Shown here one piece after another: positions 1 to 64,000 of a stretch of 64,000 nt of DNA. Position numbers and translations under genes: made by a program. The DNA comes from Eledone cirrhosa (taxonomy: Eukaryota). How positions within the stretch are numbered: position 1 is the first letter of the stretch; each line of letters begins with the position of its first letter. The notes under the pieces were generated by a model. It saw only the letters and a list, made by a program, of their open reading frames with translations, searched no databases and was not told the DNA's origin. The stretch covers positions 1 to 64,000 of the forward strand of contig CAXHJY010000322.1 of the NCBI GenBank assembly GCA_964016885.1, given 5' to 3'.

Positions 1-3000
1 GTCCAACACTTGTTAACAGAGACAGTAGACATTAAACTAGGATGATGAAAGTTGTCCAACACTTGTTAACAGAGACAGTAGACATTAAACTAGATGATGA
101 AAGTTGTCCAACACTTGTTAACAGGGACAGTAGACATTAAACTAGGATGATGAAAGTTGTCCAACACTTGTTAACAGGGACAGTAGACATTAAACTAGGA
201 TGATGAAAGTTGTCCAACACTTGTTAACAGAGACAGTAGACATTAAACTAGGATGATGAAAGTTGTCCAACACTTGTTAACAGAGACAGTAGACATTAAA
301 CTAGGATGATGAAAGTTGTCCAACACTTGTTAACAGGGACAGTAGACATTAAACTAGGATGATGAAAGTTGTCCAACACTTGTTAACAGGACAGTAGACA
401 TTAAACTAGGATGATGAAAGTTGTCCAACACTTGTTAACAGGGACAGTAGACATTAAACTAGGATGATGAAAGTTGTCCAACACTTGTTAACAGGGACAG
501 TAGACATTAAACTAGGATGATGAAAGTTGTCCAACACTTGTTAACAGAGACAGTAGACATTAAACTAGGATGATGAAAGTTGTCCAACACTTGTTAACAG
601 GGACAGTAGACATTAAACTAGGATGATGAAAGTTGTCCAACACTTGTTAACAGAGACAGTAGACATTAAACTAGGATGATGAAAGTTGTCCAACACTTGT
701 TAACAGAGACAGTAGACATTAAACTAGGATGATGAAAGTTGTCCAACACTTGTTAACAGGGACAGTAGACATTAAACTAGGATGATGAAAGTTGTCCAAC
801 ACTTGTTAACAGAGACAGTAGACATTAAACTAGGATGATGAAAGTTGTCCAACACTTGTTAACAGAGACAGTAGACATTAAACTAGGATGATGAAAGTTG
901 TCCAACACTTGTTAACAGGGACAGTAGACATTAAACTAGGATGATGAAAGTTGTCCAACACTTGTTAACAGGACAGTAGACATTAAACTAGGATGATGAA
1001 AGTTGTCCAACACTTGTTAACAGAGACAGTAGACATTAAACTAGGATGATGAAAGTTGTCCAACACTTGTTAACAGGGACAGTAGACATTAAACTAGGAT
1101 GATGAAAGTTGTCCAACACTTGTTAACAGAGACAGTAGACATTAAACTAGGATGATGAAAGTTGTCCAACACTTGTTAACAGGGACAGTAGACATTAAAC
1201 TAGGATGATGAAAGTTGTCCAACACTTGTTAACAGAGACAGTAGACATTAAACTAGGATGATGAAAGTTGTCCAACACTTGTTAACAGAGACAGTAGACA
1301 TTAAACTAGGATGATGAAAGTTGTCCAACACTTGTTAACAGGACAGTAGACATTAAACTAGGATGATGAAAGTTGTCCAACACTTGTTAACAGGGACAGT
1401 AGACATTAAACTAGGATGATGAAAGTTGTCCAACACTTGTTAACAGAGACAGTAGACATTAAACTAGGATGATGAAAGTTGTCCAACACTTGTTAACAGG
1501 GACAGTAGACATTAAACTAGGATGATGAAAGTTGTCCAACACTTGTTAACAGGACAGTAGACATTAAACTAGGATGATGAAAGTTGTCCAACACTTGTTA
1601 ACAGAGACAGTAGACATTAAACTAGGATGATGAAAGTTGTCCAACACTTGTTAACAGAGACAGTAGACATTAAACTAGGTTGATGAAAGTTGTCCAACAC
1701 TTGTTAACAGAGACAGTAGACATTAAACTAGGATGATGAAAGTTGTCCAACACTTGTTAACAGAGACAGTAGACATTAAACTAGGATGATGAAAGTTGTC
1801 CAACACTTGTTAACAGGGACAGTAGACATTAAACTAGGATGATGAAAGTTGTCCAACACTTGTTAACAGGGACAGTAGACATTAAACTAGGATGATGAAA
1901 GTTGTCCAACACTTGTTAACAGGGACAGTAGACATTAAACTAGGTTGATGAAAGTTGTCCAACACTTGTTAACAGGGACAGTAGACATTAAACTAGGATG
2001 ATGAAAGTTGTCCAACACTTGTTAACAGGGACAGTAGACATTAAACTAGGATGATGAAAGTTGTCCAACACTTGTTAACAGGGACAGTAGACATTAAACT
2101 AGGATGATGAAAGTTGTCCAACACTTGTTAACAGGGACAGTAGACATTAAACTAGGATGATGAAAGTTGTCCAACACTTGTTAACAGGGACAGTAGACAT
2201 TAAACTAGGATGATGAAAGTTGTCCAACACTTGTTAACAGAGACAGTAGACATTAAACTAGGATGATGAAAGTTGTCCAACACTTGTTAACAGAGACAGT
2301 AGACATTAAACTAGGATGATGAAAGTTGTCCAACACTTGTTAACAGGGACAGTAGACATTAAACTAGGATGATGAAAGTTGTCCAACACTTGTTAACAGG
2401 GACAGTAGACATTAAACTAGGATGATGAAAGTTGTCCAACACTTGTTAACAGGGACAGTAGACATTAAACTAGGATGATGAAAGTTGTCCAACACTTGTT
2501 AACAGAGACAGTAGACATTAAACTAGGATGATGAAAGTTGTCCAACACTTGTTAACAGGGACAGTAGACATTAAACTAGGATGATGAAAGTTGTCCAACA
2601 CTTGTTAACAGGGACAGTAGACATTAAACTAGGATGATGAAAGTTGTCCAACACTTGTTAACAGAGACAGTAGACATTAAACTAGGATGATGAAAGTTGT
2701 CCAACACTTGTTAACAGGGACAGTAGACATTAAACTAGGATGATGAAAGTTGTCCAACACTTGTTAACAGGGACAGTAGACATTAAACTAGGATGATGAA
2801 AGTTGTCCAACACTTGTTAACAGGGACAGTAGACATTAAACTAGGATGATGAAAGTTGTCCAACACTTGTTAACAGGGACAGTAGACATTAAACTAGGAT
2901 GATGAAAGTTGTCCAACACTTGTTAACAGGACAGTAGACATTAAACTAGGATGATGAAAGTTGTCCAACACTTGTTAACAGGGACAGTAGACATTAAACT

Positions 3001-6000
3001 AGGATGATGAAAGTTGTCCAACACTTGTTAACAGGAACAGTAGACATTAAACTAGGATGATGAAAGTTGTCCAACACTTGTTAACAGGGACAGTAGACAT
3101 TAAACTAGGATGATGAAAGTTGTCCAACACTTGTTAACAGGAACAGTAGACATTAAACTAGGATGATGAAAGTTGTCCAACACTTGTTAACAGGGACAGT
3201 AGACATTAAACTAGGATGATGAAAGTTGTCCAACACTTGTTAACAGGGACAGTAGACATTAAACTAGGATGATGAAAGTTGTCCAACACTTGTTAACTGA
3301 GACAGTAGACGTTAAACTAGGATGATGAAAGTTGTCCAACACTTGTTAACAGAGACAGTAGACATTAAACTAGGATGATGAAAGTTGTCCAACACTTGTT
3401 AACAGAGACAGTAGACATTAAACTAGGATGATGAAAGTTGTCCAACACTTGTTAACAGGGACAGTAGACATTAAACTAGGATGATGAAAGTTGTCCAACA
3501 CTTGTTAACAGGAACAGTAGACATTAAACTAGGATGATGAAAGTTGTCCAACACTTGTTAACAGGGACAGTAGACATTAAACTAGGATGATGAAAGTTGT
3601 CCAACACTTGTTAACAGGGACAGTAGACATTAAACTAGGATGATGAAAGTTGTCCAACACTTGTTAACTGAGACAGTAGACGTTAAACTAGGATGATGAA
3701 AGTTGTCCAACACTTGTTAACAGGAACAGTAGACGTTAAACTAGGATGATGAAAGTTGTCCAACACTTGTTAACAGGGACAGTAGACATTAAACTAGGAT
3801 GATGAAAGTTGTGTCCAACACTTGTTAACAGAGACAGTAGACATTAAACTAGGTTGATGAAAGTTGTCCAACTTGTTAACAGAGACAGTAGACATTAAAC
3901 TAATGATGAAAGTTGTCCAAACACTTGTTAACAGGGACAGTAGACATTAAACTAGGATGATGAAAGTTGTCACTAACACTTGTTAACAGAGACAGTAGAC
4001 ATTAAACTAGGATGATGAAAGTTGTCCAACACTTGTTAACAGGGACAGTAGACATTAAACTAGGATGATGAAAGTTGTCCAACACTTGTTAACAGGAACA
4101 GTAGACATTAAACTAGGATGATGAAAGTTGTCCAACACTTGTTAACAGGGACAGTAGACATTAAACTAGGATGATGAAAGTTGTCCAACACTTGTTAACA
4201 GGAACAGTAGACATTAAACTAGGATGATGAAAGTTGTCCAACACTTGTTAACAGAGACAGTAGACATTAAACTAGGATGATGAAAGTTGTCCAACACTTG
4301 TTAACAGGGACAGTAGACATTAAACTAGGATGATGAAAGTTGTCCAACACTTGTTAACTGAGACAGTAGACGTTAAACTAGGATGATGAAAGTTGTCCAA
4401 CACTTGTTAACAGAGACAGTAGACATTAAACTAGGTTGATGAAAGTTGTCCAACACTTGTTAACAGGGACAGTAGACATTAAACTAGGATGATGAAAGTT
4501 GTCCAACACTTGTTAACAGAGACAGTAGACATTAAACTAAGATGATGAAAGTTGTCCAACACTTGTTAACAGAGACAGTAGACATTAAACTAGGTTGATG
4601 AAAGTTGTCCAACACTTGTTAACAGGGACAGTAGACATTAAACTAGGATGATGAAAGTTGTCCAACACTTGTTAACAGAGACAGTAGACATTAAACTAGG
4701 TTGATGAAAGTTGTCCAACACTTGTTAACAAAGACAGTAGACATTAAACTAGGTGATGAAAGTTGTCCAACACTTGTTAACAGGGACAGTAGACATTAAA
4801 CTAGGTTCATGAAAGTTGTCCAACACTTGTTAACAGAGACAGTAGACATTAAACTAGGATGATGAAAGTTGTCCAACACTTGTTAACAGAGACAGTAGAC
4901 ATTAAACTAGGTTGATGAAAGTTGTCCAACACTTGTTAACAGAGACAGTAGACATTAAACTAAGATGATGAAAGTTGTCCAACACTTTCTTAACAAAGAC
5001 AGTAGACATTAAACTAAGATGATGAAAGTTGTCCAACACTTTCTTAACATGGACAGTAGACATTAAACTAGGATGATGAAAGTTGTCCAACACTTGTTAA
5101 CAGGGACAGTAGACATTAAACTAGGATGATGAAAGTTGTCCAACACTTGTTAACAGGGACAGTAGACATTAAACTAGGATGATGAAAGTTGTCCAACACT
5201 TGTTAACAGGGACAGTAGACATTAAACTAGGATGATGAAAGTTGTCCAACACTTGTTAACAGAGACAGTAGACATTAAACTAGGATGATGAAAGTTGTCC
5301 AACACTTGTTAACAGAGACAGTAGACATTAAACTAGGATGATGAAAGTTGTCCAACACTTGTTAACAGAGACAGTAGACATTAAACTAGGATGATGAAAG
5401 TTGTCCAACACTTGTTAACAGAGACAGTAGACATTAAACTAAGATGATGAAAGTTGTCCAACACTTGTTAACAGGGACAGTAGACATTAAACTAGGATGA
5501 TGAAAGTTGTCCAACACTTGTTAACAGAGACAGTAGACATTAAACTAGGATGATGAAAGTTGTCCAACACTTGTTAACAGAGACAGTAGACATTAAACTA
5601 AGATGATGAAAGTTGTCCAACACTTGTTAACAGGACAGTAGACATTAAACTAGGATGATGAAAGTTGTCCAACACTTGTTAACAGAGACAGTAGACATTA
5701 AACTAGGATGATGAAAGTTGTCCAACACTTGTTAACAGAGACAGTAGACATTAAACTAGGATGATGAAAGTTGTCCAACACTTGTTAACAGGGACAGTAG
5801 ACATTAAACTAGGATGATGAAAGTTGTCCAACACTTGTTAACAGGGACAGTAGACATTAAACTAGGATGATGAAAGTTGTCCAACACTTGTTAACAGAGA
5901 CAGTAGACATTAAACTAGGTTGATGAAAGTTGTCCAACACTTGTTAACAGGGACAGTAGACATTAAACTAGGATGATGAAAGTTGTCCAACACTTGTTAA

Positions 6001-9000
6001 CAGAGACAGTAGACATTAAACTAGGATGATGAAAGTTGTCCAACACTTGTTAACAGGGACAGTAGACATTAAACTAGGGTGATGAAAGTTGTCCAACACT
6101 TGTTACAGAGACAGTAGACATTAAACTAGGTTGATGAAAGTTGTCCAACACTTGTTAACAGGGACAGTAGACATTAAACTAGGATGATGAAAGTTGTCCA
6201 ACACTTGTTAACAGGGACAGTAGACATTAAACTAGGATGATGAAAGTTGTCCAACACTTGTTAACAGGGACAGTAGACATTAAACTAGGTTGATGAAAGT
6301 TGTCCAACACTTGTTAACAGAGACAGTAGACATTAAACTAGGATGATGAAAGTTGTCCAACACTTGTTAACAGGGACAGTAGACATTAAACTAGGTTCAT
6401 GAAAGTTGTCCAACACTTGTTAACAGAGACAGTAGACATTAAACTAGGATGATGAAAGTTGTCCAACACTTGTTAACAGAGACAGTAGACATTAAACTAG
6501 GATGATGAAAGTTGTCCAACACTTGTTAACAGAGACAGTAGACATTAAACTAGGTTGATGAAAGTTGTCCAACACTTGTTAACAGGGACAGTAGACATTA
6601 AACTAAGATGATGAAAGTTGTCCAACACTTTCTTAACAAAGACAGTAGACATTAAACTAAGATGATGAAAGTTGTCCAACACTTTCTTAACAGGGACAGT
6701 AGACATTAAACTAGGATGATGAAAGTTGTCCAACACTTGTTAACAGGGACAGTAGACATTAAACTAGGATGATGAAAGTTGTCCAACACTTGTTAACAGG
6801 GACAGTAGACATTAAACTAGGTTGATGAAGTTGTCCAACACTTGTTAACAGGGACAGTAGACATTAAACTAGGATGATGAAAGTTGTCCAACACTTGTTA
6901 ACAGGGACAGTAGACATTAAACTAGGATGATGAAAGTTGTCCAACACTTGTTAACAGGAACAGTAGACATTAAACTAGGATGATGAAAGTTGTCCAACAC
7001 TTGTTAACAGGGACAGTAGACATTAAACTAGGATGATGAAAGTTGTCCAACACTTGTTAACAGGGACAGTAGACATTAAACTAGGATGATGAAAGTTGTC
7101 CAACACTTGTTAACAGAGACAGTAGACATTAAACTAGGATGATGAAAGTTGTCCAACACTTGTTAACAGAGACAGTAGACATTAAACTAGGATGATGAAA
7201 GTTGTCCAACACTTGTTAACAGGGACAGTAGACATTAAACTAGGATGATGAAAGTTGTCCAACACTTGTTAACAGGGACAGTAGACATTAAACTAGGATG
7301 ATGAAAGTTGTCCAACACTTGTTAACAGGGACAGTAGACATTAAACTAGGATGATGAAAGTTGTCCAACACTTGTTAACAGAGACAGTAGACATTAAACT
7401 AGGATGATGAAAGTTGTCCAACACTTGTTAACAGGGACAGTAGACATTAAACTAGGATGATGAAAGTTGTCCAACACTTGTTAACAGGGACAGTAGACAT
7501 TAAACTAGGATGATGAAAGTTGTCCAACACTTGTTAACAGAGACAGTAGACATTAAACTAGGATGATGAAAGTTGTCCAACACTTGTTAACAGGGACAGT
7601 AGACATTAAACTAGGATGATGAAAGTTGTCCAACACTTGTTAACAGGGACAGTAGACATTAAACTAGGATGATGAAAGTTGTCCAACACTTGTTAACAGG
7701 GACAGTAGACATTAAACTAGGATGATGAAAGTTGTCCAACACTTGTTAACAGGGACAGTAGACATTAAACTAGGATGATGAAAGTTGTCCAACACTTGTT
7801 AACAGGAACAGTAGACATTAAACTAGGATGATGAAAGTTGTCCAACACTTGTTAACAGGGACAGTAGACATTAAACTAGGATGATGAAAGTTGTCCAACA
7901 CTTGTTAACAGGAACAGTAGACATTAAACTAGGATGATGAAAGTTGTCCAACACTTGTTAACAGGGACAGTAGACATTAAACTAGGATGATGAAAGTTGT
8001 CCAACACTTGTTAACAGGAACAGTAGACATTAAACTAGGATGATGAAAGTTGTCCAACACTTGTTAACAGGGACAGTAGACATTAAACTAGGATGATGAA
8101 AGTTGTCCAACACTTGTTAACAGGGACAGTAGACATTAAACTAGGATGATGAAAGTTGTCCAACACTTGTTAACTGAGACAGTAGACGTTAAACTAGGAT
8201 GATGAAAGTTGTCCAACACTTGTTAACAGAGACAGTAGACATTAAACTAGGTTGATGAAAGTTGTCCAACACTTGTTAACAGAGACAGTAGACATTAAAC
8301 TAGGATGATGAAAGTTGTCCAACACTTGTTAACAGGGACAGTAGACATTAAACTAGGATGATGAAAGTTGTCCAACACTTGTTAACAGGAACAGTAGACA
8401 TTAAACTAGGATGATGAAAGTTGTCCAACACTTGTTAACAGGGACAGTAGACATTAAACTAGGATGATGAAAGTTGTCCAACACTTGTTAACAGGGACAG
8501 TAGACATTAAACTAGGATGATGAAAGTTGTCCAACACTTGTTAACTGAGACAGTAGACGTTAAACTAGGATGATGAAAGTTGTCCAACACTTGTTAACAG
8601 GAACAGTAGACGTTAAACTAGGATGATGAAAGTTGTCCAACACTTGTTAACAGGGACAGTAGACATTAAACTAGGATGATGAAAGTTGTCCAACACTTGT
8701 TAACAGGAACAGTAGACATTAAACTAGGATGATGAAAGTTGTCCAACACTTGTTAACAGGGACAGTAGACATTAAACTAGGATGATGAAAGTTGTCCAAC
8801 ACTTGTTAACAGGAACAGTAGACATTAAACTAGGATGATGAAAGTTGTCCAACACTTGTTAACTGAGACAGTAGACGTTAAACTAGGATGATGAAAGTTG
8901 TCCAACACTTGTTAACAGAGACAGTAGACATTAAACTAGGATGATGAAAGTTGTCCAACACTTGTTAACAGGAACAGTAGACATTAAACTAGGATGATGA

Positions 9001-12000
9001 AAGTTGTCCAACACTTGTTAACAGGGACAGTAGACATTAAACTAGGATGATGAAAGTTGTCCAACACTTGTTAACAGGAACAGTAGACATTAAACTAGGA
9101 TGATGAAAGTTGTCCAACACTTGTTAACAGGGACAGTAGACATTAAACTAGGATGATGAAAGTTGTCCAACACTTGTTAACAGGGACAGTAGACATTAAA
9201 CTAGGATGATGAAAGTTGTCCAACACTTGTTAACTGAGACAGTAGACGTTAAACTAGGATGATGAAAGTTGTCCAACACTTGTTAACAGAGACAGTAGAC
9301 ATTAAACTAGGTTGATGAAAGTTGTCCAACACTTGTTAACAGAGACAGTAGACATTAAACTAGGATGATGAAAGTTGTCCAACACTTGTTAACAGGGACA
9401 GTAGACATTAAACTAGGATGATGAAAGTTGTCCAACACTTGTTAACAGGAACAGTAGACATTAAACTAGGATGATGAAAGTTGTCCAACACTTGTTAACA
9501 GGGACAGTAGACATTAAACTAGGATGATGAAAGTTGTCCAACACTTGTTAACAGGAACAGTAGACATTAAACTAGGATGATGAAAGTTGTCCAACACTTG
9601 TTAACAGGAACAGTAGACATTAAACTAGGATGATGAAAGTTGTCCAACACTTGTTAACAGGAACAGTAGACATTAAACTAGGATGATGAAAGTTGTCCAA
9701 CACTTGTTAACAGAGACAGTAGACATTAAACTAGGTTGATGAAAGTTGTCCAACACTTGTTAACAGGGACAGTAGACATTAAACTAGGATGATGAAAGTT
9801 GTCCAACACTTGTTAACTGAGACAGTAGACGTTAAACTAGGATGATGAAAGTTGTCCAACACTTGTTAACAGAGACAGTAGACATTAAACTAGGTTGATG
9901 AAAGTTGTCCAACACTTGTTAACAGGGACAGTAGACATTAAACTAGGATGATGAAAGTTGTCCAACACTTGTTAACAGAGACAGTAGACATTAAACTAGG
10001 ATGATGAAAGTTGTCCAACACTTGTTAACAGAGACAGTAGACATTAAACTAGGATGATGAAAGTTGTCCAACACTTGTTAACTGAGACAGTAGACGTTAA
10101 ACTAAGATGATGAAAGTTGTCCAACACTTGTTAACAGAGACAGTAGACATTAAACTAGGATGATGAAAGTTGTCCAACACTTGTTAACAGGGACAGTAGA
10201 CATTAAACTAGGATGATGAAAGTTGTCCAACACTTGTTAACAGAGACAGTAGACATTAAACTAGGATGATGAAAGTTGTCCAACACTTGTTAACAGGGAC
10301 AGTAGACATTAAACTAGGATGATGAAAGTTGTCCAACACTTGTTAACAGGGACAGTAGACATTAAACTAGGATGATGAAAGTTGTCCAACACTTGTTAAC
10401 AGAGACAGTAGACATTAAACTAGGATGATGAAAGTTGTCCAACACTTGTTAACAGGGACAGTAGACATTAAACTAGGATGATGAAAGTTGTCCAACACTT
10501 GTTAACAGAGACAGTAGACATTAAACTAGGTTGATGAAAGTTGTCCAACACTTGTTAACAGGGACAGTAACATTAAACTAGGATGATGAAAGTTGTCCAA
10601 CACTTGTTAACAGGGACAGTAGACATTAAACTAGGATGATGAAAGTTGTCCAACACTTGTTAACAGAGACAGTAGACATTAAACTAGGATGATGAAAGTT
10701 GTCCAACACTTGTTAACAGGGACAGTAGACTTTAAACTAGGATGATGAAAGTTGTCCAACACTTGTTAACAGAGACAGTAGACATTAAACTAAGATGATG
10801 AAAGTTGTCCAACACTTGTTAACAGAGACAGTAGACATTAAACTAGGATGATGAAAGTTGTCCAACACTTGTTAACAGAGACAGTAGACATTAAACTAGG
10901 ATGATGAAAGTTGTCCAACACTTGTTAACAGGGACAGTAGACATTAAACTAGGATGATGAAAGTTGTCCAACACTTGTTAACAGGGACAGTAGACATTAA
11001 ACTAGGATGATGAAAGTTGTCCAACACTTGTTAACAGGAACAGTAGACATTAAACTAGGATGATGAAAGTTGTCCAACACTTGTTAACTGAGACAGTAGA
11101 CATTAAACTGGATGATGAAAGTTGTCCAACACTTGTTAACAGGGACAGTAGACATTAAACTAGGATGATGAAAGTTGTCCAACACTTGTTAACAGAGACA
11201 GTAGACATTAAACTAGGATGATGAAAGTTGTCCAACACTTGTTAACAGAGACAGTAGACATTAAACTAGGATGATGAAAGTTGTCCAACACTTGTTAACA
11301 GGAACAGTAGACATTAAACTAGGATGATGAAAGTTGTCCAACACTTGTTAACAGGAACAGTAGACATTAAACTAGGATGATGAAAGTTGTCCAACACTTG
11401 TTAACTGAGACAGTAGACATTAAACTGGGATGATGAAAGTTGTCCAACACTTGTTAACAGGAACAGTAGACATTAAACTAATATGATGAAAGTTGTCCAA
11501 CACTTGTTAACAGGGACAGTAGACATTAAACTAGGTTGATGAAAGTTGTCCAACACTTGTTAACAGGGACAGTGGACATTGAACTAGGATGATGAAAGTT
11601 GTCCAACACTTGTTAACAGGGACAGTAGACATTAAACTAGGATGATGAAAGTTGTCCAACACTTGTTAACAGAGACAGTAGACATTAAACTAGGATGATG
11701 AAAGTTGTCCAACACTTGTTAACAGAGACAGTAGACATTAAACTAGGATGATGAAAGTTGTCCAACACTTGTTAACAGGGACAGTAGACATTAAACTAGG
11801 ATGATGAAAGTTGTCCAACACTTGTTAACAGAGACAGTAGACATTAAACTAGGATGATGAAAGTTGTCCAACACTTGTTAACAGAGACAGTAGACATTAA
11901 ACTAGGATGATGAAAGTTGTCCAACACTTGTTAACAGGGACAGTAGACATTAAACTAGGATGATGAAAGTTGTCCAACACTTGTTAACAGAGACAGTAGA

Positions 12001-15000
12001 CATTAAACTAGGATGATGAAAGTTGTCCAACACTTGTTAACAGGGACAGTAGACTTTAAACTAGGATGATGAAAGTTGTCCAACACTTGTTAACAGGGAC
12101 AGTAGACATTAAACTAGATGATGAAAGTTGTCCAACACTTGTTAACAGAGACAGTAGACATTAAACTAGGATGATGAAAGTTGTCCAACACTTGTTAACA
12201 GAGACAGTAGACATTAAACTAGGATGATGAAAGTTGTCCAACACTTGTTAACAGAGACAGTAGACATTAAACTAGGATGATGAAAGTTGTCCAACACTTG
12301 TTAACAGGGACAGTAGACTTTAAACTAGGATGATGAAAGTTGTCCAACACTTGTTAACAGGGACAGTAGACATTAAACTAAGATGATGAAAGTTGTCCAA
12401 CACTTGTTAACAGAGACAGTAGACATTAAACTAGGATGATGAAAGTTGTCCAACACTTGTTAACAGAGACAGTAGACATTAAACTAGGATGATGAAAGTT
12501 GTCCAACACTTGTTAACAGAGACAGTAGACATTAAACTAGGATGATGAAAGTTGTCCAACACTTGTTAACAGGGACAGTAGACTTTAAACTAGGATGATG
12601 AAAGTTGTCCAACACTTGTTAACAGGGACAGTAGACATTAAACTAAGATGATGAAAGTTGTCCAACACTTGTTAACAGACAGTAGACATTAAACTAGGAT
12701 GATGAAAGTTGTCCAACACTTGTTAACAAGACAGTAGACATTAAACTAGGATGATGAAAGTTGTCCAACACTTGTTAACAGGGACAGTAGACATTAAACT
12801 AAGATGATGAAAGTTGTCCAACACTTGTTAACAGGGACAGTAGACTTTAAACTAGGATGATGAAAGTTGTCCAACACTTGTTAACAGAGACAGTAGACAT
12901 TAAACTAAGATGATGAAAGTTGTCCAACACTTGTTAACAGAGACAGTAGACATTAAACTAGGATGATGAAAGTTGTCCAACACTTGTTAACAGAGACAGT
13001 AGACATTAAACTAGGATGATGAAAGTTGTCCAACACTTGTTAACAGAGACAGTAGACATTAAACTGAGATGATGAAAGTTGTCCAACACTTGTTAACAGG
13101 GACAGTAGACATTAAACTAGGATGATGAAAGTTGTGCAACACTTGTTAACAGAGACAGTAGACATTAAACTAGGATGATGAAAGTTGTCCAACACTTGTT
13201 AACAGGGACAGTAGACATTAAACTAAGATGATGAAAGTTGTCCAACACTTGTTAACAAAGACAGTAGACATTAAACTAGGATGATGAAAGTTGTCCAACA
13301 CTTGTTAACAGGGACAGTAGACATTAAACTAAGTTGATGAAAGTTGTGCAACACTTGTTAACAGAGACAGTAGACATTAAACTAAGTTGATGAAAGTTGT
13401 GCAACACTTGTTAACAGAGACAGTAGACATTAAACTAAGTTGATGAAAGTTGTGCAACACTTGTTAACAGGGACAGTAGACATTAAACTAAGTTGATGAA
13501 AGTTGTGCAACACTTGTTAACAGAGACAGTAGACATTAAACTAAGTTGATGAAAGTTGTGCAACACTTGTTAACAGGGACAGTAGACATTAAACTAAGTT
13601 GATGAAAGTTGTGCAACACTTGTTAACAGAGACAGTAGACATTAAACTAGGATGATGAAAGTTGTCCAACACTTGTTAACAGGGACAGTAGACATTAAAC
13701 TAAGATGATGAAAGTTGTCCAACACTTGTTAACAAAGACAGTAGACATTAAACTAGGATGATGAAAGTTGTCCAACACTTGTTAACAGGGACAGTAGACA
13801 TTAAACTAAGATTATGAAAGTTGTCCAACACTTGTTAACAGGGACAGTAGAGATTAAACTAGGATGATGAAAGTTGTCCAACACTTGTTAACAGAGACAG
13901 TAGACATTAAACTAGGATGATGAAAGTTGTCCAACACTAGTTAACAGAGACAGTAGACATTAAACTAGGATGATGAAAGTTGTCCAACACTAGTTAACAG
14001 AGACAGTAGACATTAAACTAGGATGATGAAAGTTGTCCAACACTTGTTAACAGGGACAGTAGACATTAAACTAGGATGATGAAAGTTGTCCAACACTTGT
14101 TAACAGAGACAGTAGACATTAAACTAGGATGATGAAAGTTGTCCAACACTTGTTAACAGGGACAGTAGACATTAAACTAGGATGATGAAAGTTGTCCAAC
14201 ACTTGTTAACAGAGACAGTAGACATTAAACTAGGATGATGAAAGTTGTCCAACACTTGTTAACAGGGACAGTAGACATTAAACTAAGTTGATGAAAGTTG
14301 TGCAACACTTGTTAACAGAGACAGTAGACATTAAACTAGGATGATGAAAGTTGTCCAACACTTGTTAACAGGGACAGTAGACATTAAACTAAGATTATGA
14401 AAGTTGTCCAACACTTGTTAACAGAGACAGTAGACATTAAACTAGGATGATGAAAGTTGTCCAACACTTGTTAACAAAGACAGTAGACATTAAACTAGGT
14501 TGATGAAAGTTGTCCAACACTAGTTAACAGAGACAGTAGACATTAAACTAGGATGATGAAAGTTGTCCAACACTTGTTAACAGAGACAGTAGACATTAAA
14601 CTAGGATGATGAAAGTTGTCCAACACTTGTTAACAGGGACAGTAGACATTAAACTAAGATGATGAAAGTTGTCCAACACTTGTTAACAAAGACAGTAGAC
14701 ATTAAACTAGGATGATGAAAGTTGTCCAACACTTGTTAACAGGGACAGTAGACATTAAACTAAGATTATGAAAGTTGTCCAACACTTGTTAACAGAGACA
14801 GTAGACATTAAACTAGGATGATGAAAGTTGTCCAACACTTGTTAACAGAGACAGTAGACATTAAACTAAGATGATGAAAGTTGTCCAACACTAGTTAACA
14901 GAGACAGTAGACATTAAACTAGGATGATGAAAGTTGTCCAACACTTGTTAACAGAGACAGTAGACATTAAACTAAGATGATGAAAGTTGTCCAACACTTG

Positions 15001-18000
15001 TTAACAGAGACAGTAGACATTAAACTAGGATGATGAAAGTTGTCCAACACTTGTTAACAAAGACAGTAGACATTAAACTAGGTTGATGAAAGTTGTCCAA
15101 CACTAGTTAACAGAGACAGTAGACATTAAACTAGGATGATGAAAGTTGTCCAACACTAGTTAACAGAGACAGTAGACATTAAACTAGGATGATGAAAGTT
15201 GTCCAACACTTGTTAACAAAGACAGTAGACATTAAACTAGGTTGATGAAAGTTGTCCAACACTAGTTAACAGAGACAGTAGACATTAAACTAAGATGATG
15301 AAAGTTGTCCAACACTTGTTACCAGGGACAGTAGACATTAAACTAGGATGATGAAAGTTGTCCAACACTTGTTAACAGAGACAGTAGACATTAAACTAGG
15401 ATGATGAAAGTTGTCCAACACTTGTTAACAAAGACAGTAGACATTAAACTAGGTTGATGAAAGTTGTCCAACACTAGTTAACAGAGACAGTAGACATTAA
15501 ACTAGGATGATGAAAGTTGTCCAACACTTGTTAACAGGGACAGTAGACATTAAACTAGGATGATGAAAGTTGTCCAACACTTGTTAACAGAGACAGTAGA
15601 CATTAAACTAGGATGATGAAAGTTGTCCAACACTAGTTAACAGAGACAGTAGACATTAAACTAGGATGATGAAAGTTGTCCAACACTTGTTAACAAAGAC
15701 AGTAGACATTAAACTAGGTTGATGAAAGTTGTCCAACACTAGTTAACAGAGACAGTAGACATTAAACTAAGATGATGAAAGTTGTCCAACACTTGTTAAC
15801 AGGAACAGTAGACATTAAACTAAGATGATGAATGTTGTCCAACACTTGTTAACAGAGACAGTAGACATTAAACTAGGATGATGAAAGTTGTCCAACACTT
15901 GTTAACAGGGACAGTAGACATTAAACTAGGATGATGAAAGTTGTCCAACACTTGTTAACAGAGACAGTAGACATTAAACTAGGATGATGAAAGTTGTCCA
16001 ACACTTGTTAACAGAGACAGTAGACATTAAACTAAGATGATGAAAGTTGTCCAACACTTGTTAACAGAGACAGTAGACATTAAACTAAGATCATGAAAGT
16101 TGTCCAACACTTGTTAACAGAGACAGTAGACATTAAACTAAGATGATGAAAGTTGTCCAACACTAGTTAACAGAGACAGTAGACATTAAACTAGGTTGAT
16201 GAAAGTTGTCCAACACTTGTTAACAGAGACAGTAGACATTGAACTAGGTTGATGAAAGTTGTCCAACACTTGTTAACAGGGACAGTAGACATTAAACTAG
16301 GATGATGAAAGTTGTCCAACACTTGTTAACAGAGACAGTAGACATTAAACTAGGATGATGAAAGTTGTCCAACACTAGTTAACAGAGACAGTAGACATTA
16401 AACTAGGATGATGAAAGTTGTCCAACGCTTGTTAACAGAGACAGTAGACATTAAACTAGGATGATGAAAGTTGTCCAACACTTGTTAACAGGGACAGTAG
16501 ACATTAAACTAGGATGATGAAAGTTGTCCAACACTTGTTAACAGAGACAGTAGACATTAAACTAGGTTGATGAAAGTTGTCCAACACTTGTTAACAGGGA
16601 CAGTAAACATTAAACTAGGATGATGAAAGTTGTCCAACACTTGTTAACAGGGACAGTAGACATTAAACTAGGATGATGAAAGTTGTCCAACACTTGTTAA
16701 CAGAGACAGTAGACATTAAACTAGGATGATGAAAGTTGTCCAACACTTGTTAACAGGGACAGTAGACTTTAAACTAGGATGATGAAAGTTGTCCAACACT
16801 TGTTAACAGAGACAGTAGACATTAAACTAAGATGATGAAAGTTGTCCAACACTTGTTAACAGAGACAGTAGACATTAAACTAGGATGATGAAAGTTGTCC
16901 AACACTTGTTAACAGAGACAGTAGACATTAAACTAGGATGATGAAAGTTGTCCAACACTTGTTAACAGGGACAGTAGACATTAAACTAGGATGATGAAAG
17001 TTGTCCAACACTTGTTAACAGGGACAGTAGACATTAAACTAGGATGATGAAAGTTGTCCAACACTTGTTAACAGGAACAGTAGACATTAAACTAGGATGA
17101 TGAAAGTTGTCCAACACTTGTTAACTGAGACAGTAGACATTAAACTGGGATGATGAAAGTTGTCCAACACTTGTTAACAGGGACAGTAGACATTAAACTA
17201 GGATGATGAAAGTTGTCCAACACTTGTTAACAGAGACAGTAGACATTAAACTAGGATGATGAAAGTTGTCCAACACTTGTTAACAGAGACAGTAGACATT
17301 AAACTAGGATGATGAAAGTTGTCCAACACTTGTTAACAGGAACAGTAGACATTAAACTAGGATGATGAAAGTTGTCCAACACTTGTTAACAGGAACAGTA
17401 GACATTAAACTAGGATGATGAAAGTTGTCCAACACTTGTTAACTGAGACAGTAGACATTAAACTGGGATGATGAAAGTTGTCCAACACTTGTTAACAGGA
17501 ACAGTAGACATTAAACTAATATGATGAAAGTTGTCCAACACTTGTTAACAGGGACAGTAGACATTAAACTAGGTTGATGAAAGTTGTCCAACACTTGTTA
17601 ACAGGGACAGTGGACATTGAACTAGGATGATGAAAGTTGTCCAACACTTGTTAACAGGGACAGTAGACATTAAACTAGGATGATGAAAGTTGTCCAACAC
17701 TTGTTAACAGGGACAGTAGACATTAAACTAGGATGATGAAAGTTGTCCAACACTTGTTAACAGAGACAGTAGACATTAAACTAGGATGATGAAAGTTGTC
17801 CAACACTTGTTAACAGAGACAGTAGACATTAAACTAGGATGATGAAAGTTGTCCAACACTTGTTAACAGGGACAGTAGACATTAAACTAGGATGATGAAA
17901 GTTGTCCAACACTTGTTAACAGAGACAGTAGACATTAAACTAGGATGATGAAAGTTGTCCAACACTTGTTAACAGAGACAGTAGACATTAAACTAGGATG

Positions 18001-21000
18001 ATGAAAGTTGTCCAACACTTGTTAACAGGGACAGTAGACATTAAACTAGGATGATGAAAGTTGTCCAACACTTGTTAACAGAGACAGTAGACATTAAACT
18101 AGGATGATGAAAGTTGTCCAACACTTGTTAACAGGGACAGTAGACTTTAAACTAGGATGATGAAAGTTGTCCAACACTTGTTAACAGGGACAGTAGACAT
18201 TAAACTAAGATGATGAAAGTTGTCCAACACTTGTTAACAGAGACAGTAGACATTAAACTAGGATGATGAAAGTTGTCCAACACTTGTTAACAGAGACAGT
18301 AGACATTAAACTAGGATGATGAAAGTTGTCCAACACTTGTTAACAGAGACAGTAGACATTAAACTAGGATGATGAAAGTTGTCCAACACTTGTTAACAGG
18401 GACAGTAGACTTTAAACTAGGATGATGAAAGTTGTCCAACACTTGTTAACAGGGACAGTAGACATTAAACTAAGATGATGAAAGTTGTCCAACACTTGTT
18501 AACAGAGACAGTAGACATTAAACTAGGATGATGAAAGTTGTCCAACACTTGTTAACAGAGACAGTAGACATTAAACTAGGATGATGAAAGTTGTCCAACA
18601 CTTGTTAACAGAGACAGTAGACATTAAACTAGGATGATGAAAGTTGTCCAACACTTGTTAACAGGGACAGTAGACTTTAAACTAGGATGATGAAAGTTGT
18701 CCAACACTTGTTAACAGGGACAGTAGACATTAAACTAAGATGATGAAAGTTGTCCAACACTTGTTAACAGAGACAGTAGACATTAAACTAGGATGATGAA
18801 AGTTGTCCAACACTTGTTAACAAAGACAGTAGACATTAAACTGGGATGATGAAAGTTGTCCAACACTTGTTAACAGGGACAGTAGACATTAAACTAAGAT
18901 GATGAAAGTTGTCCAACACTTGTTAACAGGGACAGTAGACTTTAAACTAGGATGATGAAAGTTGTCCAACACTTGTTAACAGAGACAGTAGACATTAAAC
19001 TAAGATGATGAAAGTTGTCCAACACTTGTTAACAGAGACAGTAGACATTAAACTAGGATGATGAAAGTTGTCCAACACTTGTTAACAGAGACAGTAGACA
19101 TTAAACTAGGATGATGAAAGTTGTCCAACACTTGTTAACAGAGACAGTAGACATTAAACTGGGATGATGAAAGTTGTCCAACACTTGTTAACAGGGACAG
19201 TAGACATTAAACTAGGATGATGAAAGTTGTGCAACACTTGTTAACAGAGACAGTAGACATTAAACTAGGATGATGAAAGTTGTCCAACACTTGTTAACAG
19301 GGACAGTAGACATTAAACTAAGATGATGAAAGTTGTCCAACACTTGTTAACAAAGACAGTAGACATTAAACTAGGATGATGAAAGTTGTCCAACACTTGT
19401 TAACAGGGACAGTAGACATTAAACTAAGTTGATGAAAGTTGTGCAACACTTGTTAACAGAGACAGTAGACATTAAACTAAGTTGATGAAAGTTGTGCAAC
19501 ACTTGTTAACAGAGACAGTAGACATTAAACTAAGTTGATGAAAGTTGTGCAACACTTGTTAACAGGGACAGTAGACATTAAACTAAGTTGATGAAAGTTG
19601 TGCAACACTTGTTAACAGAGACAGTAGACATTAAACTAAGTTGATGAAAGTTGTGCAACACTTGTTAACAGGGACAGTAGACATTAAACTAAGTTGATGA
19701 AAGTTGTGCAACACTTGTTAACAGAGACAGTAGACATTAAACTAGGATGATGAAAGTTGTCCAACACTTGTTAACAGGGACAGTAGACATTAAACTAAGA
19801 TGATGAAAGTTGTCCAACACTTGTTAACAAAGACAGTAGACATTAAACTAGGATGATGAAAGTTGTCCAACACTTGTTAACAGGGACAGTAGACATTAAA
19901 CTAAGATTATGAAAGTTGTCCAACACTTGTTAACAGGGACAGTAGACATTAAACTAGGATGATGAAAGTTGTCCAACACTTGTTAACAGAGACAGTAGAC
20001 ATTAAACTAGGATGATGAAAGTTGTCCAACACTAGTTAACAGAGACAGTAGACATTAAACTAGGATGATGAAAGTTGTCCAACACTAGTTAACAGAGACA
20101 GTAGACATTAAACTAGGATGATGAAAGTTGTCCAACACTTGTTAACAGGGACAGTAGACATTAAACTAGGATGATGAAAGTTGTCCAACACTTGTTAACA
20201 GAGACAGTAGACATTAAACTAGGATGATGAAAGTTGTCCAACACTTGTTAACAGGGACAGTAGACATTAAACTAGGATGATGAAAGTTGTCCAACACTTG
20301 TTAACAGAGACAGTAGACATTAAACTAGGATGATGAAAGTTGTCCAACACTTGTTAACAGAGACAGTAGACATTAAACTAGGATGATGAAAGTTGTCCAA
20401 CACTTGTTAACAGAGACAGTAGACATTAAACTAGGATGATGAAAGTTGTCCAACACTTGTTAACAGGAACAGTAGACATTAAACTAGGATGATGAAAGTT
20501 GTCCAACACTTGTTAACAGGAACAGTAGACATTAAACTAGGATGATGAAAGTTGTCCAACACTTGTTAACTGAGACAGTAGACATTAAACTGGGATGATG
20601 AAAGTTGTCCAACACTTGTTAACAGGAACAGTAGACATTAAACTAATATGATGAAAGTTGTCCAACACTTGTTAACAGGAACAGTAGACATTAAACTAGG
20701 ATGATGAAAGTTGTCCAACACTTGTTAACAGAGACAGTAGACATTAAACTAGGATGATGAAAGTTGTCCAACACTTGTTAACAGAGACAGTAGACATTAA
20801 ACTAGGATGATGAAAGTTGTCCAACACTTGTTAACAGAGACAGTAGACATTAAACTAGGTTGATGAAAGTTGTCCAACACTTGTTAACAGGAACAGTAGA
20901 CATTAAACTAGGATGATGAAAGTTGTCCAACACTTGTTAACAGAGACAGTAGACATTAAACTAGGATGATGAAAGTTGTCCAACACTTGTTAACAGAGAC

Positions 21001-23995
21001 AGTAGACATTAAACTAGGATGATGAAAGTTGTCCAACACTTGTTAACAGAGACAGTAGACATTAAACTAGGATGATGAAAGTTGTCCAACACTTGTTAAC
21101 AGAGACAGTAGACATTAAACTAAGATGATGAAAGTTGTCCAACACTTGTTAACAGAGACAGTAGACATTAAACTAGGATGATGAAAGTTGTCCAACACTT
21201 GTTAACAGGGACAGTAGACATTAAACTAGGATGATGAAAGTTGTCCAACACTTGTTAACAGGAACAGTAGACATTAAACTAGGATGATGAAAGTTGTCCA
21301 ACACTTGTTAACAGGAACAGTAGACATTAAACTAGGATGATGAAAGTTGTCCAACACTTGTTAACAGGAACAGTAGACATTAAACTAGGATGATGAAAGT
21401 TGTCCAACACTTGTTAACTGAGACAGTAGACATTAAACTGGGATGATGAAAGTTGTCCAACACTTGTTAACAGGGACAGTAGACATTAAACTAGGATGAT
21501 GAAAGTTGTCCAACACTTGTTAACAGGGACAGTAGACATTAAACTAAGTTGATGAAAGTTGTGCAACACTTGTTAACAGAGACAGTAGACATTAAACTAG
21601 GATGATGAAAGTTGTCCAACACTTGTTAACAGGGACAGTAGACATTAAACTAAGATTATGAAAGTTGTCCAACACTTGTTAACAGAGACAGTAGACATTA
21701 AACTAGGATGATGAAAGTTGTCCAACACTTGTTAACAAAGACAGTAGACATTAAACTAGGTTGATGAAAGTTGTCCAACACTAGTTAACAGAGACAGTAG
21801 ACATTAAACTAGGATGATGAAAGTTGTCCAACACTTTTTAACAGAGACAGTAGACATTAAACTAGGATGATGAAAGTTGTCCAACACTTGTTAACAGGGA
21901 CAGTAGACATTAAACTAAGATGATGAAAGTTGTCCAACACTTGTTAACAAAGACAGTAGACATTAAACTAGGATGATGAAAGTTGTCCAACACTTGTTAA
22001 CAGGGACAGTAGACATTAAACTAAGATTATGAAAGTTGTCCAACACTTGTTAACAGAGACAGTAGACATTAAACTAGGATGATGAAAGTTGTCCAACACT
22101 TGTTAACAGAGACAGTAGACATTAAACTAAGATGATGAAAGTTGTCCAACACTAGTTAACAGAGACAGTAGACATTAAACTAGGATGATGAAAGTTGTCC
22201 AACACTTGTTAACAGAGACAGTAGACATTAAACTAAGATGATGAAAGTTGTCCAACACTTGTTAACAGAGACAGTAGACATTAAACTAGGATGATGAAAG
22301 TTGTCCAACACTTGTTAACAAAGACAGTAGACATTAAACTAGGTTGATGAAAGTTGTCCAACACTAGTTAACAGAGACAGTAGACATTAAACTAGGATGA
22401 TGAAAGTTGTCCAACACTAGTTAACAGAGACAGTAGACATTAAACTAGGATGATGAAAGTTGTCCAACACTTGTTAACAAAGACAGTAGACATTAAACTA
22501 GGTTGATGAAAGTTGTCCAACACTAGTTAACAGAGACAGTAGACATTAAACTAAGATGATGAAAGTTGTCCAACACTTGTTACCAGGGACAGTAGACATT
22601 AAACTAGGATGATGAAAGTTGTCCAACACTTGTTAACAGAGACAGTAGACATTAAACTAGGATGATGAAAGTTGTCCAACACTTGTTAACAAAGACAGTA
22701 GACATTAAACTAGGTTGATGAAAGTTGTCCAACACTAGTTAACAGAGACAGTAGACATTAAACTAGGATGATGAAAGTTGTCCAACACTTGTTAACAGGG
22801 ACAGTAGACATTAAACTAGGATGATGAAAGTTGTCCAACACTTGTTAACAGAGACAGTAGACATTAAACTAGGATGATGAAAGTTGTCCAACACTAGTTA
22901 ACAGAGACAGTAGACATTAAACTAGGATGATGAAAGTTGTCCAACACTTGTTAACAAAGACAGTAGACATTAAACTAGGTTGATGAAAGTTGTCCAACAC
23001 TAGTTAACAGAGACAGTAGACATTAAACTAAGATGATGAAAGTTGTCCAACACTTGTTACCAGGGACAGTAGACATTAAACTAGGATGATGAAAGTTGTC
23101 CAACACTTGTTAACAGGAACAGTAGACATTAAACTAAGATGATGAATGTTGTCCAACACTTGTTAACAGAGACAGTAGACATTAAACTAGGATGATGAAA
23201 GTTGTCCAACACTTGTTAACAGGGACAGTAGACATTAAACTAGGATGATGAAAGTTGTCCAACACTTGTTAACAGAGACAGTAGACATTAAACTAGGATG
23301 ATGAAAGTTGTCCAACACTTGTTAACAGAGACAGTAGACATTAAACTAAGATGATGAAAGTTGTCCAACACTTGTTAACAGAGACAGTAGACATTAAACT
23401 AAGATGATGAAAGTTGTCCAACACTTGTTAACAGAGACAGTAGACATTAAACTAAGATCATGAAAGTTGTCCAACACTTGTTAACAGAGACAGTAGACAT
23501 TAAACTAAGATGATGAAAGTTGTCCAACACTAGTTAACAGAGACAGTAGACATTAAACTAGGTTGATGAAAGTTGTCCAACACTTGTTAACAGAGACAGT
23601 AGACATTGAACTAGGTTGATGAAAGTTGTCCAACACTTGTTAACAGGGACAGTAGACATTAAACTAGGATGATGAAAGTTGTCCAACACTTGTTAACAGA
23701 GACAGTAGACATTAAACTAGGATGATGAAAGTTGTCCAACACTAGTTAACAGAGACAGTAGACATTAAACTAGGATGATGAAAGTTGTCCAACACTTGTT
23801 AACAGAGACAGTAGACATTAAACTAGGATGATGAAAGTTGTCCAACACTTGTTAACAGAGACAGTAGACATTAAACTAGGATGATGAAAGTTGTCCAACA
23901 CTTGTTAACAAAGACAGTAGACATTAAACTAAGACGATGAAAGTTGTCCAACACTTTCTTATCAAAGACAGTAGACATTAAACTTGGATAATGAA
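1..23995. repeat. 53-bp tandem satellite (GTCCAACACTTGTTAACAGRGACAGTAGACATTAAACTAGGATGATGAAAGTT), ~450 copies, continues off the left edge; intronic in DENND4
   Basis: 53-nt period visible directly; highly homogeneous with a few recurrent variants; decays at ~23950-23995, about 20 nt before a splice acceptor. Confidence 0.99.
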
Positions 23996-24017
23996 AGCTA
24001 TTTTATTTCTTTTTCAG

Positions 24018-24073
24018 GTGGAAGACACAAAAGATGAACCACAACTCATAGATTTTGATGACAGTCATAAAAG
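24018..24073 (+). CDS. DENND4: DENND4/CRAG exon (VEDTKDEPQLIDFDDSHK-S)
   Basis: ttttatttctttttcag acceptor, AG|gtattt donor; resembles DENND4A '..RLIELDESFKS'; phase 2 joins the next exon. Confidence 0.88.
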
Positions 24074-24164
24074 GTATTTTGAAATATTCTTAATCTTATT
24101 ACTTTTAATATTATTCTAATTCTCTTTCTCCCCCCCCCCCCCCCCTCATTCCTGAGATAGTTGT

Positions 24165-24305
24165 GTAGGCAGAGTCCTTAAATACTCCTTCCAGAGGGTC
24201 CTGTTAAAGCAACCATCTCCAACTGGTGGGATTCCCAAGCGACACCAAGCAAGCTCAAGGATCTAACCACTGTGCTCTGGGTCTACACGTTGGCCTACTG
24301 GTCTC
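24165..24305 (-). mobile_element. Decayed RTE-type LINE 3' fragment (family also at 37495-37830 and 61904-62040)
   Basis: Shared motif gggtcctgt.a.aagcaaccatctccaactg..ggat(t)ccaagcg in all three places; the 37.5 kb copy translates to an RTE-like C-terminus. Confidence 0.6.
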
Positions 24306-24801
24306 CCCATGGGCCTCCTGCCACTTGGTTTACTCTGTATTTCTTTTATTTCTGAATTTGAAAAAAGAACAGGGATCTTTTTTAAAATTCAGAAAGAAAA
24401 AGAAATCAACTGAAACTTTAAAATTGAATACATTTAACATTTTTTATATCTTGAAGATATTGTTAACTCCCACATATGTTGGCATGTGTTGGATGAGTTA
24501 TTACGGTCTGTGATTAGACAGGTCAGACAGACCTCATCCTGTTTATATGTTCCATATTTGTTAAGGTTTTTATAGCAGGATACCCTTCCTAATGTCAACC
24601 ACCTTACGGTGTATATTATGTGCAATTTATTGTGACACCAGCCCAAACATTTTACAGAGTGTACTGGGTGTATTTTATCTGCATGTAAATATGTTACATT
24701 AAGATCTATTTGTCATGAAATTGCTTCAAAATTACAGATACTTGATATTTTAATGTTTGAACCAATGTCTTGGTGAATCTAATTGTTGTTGTTGTTTCTA
24801 G

Positions 24802-24864
24802 TGAAAGAACTGTATTTATTCTTCCACCTGAGCCATCCGGACTACCAGAAGGTGTTACATACAG
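24802..24864 (+). CDS. DENND4: DENND4/CRAG exon (S-ERTVFILPPEPSGLPEGVTY-S)
   Basis: ttctag acceptor, AG|gtaaaa donor; matches DENND4 'SEHTVF.TPPE'; 63 nt, phase 2/2. Confidence 0.9.
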
Positions 24865-24995
24865 GTAAAATATATTTTCTTTCTATAAACTGACATAATT
24901 TAGAATAAATTCTACATAGCCAACATCATCATCATCAGCAGCATTATGATACTTGATATTAATTTTTCATAAAAAAATAATAATACTAATATATA

Positions 24996-25157
24996 ATGTG
25001 GAAGGTGATATATGTAAGAAAGTTAAAACAATGTATAATGGACAGTGAGATAGAGTAACAGAAAAGTTAGTTACCTGGTAACTAACTTTTCTGTTACCTT
25101 CATCTTACTCTCTATTTTGCATTATTTTAACCTTCTTACATATATCACTTTCTACAT
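24996..25157. repeat. Imperfect palindrome with perfect 21-bp inner arms (GTAACAGAAAAGTTAGTTACC-t-GGTAACTAACTTTTCTGTTAC)
   Basis: Centre at 25076; outer arms atgtggaaggtgatatatgtaagaa / ttcttacatatatcactttctacat. Confidence 0.9.
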
Positions 25158-25176
25158 CACCTGCATTTAATATCCA

Positions 25177-28100
25177 TCTTCCACACTAACATAGCTACCT
25201 TCCACACTAACGTAGCTACCTTCCACACTAACGTAGCTACCTTCCACACTAACATAGCTATCTTCCACTCTAACATAGCTACCTTCCACTCTAACATAGC
25301 TACCTTCCACTCTAACATAGCTATCTTCCACTCTAACATAGCTACTTTCCACTCTAACATAGCTATCTTCCACACTAACATAGCTATCTTCCACTCTAAC
25401 ATAGCTACCTTCCACACTAACATAGCTACCTTCCACACTAACATAGCTACCTTCCACACTAACATAGCTACCTTCCACACTAACATAGCTACCTTCCACT
25501 CTAAGATAGCTACCTTCCACACTAACATAGCTATCTTCCACTCTAACATAGCTACCTTCCACACTAACATAGCTACCTTCCACACTAACATAGCTACCTT
25601 CCACACTAACATAGCTACCTTCCACACTAACATAGCTACCTTCCACTCTAAGATAGCTATCTTCCACACTAACATAGCTACCTTCCACACTAACATAGTT
25701 ACCTTCCAGACTAACATAGCTACCTTCCACTCTAACATAGCTACATTCCACACTAACATAGCTACCTTCCAGACTAACATAGCTACATTCCACTCTAAGA
25801 TAGCTACCTTCCACACTAACATAGCTACCTTCCACACTAACATAGCTACCTTACACTTTAACATAGCTACCTTCCACACTAACATAGCTATCTTCCACTC
25901 TAACATAGCTACCTTCCACTCTAACATAGCTACCTTCCACACTAACATAGCTACCTTCCACACTAACATAGCTACCTTCCACACTAACATAGCTACCTTC
26001 CACACTAACATAGCTATCTTCCAGACTAACATAGCTACCTTCCACACTAACATAGCTATCTTCCACACTAACATAGCTATCTTCCAGACTAACATAGCTA
26101 CCTTCCACACTAACATAGCTATCTTCCAGACTAACATAGCTACCTTCCAGACTAACATAGCTACCTTCCACTTTAACATAGCTACCTTCCACACTAACAT
26201 AGCTATCTTCCACTCTAACATAGCTACCTTCCACTCTAACATAGCTACCTTCCACACTAACATAGCGACCTTCCACACTAACATAGCTACCTTCCACACT
26301 AACATAGCTACCTTCCACTCTAACATAGCTACCTTCCACTCTAACATAGCTACCTTCCACTCTAACATAGTTACCTTCCACACTAACATAGCTACCTTCC
26401 ACAGTAACATAGTTACCTTCCACACTAACATACCTACCTTCCACACTAACATAGCTACCTTCCACACCAACATGGCTACCCTCCACACTAACATAGCTAC
26501 CTTCCACACTAACATAGCTACCTTCCACTCTAACATAGCTACCTTCCACACTAACATAGCTACCTTCCACACTAACATAGCTACCTTCCACACTAAAATA
26601 GCTACCTTCCACACTAACATAGCTACCTTCCAGTCTAACATAGCTACCTTCCACACTAACATAGTTACCTTCTATGTTAACATAGCTACCTTCCACACTA
26701 ACATAGCTACCTTCCACTCTAACATAGCTACCTTCCACTCTAACATAGCTACCTTCCACTCTAACATAGCTACCTTCCACTCTAACATAGCTACCTTCCA
26801 CTCTAACATAGCTACCTTCCACTCTAACATAGCTACCTTCCACACTAACATAGCTACCTTCCATGTTAATATAGCTACCTTCCACACTAACATAGCTACC
26901 TTCCACACTAACATAGCTACCTTCCACACTAACATAGCTACCTTCCACACTAACATAGCTACCTTCCACACTAACATAGCTACCTTCCACACTAACATAC
27001 CTACCTTCCTGTCTAACATAGCTACCTTCCACACTAACATAGCTACCTTCCACACTCACATAGCTACCTTCCACTCTAACATAGCTACCTTCCACACTAA
27101 CATAGCTACCTTCCACACTAACATAGCTACCTTCCACACTAACATAGCTACCTTCCACACTAACATACCTACCTTACACACTAACATAGCTACCTTCCAC
27201 ACTAACATAGCTACCTTCCACTCTAGCATGGCTACCTTCCACACTAACATAGCTACCTTCCACACTAAATAGCTACATTCCACATTAACATAGCTACCTT
27301 CCACAATTACAAAGCAACTTCCACACTAACATAGCTACCTTCCACTCTAGCATAGCTACCTTCCACACTAACATACCTACCTTCCACACTAACATAGCTA
27401 TCTTCCACACTAACATAGCTATCTTCCACTCTAACATAGCTACCTTCCACACTAACATAGCTACCTTCCACTCTAACATAGCTACCTTCCACACTAACAT
27501 AGCTACCTTCCACACTAACATAGCTACCTTCCACACTAACATAGCTACCTTCCACTCTAAGATAGCTACCTTCCACACTAACATAGCTATCTTCCACTCT
27601 AACATAGCTACCTTCCACTCTAACATAGCTACCTTCCACTCTAACATAGCTACCTTCCACTCTAACATAGCTATCTTCCACTCTAACATAGCTACCTTCC
27701 ACACTAACATAGCTACCTTCCACACTAACATAGCTACCTTCCACTCTAACATAGCTACCTTCCACACTAACATAGCTACCTTCCAGACTAACATAGCTAC
27801 CTTCCACTCTAAGATAGCTACCTTCCACACTAACATAGCTACCTTCCACACTAACATAGCTACCATGCACTTTAACATAGCTACCTTCCACACTAACATA
27901 GCTATCTTCCACTCTAACATAGCTACCTTCCACTCTAACATAGCTACCTTCCACACTAACATAGCTACCTTCCACACTAACATAGCTACCTTCCACACTA
28001 ACATAGCTACCTTCCACTCTAACATAGCTACCTTCCACACTAACATAGCTACCTTCCAGACTAACATAGCTACCTTCCACTCTAAGATAGCTACCTTCCA

Positions 28101-31100
28101 CACTAGCATAGCTACCTTCCACACTAACATAGCTACCTTCCACACTAACATAGCTACCTTCCACAATTACAATTACAAAGCAACTTCCACACTAACATAG
28201 CTACCTTCCACTCTAACATAGCTACCTTCCACACTAACATACCTACCTTCCACACTAACATAGCTACCTTCCACTCTAACATAGCTACCTTCCATAGTAA
28301 CATAGCTACCTTCCACACTAACATAGCTACCTTCCACTCTAACATAGCTACCTTCCACTCTAACATAGCTACCTTCCACACTAACATGGCTACCTTCCAC
28401 TCTAACATAGCTACCTTCCACACTAACATAGCTACCTTCCTCACTAACATAGCTACCTTCCTCACTAACATAGCTGCCTTCCACACTAACATAGCTACCT
28501 TCCACACTAACATAGCTACCTTCCACACTAACATAGCTACCTTCCACACTAACATAGCTACCTTCCATGCTAACATAGGTACCTTCCACACTAACATGGC
28601 TACCTTCCACACTAACATAGCAACCTTCAACACTAACATAGTTACCTTCCACACTAACATAGCTACCTTCCACACTAACATAGCTACCTTCCAGTCTAAC
28701 ATAGCTACCTTCCACACTAACATAGCTACCTTCCACACTAATATAGCTACCTTCCAGTCTAAAATAGCTACCTTCCACACTAACATAGCTACCTTCCACA
28801 CTAACATAGCTACCTTCCACACTAACATAGCTACCTTCCACTCTAGCATGGCTACCTTCCACACTAACATAGCTACCTTCCACACTAAATAGCTACATTC
28901 CACATTAACATAGCTACCTTCCACAATTACAAAGCAACTTCCACACTAAAATAGCTACCTTCCACTCTAGCATAGCTACCTTCCACACTAACATACCTAC
29001 CTTCCACACTAACATAGCTACCTTCCACTCTAACATAGCTACCTTCCACACTAACATAGCTACCTTCCACTCTAACATAGCTACCTTCCACTCTAACATA
29101 GCTACCTTCCACACTAACATAGCTACCTTCCACACTAACATAGTTACCTTCCACTCTAACATAGCTACCTTCCACACTAACATAGTTACCTTCCTTGTTA
29201 ACATAGCTACCTTCCACACTAACATAGCTACCTTCCACACTAACATAGCTACCTTCCACACTAACATACCTACCTTCCACACTAACATAGCTACCTTCCA
29301 CACTAACATAGTTACCTTCCACTCTAACATAGCTACCTTCCACACTAACATAGTTACCTTCCTTGTTAACATAGCTACCTTCCACACTAACATACCTACC
29401 TTCCACACTAACATAGCTACCTTCCACACTAACATAGTTACCTTCCATGTTAACATAGCTACCTTCCACACTAACATAGCTACCTTCCACACTAACATAG
29501 CTACCTTCCATGTTAACATAGCTACCTTCCTCACTAACATAGCTACCTTCCTTACTAACATAGCTACCTTCCTTACTAACATAGCTACCTTCCACACTAA
29601 CATAGCTACCTTCCACACTAACATAGCTACCTTCCACACTAACATAGCTACCTTCCACACCAACATAGCTACCTTCCACACTAACATAGCTACCTTCCAC
29701 ACTAACATGGCTACCTTCCACACTAACGTAGCTACCTTACACACTAACATAGCTACCTCCCAGACTAACATTGCTACCTTCCAGTCTAACATAGCTACCT
29801 TCCACACTAACATAGATACCTTCCACTCTAACATAGATACCTTCCACTCTAACATAGTTACCTTCCACACTAACATAGTTACCTTCCATGTTAACAGAGC
29901 TACTTTCCACACTAACATAGCTACCTTCCACACTAACATAGCTACCTTCCACACTAACATATCTACCTTCCACACTAACATATCTACCTTCCACACTAAC
30001 ATAGCTACCTTCCACACTAACATAGCTACCTTCCACTCTATCATAGCTACCTTCCACACTAAAATAGCTACCTTCCACACTAACATACCTACCTTCCACA
30101 CTAACATACCTACCTTCCACACTAACATAGCTACCTTCTACACTAACATGGCTACCTTCCACACTAACATGGCTACCTTCCACACTAACATGGCTACCTT
30201 CCACACTAACATGGCTACCTTCCACACTAACATAGCTACCTTCCACACTAACATAGCTACCTTCCATAATAACATAGCTACCTTCCACACTAACATAGCT
30301 ACCTTCCATAATAACATAGCTACCTTCCACACTAACATAGCTACCTTCCACACTAACATAGCTACCCTCCACACTAACATAGCTACCTTCCACACTAACA
30401 TAGCTACCTTCCACTCTAACATAGCTACCTTCCACTCTAACATGGCTACCTTCCACTCTAACGTAGCTACCTTCCACACTAACATAGCTACCTTCCACAT
30501 TAACATAGTTACCTTCCACACTAACATAGCTACCTTCCAATCTAACATAGCTACCTTCCACACTAACATGGCTACCCTCCACACTAACATAGCTACCTTC
30601 CAGTCTAACATAGCTACCTTCCAGACTAACATAGCTACCTTCCACACTAACATAGCTACCTTCCACACTAACATAGCTACCTTCCAGTCTAACATAGCTA
30701 CCTTCCAGTCTAACATAGCTACCTTCCACACTAACATAGCTACCTTCCACACTAACATAGCTACCTTCCACACTAACATAGCTACCTTCCACACTAACAT
30801 AGCTACCTTCCACACTAACATAACTATCTTCCACACTAACATAGCTACCCTCCACACTAACATAGCTACCTTCCAGTCTAACATAGCTACCTTCCACACT
30901 AACATAGCTACCTTCCACACTAACATAGCTACCTTCCAGTCTAACATAGCTACCTTCCACACTAACATGGCTACCCTCCACACTAACATAGCTACCTTCT
31001 TGTCTAACATAGCTACCTTCCACACTAACATAGCTACCTTCCACACTAACATAGCTACCTTCCAGTCTAACATAGCTACCTTCCAGTCTAACATAGCTAC

Positions 31101-34100
31101 CTTCCACACTAACATAGCTACCTTCCACACTAACATAGCTACCTTCCACACTAACATAGCTACCTTCCACACTAACATAGCTACCTTCCACACTAACATA
31201 ACTATCTTCCACACTAACATAGCTACCCTCCACACTAACATAGCTACCTTCCAGTCTAACATAGCTACCTTCCACACTAACATAGCTACCTTCCTGTCTA
31301 ACATAGCTACCTTCCACACTAACATAACTACCTTTCACACTAACATACCTACCTTCCACACTAACATACCTACCTTCCACACTAACATAGTTACCTTCCA
31401 CACTAACATAGTTACCTTCCACACTAACATAGCTACCTTCCACTCTATCATAGCTACCTTCCCAACTAACATAGCTGCCTTCCACACTAACATAGCTTCT
31501 TTCCACACTAACATTGCTGCCTTCCACACTAACATAGCTACCTTCCACACTAACATAGCTACCTTCCACTCTAACATAGTTACCTTCCACACTAACATAG
31601 CTACCTTCCACACTAACATAGCTACCTTCCACACTAACATAGCTACCTTCCAGTCTAACATAGCTACCTTCCACACTAACATGGCTACCCTCCACACTAA
31701 CATAGCTACCTTCTTGTCTAACATAGCTACCTTCCACACTAACATAGCTACCTTCCACACTAACATAGCTACCTTCCAGTCTAACATAGCTACCTTCCAG
31801 TCTAACATAGCTACCTTCCACACTAACATAGCTACCTTCCACACTAACATAGCTACCTTCCACACTAACATAGCTACCTTCCACACTAACATAGCTACCT
31901 TCCACACTAACATAACTATCTTCCACACTAACATAGCTACCCTCCACACTAACATAGCTACCTTCCAGTCTAACATAGCTACCTTCCACACTAACATAGC
32001 TACCTTCCTGTCTAACATAGCTACCTTCCACACTAACATAACTACCTTTCACACTAACATACCTACCTTCCACACTAACATACCTACCTTCCACACTAAC
32101 ATAGTTACCTTCCACACTAACATAGTTACCTTCCACACTAACATAGCTACCTTCCACTCTATCATAGCTACCTTCCCAACTAACATAGCTGCCTTCCACA
32201 CTAACATAGCTTCTTTCCACACTAACATTGCTGCCTTCCACACTAACATAGCTACCTTCCACACTAACATAGCTACCTTCCACTCTAACATAGTTACCTT
32301 CCACACTAACATAGCTACCTTCCACACTAACATAGCTACCTTCCACACTAACATAGCTACCTTCCACACTAACATAGCTACCATGCACTTTAACATAGCT
32401 ACCTTCCACACTAACATAGCTATCTTCCACTCTAACATAGCTACCTTCCACTCTAACATAGCTACCTTCCACACTAACATAGCTACCTTCCACACTAACA
32501 TAGCTACCTTCCACACTAACATAGCTACCTTCCACTCTAACATAGCTACCTTCCACACTAACATAGCTACCTTCCAGACTAACATAGCTACCTTCCACTC
32601 TAAGATAGCTACCTTCCACACTAGCATAGCTACCTTCCACACTAACATAGCTACCTTCCACACTAACATAGCTACCTTCCACAATTGCAATTACAAAGCA
32701 ACTTCCACACTAACATAGCTACCTTCCACTCTAACATAGCTACCTTCCACACTAACATACCTACCTTCCACACTAACATAGCTACCTTCCACTCTAACAT
32801 AGCTACCTTCCATAGTAACATAGCTACCTTCCACACTAACATAGCTACCTTCCACTCTAACATAGCTACCTTCCACTCTAACATAGCTACCTTCCACACT
32901 AACATGGCTACCTTCCACTCTAACATAGCTACCTTCCACACTAACATAGCTACCTTCCTCACTAACATAGCTACCTTCCTCACTAACATAGCTGCCTTCC
33001 ACACTAACATAGCTACCTTCCACACTAACATAGCTACCTTCCACACTAACATAGCTACCTTCCACACTAACATAGCTACCTTCCATGCTAACATAGGTAC
33101 CTTCCACACTAACATGGCTACCTTCCACACTAACATAGCAACCTTCAACACTAACATAGTTACCTTCCACACTAACATAGCTACCTTCCACACTAACATA
33201 GCTACCTTCCAGTCTAACATAGCTACCTTCCACACTAACATAGCTACCTTCCACACTAATATAGCTACCTTCCAGTCTAAAATAGCTACCTTCCACACTA
33301 ACATAGCTACCTTCCACACTAACATAGCTACCTTCCACACTAACATAGCTACCTTCCACTCTAGCATGGCTACCTTCCACACTAACATAGCTACCTTCCA
33401 CACTAAATAGCTACATTCCACATTAACATAGCTACCTTCCACAATTACAAAGCAACTTCCACACTAACATAGCTACCTTCCACTCTAGCATAGCTACCTT
33501 CCACACTAACATACCTACCTTCCACACTAACATAGCTACCTTCCACTCTAACATAGCTACCTTCCACACTAACATAGCTACCTTCCACTCTAACATAGCT
33601 ACCTTCCACACTAACATAGCTACCTTCCACACTAACATAGTTACCTTCCACACTAACATGGCTACCTTCCACTCTAACATAGCTACCTTCCACACTAACA
33701 TAGTTACCTTCCTTGTTAACATAGCTACCTTCCACACTAACATAGCTACCTTCCACACTAACATAGCTACCTTCCACACTAACATACCTACCTTCCACAC
33801 TAACATACCTACCTTCCACACTAACATAGCTACCTTCCACACTAACATAGTTACCTTCCATGTTAACATAGCTACCTTCCACACTAACATAGCTACCTTC
33901 CACACTAACATGGCTACCTTCCACACTAACATAGCTACCTTCTACACTAACATGGCTACCTTCCACACTAACATGGCTACCTTCCACACTAACATGGCTA
34001 CCTTCCACACTAACATGGCTACCTTCCACACTAACATAGCTACCTTCCACACTAACATAGCTACCTTCCATAATAACATAGCTACCTTCCACACTAACAT

Positions 34101-34760
34101 AGCTACCTTCCATACTAACATAGCTACCTTCCACACTAACATAGCTACCTTCCACACTAACATAGCTACCCTCCACACTAACATAGCTACCTTCCACACT
34201 AACATAGCTACCTTCCACTCTAACATAGCTACCTTCCACTCTAACATGGCTACCTTCCACTCTAACGTAGCTACCTTCCACACTAACATAGCTACCTTCC
34301 ACATTAACATAGTTACCTTCCACACTAACATAGCTACCTTCCAGTCTAACATAGCTACCTTCCACACTAACATGGCTACCCTCCACACTAACATAGCTAC
34401 CTTCCAGTCTAACATAGCTACCTTCCAGACTAACATAGCTACCTTCCACACTAACATAGCTACCTTCCACACTAACATAGCTACCTTCCAGTCTAACATA
34501 GCTACCTTCCAGTCTAACATAGCTACCTTCCCAACTAACATAGCTGCCTTCCACACTAACATAGCTTCTTTCCACACTAACATTGCTGCCTTCCACACTA
34601 ACATAGCTACCTTCCACACTAACATAGCTACCTTCCACTCTAACATAGTTACCTTCCACACTAACATAGCTACCTTCCACACTAACATAGCTACCTTCCA
34701 CACTAACATAGCTACCTTCCACACTAACATAGCTGCCTTCCACACTAACATAGTAACATA
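25177..34760. repeat. 21-bp minisatellite (CCACACTAACATAGCTACCTT), ~455 copies
   Basis: 21-nt period; accounts for all the VWKVAML, EGSYVSV and ATFHTNI ORFs. Confidence 0.99.
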
Positions 34761-34835
34761 GGTATCTTCCATGCTAACATAGGTATATATTATATACAAT
34801 GCTTCAAGCAATCTAGAAAATATAGAGATAATAAT

Positions 34836-34941
34836 AATTGTTTCTACTTTTGGCACAAGGCCAGCAATTATTCCAGTGTATTACTGGTACTTTATTTTAT
34901 CGACCCCGTCAGTATGAAAGGCTAAGTTAACCTCGGTGGGA
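34836..34941 (-). mobile_element. Truncated tRNA-derived core SINE
   Basis: Reverse complement of the 48270-48445 SINE body (ctttcat.c..acggggtcgataaaataaagtaccagtaat..actg...ggccttgtgccaaaagtagaaacaattatt). Confidence 0.8.
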
Positions 34942-34973
34942 TTTATAATAATAATAATCTTATTTGTTTGTAG

Positions 34974-35115
34974 TTACAATGGTTTTCCTGAATTGAAGCC
35001 AGAATTATTCCTGTTAAAGAAATGCAGCCCCGTGTGTTTAGCTGGTAAACAGTCGGCGTGTCCCCACAGTCCTATAGCGAGACGCACTAAACAGGAAGTA
35101 CGGATGGCACAGAAG
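34974..35115 (+). CDS. DENND4: DENND4/CRAG exon (S-YNGFPELKPELF...SPIARRTKQEVRMAQK)
   Basis: ttgtttgtag acceptor, AAG|gtaac donor; conserved 'YNGFP.L' and 'RRTKQE' motifs of DENND4. Confidence 0.93.
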
Positions 35116-35189
35116 GTAACAACCAGGGTAACTTTGGGAGGGGGGGGGGGGGTTATAATTTGAAAACAACAATAATAATCAGCAGCAGC

Positions 35190-35892
35190 AGCACCACCAC
35201 CACTACTATCACCACCACCACTACTATCACCACCACCACTACTATCACCACCACCACTACTATCACCACCACCACTATTATCACCACCACCACTACTATC
35301 ACCACCACCACTACTATCACCACCACCACTACTATCACCACCACTACTATCACCACCACCACTACTATCACCACCACTACTATCACCACCACCACTACTA
35401 TCACCACCACTACTATCACCACCACCATCACTACTCTGACCACCACCACTACTATCACCACCACCACTACTATCACCACCACCACTACTATCACCACCAC
35501 CACTACTATCACCACCACCACTACTATCACCACCACCACTATATCACCACCACCACTATATCACCACCACCACTACTATCACCACCACCACTACTATCAT
35601 CACCACCACCACCACTACTATCACCACCACCACTATATCACCACCACCACCACTACTTTCACCACCACCACCACTACTATCACCACCACCACCACTACTA
35701 TCACTACCACCACTACTATCACTACCACCACTACTATCACCACCACCACTACTTTCACCACCACCACCACTACTATCACCACCACCACCACTACCACCAC
35801 TACTATCACCACCATCACTACTATCACCACCACCACCACTATATCACCACCACCACCACCACTATATCACCATCACTACTATCACCATCATC
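35190..35892. repeat. ACC/ACT/ATC trinucleotide-derived ~18-bp repeat (ACCACCACCACTACTATC) filling a 0.8 kb intron
   Basis: Direct inspection; produces spurious poly-T, poly-H and poly-V ORFs. Confidence 0.95.
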
Positions 35893-35928
35893 ATCTGTAT
35901 ATCTTCTATAACCTTCTATATTCTCCAG

Positions 35929-36114
35929 ATTGCCCAGCAACAAGTTGGATCCCCTGATTTATGGGCCAAATGTCTCCTGGGACACTGTTATTGTTTGTGG
36001 TTTATTCACTTGCCTGCATTTGTTAAGCTCAGCCAGTCAAAGCCGAGAGCCCTTAGACTAGCTTACGACATCTTGCACAAAATGAATAAAATGAAAGATA
36101 TCCGTCCTGATGAA
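35929..36114 (+). CDS. DENND4: DENND4/CRAG exon (IAQQQVGSPDLWAKCLLGHCYCLWFIHLPAFV...DIRPDE)
   Basis: ttctccag acceptor, GAA|gtaaga donor; 'WAKCLLGHCY.LWF..LP' is typical of DENND4; 62 codons. Confidence 0.95.
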
Positions 36115-36392
36115 GTAAGAGAGATTCTTCTTGCTAATTTTAGTTTTATTTATCTATTATTATTATTATTTGTTTATATATATATGTTTCTATGTCTTTT
36201 TTTCTTTTCTGATATAAATAATAAAAATCTTTACAAGCATAAAACCCACATCGTACCGTCCTGTGCCGTCTGTAATGTTTTTCTTGATGTCAGCCCTTGT
36301 GGCCAATAAAGAACTGATTATTATTATTTTATTTTGCAAATAACAAATTCTGAATTAACATTTAATGTCCTGAACCTCATGAAACCACATTA

Positions 36393-36510
36393 ATTGTTTC
36401 TACTTTTGGCACAAGGCCAGCAATTACACAGTGCATTACTGGTACTTTATTTTATCGACCCTGTAAGGATGAAAGGCAAAGTTAACCTCGACGGGATTTG
36501 AACTCAGACC
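36393..36510 (-). mobile_element. Truncated tRNA-derived core SINE
   Basis: Same family as 48270-48445; includes the reverse complement of the B box (ggatttgaactc). Confidence 0.8.
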
Positions 36511-36705
36511 GCAATGAAACCACATGAAACCACATTAATAAGAATGATACAGCACTATGGCTGCACCACATTAAAGTCTGTCTTCTAAGGCTGTGTTCAC
36601 AACAATCTGTCCCCTAGTTAACATACTATAAACATTTCAATTAACAAACCACATTTGTAAGACATTCTATTATGTTTTTAAGGATATTTTAAGGATGTTT
36701 TTCTT

Positions 36706-36925
36706 TAATCCTTTTGTTACCATATTTCTCATGACTTTCAAATAATCTTCAAAATAATTATAAATCTGGAGGGATTTACTAATATAACTTTCTAATTAAG
36801 TTGATGTTTGGAACATAACTTAACAAAGGTTCTTACATAAAATCATGATGGAAGTTTTTAGATAAATATAAACACTTTAAAATAAATAGCTTTGTATTGT
36901 AAAATTATGGGCAGTTTTTGTTGGC
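36706..36925 (+). mobile_element. Partial copy of TTAA-flanked MITE family
   Basis: Begins ttaatccttttgttaccatatttct, like the terminus at 40927; internal similarity is weak and the right end is uncertain. Confidence 0.45.
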
Positions 36926-37242
36926 TTCGTATCAAAACTGTTGTTTTTTTCCTCAACCTATAAGGAGTATTTTCTATTGTGATTGCAGTCAGTTTTCTTG
37001 TTTTTCTTTTAGTTTCATATGTATTCTTTTGATCCCAACCTACTGCCCCTTAAATAGGAACTCTTTAATTCTTTTGATCCCAACCTACTGCCCCTTAAAT
37101 TGTCTTATTCTAATACTGTATATTTTTTTTAGCTGTCCCCTAGTATGAATACTTGAAATAAGAAACCAGTTTTTATATATTTTTGGTTAAATCATTCCAT
37201 GATATTGATTTGTATTACACTAAAGACTTTTAATATTTACAG

Positions 37243-37371
37243 GTTTGTTATCGAGTAGTGTTACAACTGTGTGGTCAGTATAACGAACCTACTCTTGCTG
37301 TTATGGTTCTGTGTGAAATGAAGCATGCAGGGGTCCAGCCAAATGCCATTACTTATGGATACTACAACAAG
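37243..37371 (+). CDS. DENND4: DENND4/CRAG exon with PPR-like motif ([43 protein letters not shown])
   Basis: tttacag acceptor, AAG|gttatt donor; '[20 protein letters not shown]' DENND4 signature; 43 codons. Confidence 0.96.
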
Positions 37372-37494
37372 GTTATTATTATTATTATTTGAAACTTCCT
37401 TTGAATTCTGCTTCTTTCCTAAAACATGTCGAGTGTCAACCTGACACCTGAGACAAAATTTGATAATGCACACATTTTATAATCAATTGTCATA

Positions 37495-37830
37495 CAAATC
37501 CAGCGGGTCCTGTCAGAAGCAACTATCTCCAACTGATCTGGCTGGATCCCCAAGCGTGACCAGCCAAGCTCATGGATGTTATCCAACCATCTTGCTTGGG
37601 GTCTATGCCTGGGTCTCCTGCTAGTTGGGTTTGCCCATAAAATCTGTGCAGTGATTCTTTCCTGAGACAATCTGACCACATGTCCATAGTATCAGAGCTG
37701 TGATCTCTTAATTCAGAGAAGTAGTGGCGCTATCTGGAGTGACTCTTTGATCTCTGACCTATGCACTCTATTGAGTAACGGTACTCCAAGGACCCTTCGG
37801 AGGAATCCCATTTCAGTCATTACACAAGAT
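37495..37830 (-). mobile_element. Decayed RTE-type LINE ORF 3' fragment
   Basis: Minus-strand translation RRPRHRPQARWLDNIHELGWSRLGI...DRTRW resembles the RTE C-terminal 'R.RGRP..RW' motif. Confidence 0.7.
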
Positions 37831-38077
37831 TCATGAGAGTTAGCATGAATACCCTTGTACCAATGCTTTTACACATTGTTTGTACCACTTACCATGTCAT
37901 CTGGAAATGTAAGGCAAGGAGGTTTTGGTTTGAAGTTTATATGTTTTATATGTTTGAGTCGGTGAATTGATAAAGATGTTAGATTGTCAGGCAGAATACT
38001 TTACATTCTATTTAACCTTTCTCTCTCCTCACAACTGTAGTGTTGTTCCTATCTTAGAGTTTGTTATTTTACTTCAG

Positions 38078-38411
38078 GCTGTTCTTGAGAGCAAATGGCC
38101 AAGTGATACCAAGAATGGTCTACTGTTATGGAAGAAACTGCGTAATGTGATCACAGCTGTTGCACAATTGCGAAAGGGGTTGTTGCACCAACGAAGTAGC
38201 ACATCGTACTGCTCAAACTCTGAAAGTGATTACGACCAAGTCAGTCACACTAGCAATGACAGCTGTATAGATGAGGCTGCAGTCAGTGGGAGCACTGATG
38301 TTAACAGTGGTGCTACTGTGGGTAATAGAATTATTACCAAAACAGATCTTGTTTCTGATACGGTTGTGAATTGTTCTAATAAAGTAGCCAATGAGGAAAG
38401 AATGAGTACAG
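38078..38411 (+). CDS. DENND4: DENND4/CRAG exon (AVLESKWPS...WKKLRNVITAVAQLRK...ERMST-G)
   Basis: ttacttcag acceptor, G|gtaagt donor; continues 'NKAVLES.WPS..W.KLRNV'. Confidence 0.94.
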
Positions 38412-39142
38412 GTAAGTGACACACACATCCTTTTCTTCTCAGCTACTTTGGTTTCATTTTTGTTGTCTTTTATAATTTTATGTTACTTTTACTGAAAAGA
38501 AAACTTTTATTTTAATAGCTCCTACATTTTGCTTTCATATTTAGTTCAGGGCTGAAACACTTGCTCATCTGAGAGTTTCTTACCACTTTCATAGTTAAAA
38601 TCAACTATAAAATTATGTTTCATTTATTTTATATTTCTTAGTTTTGAAGATAATTTGCCTTTCATCCATTTAAGGTTGATAAAAAAAATAACTAGTAGAG
38701 GACTTTTCCTCCATCTCTTTCTCACTTCCTCTCTATCACTTCTTTCTCACTTCCTCTCTATCACTTCTTTCTCCTTATGGAAGAAATCAGGTATGTTCAT
38801 TTTAAACCTAACCTGCCCAAGAAATGCTGTGTCTTAACAACAGCCCTATAACCCTCACCAGGTTTTATGGGTCCATACATGCAATGAAGAGGATAAAATT
38901 CACAGAATTCCAGTCACATTTGTTCAATCTTAACTGGATCACTTCAGTGTGATGTTCAACTCAATATAATTTATGATAACATACAAGAAGACTGCAGTGA
39001 ATTAAGTGTATGCCTCACATTAACTCTTAACATTTTCTAATGCATTTGTGGCTGAGTAATAATATTATAATAATATTATTAATATTTGATTTGTTTGCAA
39101 GCATTCAGCTTCATAACGCTGTGTTCTAGATGACTATCATCC

Positions 39143-39203
39143 AGAGAGAAACAATCTACAATTGTTTCGGGGTTATTGCCTCTTGTCAAGATTATATGTC
39201 TCT
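39143..39203 (-). ncRNA. Degenerate minimal type I hammerhead ribozyme motif
   Basis: Minus strand: aatc-TTGACAA-gagg caataa cccc-GAAA-CAATTG-TA-gatt; core differs from CUGACGA at two positions. Confidence 0.5.
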
Positions 39204-40029
39204 TCTTTTACTATTCACACTGGAACTCTTGAGAATATATAGTATTCTTTAAAGTATACATTGGCTGTTGTATACTTTAGAGCAGACATGTCAAACATGT
39301 GGCCCTTGGGGGACCCTCAGTTTGACATGCCTGCTTTAGAGAGCCTAATTTGTCTACTGTTGTTTGCAAACAAATTAGATATTAATAATACAATCATTAT
39401 TATTATTCACTCCCAAATACATTTACGTATCCGCTATGTTAGAGCGAAAACAAATTCTCTAATGATTTAGTGGGAAATATCAAAGTTTGGGATTTTATTA
39501 TTCAAATGTTTATAGTATATTTATTAATAGACAGATTGTTGTGAAAATTTGTAATATTTTAAATTGTTTATTAGATGCAGTTATAATGCATTTTCAAGAA
39601 TGTCAGTACAGGATGTTTAGAGATAATACATAACACCACTGAATTATGGCTATAGCCTGGAACACAGAAACAAACTTGGATTCTTTAAAACTTCTTAGTT
39701 CCTCTAAAAACAACAAAAAGATACAACAAAAAACTTCTAAGTAACAACAGACAAATGTATTTGCAGTATTTATTCCAGTTCTTGACATTCTGAGTTCAAA
39801 TCCTGTTAAGTTCAAATCAACTTTACCTTTCATCTTTCCAAACTCAGTACAATAATTTCAATAGTTGCTGTTCTACCTTGAATTCAAGGAATTTAGTGAT
39901 GGTCTAATTATCTGGTCATTTGCTTGAAACCAGTTTGTGCCACACCTGCTCAGGTCTAATTATCTGGTCATTTGGTTTCTCCAGCCTCATAATAACGGGC
40001 CACTGTGCTCTTTCATCTTTCTCTGTATC

Positions 40030-40330
40030 TGGCAAGAGTTTGTATGCTTGAAACCAATTTGTACCACACCTGATCAGGTCATCTTATAGGGTGGATCTCC
40101 AGCTCTTCTTTGGTCCACCCTTTGGTCTTTTTCTACCAGCTGGCAACCATGACATTGCAGTTCTTGCTGGGATATTGCCTCTCATTTGTATGACATTAGG
40201 ACATGCCCTGCCATCTGCATTGTCTGCTCTTGATGACAAGACACAGATATGTGGCATTGTCTCTTTAGAGCACATCTTTGTGATCTTGTCTTGCCAACTA
40301 ATACCCAGGATCAGAGACATCCTTGTTGGA
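40030..40330 (-). mobile_element. Decayed RTE-type LINE fragment
   Basis: Minus translation ILGISWQDKIT...WLPAGRKRPKGGPKKSWRST. Confidence 0.65.
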
Positions 40331-40926
40331 AAGTATTTCTAGTAATGATTAATTGCAATAATATAATAACAATTATAATCTAGTAATTGTTTAGTACTAA
40401 TTAATTATAATACTACCCTACCTTTATATTGATTCTTTGTAATATTTATTTATGATATTTGTTATATAATATTGATTATAATGTTGGTGTGTTGTATTTA
40501 TTGCAGTATTTCACCACTACCACCATTATCATCTAATGTCCATTCTCCCTACTAGCAAGGCTAGAACCTTTATATTAATCCACTGTTTACATATGTTATG
40601 ATATTGGTTCACGGTAATAATAGTTATTCTGATATTATGTATTATGTTTATTATGTAATATTAACCATCTCCAGGATATTTTGTTACATTGGTATATTTA
40701 GTCTCCTCATCTTGGTTGTTATAGTCACAACATTTCAATCATGGCAGCCCCTCAAACTTTTTTCATGTGCCTCTTGTATTTGATAATGTCAGTGGGTAGA
40801 ACCCTTTATTGAAACAATATGGCTAGATATCATTCTGTTGCCTTTGTGCAAGACATTCTGTTGTCCTTGACCAAGACATTGATATATTATCTATTAGTTA
40901 CTTGTGATGCCACAGTCTTGTTCCAC

Positions 40927-41368
40927 TTAATCCTTTCATTACCGTATTTCTAATGAAATACTTTAACATATAGAATCCTGGGAGATTTGGGGTTCAATTC
41001 TTAATAGCAGCCAATGGCAACTTCTTTTTCCATCTTTAAGGGACTTCACCCTATTTTGTAAGCTATTTAATAGCATCTCCATGCATGAGCACATCATTCT
41101 TTATATTAACTTTATCTTCTCAGCACTTTGTAAAAGTCTGAGAGATTGGCTACATATACACAAAATACTTAGTATTTTAATCAATTAATGAAGAATTTGG
41201 GAAAGATATACCAAAATTATAATTCCATTAACATGGTATTTGTAAGATAAGATGTTCTAAAATAAATAAATGTTGGAAAGGTTTAATCTAAATAGGAACC
41301 TTTTAAATTGGGTGGCTTTGTTTCATACAAGCAAGCAATTTAGGGCAAGTTAGTATTAAAAGGGCTAA
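40927..41368 (+). mobile_element. TTAA-flanked MITE (piggyBac-like termini)
   Basis: ttaa-tcctttcattacc...gtattaaaaggg-ctaa; left end is the reverse complement of the 59440-59474 terminus. Confidence 0.55.
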
Positions 41369-41588
41369 CTTTTATATACACATATATATATACATATATA
41401 CACACTCTAGTTCCAGCAGAACAAGCACATTTAATAGGGAGTTACCTACAACATGGACAACAGAATGAGAACAATCCACTTTAGTGTCAATAAAATGAAA
41501 CAACTGTTTTAAGGCCATTATCTCTGCTAAAGCAGAGGTTAAGCTTGACAGGCCCCAAGACAAGTTTCTTCATTTTGTCCTATCATCT

Positions 41589-41783
41589 TCACCGCCCCTT
41601 CACTCTACTCCTGGCTTCCATTTCCTCCTTTGTCATCTTCAGCCATGTCTTATTTGGTCTTCCCTTTACATTTATTTCCATCAGTCCTCTTACCCAGTAA
41701 CTTACATCTTCCCTCAACACATGACCCAACCATCTCATTCCATTTCCCTTCACAACATTCACCACAGATTCTATTCCACTCAC
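41589..41783 (-). mobile_element. Decayed RTE-type LINE fragment
   Basis: Minus translation MRWLGHVLR...KGRPNKTW. Confidence 0.65.
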
Positions 41784-42152
41784 CCAAGAACTTCATTGTT
41801 TGTCTTCTTTCTGTGAATAAAATAATTAAGTTTAAAATTCTGAGAATGTTACCAAATATGGCTGGTTTCTGAAGATGGCTGGAGGGTAGAATGGACAAAA
41901 TATTGAGTCTTTAACAACCAAGATGAAGACATTAGTTTGAATAAATCATTGAATTACAATGATAATTTCTTATCTCAAAAAAAAAGAAAAAAAAAAAGGA
42001 AATGCAGATAAAATTTTCCAGGCTTATATGAAGTGGTTTGTGACTTTTTAGTGTGTTTTGTGTATGTGTTAATGCATGCTTATGTGATATTTGTGATATT
42101 GTGAAACTGTGCTTCTGGTCTCCATGCTTTGAATGTGTTCTGATGGTTTCAG

Positions 42153-42341
42153 GGGGAGCATCAGATAGAGGTTATAGCTCTATGACACAGGAAGATGCCA
42201 AGACTCTATATGGAGCCCTTTCCTCAGCAGAACAGGCTCAGAATAAAATTAATAATTCCAGTAAGACAAAAGATTCCAAACACTCTCGTTCCAGTATACG
42301 CTGGAAGATCAGAAGTAAAAGTACAAATGAAGATTTATCAG
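42153..42341 (+). CDS. DENND4: DENND4/CRAG exon (G-GASDRGYSSMTQEDAK...RSKSTNEDLS-G)
   Basis: gtttcag acceptor, phase 1; 'GG.SD.GY.S' motif of DENND4; donor CAG|gtgaaa chosen for phase compatibility and is less certain. Confidence 0.82.
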
Positions 42342-42745
42342 GTGAAAGAGATTCAATTGATTTTCCAGAATATCTTCTGTTGCCTTCTACACTGACACTA
42401 ACTTCCAATCTATATCTTCATCACAATTATTCTCCATGTTCTCTAAACAACTCGTATTTATTTATGTTTTAGTTGTGGATTAAATATCTATCTATCTATT
42501 TATATTTATTTGTTGCTAAATATTTCCATAAGAAATACTAAAAATCATTTTTATTTATTTTATATTCTTTCAAAGAATTAGCTATATATATCTTCCCTTA
42601 TATATATATATGCAGAGGTTATATTTAATTTGTTGGGATTCAACAAGCTTAAACATTTTTATAACTGATATAAAGCACTCAACTGAAAAGTGGAGTAAAT
42701 ATACAATATATTAACAAATGGAAGCTATATTTATAAAACAATATA

Positions 42746-42811
42746 TATTTGATTATATATATTTCAAGGGCCACCAAGGCAAATTATGGTGCGCTTTCAT
42801 CAGATAAAATA
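42746..42811 (-). ncRNA. Minimal type I hammerhead ribozyme motif
   Basis: Minus: TATTTTAT-CTGATGA-aagcgcacca..tggtggccctt-GAAA-TATATA-TA-ATCAAATA. Confidence 0.75.
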
Positions 42812-42990
42812 CAATACAGATTTGTTTTATAAATAAATATTGACATACCCTGAAAAAAGATAGCCTTAACGGTTGGAGCTTCCGGGATAGCTTCCTGATA
42901 GCTTCCTGTGACTATCCAGGAAGCTCCAACCGTTAAGGTTGTCTTTTTTCAGGGTATGTCAATATTTATTTATAAAACAAATCTGTATTG

Positions 42991-43056
42991 TATTTTATCT
43001 GATGAAAGCACACCATAATTTGCCTTGGAGGCCCTTGAAATATGTATAATAAAATA
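42991..43056 (+). ncRNA. Minimal type I hammerhead ribozyme motif
   Basis: TATTTTAT(stem I)-CTGATGA-stem II-GAAA-TATGTA-TA-ATAAAATA(stem I'); 8-bp perfect stem I, near-palindromic stem III. Confidence 0.75.
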
Positions 43057-43202
43057 TATATGGTTTTATAAATATAGCTTCCATTTGTTAATATATTGTA
43101 TATATATATATATAGTAATAATAATAAATGCGAAGACTAAAATCCAAAGAGGGCTCGATAAGGATAAATATATATCAAGTATATATGAACCCTAGAGCAA
43201 AT

Positions 43203-43335
43203 ATTTATTAAAATAACAGATTAAAGTTTAAGCAAAGAATTGCTGCTTTCACCCTTAACGGGATCTTCTGAAGATCCCGTTAAGGGTGAAAGGAGCGATT
43301 CTTTGCTTAAACTTTATTCTGTTATTTTAATAAAT
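43203..43335. repeat. Fold-back module 2: 66-bp arms, 1-nt loop; CTGAAGA-ccc..ggg-GAAA at the apex
   Basis: Symmetric about 43269 (gggatcttc-t-gaagatccc). Confidence 0.9.
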
Positions 43336-43427
43336 AAATATATATATGAGGTGTGTCAGGGGTAACCACAGTTAAAAAAGGTACTCAATATATTGGTAGA
43401 GTATAGACATCTTTATTATATATAGAA

Positions 43428-43526
43428 ATGACTTCTACAGGACTAGGACTGTTTCATTCGTATGAAATTAAGACTATCCTCAATAATTTTGTACGAGTGA
43501 AAAAGTTCTAGTCCTGTAGAAGTCAT
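43428..43526. repeat. Fold-back module 3: ~43-bp arms containing a GAAACAGTC half-hammerhead
   Basis: atgacttctacaggactag... / ...ctagtcctgtagaagtcat followed by (TA)n. Confidence 0.85.
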
Positions 43527-43595
43527 ATATATATATATATATATATATATCACATAAGAAACGGAGGATCAGTGGTGCGACGAATTAGATTTATT

Positions 43596-43692
43596 AGACA
43601 TATTACAATTGTTTCTCTGGTGACCAGCTCGAGGCATGATCAATGCAATGATTGAACCTGACTCTGAAATCGCAAGTTCCTCAGATACGTCT
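43596..43692 (-). ncRNA. Type I hammerhead motif with long (62-nt) stem II region
   Basis: Minus: AGACGTAT-CTGAGGA-[62 nt]-GAAA-CAATTG-TA-ATATGTCT-aataaa; palindromic stem III, 8-bp stem I. Confidence 0.7.
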
Positions 43693-43755
43693 CGATTCTA
43701 CGAAGCAGAGTTTCCAAATGTCCAGTTACACCCACGGCCTTCACTCACCAGCTTT

Positions 43756-44590
43756 AGGCAGGTTGTACGATGCCTGCATACGAACAGCAATGCTGCATGG
43801 CAGTGAGACCTGGGCATTGTGTGCAGAGGATATACGCAGACTAGAGAGGAACGAAGCTTGCATGCTCCGCTGGATGTGTAACAGTAATATACGTGAACGG
43901 CAAAGCATAAACGAACTAAGGAATAAATTAGAGATAAGAGGGATCAGATGTTGTTTACTCGAGAGAAGGCTACGTTGGTATGGACACGTGATGCGCATGA
44001 AAGTCGATAGCTGTATAACAAAGTGCAGGGCAATAAAGATAGACGGTAGTCACGGAATAGGCAGACCTAGAAAAACCTGGGACGAGCTGATAAACTCCGA
44101 CATCACACACTTACACCTCTCCAAGACAATGTCACTGGACCGAGACCTTTGGCGGTACTCAGTAACAGAGAAGACCCGCCTTACCTAAATATATAGTAAA
44201 ACCTACTCCAGCCAGTAGGCATCTCTAACAAAATACACCCCGTCCCACCACCCCCACCCCCACCCGATCCACACCACCCCGTTCTATGTAAAGTTATGTT
44301 GGTGCCGCGCCATCGAGGCCGAAACAAATGAGATCGTGTAGGTGTCACGACAAAAAAACACACAGTCCACGCTGTAATGTGGCCGTGTAGGCAACACGGT
44401 AAAAACCTCCCAGACCCACACTGTAAATGTGGTTGGTGTTAGGAAGGGCATCCAACTGTAGAAAACCTGCCAGACAGTCCTATGCGAGCAAGACAATCAC
44501 TCTTGCCTCAAGTGGGACTACCCCCGTCCAAACCCATGCAAGCGTGGAACACGGACGTTAAACGTTGATGATGATGATGATGATGATGAT
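43756..44590 (+). mobile_element. 5'-truncated RTE-clade LINE (copy 1) with 3'UTR and (GAT)n tail
   Basis: GRLYDACIRTAMLHGSETW...RLRWYGHVMR...GRPRKTW; tail gatgatgat runs into (TA)n. Confidence 0.92.
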
Positions 44591-44612
44591 ATATACACAC
44601 ATATACACGTAC

Positions 44613-44646
<34 letters not shown>

Positions 44647-44657
44647 GTACACATATA

Positions 44658-44707
<50 letters not shown>

Positions 44708-44712
44708 TGTGT
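44591..44712. repeat. (TA)n/(CA)n microsatellite
   Basis: Direct inspection. Confidence 0.9.
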
Positions 44713-44947
44713 GTTGATGCCCTAAGGACAGACACTGGTCTGTTGGAGACGCAGGACATGGCAGTGATGATGAGGGGCAGAGACCGCTGGAGAGAACTCA
44801 TCCATGGATCTCGTGAATTTTATCTGCCTAGATAAATAGATATATATATATATAACAAAGAGGGTGTGGTAAGATACCAGGTGGACTATAACGCACCAGA
44901 GTACTCAATACTTTGGGTAGTAGAGTGGGTAATAGGAATATAGTCAA

Positions 44948-45040
44948 GACCCCTACGGCTGAGCTCCAGCTGTTTCGACAGCTAGATCCGAACTGTTCAG
45001 ATCTAGCTGTCGAAACGGCCAGAGCTCAGCTGTCGGGGTC
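44948..45040. repeat. Fold-back module 4: 46-bp arms, 1-nt loop, CGAAAC motif
   Basis: Symmetric about 44994 (gtttcgacagctagatc.gaac-t-gttc.gatctagctgtcgaaac). Confidence 0.88.
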
Positions 45041-45064
45041 CTGAATCTTTTCATATATATATAC

Positions 45065-45106
<42 letters not shown>

Positions 45107-45128
45107 TGAAACAGTAAGCAAGTTACGA

Positions 45129-45237
45129 AAATTAGAAATAGAAGCTTTCACCGTATTTTACTAAAGAAATTTTAGCTAAAATCAGGCTAAAATTTCTTTA
45201 GTAAAAAAAATATGGCGAATGCTTCTATTTCTAATTT
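45129..45237. repeat. Fold-back module 5: ~50-bp arms, GAAAGCTTC motif on the minus strand
   Basis: aattagaaatagaagc..actaaagaaattttagc / gctaaaatttctttagt..gcttctatttctaatt. Confidence 0.88.
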
Positions 45238-45272
45238 ACATATATATAAAAACAATTACAACAGTGACATAA

Positions 45273-45322
45273 ACAGGTACTCAAGTTTCGTTGGGTTCTG
45301 GGCCCCAATTTCTTCAGCCTGT
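45273..45322 (-). ncRNA. Minimal type I hammerhead ribozyme motif
   Basis: Minus: ACAGG-CTGAAGA-aaTTGGGgcccagaaCCCAAc-GAAA-CTTGAG-TA-CCTGT. Confidence 0.8.
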
Positions 45323-45571
45323 CATGAGAAAAATGAAAAAAGTTTTGTTGGGTTCTGGGCCCCCATTTTTTCAGCCTGTCATGAGAAAAATGAAAAACAA
45401 AGATGGCCGCCTATGGTTGATTGTGCTTTACCTTGATTGTGCTTTCCCTTGATTGTGCTTTCCCTTGATTGTGCTTTACTTTGATTGTGCTTTCCCTATG
45501 GGGATATAACAAAAGAATGTGAAAGCACAATCAACCATAGGCAGCCATCTTTGTTTTTCATTTTTCTCATG

Positions 45572-45621
45572 ACAGGCTGAAGAAATTGAGGCCCAGAACC
45601 CAACGAAACTTGAGTACCTGT
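45572..45621 (+). ncRNA. Minimal type I hammerhead ribozyme motif (predicted cut after GUA at 45616)
   Basis: ACAGG-CTGAAGA-aaTTGaGgcccagaaCCCAAc-GAAA-CTTGAG-TA-CCTGT. Confidence 0.78.
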
Positions 45622-46129
45622 TTATGTCATTGTTGTAATTATTTATACTAAACTCATCTTATGGACTGAGTGCTCTTACTCTTGGATATTTCCACTTAAC
45701 TTTTACTTCAGTATATATAAGCAGGAATGAAGTCAAGGTTGCACCATAAATATATTTTATTAACATATGACATTGTTTCAATATCTATCAGCTCAGCGTA
45801 TGATCATAATGATTTGGACGTGGCTATATATATATAAAACAAAGAGGGTTTGGTAAGATACCAGGTGGACCATAATACATATATACATATATATATATAT
45901 ATAGCAGATACCATCAAAATCGGGCAGTCACAAAGCACTCACTGATGTGAAATGTTAATACATTTTCATCCAGAGTAAAGACAAAGTTAAGAAAGTGTGA
46001 CACCAAGAATAAAACCGGGTGTATGTATGTGGCCATAGTTAATACAACAACAACAATAAATAGAAACCTGCCACAAACCACCCTTGGTTCTATGAAAGTG
46101 TTAAAGGGTTCCTATATAAAATCTTTACT

Positions 46130-48268
46130 ATTTTTTAAATTCCATGTTTCTAACACACATTGGCATACCTACAAAGTCAGAAAACAGCACAGCCCCCATG
46201 ACTTTCAGAAACTTTTCTTTTTCACGCTCAGAGTTGCTGAAGCATGGAACAAACTACCTGCATCAGTTGTTAGCTGTTGAGACACTGCATCCTTTAAAAC
46301 CTCCATGGAACAAACTACCTGCATCAGTTGTTAGCTGTCGAGACACTGCATCCTTTAAAACCTCCATGGAACAAACTACCTGCATCAGTTGTTAGCTGTC
46401 GAGACACTGCATCCTTTAAAACCTACTTGGAACAAACTACCTGCATCAGTTGTTAGCTGTTGAGACATTACATCGTTTAAAACCTCCATTGAACAAACTA
46501 CCTGCATCAGTTCTTAGCTGACTAGACACTGCATCCTTTAAAACCTCCATGGAACAAACTACCAGCATCAGTTATTAGCTGTTGAGACACTGCATCCTTT
46601 AAAACCCCCATGGAACAAACTCCCTGCATCAGTTGTTAGCTGCTGAGACACTGCATCCTTTAAAACCCCCATGGAACAAACTACCTGCATCAGTTGTTAG
46701 CTGTCGAGACACTGCATCCTTTAAAACCTCCAAGAAAAAAACTACCTGCATCCTTTAAAACCTCCAAGGAACAAACTACCTGCATCAGCTGTTAGCTGTG
46801 AAGACACTGCATCCTTTAAAACCTCCATGGAACAAACTCCATGCATCAGCTGTTAGCTGTTGAGACACTGCATCCTTTAAAGCCGCCATGGAACAAACTA
46901 CCTGCATCAGTTGTTAGCTGCTGAGACACTGCATCCTTTAAAACCTCCATGGAACAAACTACCTGCATCAGTTCTTAGCTGTCGAGACACTACATCCTTT
47001 AAAACCTCCAGGGAACAAACTACCTGCATCCTTTAAAACCTCCATGGAACAAACTACCTGCATCAGTTGTTAGCTGTCGAGACACTGCATCCTTTAAAAC
47101 TTCCATGGAACAAACTACCTGCATCAGTTCTTAGCTGACGAGACATTGCATCCTTTAAAACCTCCAGGGAACAAACTACCTGCATCAGTTCTTAGCTGTC
47201 GGGACACTGCATCCTTTAAAACCTTCATGGAACAAACTACCTGCATCAGTTGTTAGCTGTCGAGACACTGCATCCTTTAAAACCTCCATGGAACAAACTA
47301 CCTGCATCAGCTGTTAGCTGTTGAGATACTGCATCCTTTAAAACCTCCATAGAACAAACTACCTGCATCAGTTGTTAGCTGTGAAGACACTGCATCCTTT
47401 AAAACCTCCATGGAACAAACTCCATGCATCAGCTGTTAGCTGTTGAGACACTGCATCCTTTAAAGCCTCCATGGAACAAACTACCTGCATCAGTTGTTAG
47501 CTGCTGAGACACTGCATCCTTTAAAACCTCCATGGAACAAACTACCTGCATCAGTTGTTAGCTGTCGAGACACTGCATCCTTTAAAACTTCCATGGAACA
47601 AACTACCTGCATTAGTTCTTAGCTGACGAGACATTGCATCCTTTAAAACCTCCAGGGAACAAACTACCTGCATCAGTTCTTAGCTGTCGGGACACTGCAT
47701 CCTTTAAAACCTTCATGGAACAAACTACCTGCATCAGTTGTTAGCTGTCAGGACACTGCATCCTTTAAAACCTCCATGGAACAAACTACCTGCATCAGTT
47801 CTTAGCTGACGAGACACTGCATCCTTTAAAACCTCCATGGAACAAACTACCTTCATCACTTATTAGCTGTTGAGACACTGCATCCTTTAAAACCTCCATG
47901 GAACAAACTACCTTCATCACTTATTAGCTGTTGAGACACTGCATCCTTTAAAACCTCCATGGAACAAACTACCTTCATCACTTATTAGCTGTTGAGACAC
48001 TGCATCCTTTAAAACCTCCATGGAACAAACTACCTTCATCACTTATTAGCTGTTGAGACACTGCATCCTTTGAAGCCTCCATGCTTCCTGAAATTAGCCA
48101 ACACTACACCTAATATTAGCCCTCCATACACACACACACATATCATGACTCATACACTGTTCACTTTCCTGACATTTGTACATTATTCTATGTACTATAC
48201 ATACACCTTTGATGAGTTGGAGTGCACCTGAGCACTGTACACAATAATTTCAATATTATTATTATAAT
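46130..48268 (+). mobile_element. CR1/L2-group LINE 3' end, interrupted by expansion of its own 61-bp segment
   Basis: HTYKVRKQHS..FFTLRVAEAWNKLPASVVSCRDTASFKTSM|LPEISQHYT*, then a 3'UTR ending in (ATT)n; 'RV..WN.LP..VV....FK' is the CR1/L2 ORF2 terminus. Confidence 0.75.
46243..48083. repeat. 61-bp tandem repeat, ~30 copies
   Basis: GGAACAAACTACCTGCATCAGTTGTTAGCTGTCGAGACACTGCATCCTTTAAAACCTCCAT. Confidence 0.97.
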
Positions 48269-48269
48269 A

Positions 48270-48445
48270 AGGCGATGGAGTGGCAGTATCGGTAGAGTGT
48301 TAGCCAGCATGCTTTGCAGCATAGAGTTCAAATCCCGACGAGGTTAACTTTGCCTTTCATCCTTACGGGGTCGATAAAATAAAGTACCAGTAATGCACTG
48401 AAATAATTGCTAGCCTTGTGCCAAAAGTAGAAACAATTATTATTA
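48270..48445 (+). mobile_element. tRNA-derived SINE with conserved central core
   Basis: A box TGGCAGTATCGG, B box GAGTTCAAATCC, core GCCTTTCATCCTTACGGGGTCGATAAAATAAAGTACCAG, (ATT)n tail; several related copies in the window. Confidence 0.85.
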
Positions 48446-49696
48446 TTATAATTTTAAAATCTTTTGTTATTTTATAATCACCATTTTCACAGTAAAGGCG
48501 TTACCTCACATAATATGCCACATAACATTTACATTACTCTATATATACTATTGTATTTTCATGGTAAAGGCTTTACCTCACATAATACCTGACATAACAT
48601 TTACATTACTCTATATATACTATTGTATTTTCACAGTAAAGGCTTTACCTCACATAATATCCCACATAACATTTACATTACTCTATATATACTATTGTAT
48701 TTTCACAGTAAAGGCTTTACCTCACATAATACCTGATATAACATTTATATTACTCTATATATACTATTGTATTTTCACAGTAAAGGCTTTACCTCACATA
48801 ATATGCCACATAACATTTACATTACTCTATATATACTATTGTATTTTCATGGTAAAGGCTTTACCTCACATAATATCTCACATAACATTTACATTACTCT
48901 ATATATACTATTGTATTTTCACAGTAAAGGCTTTACCTCACATAATATCTCGCATAACATTTACATTACTCTATATATACTATTGTATTTTCACAGTAAA
49001 GGCTTTACCTCACATATCTCACATAACATTTACATTACTCTATATATACTATTGTATTTTCACAGTAAAGGCCTTACCTCACATAATATCTCACATAACA
49101 TTCACATTACTCTATATATACTATTGTATTTTCACAGTAAAGGCTTTACCTCACATAATATCCCACATAACATTTACATTACTCTATATATACTATTGTA
49201 TTTTCACAGTAAAGGCTTTACCTCACATAATATCTCACATAACATTTACATTACTCTATATATACTATTGTATTTTCACAGTAAAGGCTTTACCTCACAT
49301 AATACCTCACATAACATTTACATTACTCTATATATACTATTGTATTTTCACATTAAAGGCTTTACCTCACATAATATCCCACATAACATTTACATTACTC
49401 TATATATACTATTGTATTTTCACAGTAAAGGCTTTACCTCACATAATATCTCACATAACATTTACATTACTCTATATATACTATTGTATTTTCACAGTAA
49501 AGGCTTTACCTCACATAATACCTCACATAACATTTACATTACTCTATATATACTATTGTATTTTCACATTAAAGGCTTTACCTCACATAATATCCCACAT
49601 AATATTTACACTACTCTATATATACTATTGTATTTTCACAGTAAAGGCTTTACCCTACATAATATCTCGCATAACATTTACATTACTCTATATATA

Positions 49697-50367
49697 ACAA
49701 AGTGCAGGGCAATAAAGATAGACGGTAGCCACGGAATAGGCAGACCCAGAAAAACCTGGGAGTAGCTGATAAATTCCGACCTCACACACTTACACCTCTC
49801 CAAAACAATGTCACTGGACCGAGACCTTTGGCGGTACTCAGTAATAGACAAGACCCGCCTTACCTAAATACAAAGTAAAACCTACTACAGTCAGTAGGCA
49901 TCTCTACCAAAATACGCCCCCGTCCCACCACCCCCACCCCATCCACACCGCCCCTTTCAATGTAAAGTTATGTTGGTACCACACCATCCAGGCCGAAACA
50001 AAATGAGATCGTGTAGGTGTCACGACAAAAAACACACAGTTCACGCTGTAATGTGGCCGTGTAGGCAACACGGTAAAAACCTCCCAGCCCCACACTATAA
50101 ATGTGGTTGGTGTTAGGAAGGGCATCCAGCTGTAGAAAACCCGCCAGACACTCCACGCTGTAATGTGGCCGTGTAGGCAACACGGTAAAAACCTCCCAGC
50201 CCCACACTGTAAATGTGGTTGGTGTTAGGAAGGGCATCCAGCTGTAGAAAACCCGCCAGATAGTCCTATGCGAGCAAGATAATCACTCTTGCCTCAAGTG
50301 GGAAAACCCCCGTCCAAACCCATGCAAGCGTGGAACACGGACGTTAAACGTTGATGATGATGATGAT
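49697..50367 (+). mobile_element. 5'-truncated RTE LINE (copy 2) with ~110-bp tandem duplication in the 3'UTR
   Basis: Similar to 44018-44590; (GAT)n tail; satellite resumes in register. Confidence 0.92.
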
Positions 50368-50442
50368 ACTATTGTATTTTCACAGTAAAGGCTTTACCTC
50401 ACATAATATATCACATAACATTTACATTACTCTATATATACT

Positions 50443-52017
50443 CGATCATCTGGTGGGCCCTTAGAAAACTAGGTGTTGATGAATGGCTTGTGAGAGCTAT
50501 ACAAACCATGTATAAAGAAACAGTCAGCAAGGTTAGAATTAACAACGAATATAGTGAAGATTTTAGCGTAAAAGTTGGTGTTCATCAGGGCTCCGTCCTT
50601 AGCCCCCTACTATTTATTATTGCCCTTCAGGCTATAACAGAGGAGTTCAAGACCGGCTGCCCATGGGAACTCCTATATGCAGATGATCTAACACTCATAG
50701 CTGAATCAATGGCTGAACTAGAGAAGAAATTCCAGACATGGAAGCATGGCCTAGAATCAAAAGGCCTTAAAGTTAACTTGTCTAAGACTAAAGTTCTAGT
50801 TTGTAGGAAGGAAAATAGGGCACCGGTCCCATCTGGGAAATGGCCATGCTCAGTGTGTAGGAAAGGAGTAGGTAGAAACTCCATTTTAAGTCCCAAATGC
50901 AAAGTATGGGTACATAAAAGATGTAGTGGGATCACAGGTAAGCTAACTAAGAATATAGATTTTACATGTGGCCGGTGCTCTGGTGCAATAAGTAGCAACA
51001 AGAGCCCACAGAATACTAACTCATTCCATTGCACAGATGGTTCTATAGAAATAGTGGACAGCTTCCGTTACCTGGGTGATAAAATCAGCAGTGGGGGAGG
51101 GTGCTCTGAAAGTACAGTAGCTAGAGTCAGAACGGGATGGAAAAAGTTCAGAGAGCTTATACCACTATTGGCCGCTAAAGGGTTCTCTCTAAAAATGAAA
51201 GGCAGGCTGTATGATGCCTGCATTCGAACAGCAATGTTACATGGCAGTGAGACCTGGGCATTGTGTGCAGAGGATATACGCAGACTGGAGAGAAATGAAG
51301 CTTGCATGCTCTGCTGGATGTGTAATAGTAATATACGTGAACGGCAAAGCATAAACGTACTAAGGGAGAAATTAGAAATAAGAGGGATCAGATGTTGTTT
51401 ACTCGAGAGAAGACTATGTTGGTATGGTCACGTGATGCGCATGAAAGACGACAGCTGTATAAAAAAGTGCAGGGCAATAAAAATAGACGGTAGCCACGGA
51501 GTAGGCAGACCCAGAAAAACCTGGGACGACTTGATAATTCCGACCTCACACACTTACACCTCTCCAAGACAATGTCACTGGACCGAGAGCTTTGGCACTA
51601 CACAGTAATAGAGAAGACCCGCCTTACCTAAGTACAAAGTGAAACCTACTACAGTCAGTAGGCATCTCTAACAAAATACACCCCCGTCCCACTACCCACA
51701 CCCCATCCACACCATCCCTTTCAATGTAAAGTTATGTTGGTGTCACAACATCCAGCCCGAAACAAATGAGATCGTGTAGGTGTCACGACAAAAAACACAC
51801 AGTTTACACTGTAATGTGGCCGTGTAGGCAACACGGTAAAAACCTCCCAGTCCACACTGTAAATGTGGTTGGTGTTAGGAAGGGCATCCAGCTGTAGAAT
51901 ACCCGCCAGACTGTCCTATGCGAGCAAGACAACCACTCTTGCCTCAAGTGGGAAAACTCCCGTCCAGACCCATGCAAGCGTGGAATATGGACGTTAAACG
52001 ATGATGATGATGATGAT
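50443..52017 (+). mobile_element. 5'-truncated RTE LINE (copy 3): RT C-terminal half, Cys-rich finger, 3'UTR, (GAT)n tail
   Basis: ORF 50490-51608 with GVHQGSVLSP, LLYADD, FRYLG and GRPRKTW; frameshift near the C-terminus; ATACT on both flanks. Confidence 0.95.
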
Positions 52018-54133
52018 ACTATTGTATTTTCACAGTAAACGCTTTACCTCACATAATATCTCACATAACATTTACTTTACTCTATATATACTATTGTATT
52101 TTCACAGTAAAGGCTTTACCTCACATAATACTTACTTTACTCTATATATACTATTGTATTTTCACAGTAAAGGTTTTACCTCACATAATACTTACTTTAC
52201 TCTATATATACTATTGTATTTTCACAGTAAAGGTTTTACCTCACATAACATGTACATTACTCTACATATACTATTGTATTTTCACAGTAAAGGCTTTACC
52301 TCACATAATATCTCACATAACATTTACATTACTCTATATATACTATTATATTTTCACAGCACACGTTTTACCTCACATAATACCTGACATAACATTTACA
52401 TTACTCTATAAATACTATTGTATTTTCACAGTAAAGGCTTTACCTCACATAACATTTACATTACTCTTTAGATATACTATTGTATTTTCACAGTAAAGGC
52501 TTTACCTCACATAATACTTACTTTACTCTATACATACTATTGTATTTTCACAGTAAAGGCTTTGCCTTACACCATATCTCACATAACATTTACATTACTC
52601 TATATATGCTATTGTATTTTCACAGTAAAGGCTTTACCTCCCATATCTCACATAACATTTACATTACTCTATATATGCTATTGTATTTTCACAGTAACGA
52701 CTTTACCTCACATAATATCTCACATAACATTTACATTACTCTATATATACTATTGTATTTTCACAGTAAAGGCTTTACCTCACATAATATCCCACATAAC
52801 ATTTACATTACTCTATATATACTATTGTATTTTCACAGTAAAGACTTTACCCCACATAATATTTACATTACTCTTTATAGATACTATTGTATTTTCACAG
52901 TAAAGGCTTTACCTCACATAATATCTCACATAATATTTACATTACTCTATATATACTATTTTATTTTCACAGTAAAGACTTTACCTCCCATATCTCACAT
53001 AACATTTACATTACTCTATATATGCTATTGTATTTTCGCAGTAAAGACTTTACCTCACATAATATCTCACATAACATTTACATTACTCTATATATATTAT
53101 TGTATTTTCACAGTAAAGTCTTTACCTCACATAATATCTTACATAACATTTACATTACTCTATATATACTATTGTATTTTCACAGTAAATGCTTTACCCC
53201 ACATAACATTTACATTACTCTTTATATATACTATTGTATTTTCACAGTAAAGGCGTTCCCTCACATAATATCTCACATAATATTTACATTACTCTATATA
53301 TACTATTGTATTTTCACTGTAAAGGCTTTACCTCACATAATATCTCACATAACATTTACATTACTCTCTATATACTATTGTATTTTCACAGTAAAGGCTT
53401 TACCTCACATAATACCTGACAACATTTACATTACTCTATATATACTATTGTATTTTCACAGTAAAGGCTTTACCTCACATAACATTTACATTACTCTATA
53501 TATACTATTATATTTTCACAGTAAAGGCTTTACTTCACATAATATCTCACACAACCTTTACATTACTCTATATATACTATTGTATTTTCACAGTAAAGGC
53601 TTTACCTCACATATCTCACATAACATTTACATTACTCTATATATACTATTGTATTTTCACAGTAAAGGCTTTACCTCACATAATATCTCACATTACTCTA
53701 TATATACTATGGTATTTTCACAGTAAAGGCTTTACCTTGCATAATATCTCGCACAACATTTACATTACTCTATATATACTATTGTATTTTCACAGTAAAG
53801 GCTTTAGCTTACATAATATCTCATATAACATTTACATTACTCTATATATACTATGGTATTTTCACAGTAAAGACTTTACCTCACATAATATCTCACATAA
53901 CATTTACATTACTCTATATATACTATTATATTTTCACAGTAAAGGCTTTAGCTTACATGATTATCTCACATAATATCGAATCTATGAGATTTTGATATTA
54001 TCTATTTTGAGAACAATACCTTAACTTAAGTATGAGCAGCCAGTTTGAACAGGAAGAGATGAGAGAATTCTGGCTGGATACTGCCGGTTTAAATGCTAAT
54101 GGCTTAATATTATTATTAAATTAATATTAATAA

Positions 54134-54927
54134 ATATTTCCTTTGAGCAGAAAACAAATAGTGTGTATGGGTAAAATGGCCATAGGATTTTTACCTAGAA
54201 GGTCCCCCTCCAAGGTACAAGTCTGGGCAAGGATGTTTGTGGAAGACCTGCAGTCAACTATGAATACCAGTCTCTCTTCTCCATGCCATCGATGGTGTCC
54301 AAGGGAAAAGCAAATAAATAAATAAATAAATATTCAAATCCCGCCGAGGTTGACTTTGCCTTTCATCCTTACGGGGTCGATAAAATAAAGTACCAGTAAT
54401 GCACTGGGTAATTGCTGGCCTTGTGCCTAAAGTAGAAACAATTATTATTTTGCCAATTTCAACATCTATTTAAAAGAAATACACCAAGATATCTGGAGTG
54501 CTTTATAGTGAAACTGTTTTTATTGTATTTTAGAAACATTTTTACAGAATATTTTAAATATTCTCAGTATTTACTGTTACATGGCTTAGTGGTTAGTGTT
54601 GGGCCTTTAATTGGGAGTTTGTGATTTTGAATCTCGCACCAGGTGGTGTGTTCTGTTCTTAAGCAAGACATGTTATTTCACATTGATCCAGTTTACTCAG
54701 CTTTAGAAATGAGTCAAGTCATCCCTGGGGCCAAGCTGTATTTGCCATTGCTTTTCCCTTGGACACCATCGATGGCATGGAGAAGAGAGACTGGTATTCA
54801 TAGTTGACTGCAGGTCTTCCACAAACATCCTTGCCCAGACTTGTACCTTGGAGGGGGACCTTCTAGGTAAAAATCCTATGGCCATTTTACCCATACACAC
54901 TATTTGTTTTCTGCTCAAAGGAAATAT
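54134..54927. repeat. 180-bp identical inverted repeat pair (54134-54313 / 54748-54927)
   Basis: Base-by-base reverse complement; identical peptides on opposite strands in the ORF track. Confidence 0.95.
54332..54448 (+). mobile_element. 5'-truncated core SINE
   Basis: ttcaaatcccgccgaggttgactttgcctttcatccttacggggtcgataaaataaagtaccag... Confidence 0.85.
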
Positions 54928-55107
54928 ACACAAATTTGAGAAACTTGTTGAAATTTTATAAAACTGATGAAATGGTAAAAGTTATTAAGTAATAGAGTTA
55001 GGAAATTATACTCTAGACGACACTTAAAACATTTTAGATATTAAATTATTAAAACTTCCTGAAAGCCTTCTTCACTGATGAGGATTTAGAAAAGCATCTA
55101 AACATGT

Positions 55108-55326
55108 TAAGCTGGGCAGTATTGGTAGAATATTGGACAACATGCTTTCAGGTATATAGTTTAAGGTCCTTTACATTCCGAAGGCAAATCCAACCAAAGC
55201 TAGCTTTACTTTTTACCTTTACGGGGTCAATAAAATAATGTACCAGTAATGCACTGGGGATAATTAAATAACTTTACCCTCCCGTCCAAATTGATGGCCT
55301 TGTGCCAAATGTAGAAACAATTATTA
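55108..55326 (+). mobile_element. Older core SINE copy
   Basis: ggcagtattggtaga...acggggtcaataaaataatgtaccagtaatgcactgggg...ggccttgtgccaaatgtagaaacaattatt. Confidence 0.75.
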
Positions 55327-56449
55327 GATCAAAGAATAATTCTAGTTAGTTTGTAAGCATTTAATATTTTTCTCAACTATATCTATTACATAAAACCAAA
55401 AATTGACTTCAATTAATTCTTAACGTAATAGGTTATTGTAATATTTTTTATATTACATTTTTCTGAATGCAGTGTCTCAATTTTGACTCTCTCTCTCTCT
55501 CTCTCAGCTCTGATTAATTTTGTGGCTACAAAACATTGGTTCTTAACTCTTTTTTCTTCTCAGCACTCCCAGATATTTTCCCATATTTTAAAATTGCTCT
55601 AGAGTAAGAACATTTCCTATATAAGGGGATTATTCGAGACCCTTGTGTATTAACTAAAGAAGTTTTACTTGTCCTTCAATCATATTTAAGGGACATAACT
55701 TGTTTCCTCAAATAAATGCCTATTTCATTTAGTTTTTATACGATGAAGTATTGGTAAATAATTACTATTTATTTTTATTACTTCTTTTGATATTAATCTT
55801 GATTTTTAATTGATTATTTTACCAACCTGGATAAAAGTTACTTTAAAAAAGCAACTAAAAAAAAATATTTTTTTTTTATTGAAATCTTAGATATTTTTCT
55901 TGGTTTGGGATTTAAATACATTTTCTATAAAATAATTCACTTTAAGTAGATTTTGAAAGCACTAAATGATGAAAAAAATGAAAGTTATGTAAATACATGG
56001 AAAAGACGTATCTAAATCTAGGACCAGAAAAAACAAAGCTAATCTTTCAACTAAGACTTTGTAAATTCATTGCTTCATTATTCCAGACTTTTTTCCAGGA
56101 TGGTAAAGAAAATAATAAGAAGCAAGTAAAAATTAAATTAAAGGTGACAGTTCACCCCCCCCCCCCCCCCCCCACCATTTCACTCATCACATTTCAATTC
56201 ACTCTTATAAAACAACCAAATATAGAAATTATTATTTCTATCTGTTCATGTTATTTAGTTGTAATTAGTCTCTCTTACATTTAATCTGTTAACGACAAGA
56301 TACTATTAATAATTATTTCTAATTTATGCAGTTATTAATTATTAGAGTTCATTAAAGCAAGAAAGGTTTATTACTTTAATGAGACATTTTTTTAAAATCT
56401 TATTTTTTAAAAGAATATATATATATATGTATTTTTTTTTGTTTTGTAG

Positions 56450-56602
56450 GTGTGGGAAATTGTTCCAGCAACCCTGATAATTCTCATTCTAATGGTAACT
56501 TTGCTGTGTCACAGTTCCGAACTAGAATTGGCAGCATTATGAGAAAATCAGCAAAAAATGTCACCAATGCTGAAAGTCTGGAAACCTTAAAATCAAACTT
56601 TT
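56450..56602 (+). CDS. DENND4: DENND4/CRAG exon (G-VGNCSS...FRTRIGSIMRKS...LKSNF)
   Basis: Long T tract + tag acceptor, T|gtaaat donor; phase 1/1 fits both neighbours; low sequence conservation. Confidence 0.75.
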
Positions 56603-56734
56603 GTAAATATAAAGTTTTTCACTATTACCAAATTCTTATGATAGTTTCTGTATCTCTATATAGGATGGTGGATTAGCAGTAAATGGTAGAGCATCAGACA
56701 AACTCTCTTGTGCTATTTATTTGGGCCTCTTCTA

Positions 56735-56930
56735 AGGATGGTGAATTGGCAGTAATCGGTAGAGCGTTGGACAATATTCTTTGTGGCATAGAGTTACGTC
56801 CCTTTACGTACTGGTATCAAATTGCCTTTTATCCTTACAAGGTCGATAAAATAAACTACCAGTAATACACTGGGGTCAATTTAATCAACTTTCCCCTCCC
56901 CAAAAATTATTGGCCTTGTGTCTAAATCAT
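56735..56930 (+). mobile_element. Core SINE copy
   Basis: ggatggtgaattggcagtaatcggtagagcg...gccttttatccttacaaggtcgataaaataaactaccagtaatacactgggg. Confidence 0.75.
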
Positions 56931-57433
56931 TTTCAATTAGAATATTTCTGTTTTCCTATTATTGTTTTCTCACCAGAGATGGACAGAAAAATATCATCAC
57001 CATCATCATCATTTTGTTCACTTTTTCATGTTAGCATGGGTTGGATAAGGCTTTCTGGGTAGTTTTTCTATAACCACATGCTCTTTCTGATTCCAACCTC
57101 TACTTTTTTTTTTTGTAAGTATGGTTTTTTGTTGTTGGCAGTGTTTTGGACCGGCACTCAGTGGGAGCACTTTTGTGTTGAGTGTTTAGTCCTTAAAGTT
57201 GTGGAGGAGTTGGGGGCAAAATTCCAGATATGGAATGAGGAAGAATTTAGAAATGATTGGCCCTTGGATGAAAAAAGGCAAGAACCTCAATGTTGCCAAT
57301 AAATAAGTTGACATAGTCAAGGTGGAGTGTAGGGCAGGGTGGGTGTAGGGCAGGCGTGTATTGATATTGATTTTATCCAATATGTCATCACATGATCCAG
57401 TATAATGATATTGATTTTTTTTGATTTTCACAG

Positions 57434-58597
57434 TTGGTAGTGCTGCTGGTGTGTTGATGGTCAGTGATTCATTTTTGAAGAATAACAACTTCAACTACAA
57501 CCTACATGAACTGGAATTGGAAGCCAAACGTAAGAGGCACAAGAGTGCTGGAGATAACCATTTAAAAACTCGTTCCAACAGCATGTTCTCTAATTGGAGA
57601 CCATCTTGGACCAGTGCAAATGCTTTCTCAATGCGTTTTTCTGACCTTACCAAGAAAGAGAAAGTTAGTGATTCCATTGAACAGAAAGTTGGAGAAATGT
57701 GTCTGATTGAGGACAGTGGAATTATTATAGATGAAGCTAATCAAACTGAGACAACACAACAGCCTCCCCCTAGTGAAAAACAGCCTATTGATGAAGCCAC
57801 TCCTACTGATGAAACTGATAGTAAATCAACCCCTAAAAGCCCCACAAAGAGTTCAATACCTTCGTCTTCTTCATTTAGTGCACCAATAACAGAAAATGAT
57901 CCTTTGGGTTTATTTGATAGTAATTTAAATGAAACTGAAACGAACAACAATTCTTCTCCTGTCTCCCCTCTAAAGTCCTCTAGTTCATTTTCTAAAAAAT
58001 TATCCCATCTCCAAAAGGTAAGTCCTGAAAGGGCATTGTTTGATATTCGGACTAACAGTTTCTGTGGCACATTACATGAAGAAGTAGGAGTAGATGGTGA
58101 AGATTTAGTGAATATACGCTATGACCCAGGTAATCGTAAACTTGGTGATCTGGGACGGACTAGTAGCTCTCCTGACTGTCTCGCAGATTCAGTCAAAGCT
58201 AATTTTGGTCAACAAACACCTAAAAAAAAATCTAAGATTTCTTCTACGTTGTCACTGGACGAAGCTGGAAAACTAGAGCGTTCACAGGACAGTAAGTTAC
58301 GACGAACTAACAGTCTTCGCCATCGTAACGAAATGTTTAGTGGCGTGTTGAAATCTGCATCTCTTGTATTGAATAAACTGAATGAATTGAAACAATCGAT
58401 CACTCAGCCTGGTAATTCTGGATCTAACCTCTCCCTGACTCCTTCTGAAGACAGAGATAGCGGCACAGGTGATGAAGACAACCATGATGGCCTCTCTGGT
58501 CTTAAAGAAAGAATGTCAGGAAGTTTGGATTTCCTCAGTCGAGCTGATAATTGCCTTAATGAAAATTTGATTGAAAACAGACGACAGTCTTCTCATG
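57434..58597 (+). CDS. DENND4: DENND4/CRAG large Ser-rich exon (GSAAGVLMVS..RKRHKS..ENDPLG..)
   Basis: ttttcacag acceptor, 1.16 kb non-repetitive open frame, CATG|gtttgt candidate donor; RKRHKS and DPL motifs as recalled for the DENND4 linker. Confidence 0.85.
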
Positions 58598-58980
58598 GTT
58601 TGTATTCAAGTTTAATTACTTTTACATATTTCCATTGTTGTCTATTGTGATTCCATTAACACTCATATAAAGACCTTCATCCTATAATCCCGTCCATTGA
58701 TAGTTGTTGGGACTGTCCATATGAAATGTTAGGAGTTGTATCAAAAGGGAATTCTTCTTCTCCACTGGTTTGTGTCTCTGCCTGTTCTGGTTCTGTTGTC
58801 CATATCAAAGTTAAATCTCCTTGTGTTATATTTAACCCCATCCTTCTATTTCAGGCTGGATCCACCTTGGTTTCTTATGCCACTAGACAGATGTGGGTTT
58901 AGTATTTCTCTGAGCAACCATCTTTCCCCCATTCTTTAGACAAATCCAAATATAACATTGTTAATGTTGTAAACTTATAT

Positions 58981-59289
58981 TTAACCATTTTGATACCAAA
59001 CTGCCTGAAACTGGTCTGGATTTGATACCAAACTGCTTGAAACTGGTCTGAATTTGATACCAAACTGCTTGAAACTGGTCTGAATTTGATACCAAACTGC
59101 TTGAAATTGCTCTGGAATTATGATACAAAATTGTTCATTTTAAAATGTTTACCCTTATATTAAAACCTTCCTTCCTAAGTTCATTTTAGAAATGTTTGTA
59201 AAGTAATGTTGTAAATATCACCTCGCTAATAACCTTGTTATTTATATTTATGGTAATGTAATGTTCTAAAAATCACCTCACTAATAACC

Positions 59290-59345
<56 letters not shown>

Positions 59346-59474
59346 TAATGTAATGTTCTAAATATCACCTCACTAATAACCTGGTTATTTCCTCCAAATT
59401 TTCTGTTATTTTCAAAATTAATTGAAAGACATAGGCAGTGCCTTACATTAGAAATACAGTAATGAAAGGGTTAA
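58981..59474 (-). mobile_element. TTAA-flanked MITE, with 32-bp x4 tandem repeat near one end and an internal (TA)n
   Basis: ttaa-ccattttgatacc...gtaatgaaaggg-ttaa; matches 40927-41368 in the opposite orientation. Confidence 0.6.
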
Positions 59475-59892
59475 TGTTTAGCTGGTCTTTGAAAAAGACA
59501 TGTCTTCCTTAAATTCCAGGTAAATCAAATATTTTAATTAACCTACATATTTTATTCTGGGACAATAAGTTGAATTTGAACACCAGAAGGAAGTGGTACT
59601 TTGTATTTAGTTTTGAGTTCAAATTCTACCTAAATTGATATTACTGTCTTTTTAACACTCCCTTCCTGATCTTAGTAATATATTTGATTTAGCTGTCTAT
59701 AACATTCTTTCCACCAGGGCCACGACTGAGGGTGGTGGGGTACTGTATGACACTCACTCTCAGTTTTCCACAATTTTAGAAAATATTCAGTGACATGTTT
59801 ATTCTGATTCCTGCTGTAGAATTATTACAAATTAGGGTCCACCAAGAATGTTCTAAGGTTCCTCTTCAGACAGTGATAGTTCTGTGTAACAA

Positions 59893-61767
59893 CCTCTTGG
59901 GTTACCTCCGTATCATGAAGGTTTCTCCTCTTGGGTTACCTCCGTATCATGAAGGTTTCTCCTCTTGGGTTACCTCCGTATCATGAAGGTTTCTCCTCTT
60001 GGGTTACCTCCATATCATGAAGGTTTCTCCTCTTGGGTTACCTCCGTATCATGAAGGTTGCTCCTCTTGGGTTACCTCCGTATCATGAAGGTTTCTCCTC
60101 TTGGGTTACCTCCGTATCATGAAGGTTTCTCCTCTTGGGTTACCTCCATATCATGAAGGTTGCTCCTCTTGGGTTACCTCTGTATCATGAAGGTTTCTCC
60201 TCTTGGGTTACCTCCGTATCATGAAGGTTTCTCCTCTTGGGTTACCTCCGTATCATGAAGGTTTCTCCTCTTGGGTTACCTCCGTATCATGAAGGTTTCT
60301 CCTCTTGGGTTACCTCCGTATCATGAAGGTTTCTCCTCTTGGGTTACCTCCATATCATGAAGGTTGCTCCTCTTGGGTTACCTCCGTATTATGAAGGTTT
60401 CTCCTCTTGGGTTACCTCCGTATCATGAAGGTTTCTCCTCTTGGGTTACCTCCGTATCATGAAGGTTTCTCCTCTTGGGTTACCTCCATATCATGAAGGT
60501 TTCTCCTCTTGGGTTACCTCCATATCATGAAGGTTGCTCCTCTTGGGTTACCTCCATATCATGAAGGTTGCTCCTCTTGGGTTACCTCCATATCATGAAG
60601 GTTTCTCCTCTTGGGTTACCTCCATATCATGAAGGTTTCTCCTCTTGGGTTACCTCCATATCATGAAGGTTGCTCCTCTTGGGTTACCTCCGTATCATGA
60701 AGGTTTCTCCTCTTGGGTTACCTCCGTATCATGAAGGTTTCTCCTCTTGGGTTACCTCCGTATCATGAAGGTTTCTCCTCTTGGGTTACCTCCGTATCAT
60801 GAAGGTTTCTCCTCTTGGGTTACCTCCGTATCATGAAGGTTTCTCCTCTTGGGTTACCTCCATATCATGAAGGTTTCTCCTCTTGGGTTACCTCCGTATC
60901 ATGAAGGTTGCTCCTCTTGGGTTACCTCCGTATCATGAAGGTTTCTCCTCTTGGGTTACCTCCGTATCATGAAGGTTTCTCCTCTTGGGTTACCTCCATA
61001 TCATGAAGGTTGCTCCTCTTGGGTTACCTCCATATCATGAAGGTTTCTCCTCTTGGGTTACCTCCATATCATGAAGGTTGCTCCTCTTGGGTTACCTCCA
61101 TATCATGAAGGTTGCTCCTCTTGGGTTACCTCCATATCATGAAGGTTGCTCCTCTTGGGTTACCTCCGTATCATGAAGGTTGCTCCTCTTGGGTTACCTC
61201 CATATCATGAAGGTTTCTCCTCTTGGGTTACCTCCGTATCATGAAGGTTGCTCCTCTTGGGTTACCTCCGTATCATGAAGGTTTCTCCTCTTGGGTTACC
61301 TCCGTATCATGAAGGTTGCTCCTCTTGGGTTACCTCCATATCATGAAGGTTTCTCCTCTTGGGTTACCTCCATATCATGAAGGTTGCTCCTCTTGGGTTA
61401 CCTCCGTATCATGAAGGTTGCTCCTCTTGGGTTACCTCCGTATCATGAAGGTTTCTCCTCTTGGGTTACCTCCGTATCATGAAGGTTTCTCCTCTTGGGT
61501 TACCTCCGTATCATGAAGGTTGCTCCTCTTGGGTTACCTCCGTATCATGAAGGTTTCTCCTCTTGGGTTACCTCCGTATCATGAAGGTTTCTCCTCTTGG
61601 GTTACCTCCATATCATGAAGGTTTCTCCTCTTGGGTTACCTCCGTATCATGAAGGTTGCTCCTCTTGGGTTACCTCCGTATCATGAAGGTTTCTCCTCTT
61701 GGGTTACCTCCGTATCATGAAGGTTTCTCCTCTTGGGTTACCTCCATATCATGAAGGTTGCTCCTCT
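59893..61767. repeat. 34-bp minisatellite, ~55 copies (CCTCTTGGGTTACCTCCRTATCATGAAGGTTKCT)
   Basis: 34-nt period; two recurrently variable positions. Confidence 0.98.
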
Positions 61768-61903
61768 CTCACCCTTCTACTCTTGTTGTATGTTTCAACC
61801 TAATTGAAGAATGAAATAGAAATGTCTTGTTATATAATAAACTATTTTAAATATTCTTCATGTATATATAATTATAATCTTTTCCCTGAGATTGTTGTTA
61901 AGG

Positions 61904-62040
61904 GCAGAGTCGTGAAACACTCCTTCAGTGGGTCCTGTCAGAAGCAACCATCTCCAACTGATCCAGCTGGATTTCCAAGCGAGACCATCCAAGCTCATGA
62001 ATGTTATCCAACCATCTTGGGGTCTAACTCTGGGTCTCCT
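61904..62040 (-). mobile_element. Decayed RTE-type LINE 3' fragment
   Basis: Similar to 24165-24305 and 37495-37620. Confidence 0.6.
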
Positions 62041-62557
62041 ACCTTAATCCTACATTATTTAATTTTAGAGATATTTCTTCTTAAATCCTAAATTACTATC
62101 ATTGATTTCATTTTTTTGTCAACATTTCCAGCCTAGCATGGGTTGGACGGGACTTGTTGAGGCAATGTTTTAGAGCTAGATGCCCTTCTTGACACTAATC
62201 TAGTCAGTTCTACGGTAACAACATGCAGGGATATATATTAAATGAGAAATTACATTCAAATTGTTAGTTTTTATTTTAGTATGAGGTAAAGAACATGTTA
62301 ATTCTATTACAAATATGTGTTTGTGTGTATGCATGTGTGTATATATTTGTGGTTTGTGTGTGTGTGTTTATATGTATGTTTCCTTGCCACTTGGATTAGT
62401 TACCTCCCTTGTCTCCCATATTGATCTCTCTCCCGCATCCCCGATGTTAACGTCATTAGTTACCTCCCCTGCCTCCCATATTGAGATCCCTCCCTTTCAG
62501 TTATCTTCAAACTACGAGAATAATAGTTTTTCAGTTCACTACATTTCATGTGTGAAT

Positions 62558-62613
62558 CTCTCTCTCACACACACACACACACACACTAGCTCTCTCTCAC
62601 ACACACACACTAG

Positions 62614-62648
<35 letters not shown>

Positions 62649-62651
62649 TAG

Positions 62652-62684
<33 letters not shown>

Positions 62685-62773
62685 ACTAGCTCTCTCTCTC
62701 ACACACACACACACTAGCTCTCTCACACACACACACACACACTAGCTCTCTCTCACACACACACACACACTAG

Positions 62774-62805
<32 letters not shown>

Positions 62806-62863
62806 AGCTCTCTCACACACACACACACACACTAGCTCTCTCTCACACACACACACACACTAG

Positions 62864-62900
<37 letters not shown>

Positions 62901-62931
62901 ACTAGCTCTCTCTCTCACACACACACACTAG

Positions 62932-62968
<37 letters not shown>

Positions 62969-64000
62969 ACTAGCTCTCTCTCTCACATACACACTATCTC
63001 TCTCTCACACATACACACACACTAGCTCTCTCACACATACACACACACTAGCTCTCTCACACATACACACACACTAGCTCTCTCACACACACACTAGCTC
63101 TCACACACACACATACTAGCTCTCTGACACATACACACACACTAGCTCTCACACATACACACACACACTAGCTCTCTCACACACACACACACTATCTCTC
63201 TCTCACACACACAGTATCTCTCTCACACACACACTATCGCTCTCTCACACACACATACACACACACACACACACACTATCTCTCTCACACACACACTCTC
63301 TCACACACACACACTATATCTCTCTCACACACACACTATATCTCTCTCACACACACACACTATATCTCTCTCACACACACACACTATATCTCTCTCACAC
63401 ACACACACTATATCTCTCTCACACACACACACACTATCTCTCTCACACACACTATCTCTCTCTCTCACACACACACACTATCTCTCTGTCACACGCACTA
63501 TCTCTCTCTCACATACTCACTATCTCTCTCTCATACACACTATCTCTCTCACACACACTATCTCTCTCTCACACACTCACTATCTCTCTCTCACACACTC
63601 ACTATCTCTCTCACACACTCACTATCTCTCTCACACACTCACTATCTCTCTCACACACTCACTATCTCTCTCTCACACACTCACTATCTCTCTCACACAC
63701 TCACTATCTCTCTCTCACACACACTATCTCTCTCTCACACACACACTATCTCTCTCACACACACACTCTCTCTCTCTCACACACTCACTATCTCTCTCTC
63801 ACACACACACTATCTCTCTCTCACACACACACTATCTCTCTCACACACTCACACAATCTCTCTCACACACTCACACACTATCTCTCTCTCACACACTCAC
63901 ACACTATCTCTCTCTCACACACACTATCTCTCTCTCACACACACTATCTCTCTCTCACACACACTATCTCTCTCACACACACACTATCTCTCTCACACAC
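62558..64000. repeat. Compound microsatellite (CA)n-CTAG/CTAT-(CT)n
   Basis: Direct inspection; runs off the right edge. Confidence 0.97.

Follow-up and report, generated by a model that had tools for sequence, protein, structure and literature searches.

Hammerhead-bearing fold-backs in an intron of Eledone cirrhosa: a probable pile of truncated Penelope-like element ends

Within about 3 kb of a 64,000-nucleotide stretch of Eledone cirrhosa DNA (the window; contig CAXHJY010000322.1, positions 1 to 64,000), six inverted repeats with different arms lie close together, and several of them carry hammerhead ribozyme (HHR) motifs. Are these modules small replicating elements in their own right, or pieces of something larger? 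A first-pass annotation placed them in an intron and favored the former. The intronic placement is confirmed by + strand exons of the octopod C-myc promoter-binding protein/DENND4 gene on both sides of the cluster, at 38075..38413 and 56476..56601, with 88% identity to the Octopus sinensis and O. vulgaris proteins.

A structural descriptor recovered exactly five complete type I HHRs between 42583 and 45900, with cores at 42803(-), 42999(+), 43684(-), 45317(-), and 45577(+), the same number as annotated initially. Complete type I HHRs in 500 dinucleotide shuffles had a mean of 0.004 and a maximum of 1. Rfam hammerhead families gave zero matches in the cluster even at E≤10 and none in 10 further loci; the 62 Rfam matches obtained in the cluster were miRNA-type hairpin noise below the gathering score.

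All six fold-backs (A, B, C, D, E, and G) are present, with (TA)n between most of them, and each consists of one long and one short arm. Fold-back A (42696-43106, 195-nt arms, 95% complementary) joins a long arm (42612..42890, -) with a complete HHR (core 42803) and a 92-nt tail ending at (TA)n head-to-head to a short arm without tail (42912..43098, +), which also has a complete HHR (core 42999); both are ends of the element assigned to the Hydra clade below. Because the long arm bears this tail, module A begins at 42612, so that of the extent proposed originally (42690..45900) the cluster itself stands and the start does not. In fold-back B (43202-43336, 96% complementary), the long arm (43115..43269, -) is a Penelope-like element (PLE) 3' end cut within the HHR core and followed by a 90-nt tail. 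Its junction with the short arm (43270..43333, +) creates a CTGAAGA at 43268 that lacks a proper stem I (2 bp only) and is a by-product of folding back within the family B core CAGAAGA, found in 44/46 copies. Fold-back C (43417-43537, 87% complementary) comprises a long arm with an HHR 3' half and tail (43348..43477, -) and a short arm whose HHR core has decayed (43478..43526, +). Next to it lies a single 3' end of family J (43551..43715, -), whose complete HHR (core 43684), with a stem II of 62 nt, lies outside any fold-back.

Three unrelated repeats follow on the + strand: the end of a LINE-like ORF with an open 156-codon frame (43716..44187), recognized by translation and also found in locus L032; a dispersed repeat ending in (TGA)n, provisionally labeled SINE-like, with matches in many loci (44330..44590); and a dispersed repeat whose translation and copies in L031, L033, L039, and L044 suggest a LINE-like 3' end adjoining (TA)n (44709..44832). 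Fold-back D (44932-45056, 82% complementary) has a long arm with an HHR 3' half cut in the long stem II plus an 80-nt tail (44855..44994, -) and a short arm (44995..45052, +); a second family D fragment consists of tail only (45836..45878, -). Fold-back G (45108-45237; long arm 45108..45192, -; short arm 45193..45237, +) was identified from sequence and has a predicted fold of -57 kcal/mol. Fold-back E (45247-45647, 94-96% complementary) completes the set. In its short arm (45254..45500, -), a complete HHR (core 45317) is accompanied by a decayed 57-bp duplicate and five 16-bp tandem repeats; its long arm (45521..45711, +) contains a complete HHR (core 45577) and a tail ending at (TA)n. The half-motifs noticed earlier in B, C, and D turned out to be family HHRs of which only the 3' half remains, the cut lying at the fold-back junction. 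For family D, a pattern search for the canonical CTGANGA core led to 12 places, none of which was a true upstream core. Its core is TTGATAA (U3-A8 type), as seen in two unselected loci; there are 175 exact matches. In the comparison of HHR cores among family copies, the result for D is biased, since most of its loci had been chosen on this very core.

The arms are not single-copy but belong to several multi-copy families, as had been supposed. Each family has two fixed ends, 66-92 nt apart, both of which adjoin (TA)n. Arms ended at a TA tract in 82/95 cases for A, 89/106 for B, and 29/33 for E, which substantiates the suspected (TA)n targeting. The TA-ended arms were divided almost evenly into short and long ends (42/39 of 82 in A, 43/39 of 89 in B, and 15/14 of 29 in E). 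Long ends were paired with short ends in 127/144 classifiable fold-backs; 29/173 could not be classed, and many family C arms were among the unclassed since the C reference tail is divergent. After removal of every locus fetched for the family in question, 33/36 still showed this pairing (p 1e-7), and in the window it holds for 6/6. These pairs, together with inverted 5'-truncated copies, bear out the proposed inverted, truncated terminal ends. The centers of the fold-backs differ from copy to copy, as expected for truncation products and not for a fixed replicating unit.

Modules A and B are the 3' ends (pseudo-LTR, pLTR, plus tail) of protein-coding elements with a full ORF, in which a reverse transcriptase (RT) and a GIY-YIG endonuclease form a single frame continuous with the terminal repeat. 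Among 30 endonuclease loci chosen by protein alone, 25 had family A on the same strand 769-1455 nt downstream, and an ORF lay upstream of family B in 7/30 loci. Complete pLTR-ORF-pLTR arrangements were found for A in L206 (743-codon open frame) and L210, and for B in L217 and L214. These four loci and the long-short pairs display the partial pLTR tandem, the inverted 5'-truncated copy, and the one-sided tail; an HHR is present in the pLTR at the motif level. The 3' UTRs measure about 1-1.3 kb in families A, B, and D. The suggested link to Penelope-like pLTR hammerheads is thereby established for A and B. In the other families the ORF-linked copies are few: 1/37 loci for C (a decayed copy; in L255 the tail runs into the ORF start), 1/70 for D (L328, where a decayed but continuous ORF lies 1 kb upstream), and 1/23 for E (L046, with an endonuclease remnant about 400 nt upstream, E 3e-7). 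No ORF-linked copy of J has been found so far. Further apparent links of D were rejected: at L160/L220, L170/L221, L103, and L291 the ORF either runs into an HHR and (TA)n of its own or lies beyond other insertions, and L220 and L221 represent other families.

No Pfam RT or GIY-YIG match was obtained with seven ORF pieces; the assignment of the ORFs to PLEs is based on motifs and on 24 homologues, of which seven carry PF26215 and one PF00078. The motifs (RWRA, DKT, CxCx5C, one Cys between IVY and Y[IV]G, CxxC..E, and CKH) agree with the Hydra clade as defined in PMC8557442. The set is complete for family A in L206/L207, and pieces of it occur for family B in L214, L216, and L217; the CxH motif was not seen in the translated family B copy. 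By these sequence motifs, A and B belong to the Hydra clade of PLEs, and C, D, E, and J are likely ends of Hydra-clade elements as well.

We therefore regard the cluster as very probably a pile of 5'-truncated PLE ends of several families, inserted separately and head-to-head into (TA)n, with the hammerheads as passengers. Each fold-back, in which a long end is joined to a short one, is likely a separate insertion. The endonuclease of the element would nick a (TA)n tract on both strands, and the two resulting 3'-OH ends would serve as primers for reverse transcription from two positions inside a read-through RNA. Each start site would open with a TAT/ATAT microhomology 6-24 nt upstream of an RCTC..GAGY hairpin, which likely docks the element protein. 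Both cDNAs would end early and be joined via short palindromes or microhomology. The (TA)n left on the flanks of the insertion likely keeps the spot a target, so that families accumulate. The RCTC..GAGY pattern, defined after these ends had been viewed, lies just downstream of 8/9 mapped PLE ends, compared to 2.1% of random positions and 0/3080 3'-UTR positions. It does not follow the long end of C or either end of G. The hairpin also occurs in published coral and sea-cucumber Hydra elements and, judged by eye, is exact in 3/6 Hydra consensi.

The same parent elements could also give rise to fold-backs from one cDNA (or antisense template) that snaps back and copies itself, the short end being set by endonuclease resolution. 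Perfect palindromic centers in D and B speak for such snapping back, and junction palindromes are so read in PMC3846280, where a self-priming model is described that likewise predicts head-to-head junctions. However, short ends also occur alone, about as often as long ends, both ends of A and of B are followed by the same downstream motif, and in vitro measurements on another PLE revealed two start sites (PMC11167929). We consider this origin unlikely, albeit with an appreciable chance of being correct.

The reading as self-standing non-autonomous retrozymes or viroid-like rod RNAs, which would self-excise, circularize, and re-insert, fared worse. Five intact HHRs and high copy numbers would suit it, as would a stem III that is self-complementary in 91/94 A-like HHRs and switched from TATGTA/TATATA to TGCGCA in a sister family of A; this stem covariation is equally accounted for by selection on the parent elements. 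Many family D copies share one center, about 138 nt from the long end. This strong clustering stems partly from 24 loci chosen with a palindromic query, and secondary copying of some fixed-center palindromes may have occurred in this family. Direct tandem units of 150-450 nt with a complete HHR and no protein-coding master, the marks of non-LTR retrozymes, are not what the modules present: the window contains no direct-repeat HHR units, and no strand of any fold-back carries more than one HHR. For both + strand HHRs, the predicted pairing probability of stem I is 0.0 in the full hairpin, compared to 0.83-0.94 for the isolated E stem, and the sense-strand hammerheads are thus predicted to be locked shut inside the hairpins. 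This speaks against the rod-like, viroid-type RNAs envisaged by the first-pass annotation. Its stand-alone elements without ORF were not supported either, given that A and B run on into ORFs, that a single ORF-linked copy is known for each of C, D, and E, and that the centers vary. Altogether, we judge a retrozyme-like origin improbable. Tc1/mariner-type MITEs have inverted arms flanked by TA, which the modules resemble, but MITEs or terminal inverted repeats of DNA transposons, just as assembly fold-back artefacts, can be dismissed as having a negligible chance, because the arms, tailed on one side only, are asymmetric and of variable length and center, and continue into RT/GIY-YIG ORFs instead of showing symmetric, fixed termini that match a transposase element, and because they differ by 4-18%, which those of a chimeric read would not.

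Within this pile of PLE ends, the sole module from a non-coding family is G. It corresponds to the 3' portion of a 260-nt tandem repeat headed by a tRNA, the head itself being absent from the window copy. ARAGORN found a tRNA in 7/10 family G loci, and the Rfam tRNA model scored above gathering in 4/5. With its tRNA-like head containing A and B boxes, a non-coding body, and dispersed copies (two insertions in a 400-kb sample), family G has the features of a tRNA-derived SINE. Its fold-backs are long-short in 20/24 cases (2/2 unbiased). By inspection, no complete HHR was found on either strand, and no autonomous partner sharing its 3' end was found. Module G is likely a non-coding passenger that uses a PLE-type enzyme; the listings returned by a literature search contained no SINE moved by a PLE.

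Pieces of this kind are common, at about 110 per Mb; the 400-kb sample held 31 HHR motifs and 17 fold-backs. The cluster is denser than any sampled tile, in line with the local pile-up of several families proposed at the outset. Pieces of other families were found close to an element 108 times, compared to 51 expected; for family C loci the enrichment was 1.1-fold only. The estimated HHR load is on the scale of that of the axolotl, for which a section title gives up to 120,000. Taken together, we tentatively propose, with somewhat less than even confidence, that in Hydra-clade PLEs a conserved RCTC..GAGY hairpin, duplicated in the RNA, sets two RT start sites, so that both (TA)n strands are primed and a long-short fold-back results; that hairpin insertions in octopods number on the order of 10^5 and hammerhead motifs 2x10^5, with families fixed for non-canonical cores; and that a tRNA-headed tandem SINE uses the PLE machinery without a hammerhead.

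The cluster is ordinary transposon debris with no sign of a viroid-like system. It provides a natural data set for the open question of how PLEs make inverted ends and tails, and the long-short rule combined with the shared hairpin yields a precise prediction for a Poseidon-type in vitro assay. RNA editing is prevalent in cephalopods, and the intronic fold-backs, which would form long double-stranded RNA, may be of interest in this respect.

Such ends, their inversions, (TA)n targeting, and an Octopus Hydra element are already published. Craig et al. 2021 (PMC8557442), the sole relevant paper found on hammerheads and octopus, list Hydra-1_Obim with (TA)n preference for Octopus. The text accessible for the 2026 O. 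vulgaris repeat annotation (PMC13282606) contains zero mentions of ribozyme or hammerhead. Hydra-clade elements (PMC8557442) have C-terminal endonucleases and, like those described here, RW(K/R), DKT, CxCx5C, CxxC, and CxH motifs and no CCHH. In both, the HHR is located close to the 3' end and frequently has an additional U following A9 and preceding GAA; the (TA)n targets and the inverted 5'-truncated copy plus tail are shared as well. In contrast, the 3' UTRs are longer here, and the tails span 66-92 nt compared to the 30-40 bp cited. The cores CAGAAGA (B) and TTGATAA (D) are absent, by eye, from the HHR table in that paper, and its supplement yielded none of four motif words taken from families A-D.

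Cervera and de la Pena 2014 (PMC4209133) described pairs of HHRs on opposite strands, spaced by 100-700 bp, which they ascribed to truncated PLEs, and low in vitro activity of minimal PLE HHRs. The opposite-strand pairs, the palindromic stem III, and the U3-A8 core variant recur here, whereas stem III in B, C, and D measures 3-5 bp and is capped by a loop of 7-9 nt, and J and D have stem II regions of 50-62 nt. Non-LTR retrozymes (PMC7229834; bioRxiv 10.64898/2026.07.22.740005) likewise carry type I HHRs, and family G, with its short, non-coding tandem unit of 260 nt and a likely Pol III head, resembles the Schistosoma promoter-plus-HHR SINE-like repeats (PMC6765202). Unlike both, the window modules are head-to-head and not tandem, and in G no complete HHR was found. 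For the Poseidon element PAc, Frangieh et al. 2024 (PMC11167929) reported that two internal start sites define the tail in vitro and that the enzyme cuts and extends both target strands, HHR cleavage not being needed. In PAc, initiation takes place at a non-homologous, AC-rich stem-loop within the ORF, whereas both ends described here precede the ORF start and have a TA-like microhomology upstream of the RCTC..GAGY hairpin.

The cluster at ~42612-45900 represents new families of Hydra-clade Penelope-like elements (PLEs), seen as truncated head-to-head ends; it is real, well above chance and mostly of a known kind. The six fold-backs described in the first-pass annotation (A, B, C, D, E, and G, each a head-to-head pair of truncated ends of one family) were present, with mutually unrelated arms, and a structural descriptor recovered the five complete type I hammerhead ribozyme motifs (HHRs) claimed, with cores at 42803(-), 42999(+), 43684(-), 45317(-), and 45577(+). 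The chance expectation was a mean of 0.004 (500 dinucleotide shuffles of the region). Fold-backs A and E hold four of the five; the fifth, of family J, has a stem II of 62 nt and stands alone outside any fold-back. An Rfam search of the region did not detect any hammerhead family.

The cluster is intronic, as had been proposed, because exons of a plus-strand DENND4/C-myc promoter-binding protein gene, one of them matching proteins of Octopus sinensis and O. vulgaris at 88% identity, flank it on both sides; the match also places the organism among the octopods. An open stretch at 42153-42260 (+), bounded by AG...GT and sharing phase 1 at its two ends with the neighbouring host exons, is likely a cassette exon of this gene; it lacks a counterpart in either of the two Octopus proteins compared. 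The introns also carry six very long satellite arrays in the window: 1-23997 (53-bp unit), 25178-34753 (21 bp), 46243-48083 (61 bp), 48483-49696 and 52240-53973 (72 bp each), and 59893-61767 (34 bp).

All modules are dispersed repeats, with first-look genome candidates numbering 1245 (A), 1418 (E), 6129 (D), 1529 (C), 331 (G), and 1244 for B with its upstream part as query. The upstream walk from A reached the end of a GIY-YIG endonuclease, and in 25 of 30 endonuclease loci, chosen from the protein and not from module A, the module lay on the same strand, 769-1455 nt further downstream. Longer stretches displayed the arrangement A-ORF-A in L206 (743-codon frame) and L210, and B-ORF-B in L217 and L214; an ORF preceded B in 7/30 B loci. 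Linkage to RT/GIY-YIG Penelope ORFs was hence established for A and B. In each of C, D, and E, a single decayed copy suggests such a link (L255 among 37 loci, L328 among 70, and L046 among 23, respectively). Four further apparent D links were rejected, their ORFs belonging to other families, and no ORF-linked copy of J has been found so far. A Pfam search of these ORFs recognized no family. Their motifs (RWRA, DKT, YRDD, CxCx5C, CxxC..E, CKH, and IVY and Y[IV]G with one Cys separating them) agree with the Hydra clade definition in section 11 of PMC8557442, where a table lists an Octopus bimaculoides Hydra family with (TA)n preference. By this match, the A and B ORFs would belong to Hydra-clade PLEs. 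In L205 (G000:C4:316578000-316587999), a unit of ~4.0 kb that contains an inverted A terminal repeat joined to the endonuclease end is repeated in a row in at least three to four copies. At L021:5007-7720, the A ORF is broken by a SINE-like repeat and a transposase-like element, which we take to be piggyBac.

Every family has two fixed end points, both adjoining (TA)n: a long end with a tail (66-92 nt; 52 nt in G) and a short end without it. Short and long ends made up 42 and 39 of 82 TA-ended arms in A, 43 and 39 of 89 in B, and 15 and 14 of 29 in E; D had 119 short, 136 long, and 26 other. Among 173 fold-backs, 144 were classifiable and 127 of these paired a long with a short end. The pairing held in 33/36 when loci fetched for the same family were left out (p 1e-7 vs one half), and in all six fold-backs of the window. 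Centres were widely spread in A, B, and E and clustered in C, D, and G, in D and G due in part to the queries used. Truncated copies in inverted orientation, tailed on one side (PMC8557442, PMC3846280, and PMC8969392), and opposite-strand HHR pairs from truncated PLEs (PMC4209133) are already published.

For a Poseidon PLE, PMC11167929 reports that the target is cut on both strands and each is extended, that reverse transcription begins at two internal sites, which define the tail, and that ribozyme cleavage is dispensable. By analogy, one insertion event using both start sites on opposite strands would yield a long and a short end, the two truncated cDNAs being joined, presumably, at short palindromes. 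The pairing rule fits such a two-site event; self-priming, described in PMC3846280, is a rival origin.

In tandem A and B copies, the motif after the short end recurs after the long end. Of nine mapped PLE ends, eight are followed at a distance of 6-24 nt by the start of an RCTC..GAGY hairpin; the exception is the long end of C. The paired halves of the hairpin covary (ACTC/GAGT and GCTC/GAGC), and the pattern, formulated after inspection of these same ends, occurs at 2.1% of random positions and at 0/3080 3'-UTR positions. As an outside check by eye, published Hydra consensi carried it near their ends exactly in 3/6 (Hydra-2_Amil, Hydra-1_Ajap twice, Hydra-2_Ajap) and partially in 2/6, with no clear hairpin in Hydra-1_Obim. 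The word "hairpin" does not occur in the text of PMC8557442. The hairpin is probably a docking signal. A further PLE family, H (L220, L103, L268), has a short 3' UTR, its own HHR, (TA)n at the end, and the same hairpin in its tail.

The cluster had been called a landing pad. These families had 44 insertions, 17 with both orientations, in 40 stretches of 10 kb sampled at even spacing (L331-L370), and the descriptor found 31 HHRs there vs 1 after shuffling, extrapolating, with wide sampling error, to ~3x10^5 pieces and ~2x10^5 HHR motifs per genome. No more than 3 insertions fell in any of 120 tiles of 3.3 kb vs 8 at the cluster, and other-family pieces near an anchored element numbered 108 vs 51 expected (2.1-fold, range 1.1-3.1). 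The density peak therefore stands, as a local maximum in a pattern that extends throughout the genome. The pile-up is consistent with a (TA)n target common to the families; (TA)4+ runs cover 5.8% of sampled bases, and unrelated LINE-like and SINE-like pieces share the stack with PLE ends.

Relatives of G are a non-coding tandem unit of 260 nt with a tRNA-like head (ARAGORN, 7/10 loci; Rfam tRNA, 4/5 loci; alignment), inserted at (TA)n as fold-backs that join a long to a short end in 20/24 (unbiased 2/2). Neither a complete HHR nor the RCTC..GAGY hairpin was found in G, nor an autonomous partner element. The likeliest reading of G is a SINE-like element carried along by some PLE; no such case appeared among the listings of a literature search. 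In L280, L272, L270, L274, and L290, it forms 2-2.5 tandem units, often head-to-head. The anticodon of its tRNA-like part is variable and, in predicted foldings, that part sits on a long extension of its acceptor stem, so that tRNA-processing enzymes might replace a ribozyme in cutting G multimers.

Viroid-like RNAs had also been suggested; this reading was not supported. A single HHR per strand cannot free a monomer or circle. In a head-to-head pair, the sense HHR always lies in the downstream arm, facing its own complement. Predicted stem I pairing probability was 0.0 in the complete A and E hairpins; in isolation, E gave 0.83-0.94 for its first four pairs and A gave <0.1.

The points of interest are the pairing of long with short ends, the candidate docking hairpin, the tRNA-headed passenger, and the variant cores; the remainder is mostly known biology of truncated PLE ends. 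Window copies of B, C, and D are truncated within the motif. Genomic copies spanning the core have one dominant form per family: CTGATGA in A (47/53) and C (13/22), CTGAAGA in E (21/22), and CAGAAGA in B (44/46). Stem III was self-complementary in 91/94 motifs of A and its sister families, also where TATGTA/TATATA changed to TGCGCA in one of them, a pattern suggesting that the parent elements are under selection. The D core, TTGATAA, first met in two unselected loci and with 175 exact matches, is the U3-A8 variant described from Schistosoma in PMC4209133.

Follow-up and report, generated by a model that had tools for sequence, protein, structure and literature searches.

How can a conserved gene tolerate a hammerhead ribozyme motif in the sense orientation within one of its introns, and does a mirrored antisense copy of the same motif act as a lock upon it? 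We addressed this question at a hairpin of Eledone cirrhosa, in a window of 64,000 nucleotides (contig CAXHJY010000322.1, positions 1 to 64,000). A preliminary description of this DNA had proposed that the hairpin carries one hammerhead motif on each arm and that the antisense arm silences the sense ribozyme.

The host intron and its hairpins

The exon at 37958-38416 finds its best homologues, with 88% identity, in the DENND4 proteins (C-myc promoter-binding protein) of two octopuses, Octopus sinensis and O. vulgaris. By tblastn with the Octopus homologues, the DENND4 exons lie on the + strand from 24015 to 58626, and those that flank the hairpin occupy 38075-38413 and 56476-56601. A spliced contig of run X4 joins 38140-38408 to 42150-42344, and the borders of the intron that follows are in frame (GT at 42342, AG at 56448-56449). 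Given the extra exon at about 42152-42341, which X4 links to 38408, the hairpin is hosted in an intron of approximately 14.1 kb (Table 1). Because the DENND4 exons map to the + strand, the copy at 45572-45621 is the sense one. Homologue match, tblastn exons and splice contig therefore bear out the earlier placement of this motif in a DENND4 intron and on the strand of the host. With the O. sinensis and O. vulgaris proteins as queries, tblastn gave no match to the exon at 42152-42341 (+), which is spliced in X4 and is likely an alternative one.

Table 1. Features of the DENND4 intron and of its hairpins (positions in the window)
Feature	Position	Strand	Basis
DENND4 intron housing the hairpin, ~14.1 kb	42342..56449	+	tblastn exons, X4 spliced contig, in-frame GT/AG
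Module 1: another high-copy repeat arranged as a head-to-head hairpin, one dimer-type hammerhead motif per arm	42696..43106		repeat and motif scans
Left arm: tailless 5'-truncated 3' end (pLTR) of a Penelope-like element (PLE), antisense to DENND4	45247..45340	-	repeat comparison
Complete hammerhead motif, antisense to DENND4, full TTGGG/CCCAA helix II	45273..45322	-	0 mismatches in genome search
Incomplete tandem duplication of the left arm (period of 57 nt)	45330..45429	-	repeat comparison
Hairpin loop: upstream pLTR sequence, four 16-nt tandem copies	45417..45516	-	repeat comparison
Right arm: 5'-truncated PLE 3' end with tail, then TA run	45521..45711	+	repeat comparison
Sense hammerhead motif	45572..45621	+	motif scan, folding
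PLE tail, on one arm only	45648..45711	+	exactly one tailed arm in 35/36 hairpins; tail described in 10.1101/2021.04.23.441226 and PMC11167929

Both motifs lie, at the positions first described, on the arms of inverted repeats that pair 45247-45340 with 45554-45647 (96%) and 45340-45429 with 45522-45611 (94%). The sense motif reads ACAGG CTGAAGA AATTGAGGCCCAGAACCCAAC GAAA CTTGAG TA CCTGT and differs by one base from the antisense copy. This base is relevant, as the TTGGG/CCCAA stem initially ascribed to the sense copy belongs to the antisense one. The sense copy has TTGAG, with A at 45589 (G>A in helix II), and is thus the worse formed of the pair. Its helix I is built by 45572-45576 with 45617-45621, followed by CTGAAGA at 45577-45583 and GAAA at 45605-45608; the palindromic helix III spans 45608-45615 and the nominal cut falls after A45616. 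Both copies share an A.C mismatch at 10.1/11.1 with an extra A at the base of helix II, and both have a helix III of 2 bp, composed of the palindromic ACTTGAGT, which is self-complementary with wobbles. The left arm ends approximately 74 nt past the motif start, as do 47 of the 80 index copies analyzed below, and the motif of its duplicate (45330-45379, -) is broken (CTGAAAA, no GAAA, no helix III). A generic hammerhead scan of the window returned three good motifs and one poor, and no Rfam match reached the gathering score in the whole window.

The tail resembles an intron of 77 nt (45635-45711, +): it starts near GTAATT, ends in CTTAAC-TTTTACTTCAG and shows a 5' site, a branch point, a pyrimidine tract and AG. 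The Penelope pLTR contains a 75-nt intron. Judging from these letters, the tail in sense could bring cryptic splice signals into the host intron.

Other repeats populate the same intron. Module 1 shares the arrangement of the hairpin, as previously noted, with arms at 42696-42890 and 42912-43106, a + motif at 42989-43058 whose site falls after 43048, and one helix I mismatch in the - arm. Its summed contig depth is around 50,000-150,000, compared to around 8 for unique DNA. Module 1 is presumably of PLE origin. Four further short perfect hairpins (43202-43336, 43417-43537, 44932-45056 and 45125-45225) are likely the 3' ends of other PLE families truncated within the motif; at least two of them carry GAAA-NNN-TC half-hammerheads or a degenerate motif. 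The intron also has a LINE-type reverse transcriptase frame with a PHD finger (50367-51608, +; Pfam RVT_1) and a 3' fragment of the same LINE-type family (43652-44188, +). Long tandem arrays occur at 46121-48200, 48339-49800, 1-24000 and 25000-35000, several of them within DENND4 introns; periods of 61 and 72 nt were seen, and elsewhere the composition profile reveals strongly skewed arrays.

A dispersed Penelope-like family and its insertion geometry

We searched the 3.0 Gb genome for the motif with up to two mismatches and obtained 175 matches, compared to 0 with the reversed control, which excludes a chance motif. Other searches for the family returned 300 exact matches to the 3' half and 726 to the degenerate 5' half with its variants. 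In the longer copies, which follow the order RT-like, GIY-YIG-like, hammerhead and tail, the upstream frame displays GIY-YIG-like motifs and a cysteine-rich linker. When loci were picked by the endonuclease-like (EN-like) protein alone, the family motif followed downstream, on the same strand and at a distance of 224-741 nt, in 13 out of 20. RT-like sequence, EN-like sequence and motif are in line at two loci (L078 and L191), and RT-like sequence lies likewise upstream at a third (L075), all of them broken copies. The RT label of these pieces relies on motifs read by eye, and so does the IYQA...YVG motif with C/C/H residues in the EN-like frame. The ESM Atlas associates this frame (0.97) to a cluster named GIY-YIG, which is a lead only. 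The family and structure libraries (Pfam, NCBIfam and PDB) recognised neither the EN-like nor the RT-like pieces of the family, and no full-length element was found among the loci fetched. On sequence grounds, the hairpin is the 3' end (pLTR) of a PLE of the EN+ type; its provisional 'Neptune/Nematis type' label derives from the zinc-finger linker (Craig et al.) and from motifs read by eye, not from a tree. Core variants were read across the genome and at the loci L183 and L191. The commonest core of the family, CTGAATGAG, has one extra core base and an intact G10.1-C11.1 pair. The core of the window subfamily, CTGAAGAAA, has canonical spacing with the A.C mismatch, and intermediates between the two exist.

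To describe the geometry of the insertions we considered the 87 matches with 0 or 1 mismatch, leaving out the 88 with two mismatches. They correspond to 80 insertions, 79 of which were fetched in addition to the window. A close inverted copy is present in 36 of the 80, a hairpin share that is an upper estimate since hairpins have two chances of being sampled. This copy is located 5' of the index copy in 36 out of 36 cases, one additional 3'-side inverted match being a duplicated neighbour, and all hairpins except one have exactly one tailed arm (35 out of 36). A first tally of 44 solo copies overlooked short partial arms, and the stricter tally is 36 out of 80. In a looser, reference-free recount of the 80 insertions within 10 kb, a full partner was present for 34 and a partial one for 10, and the other 36 had no partner. 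Partners were 5' in 42 of 44 cases, and the two exceptions (L109 and L140) are separate pieces.

Most index copies are 5' truncated, 66 out of 80 beginning at most 30 nt upstream of the motif. Their 5' ends cluster 20-30 nt upstream of it, in a T-rich tract, with nine at -26 (80 insertions, L081-L159 and the window). The arms of the hairpins often break at nearly the same place, and at the identical one in 7 out of 36, as expected if the cDNA folded back during its synthesis. The 3' ends of the copies fall near +74 and +149. In an Anolis PLE, two 3' ends derive from two internal start sites of reverse transcription on the uncleaved RNA (PMC11167929), and by analogy such a scheme fits the two ends of this family. 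Besides the broken duplicate in the window, a direct tandem copy near the index motif was detected in 1 of the 80 insertions. At this locus (L129, G000:C22:19031700-19031993), two intact sense motifs lie in direct tandem at a distance of 246 nt. No other insertion has such a pair, and a dimer hammerhead could form in this arrangement.

An inverted 5'-truncated copy and a one-sided tail are typical of PLEs (Craig et al., 10.1101/2021.04.23.441226). The antisense-first order of the arms therefore follows from the head-to-head insertion geometry of PLEs. Since a head-to-head pair reads antisense-first from either direction, this order is silent on the host gene.

Predicted activity of the sense motif and role of the antisense arm

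According to the preliminary description, the sense copy could cut the DENND4 intron. Among the features of a type I hammerhead, the core CUGANGA, GAAA and NUH is present together with the closing helix I. A paired 10.1-11.1 with a stable helix II is absent, due to the A.C in both copies and to the further substitution at 45589 in the sense copy. Also absent is a helix III stable in the monomer: its 2 bp have a predicted probability of around 1e-4 in both copies. The predicted hammerhead fold has -2.9 kcal/mol in the sense copy, compared to -9.8 kcal/mol in the antisense copy and to -10.2 kcal/mol for the lowest-energy fold of the sense copy itself. ACTTGAGT is predicted to self-pair over 8 bp (-5.8 kcal/mol), and the lowest-energy form in the cofold of two sense motifs was not a clean dimer hammerhead.

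In minimal PLE hammerheads, G-C at 10.1/11.1 is reported as highly conserved; a single one gave no cleavage in vitro and dimers gave little (PMC4209133). According to a review, PLE hammerheads whose helix III is short and palindromic probably have to dimerize, and their cleavage is slow even as dimers (PMC6765202). The Anolis PLE hammerhead cut in vitro only with the protein of the element, was dispensable for insertion and gave no RNA-seq ends at its site (PMC11167929). By contrast, the axolotl Amex2, which is type I with a 2-bp helix III, reached 22% monomer cleavage in 1 h (PMC7229834). Folding predictions and analogy with the published PLE hammerheads suggest that the sense hammerhead is likely inactive on its own.

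The antisense arm had been proposed to be transcribed first and to capture the sense motif as it emerges. Folding predictions agree with this part of the proposal: once the transcript reaches 45616, 44 of the 45 nucleotides of the sense motif would be paired with the left arm, and the hammerhead fold inside the hairpin would cost 84 kcal/mol. The model indicates that the duplex probably forms physically in the pre-mRNA and is probably redundant as a lock. As the hammerhead is likely inactive alone, insertion itself likely produced the mirrored arm as a side effect, with no selection for a safety lock.

We then asked how the family bears on the second part of the proposal, that the lock is the reason why genes tolerate such insertions. 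The suggested check was a bias towards antisense-first order among intronic sense copies. The order was found in all 36 close hairpins and, being geometric, it is the same on either strand, so that the orientation of the hairpins cannot discriminate. The presence of a partner is unrelated to the integrity of the core, both in the looser recount of the 80 insertions (38 out of 69 intact and 6 out of 11 broken cores, P-value = 1.0) and for close inverted copies (31 out of 69 and 5 out of 11, respectively, P-value = 1.0). The share of single changes that fall in the core is as expected under neutrality (11 out of 54, expected fraction 0.236, P-value = 0.75). Moreover, 31 of the 80 insertions have an intact core with no antisense match in 10 kb.

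To assign a gene context, we applied an ORF filter to 79 insertions, which returned 150 candidates, and scanned 40 of them in Pfam together with 5 transposon ORFs. Context was obtained for four loci, a number too small for statistics, and two of these were confirmed between exons. At L155, a sense copy with zero mismatches occupies an 870-nt intron of a conserved cephalopod gene, and 30 kb contain no antisense match. The sense copy at L107 has one mismatch and lies in an intron of calexcitin; in 40 kb, nothing matches the motif in antisense. These are the two unpaired copies that could be placed in introns; both are sense, and their core is equal to or better than that of the sense copy in the window. 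On these two copies, a rule that intact intronic sense copies are always or mostly paired does not hold, and the proposed reason for genic tolerance was not supported. In the remaining loci, a hairpin lies upstream of nesprin-like exons (L118), and a TPR exon is preceded by an antisense copy that is broken and unpaired (L092).

A second sample, chosen by the 3' end, comprised the first 30 of 471 pattern matches, corresponding to 28 insertions. Here, 7 of the 13 insertions with an intact core were in hairpins, compared to 4 of the other 15, a difference in the direction predicted by a lock and not significant (P-value = 0.25). When one 3'-side fragment was removed, the intact cores gave 6 out of 13 (P-value = 0.43). 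The pooled Fisher test on the 80 insertions and the 3'-end sample (P-value = 0.37) was set aside because the samples overlap. A literature search run mostly outside subscription journals and supplements retrieved no study in which intronic hammerheads of PLEs are locked by an antisense copy.

Explanations weighed and relation to known elements

Very probably, the hairpin arose when the 3' end of a PLE inserted twice, truncated and head-to-head, and its hammerhead is silent and would need a second sense copy or the protein of the element. In the scenario that we draw from the literature, reverse transcription would start at two sites beyond a hammerhead that is still uncleaved, so that some ends are short and others tailed; the inverted copy would be made during integration. 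The two arms are predicted to pair along their length in the pre-mRNA. This duplex would enclose the motif and act as a second, redundant block on the hammerhead. Tolerance in genes would then most likely come from slow or absent cleavage and not from a selected lock. Among the alternatives, it is unlikely, if still worth consideration, that slow monomer cleavage or protein-aided cleavage is suppressed here by the hairpin with no selection involved. The motif retains all canonical residues of CUGANGA, GAAA and GUA, the cleavage of a PLE hammerhead is aided by protein in vitro (PMC11167929) and the energy of the duplex would suffice; the loss of the normally conserved G-C at 10.1/11.1, the helix II substitution at 45589, the low probability of helix III and the failure of a single minimal hammerhead to cleave in vitro (PMC4209133) all argue against it. 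We consider it distinctly unlikely that weak cleavage in vivo slightly purges unpaired sense copies, making the inverted insertion a passive safety catch for genic insertions; if true, a modest excess of hairpins would be expected among intact sense intronic copies. Even less probable is that the sense hammerhead would cut the DENND4 pre-mRNA, that the upstream antisense arm holds it off, and that copies in genes survive selection only when locked in this way. Splicing can suffer from fast ribozymes in introns (Fong 2009, cited in PMC10919898), the predicted duplex exceeds the ribozyme fold by 84 kcal/mol and forms as the motif emerges, and the small 3'-end sample gives its non-significant trend. 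However, slow intronic ribozymes leave splicing unaffected (same source), the order of the arms is geometric, pairing is unlinked to core integrity in the larger sample, intact cores without an antisense match are frequent, and both unpaired intronic copies are sense. In addition, other hairpins of the same intron have partial or broken motifs and hence nothing to lock. Xenopus retrozymes are reported as under-represented in introns, in a work whose covered part did not analyze the strand (10.64898/2026.07.22.740005), which points to some selection on genic hammerhead elements elsewhere.

Two further readings are highly improbable. One is a DNA transposon of the MITE or foldback kind, with a hammerhead-like motif present by chance in its terminal inverted repeats, as the near-perfect inverted arms and TA-rich sites might suggest. 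The outer arm ends are, however, unequal in 35 out of 36 hairpins and the inner breakpoints vary; the 36 of 80 copies with no second arm and the long copies that run into RT-like and GIY-YIG-like sequence refute it. The other, to which we assign the lowest probability of all, is that ADAR opens the hairpin, the ribozyme cuts, and the processing of DENND4 is thereby regulated. Octopus RNA undergoes very high hyper-editing at near-perfect duplexes, which ADAR unwinds (PMC5625713), and the hairpin is therefore a likely ADAR substrate. Nonetheless, the idea that editing relaxes the lock did not survive simulation: with 25, 50 and 100% of editing, the hammerhead fold remained 68, 54 and 25 kcal/mol uphill, respectively. 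This model is rough, since it treats each edited A as unpairable, sparing the six core A, and so weakens the helices of the ribozyme as well. The chance that all six core A escape at 50% editing is 0.016. The base at the cleavage site is itself an A, and the NHH rule, which disfavours G-like bases in the cleavage triplet, would exclude its edited form (PMC3923133). In the model, editing is thus more likely to spoil the motif than to free it. The A>G and T>C differences in X4 contigs at the hairpin were rejected as signs of editing; they also appear in DNA runs and reflect other copies of the family, from which these contigs derive, and none of the contigs listed extends across the hairpin.

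The double insertion of a PLE 3' end finds close parallels in known systems. Dual minimal hammerheads on opposite strands, 100-700 bp apart, were reported in 2014 (Cervera and De la Pena, PMC4209133), and the pair described here is separated by approximately 300 bp. As in the pLTR hammerheads of that report, the motif is type I, with a short helix I, an extra nucleotide between 9 and 10.1 and a small palindromic helix III, and it occurs mostly in dispersed single copies from truncated PLEs. Unlike them, the window subfamily has A.C in place of the conserved G10.1-C11.1; the commonest sister form, CTGAATGAGTTGGG, restores G-C and has one extra core base. The main-text part of that report covered here describes no octopod family; its supplements, where mollusc families may be listed, stand apart. 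With the EN+ PLEs of the Neptune/Nematis type (10.1101/2021.04.23.441226), the family shares RT-like sequence followed by a putative C-terminal GIY-YIG-like domain with a CxC...CPL...C linker, the heavy 5' truncation, the inverted 5'-truncated copy beside the 5' end, the tail on one end only and the TA-rich insertion sites. Its tail is however around 65-75 nt long, compared to 30-40 nt in those elements. The Anolis Poseidon PLE (PAc; Frangieh et al. 2024, PMC11167929) also has two defined 3' ends downstream of an uncleaved hammerhead and AT-rich targets. It belongs to another clade and host, and dependence on the protein was demonstrated for PAc while it is inferred here.

The position of a self-cleaving-type motif in sense within a host intron recalls the HDV-like ribozyme of CPEB3 (PMC10919898) and the hammerhead of amniote RECK (PMC6155905). 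Those are single-copy, conserved and active, unlike the motif described here, which is one of hundreds of dispersed copies and whose core bears no sign of constraint. Non-LTR retrozymes (PMC7229834; 10.64898/2026.07.22.740005) are likewise short non-coding repeats with a PLE-related type I hammerhead, and they form head-to-tail tandem arrays that make circular RNA. We rejected this identity, as an intact direct tandem copy was detected only at L129. The class of element, the type of motif and the opposite-strand pair are therefore already published, and the family is one more family of PLE hammerheads.

Its variants of the core provide a natural series on the tolerance of the hammerhead core. 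If a lock operated at the level of populations, it would tie the geometry of transposon integration to tolerance in genes and would give a role to the thousands of minimal hammerheads found in genomes. Octopod introns are rich in such hairpins, which likely represent a large source of ADAR substrates and recur in scans.
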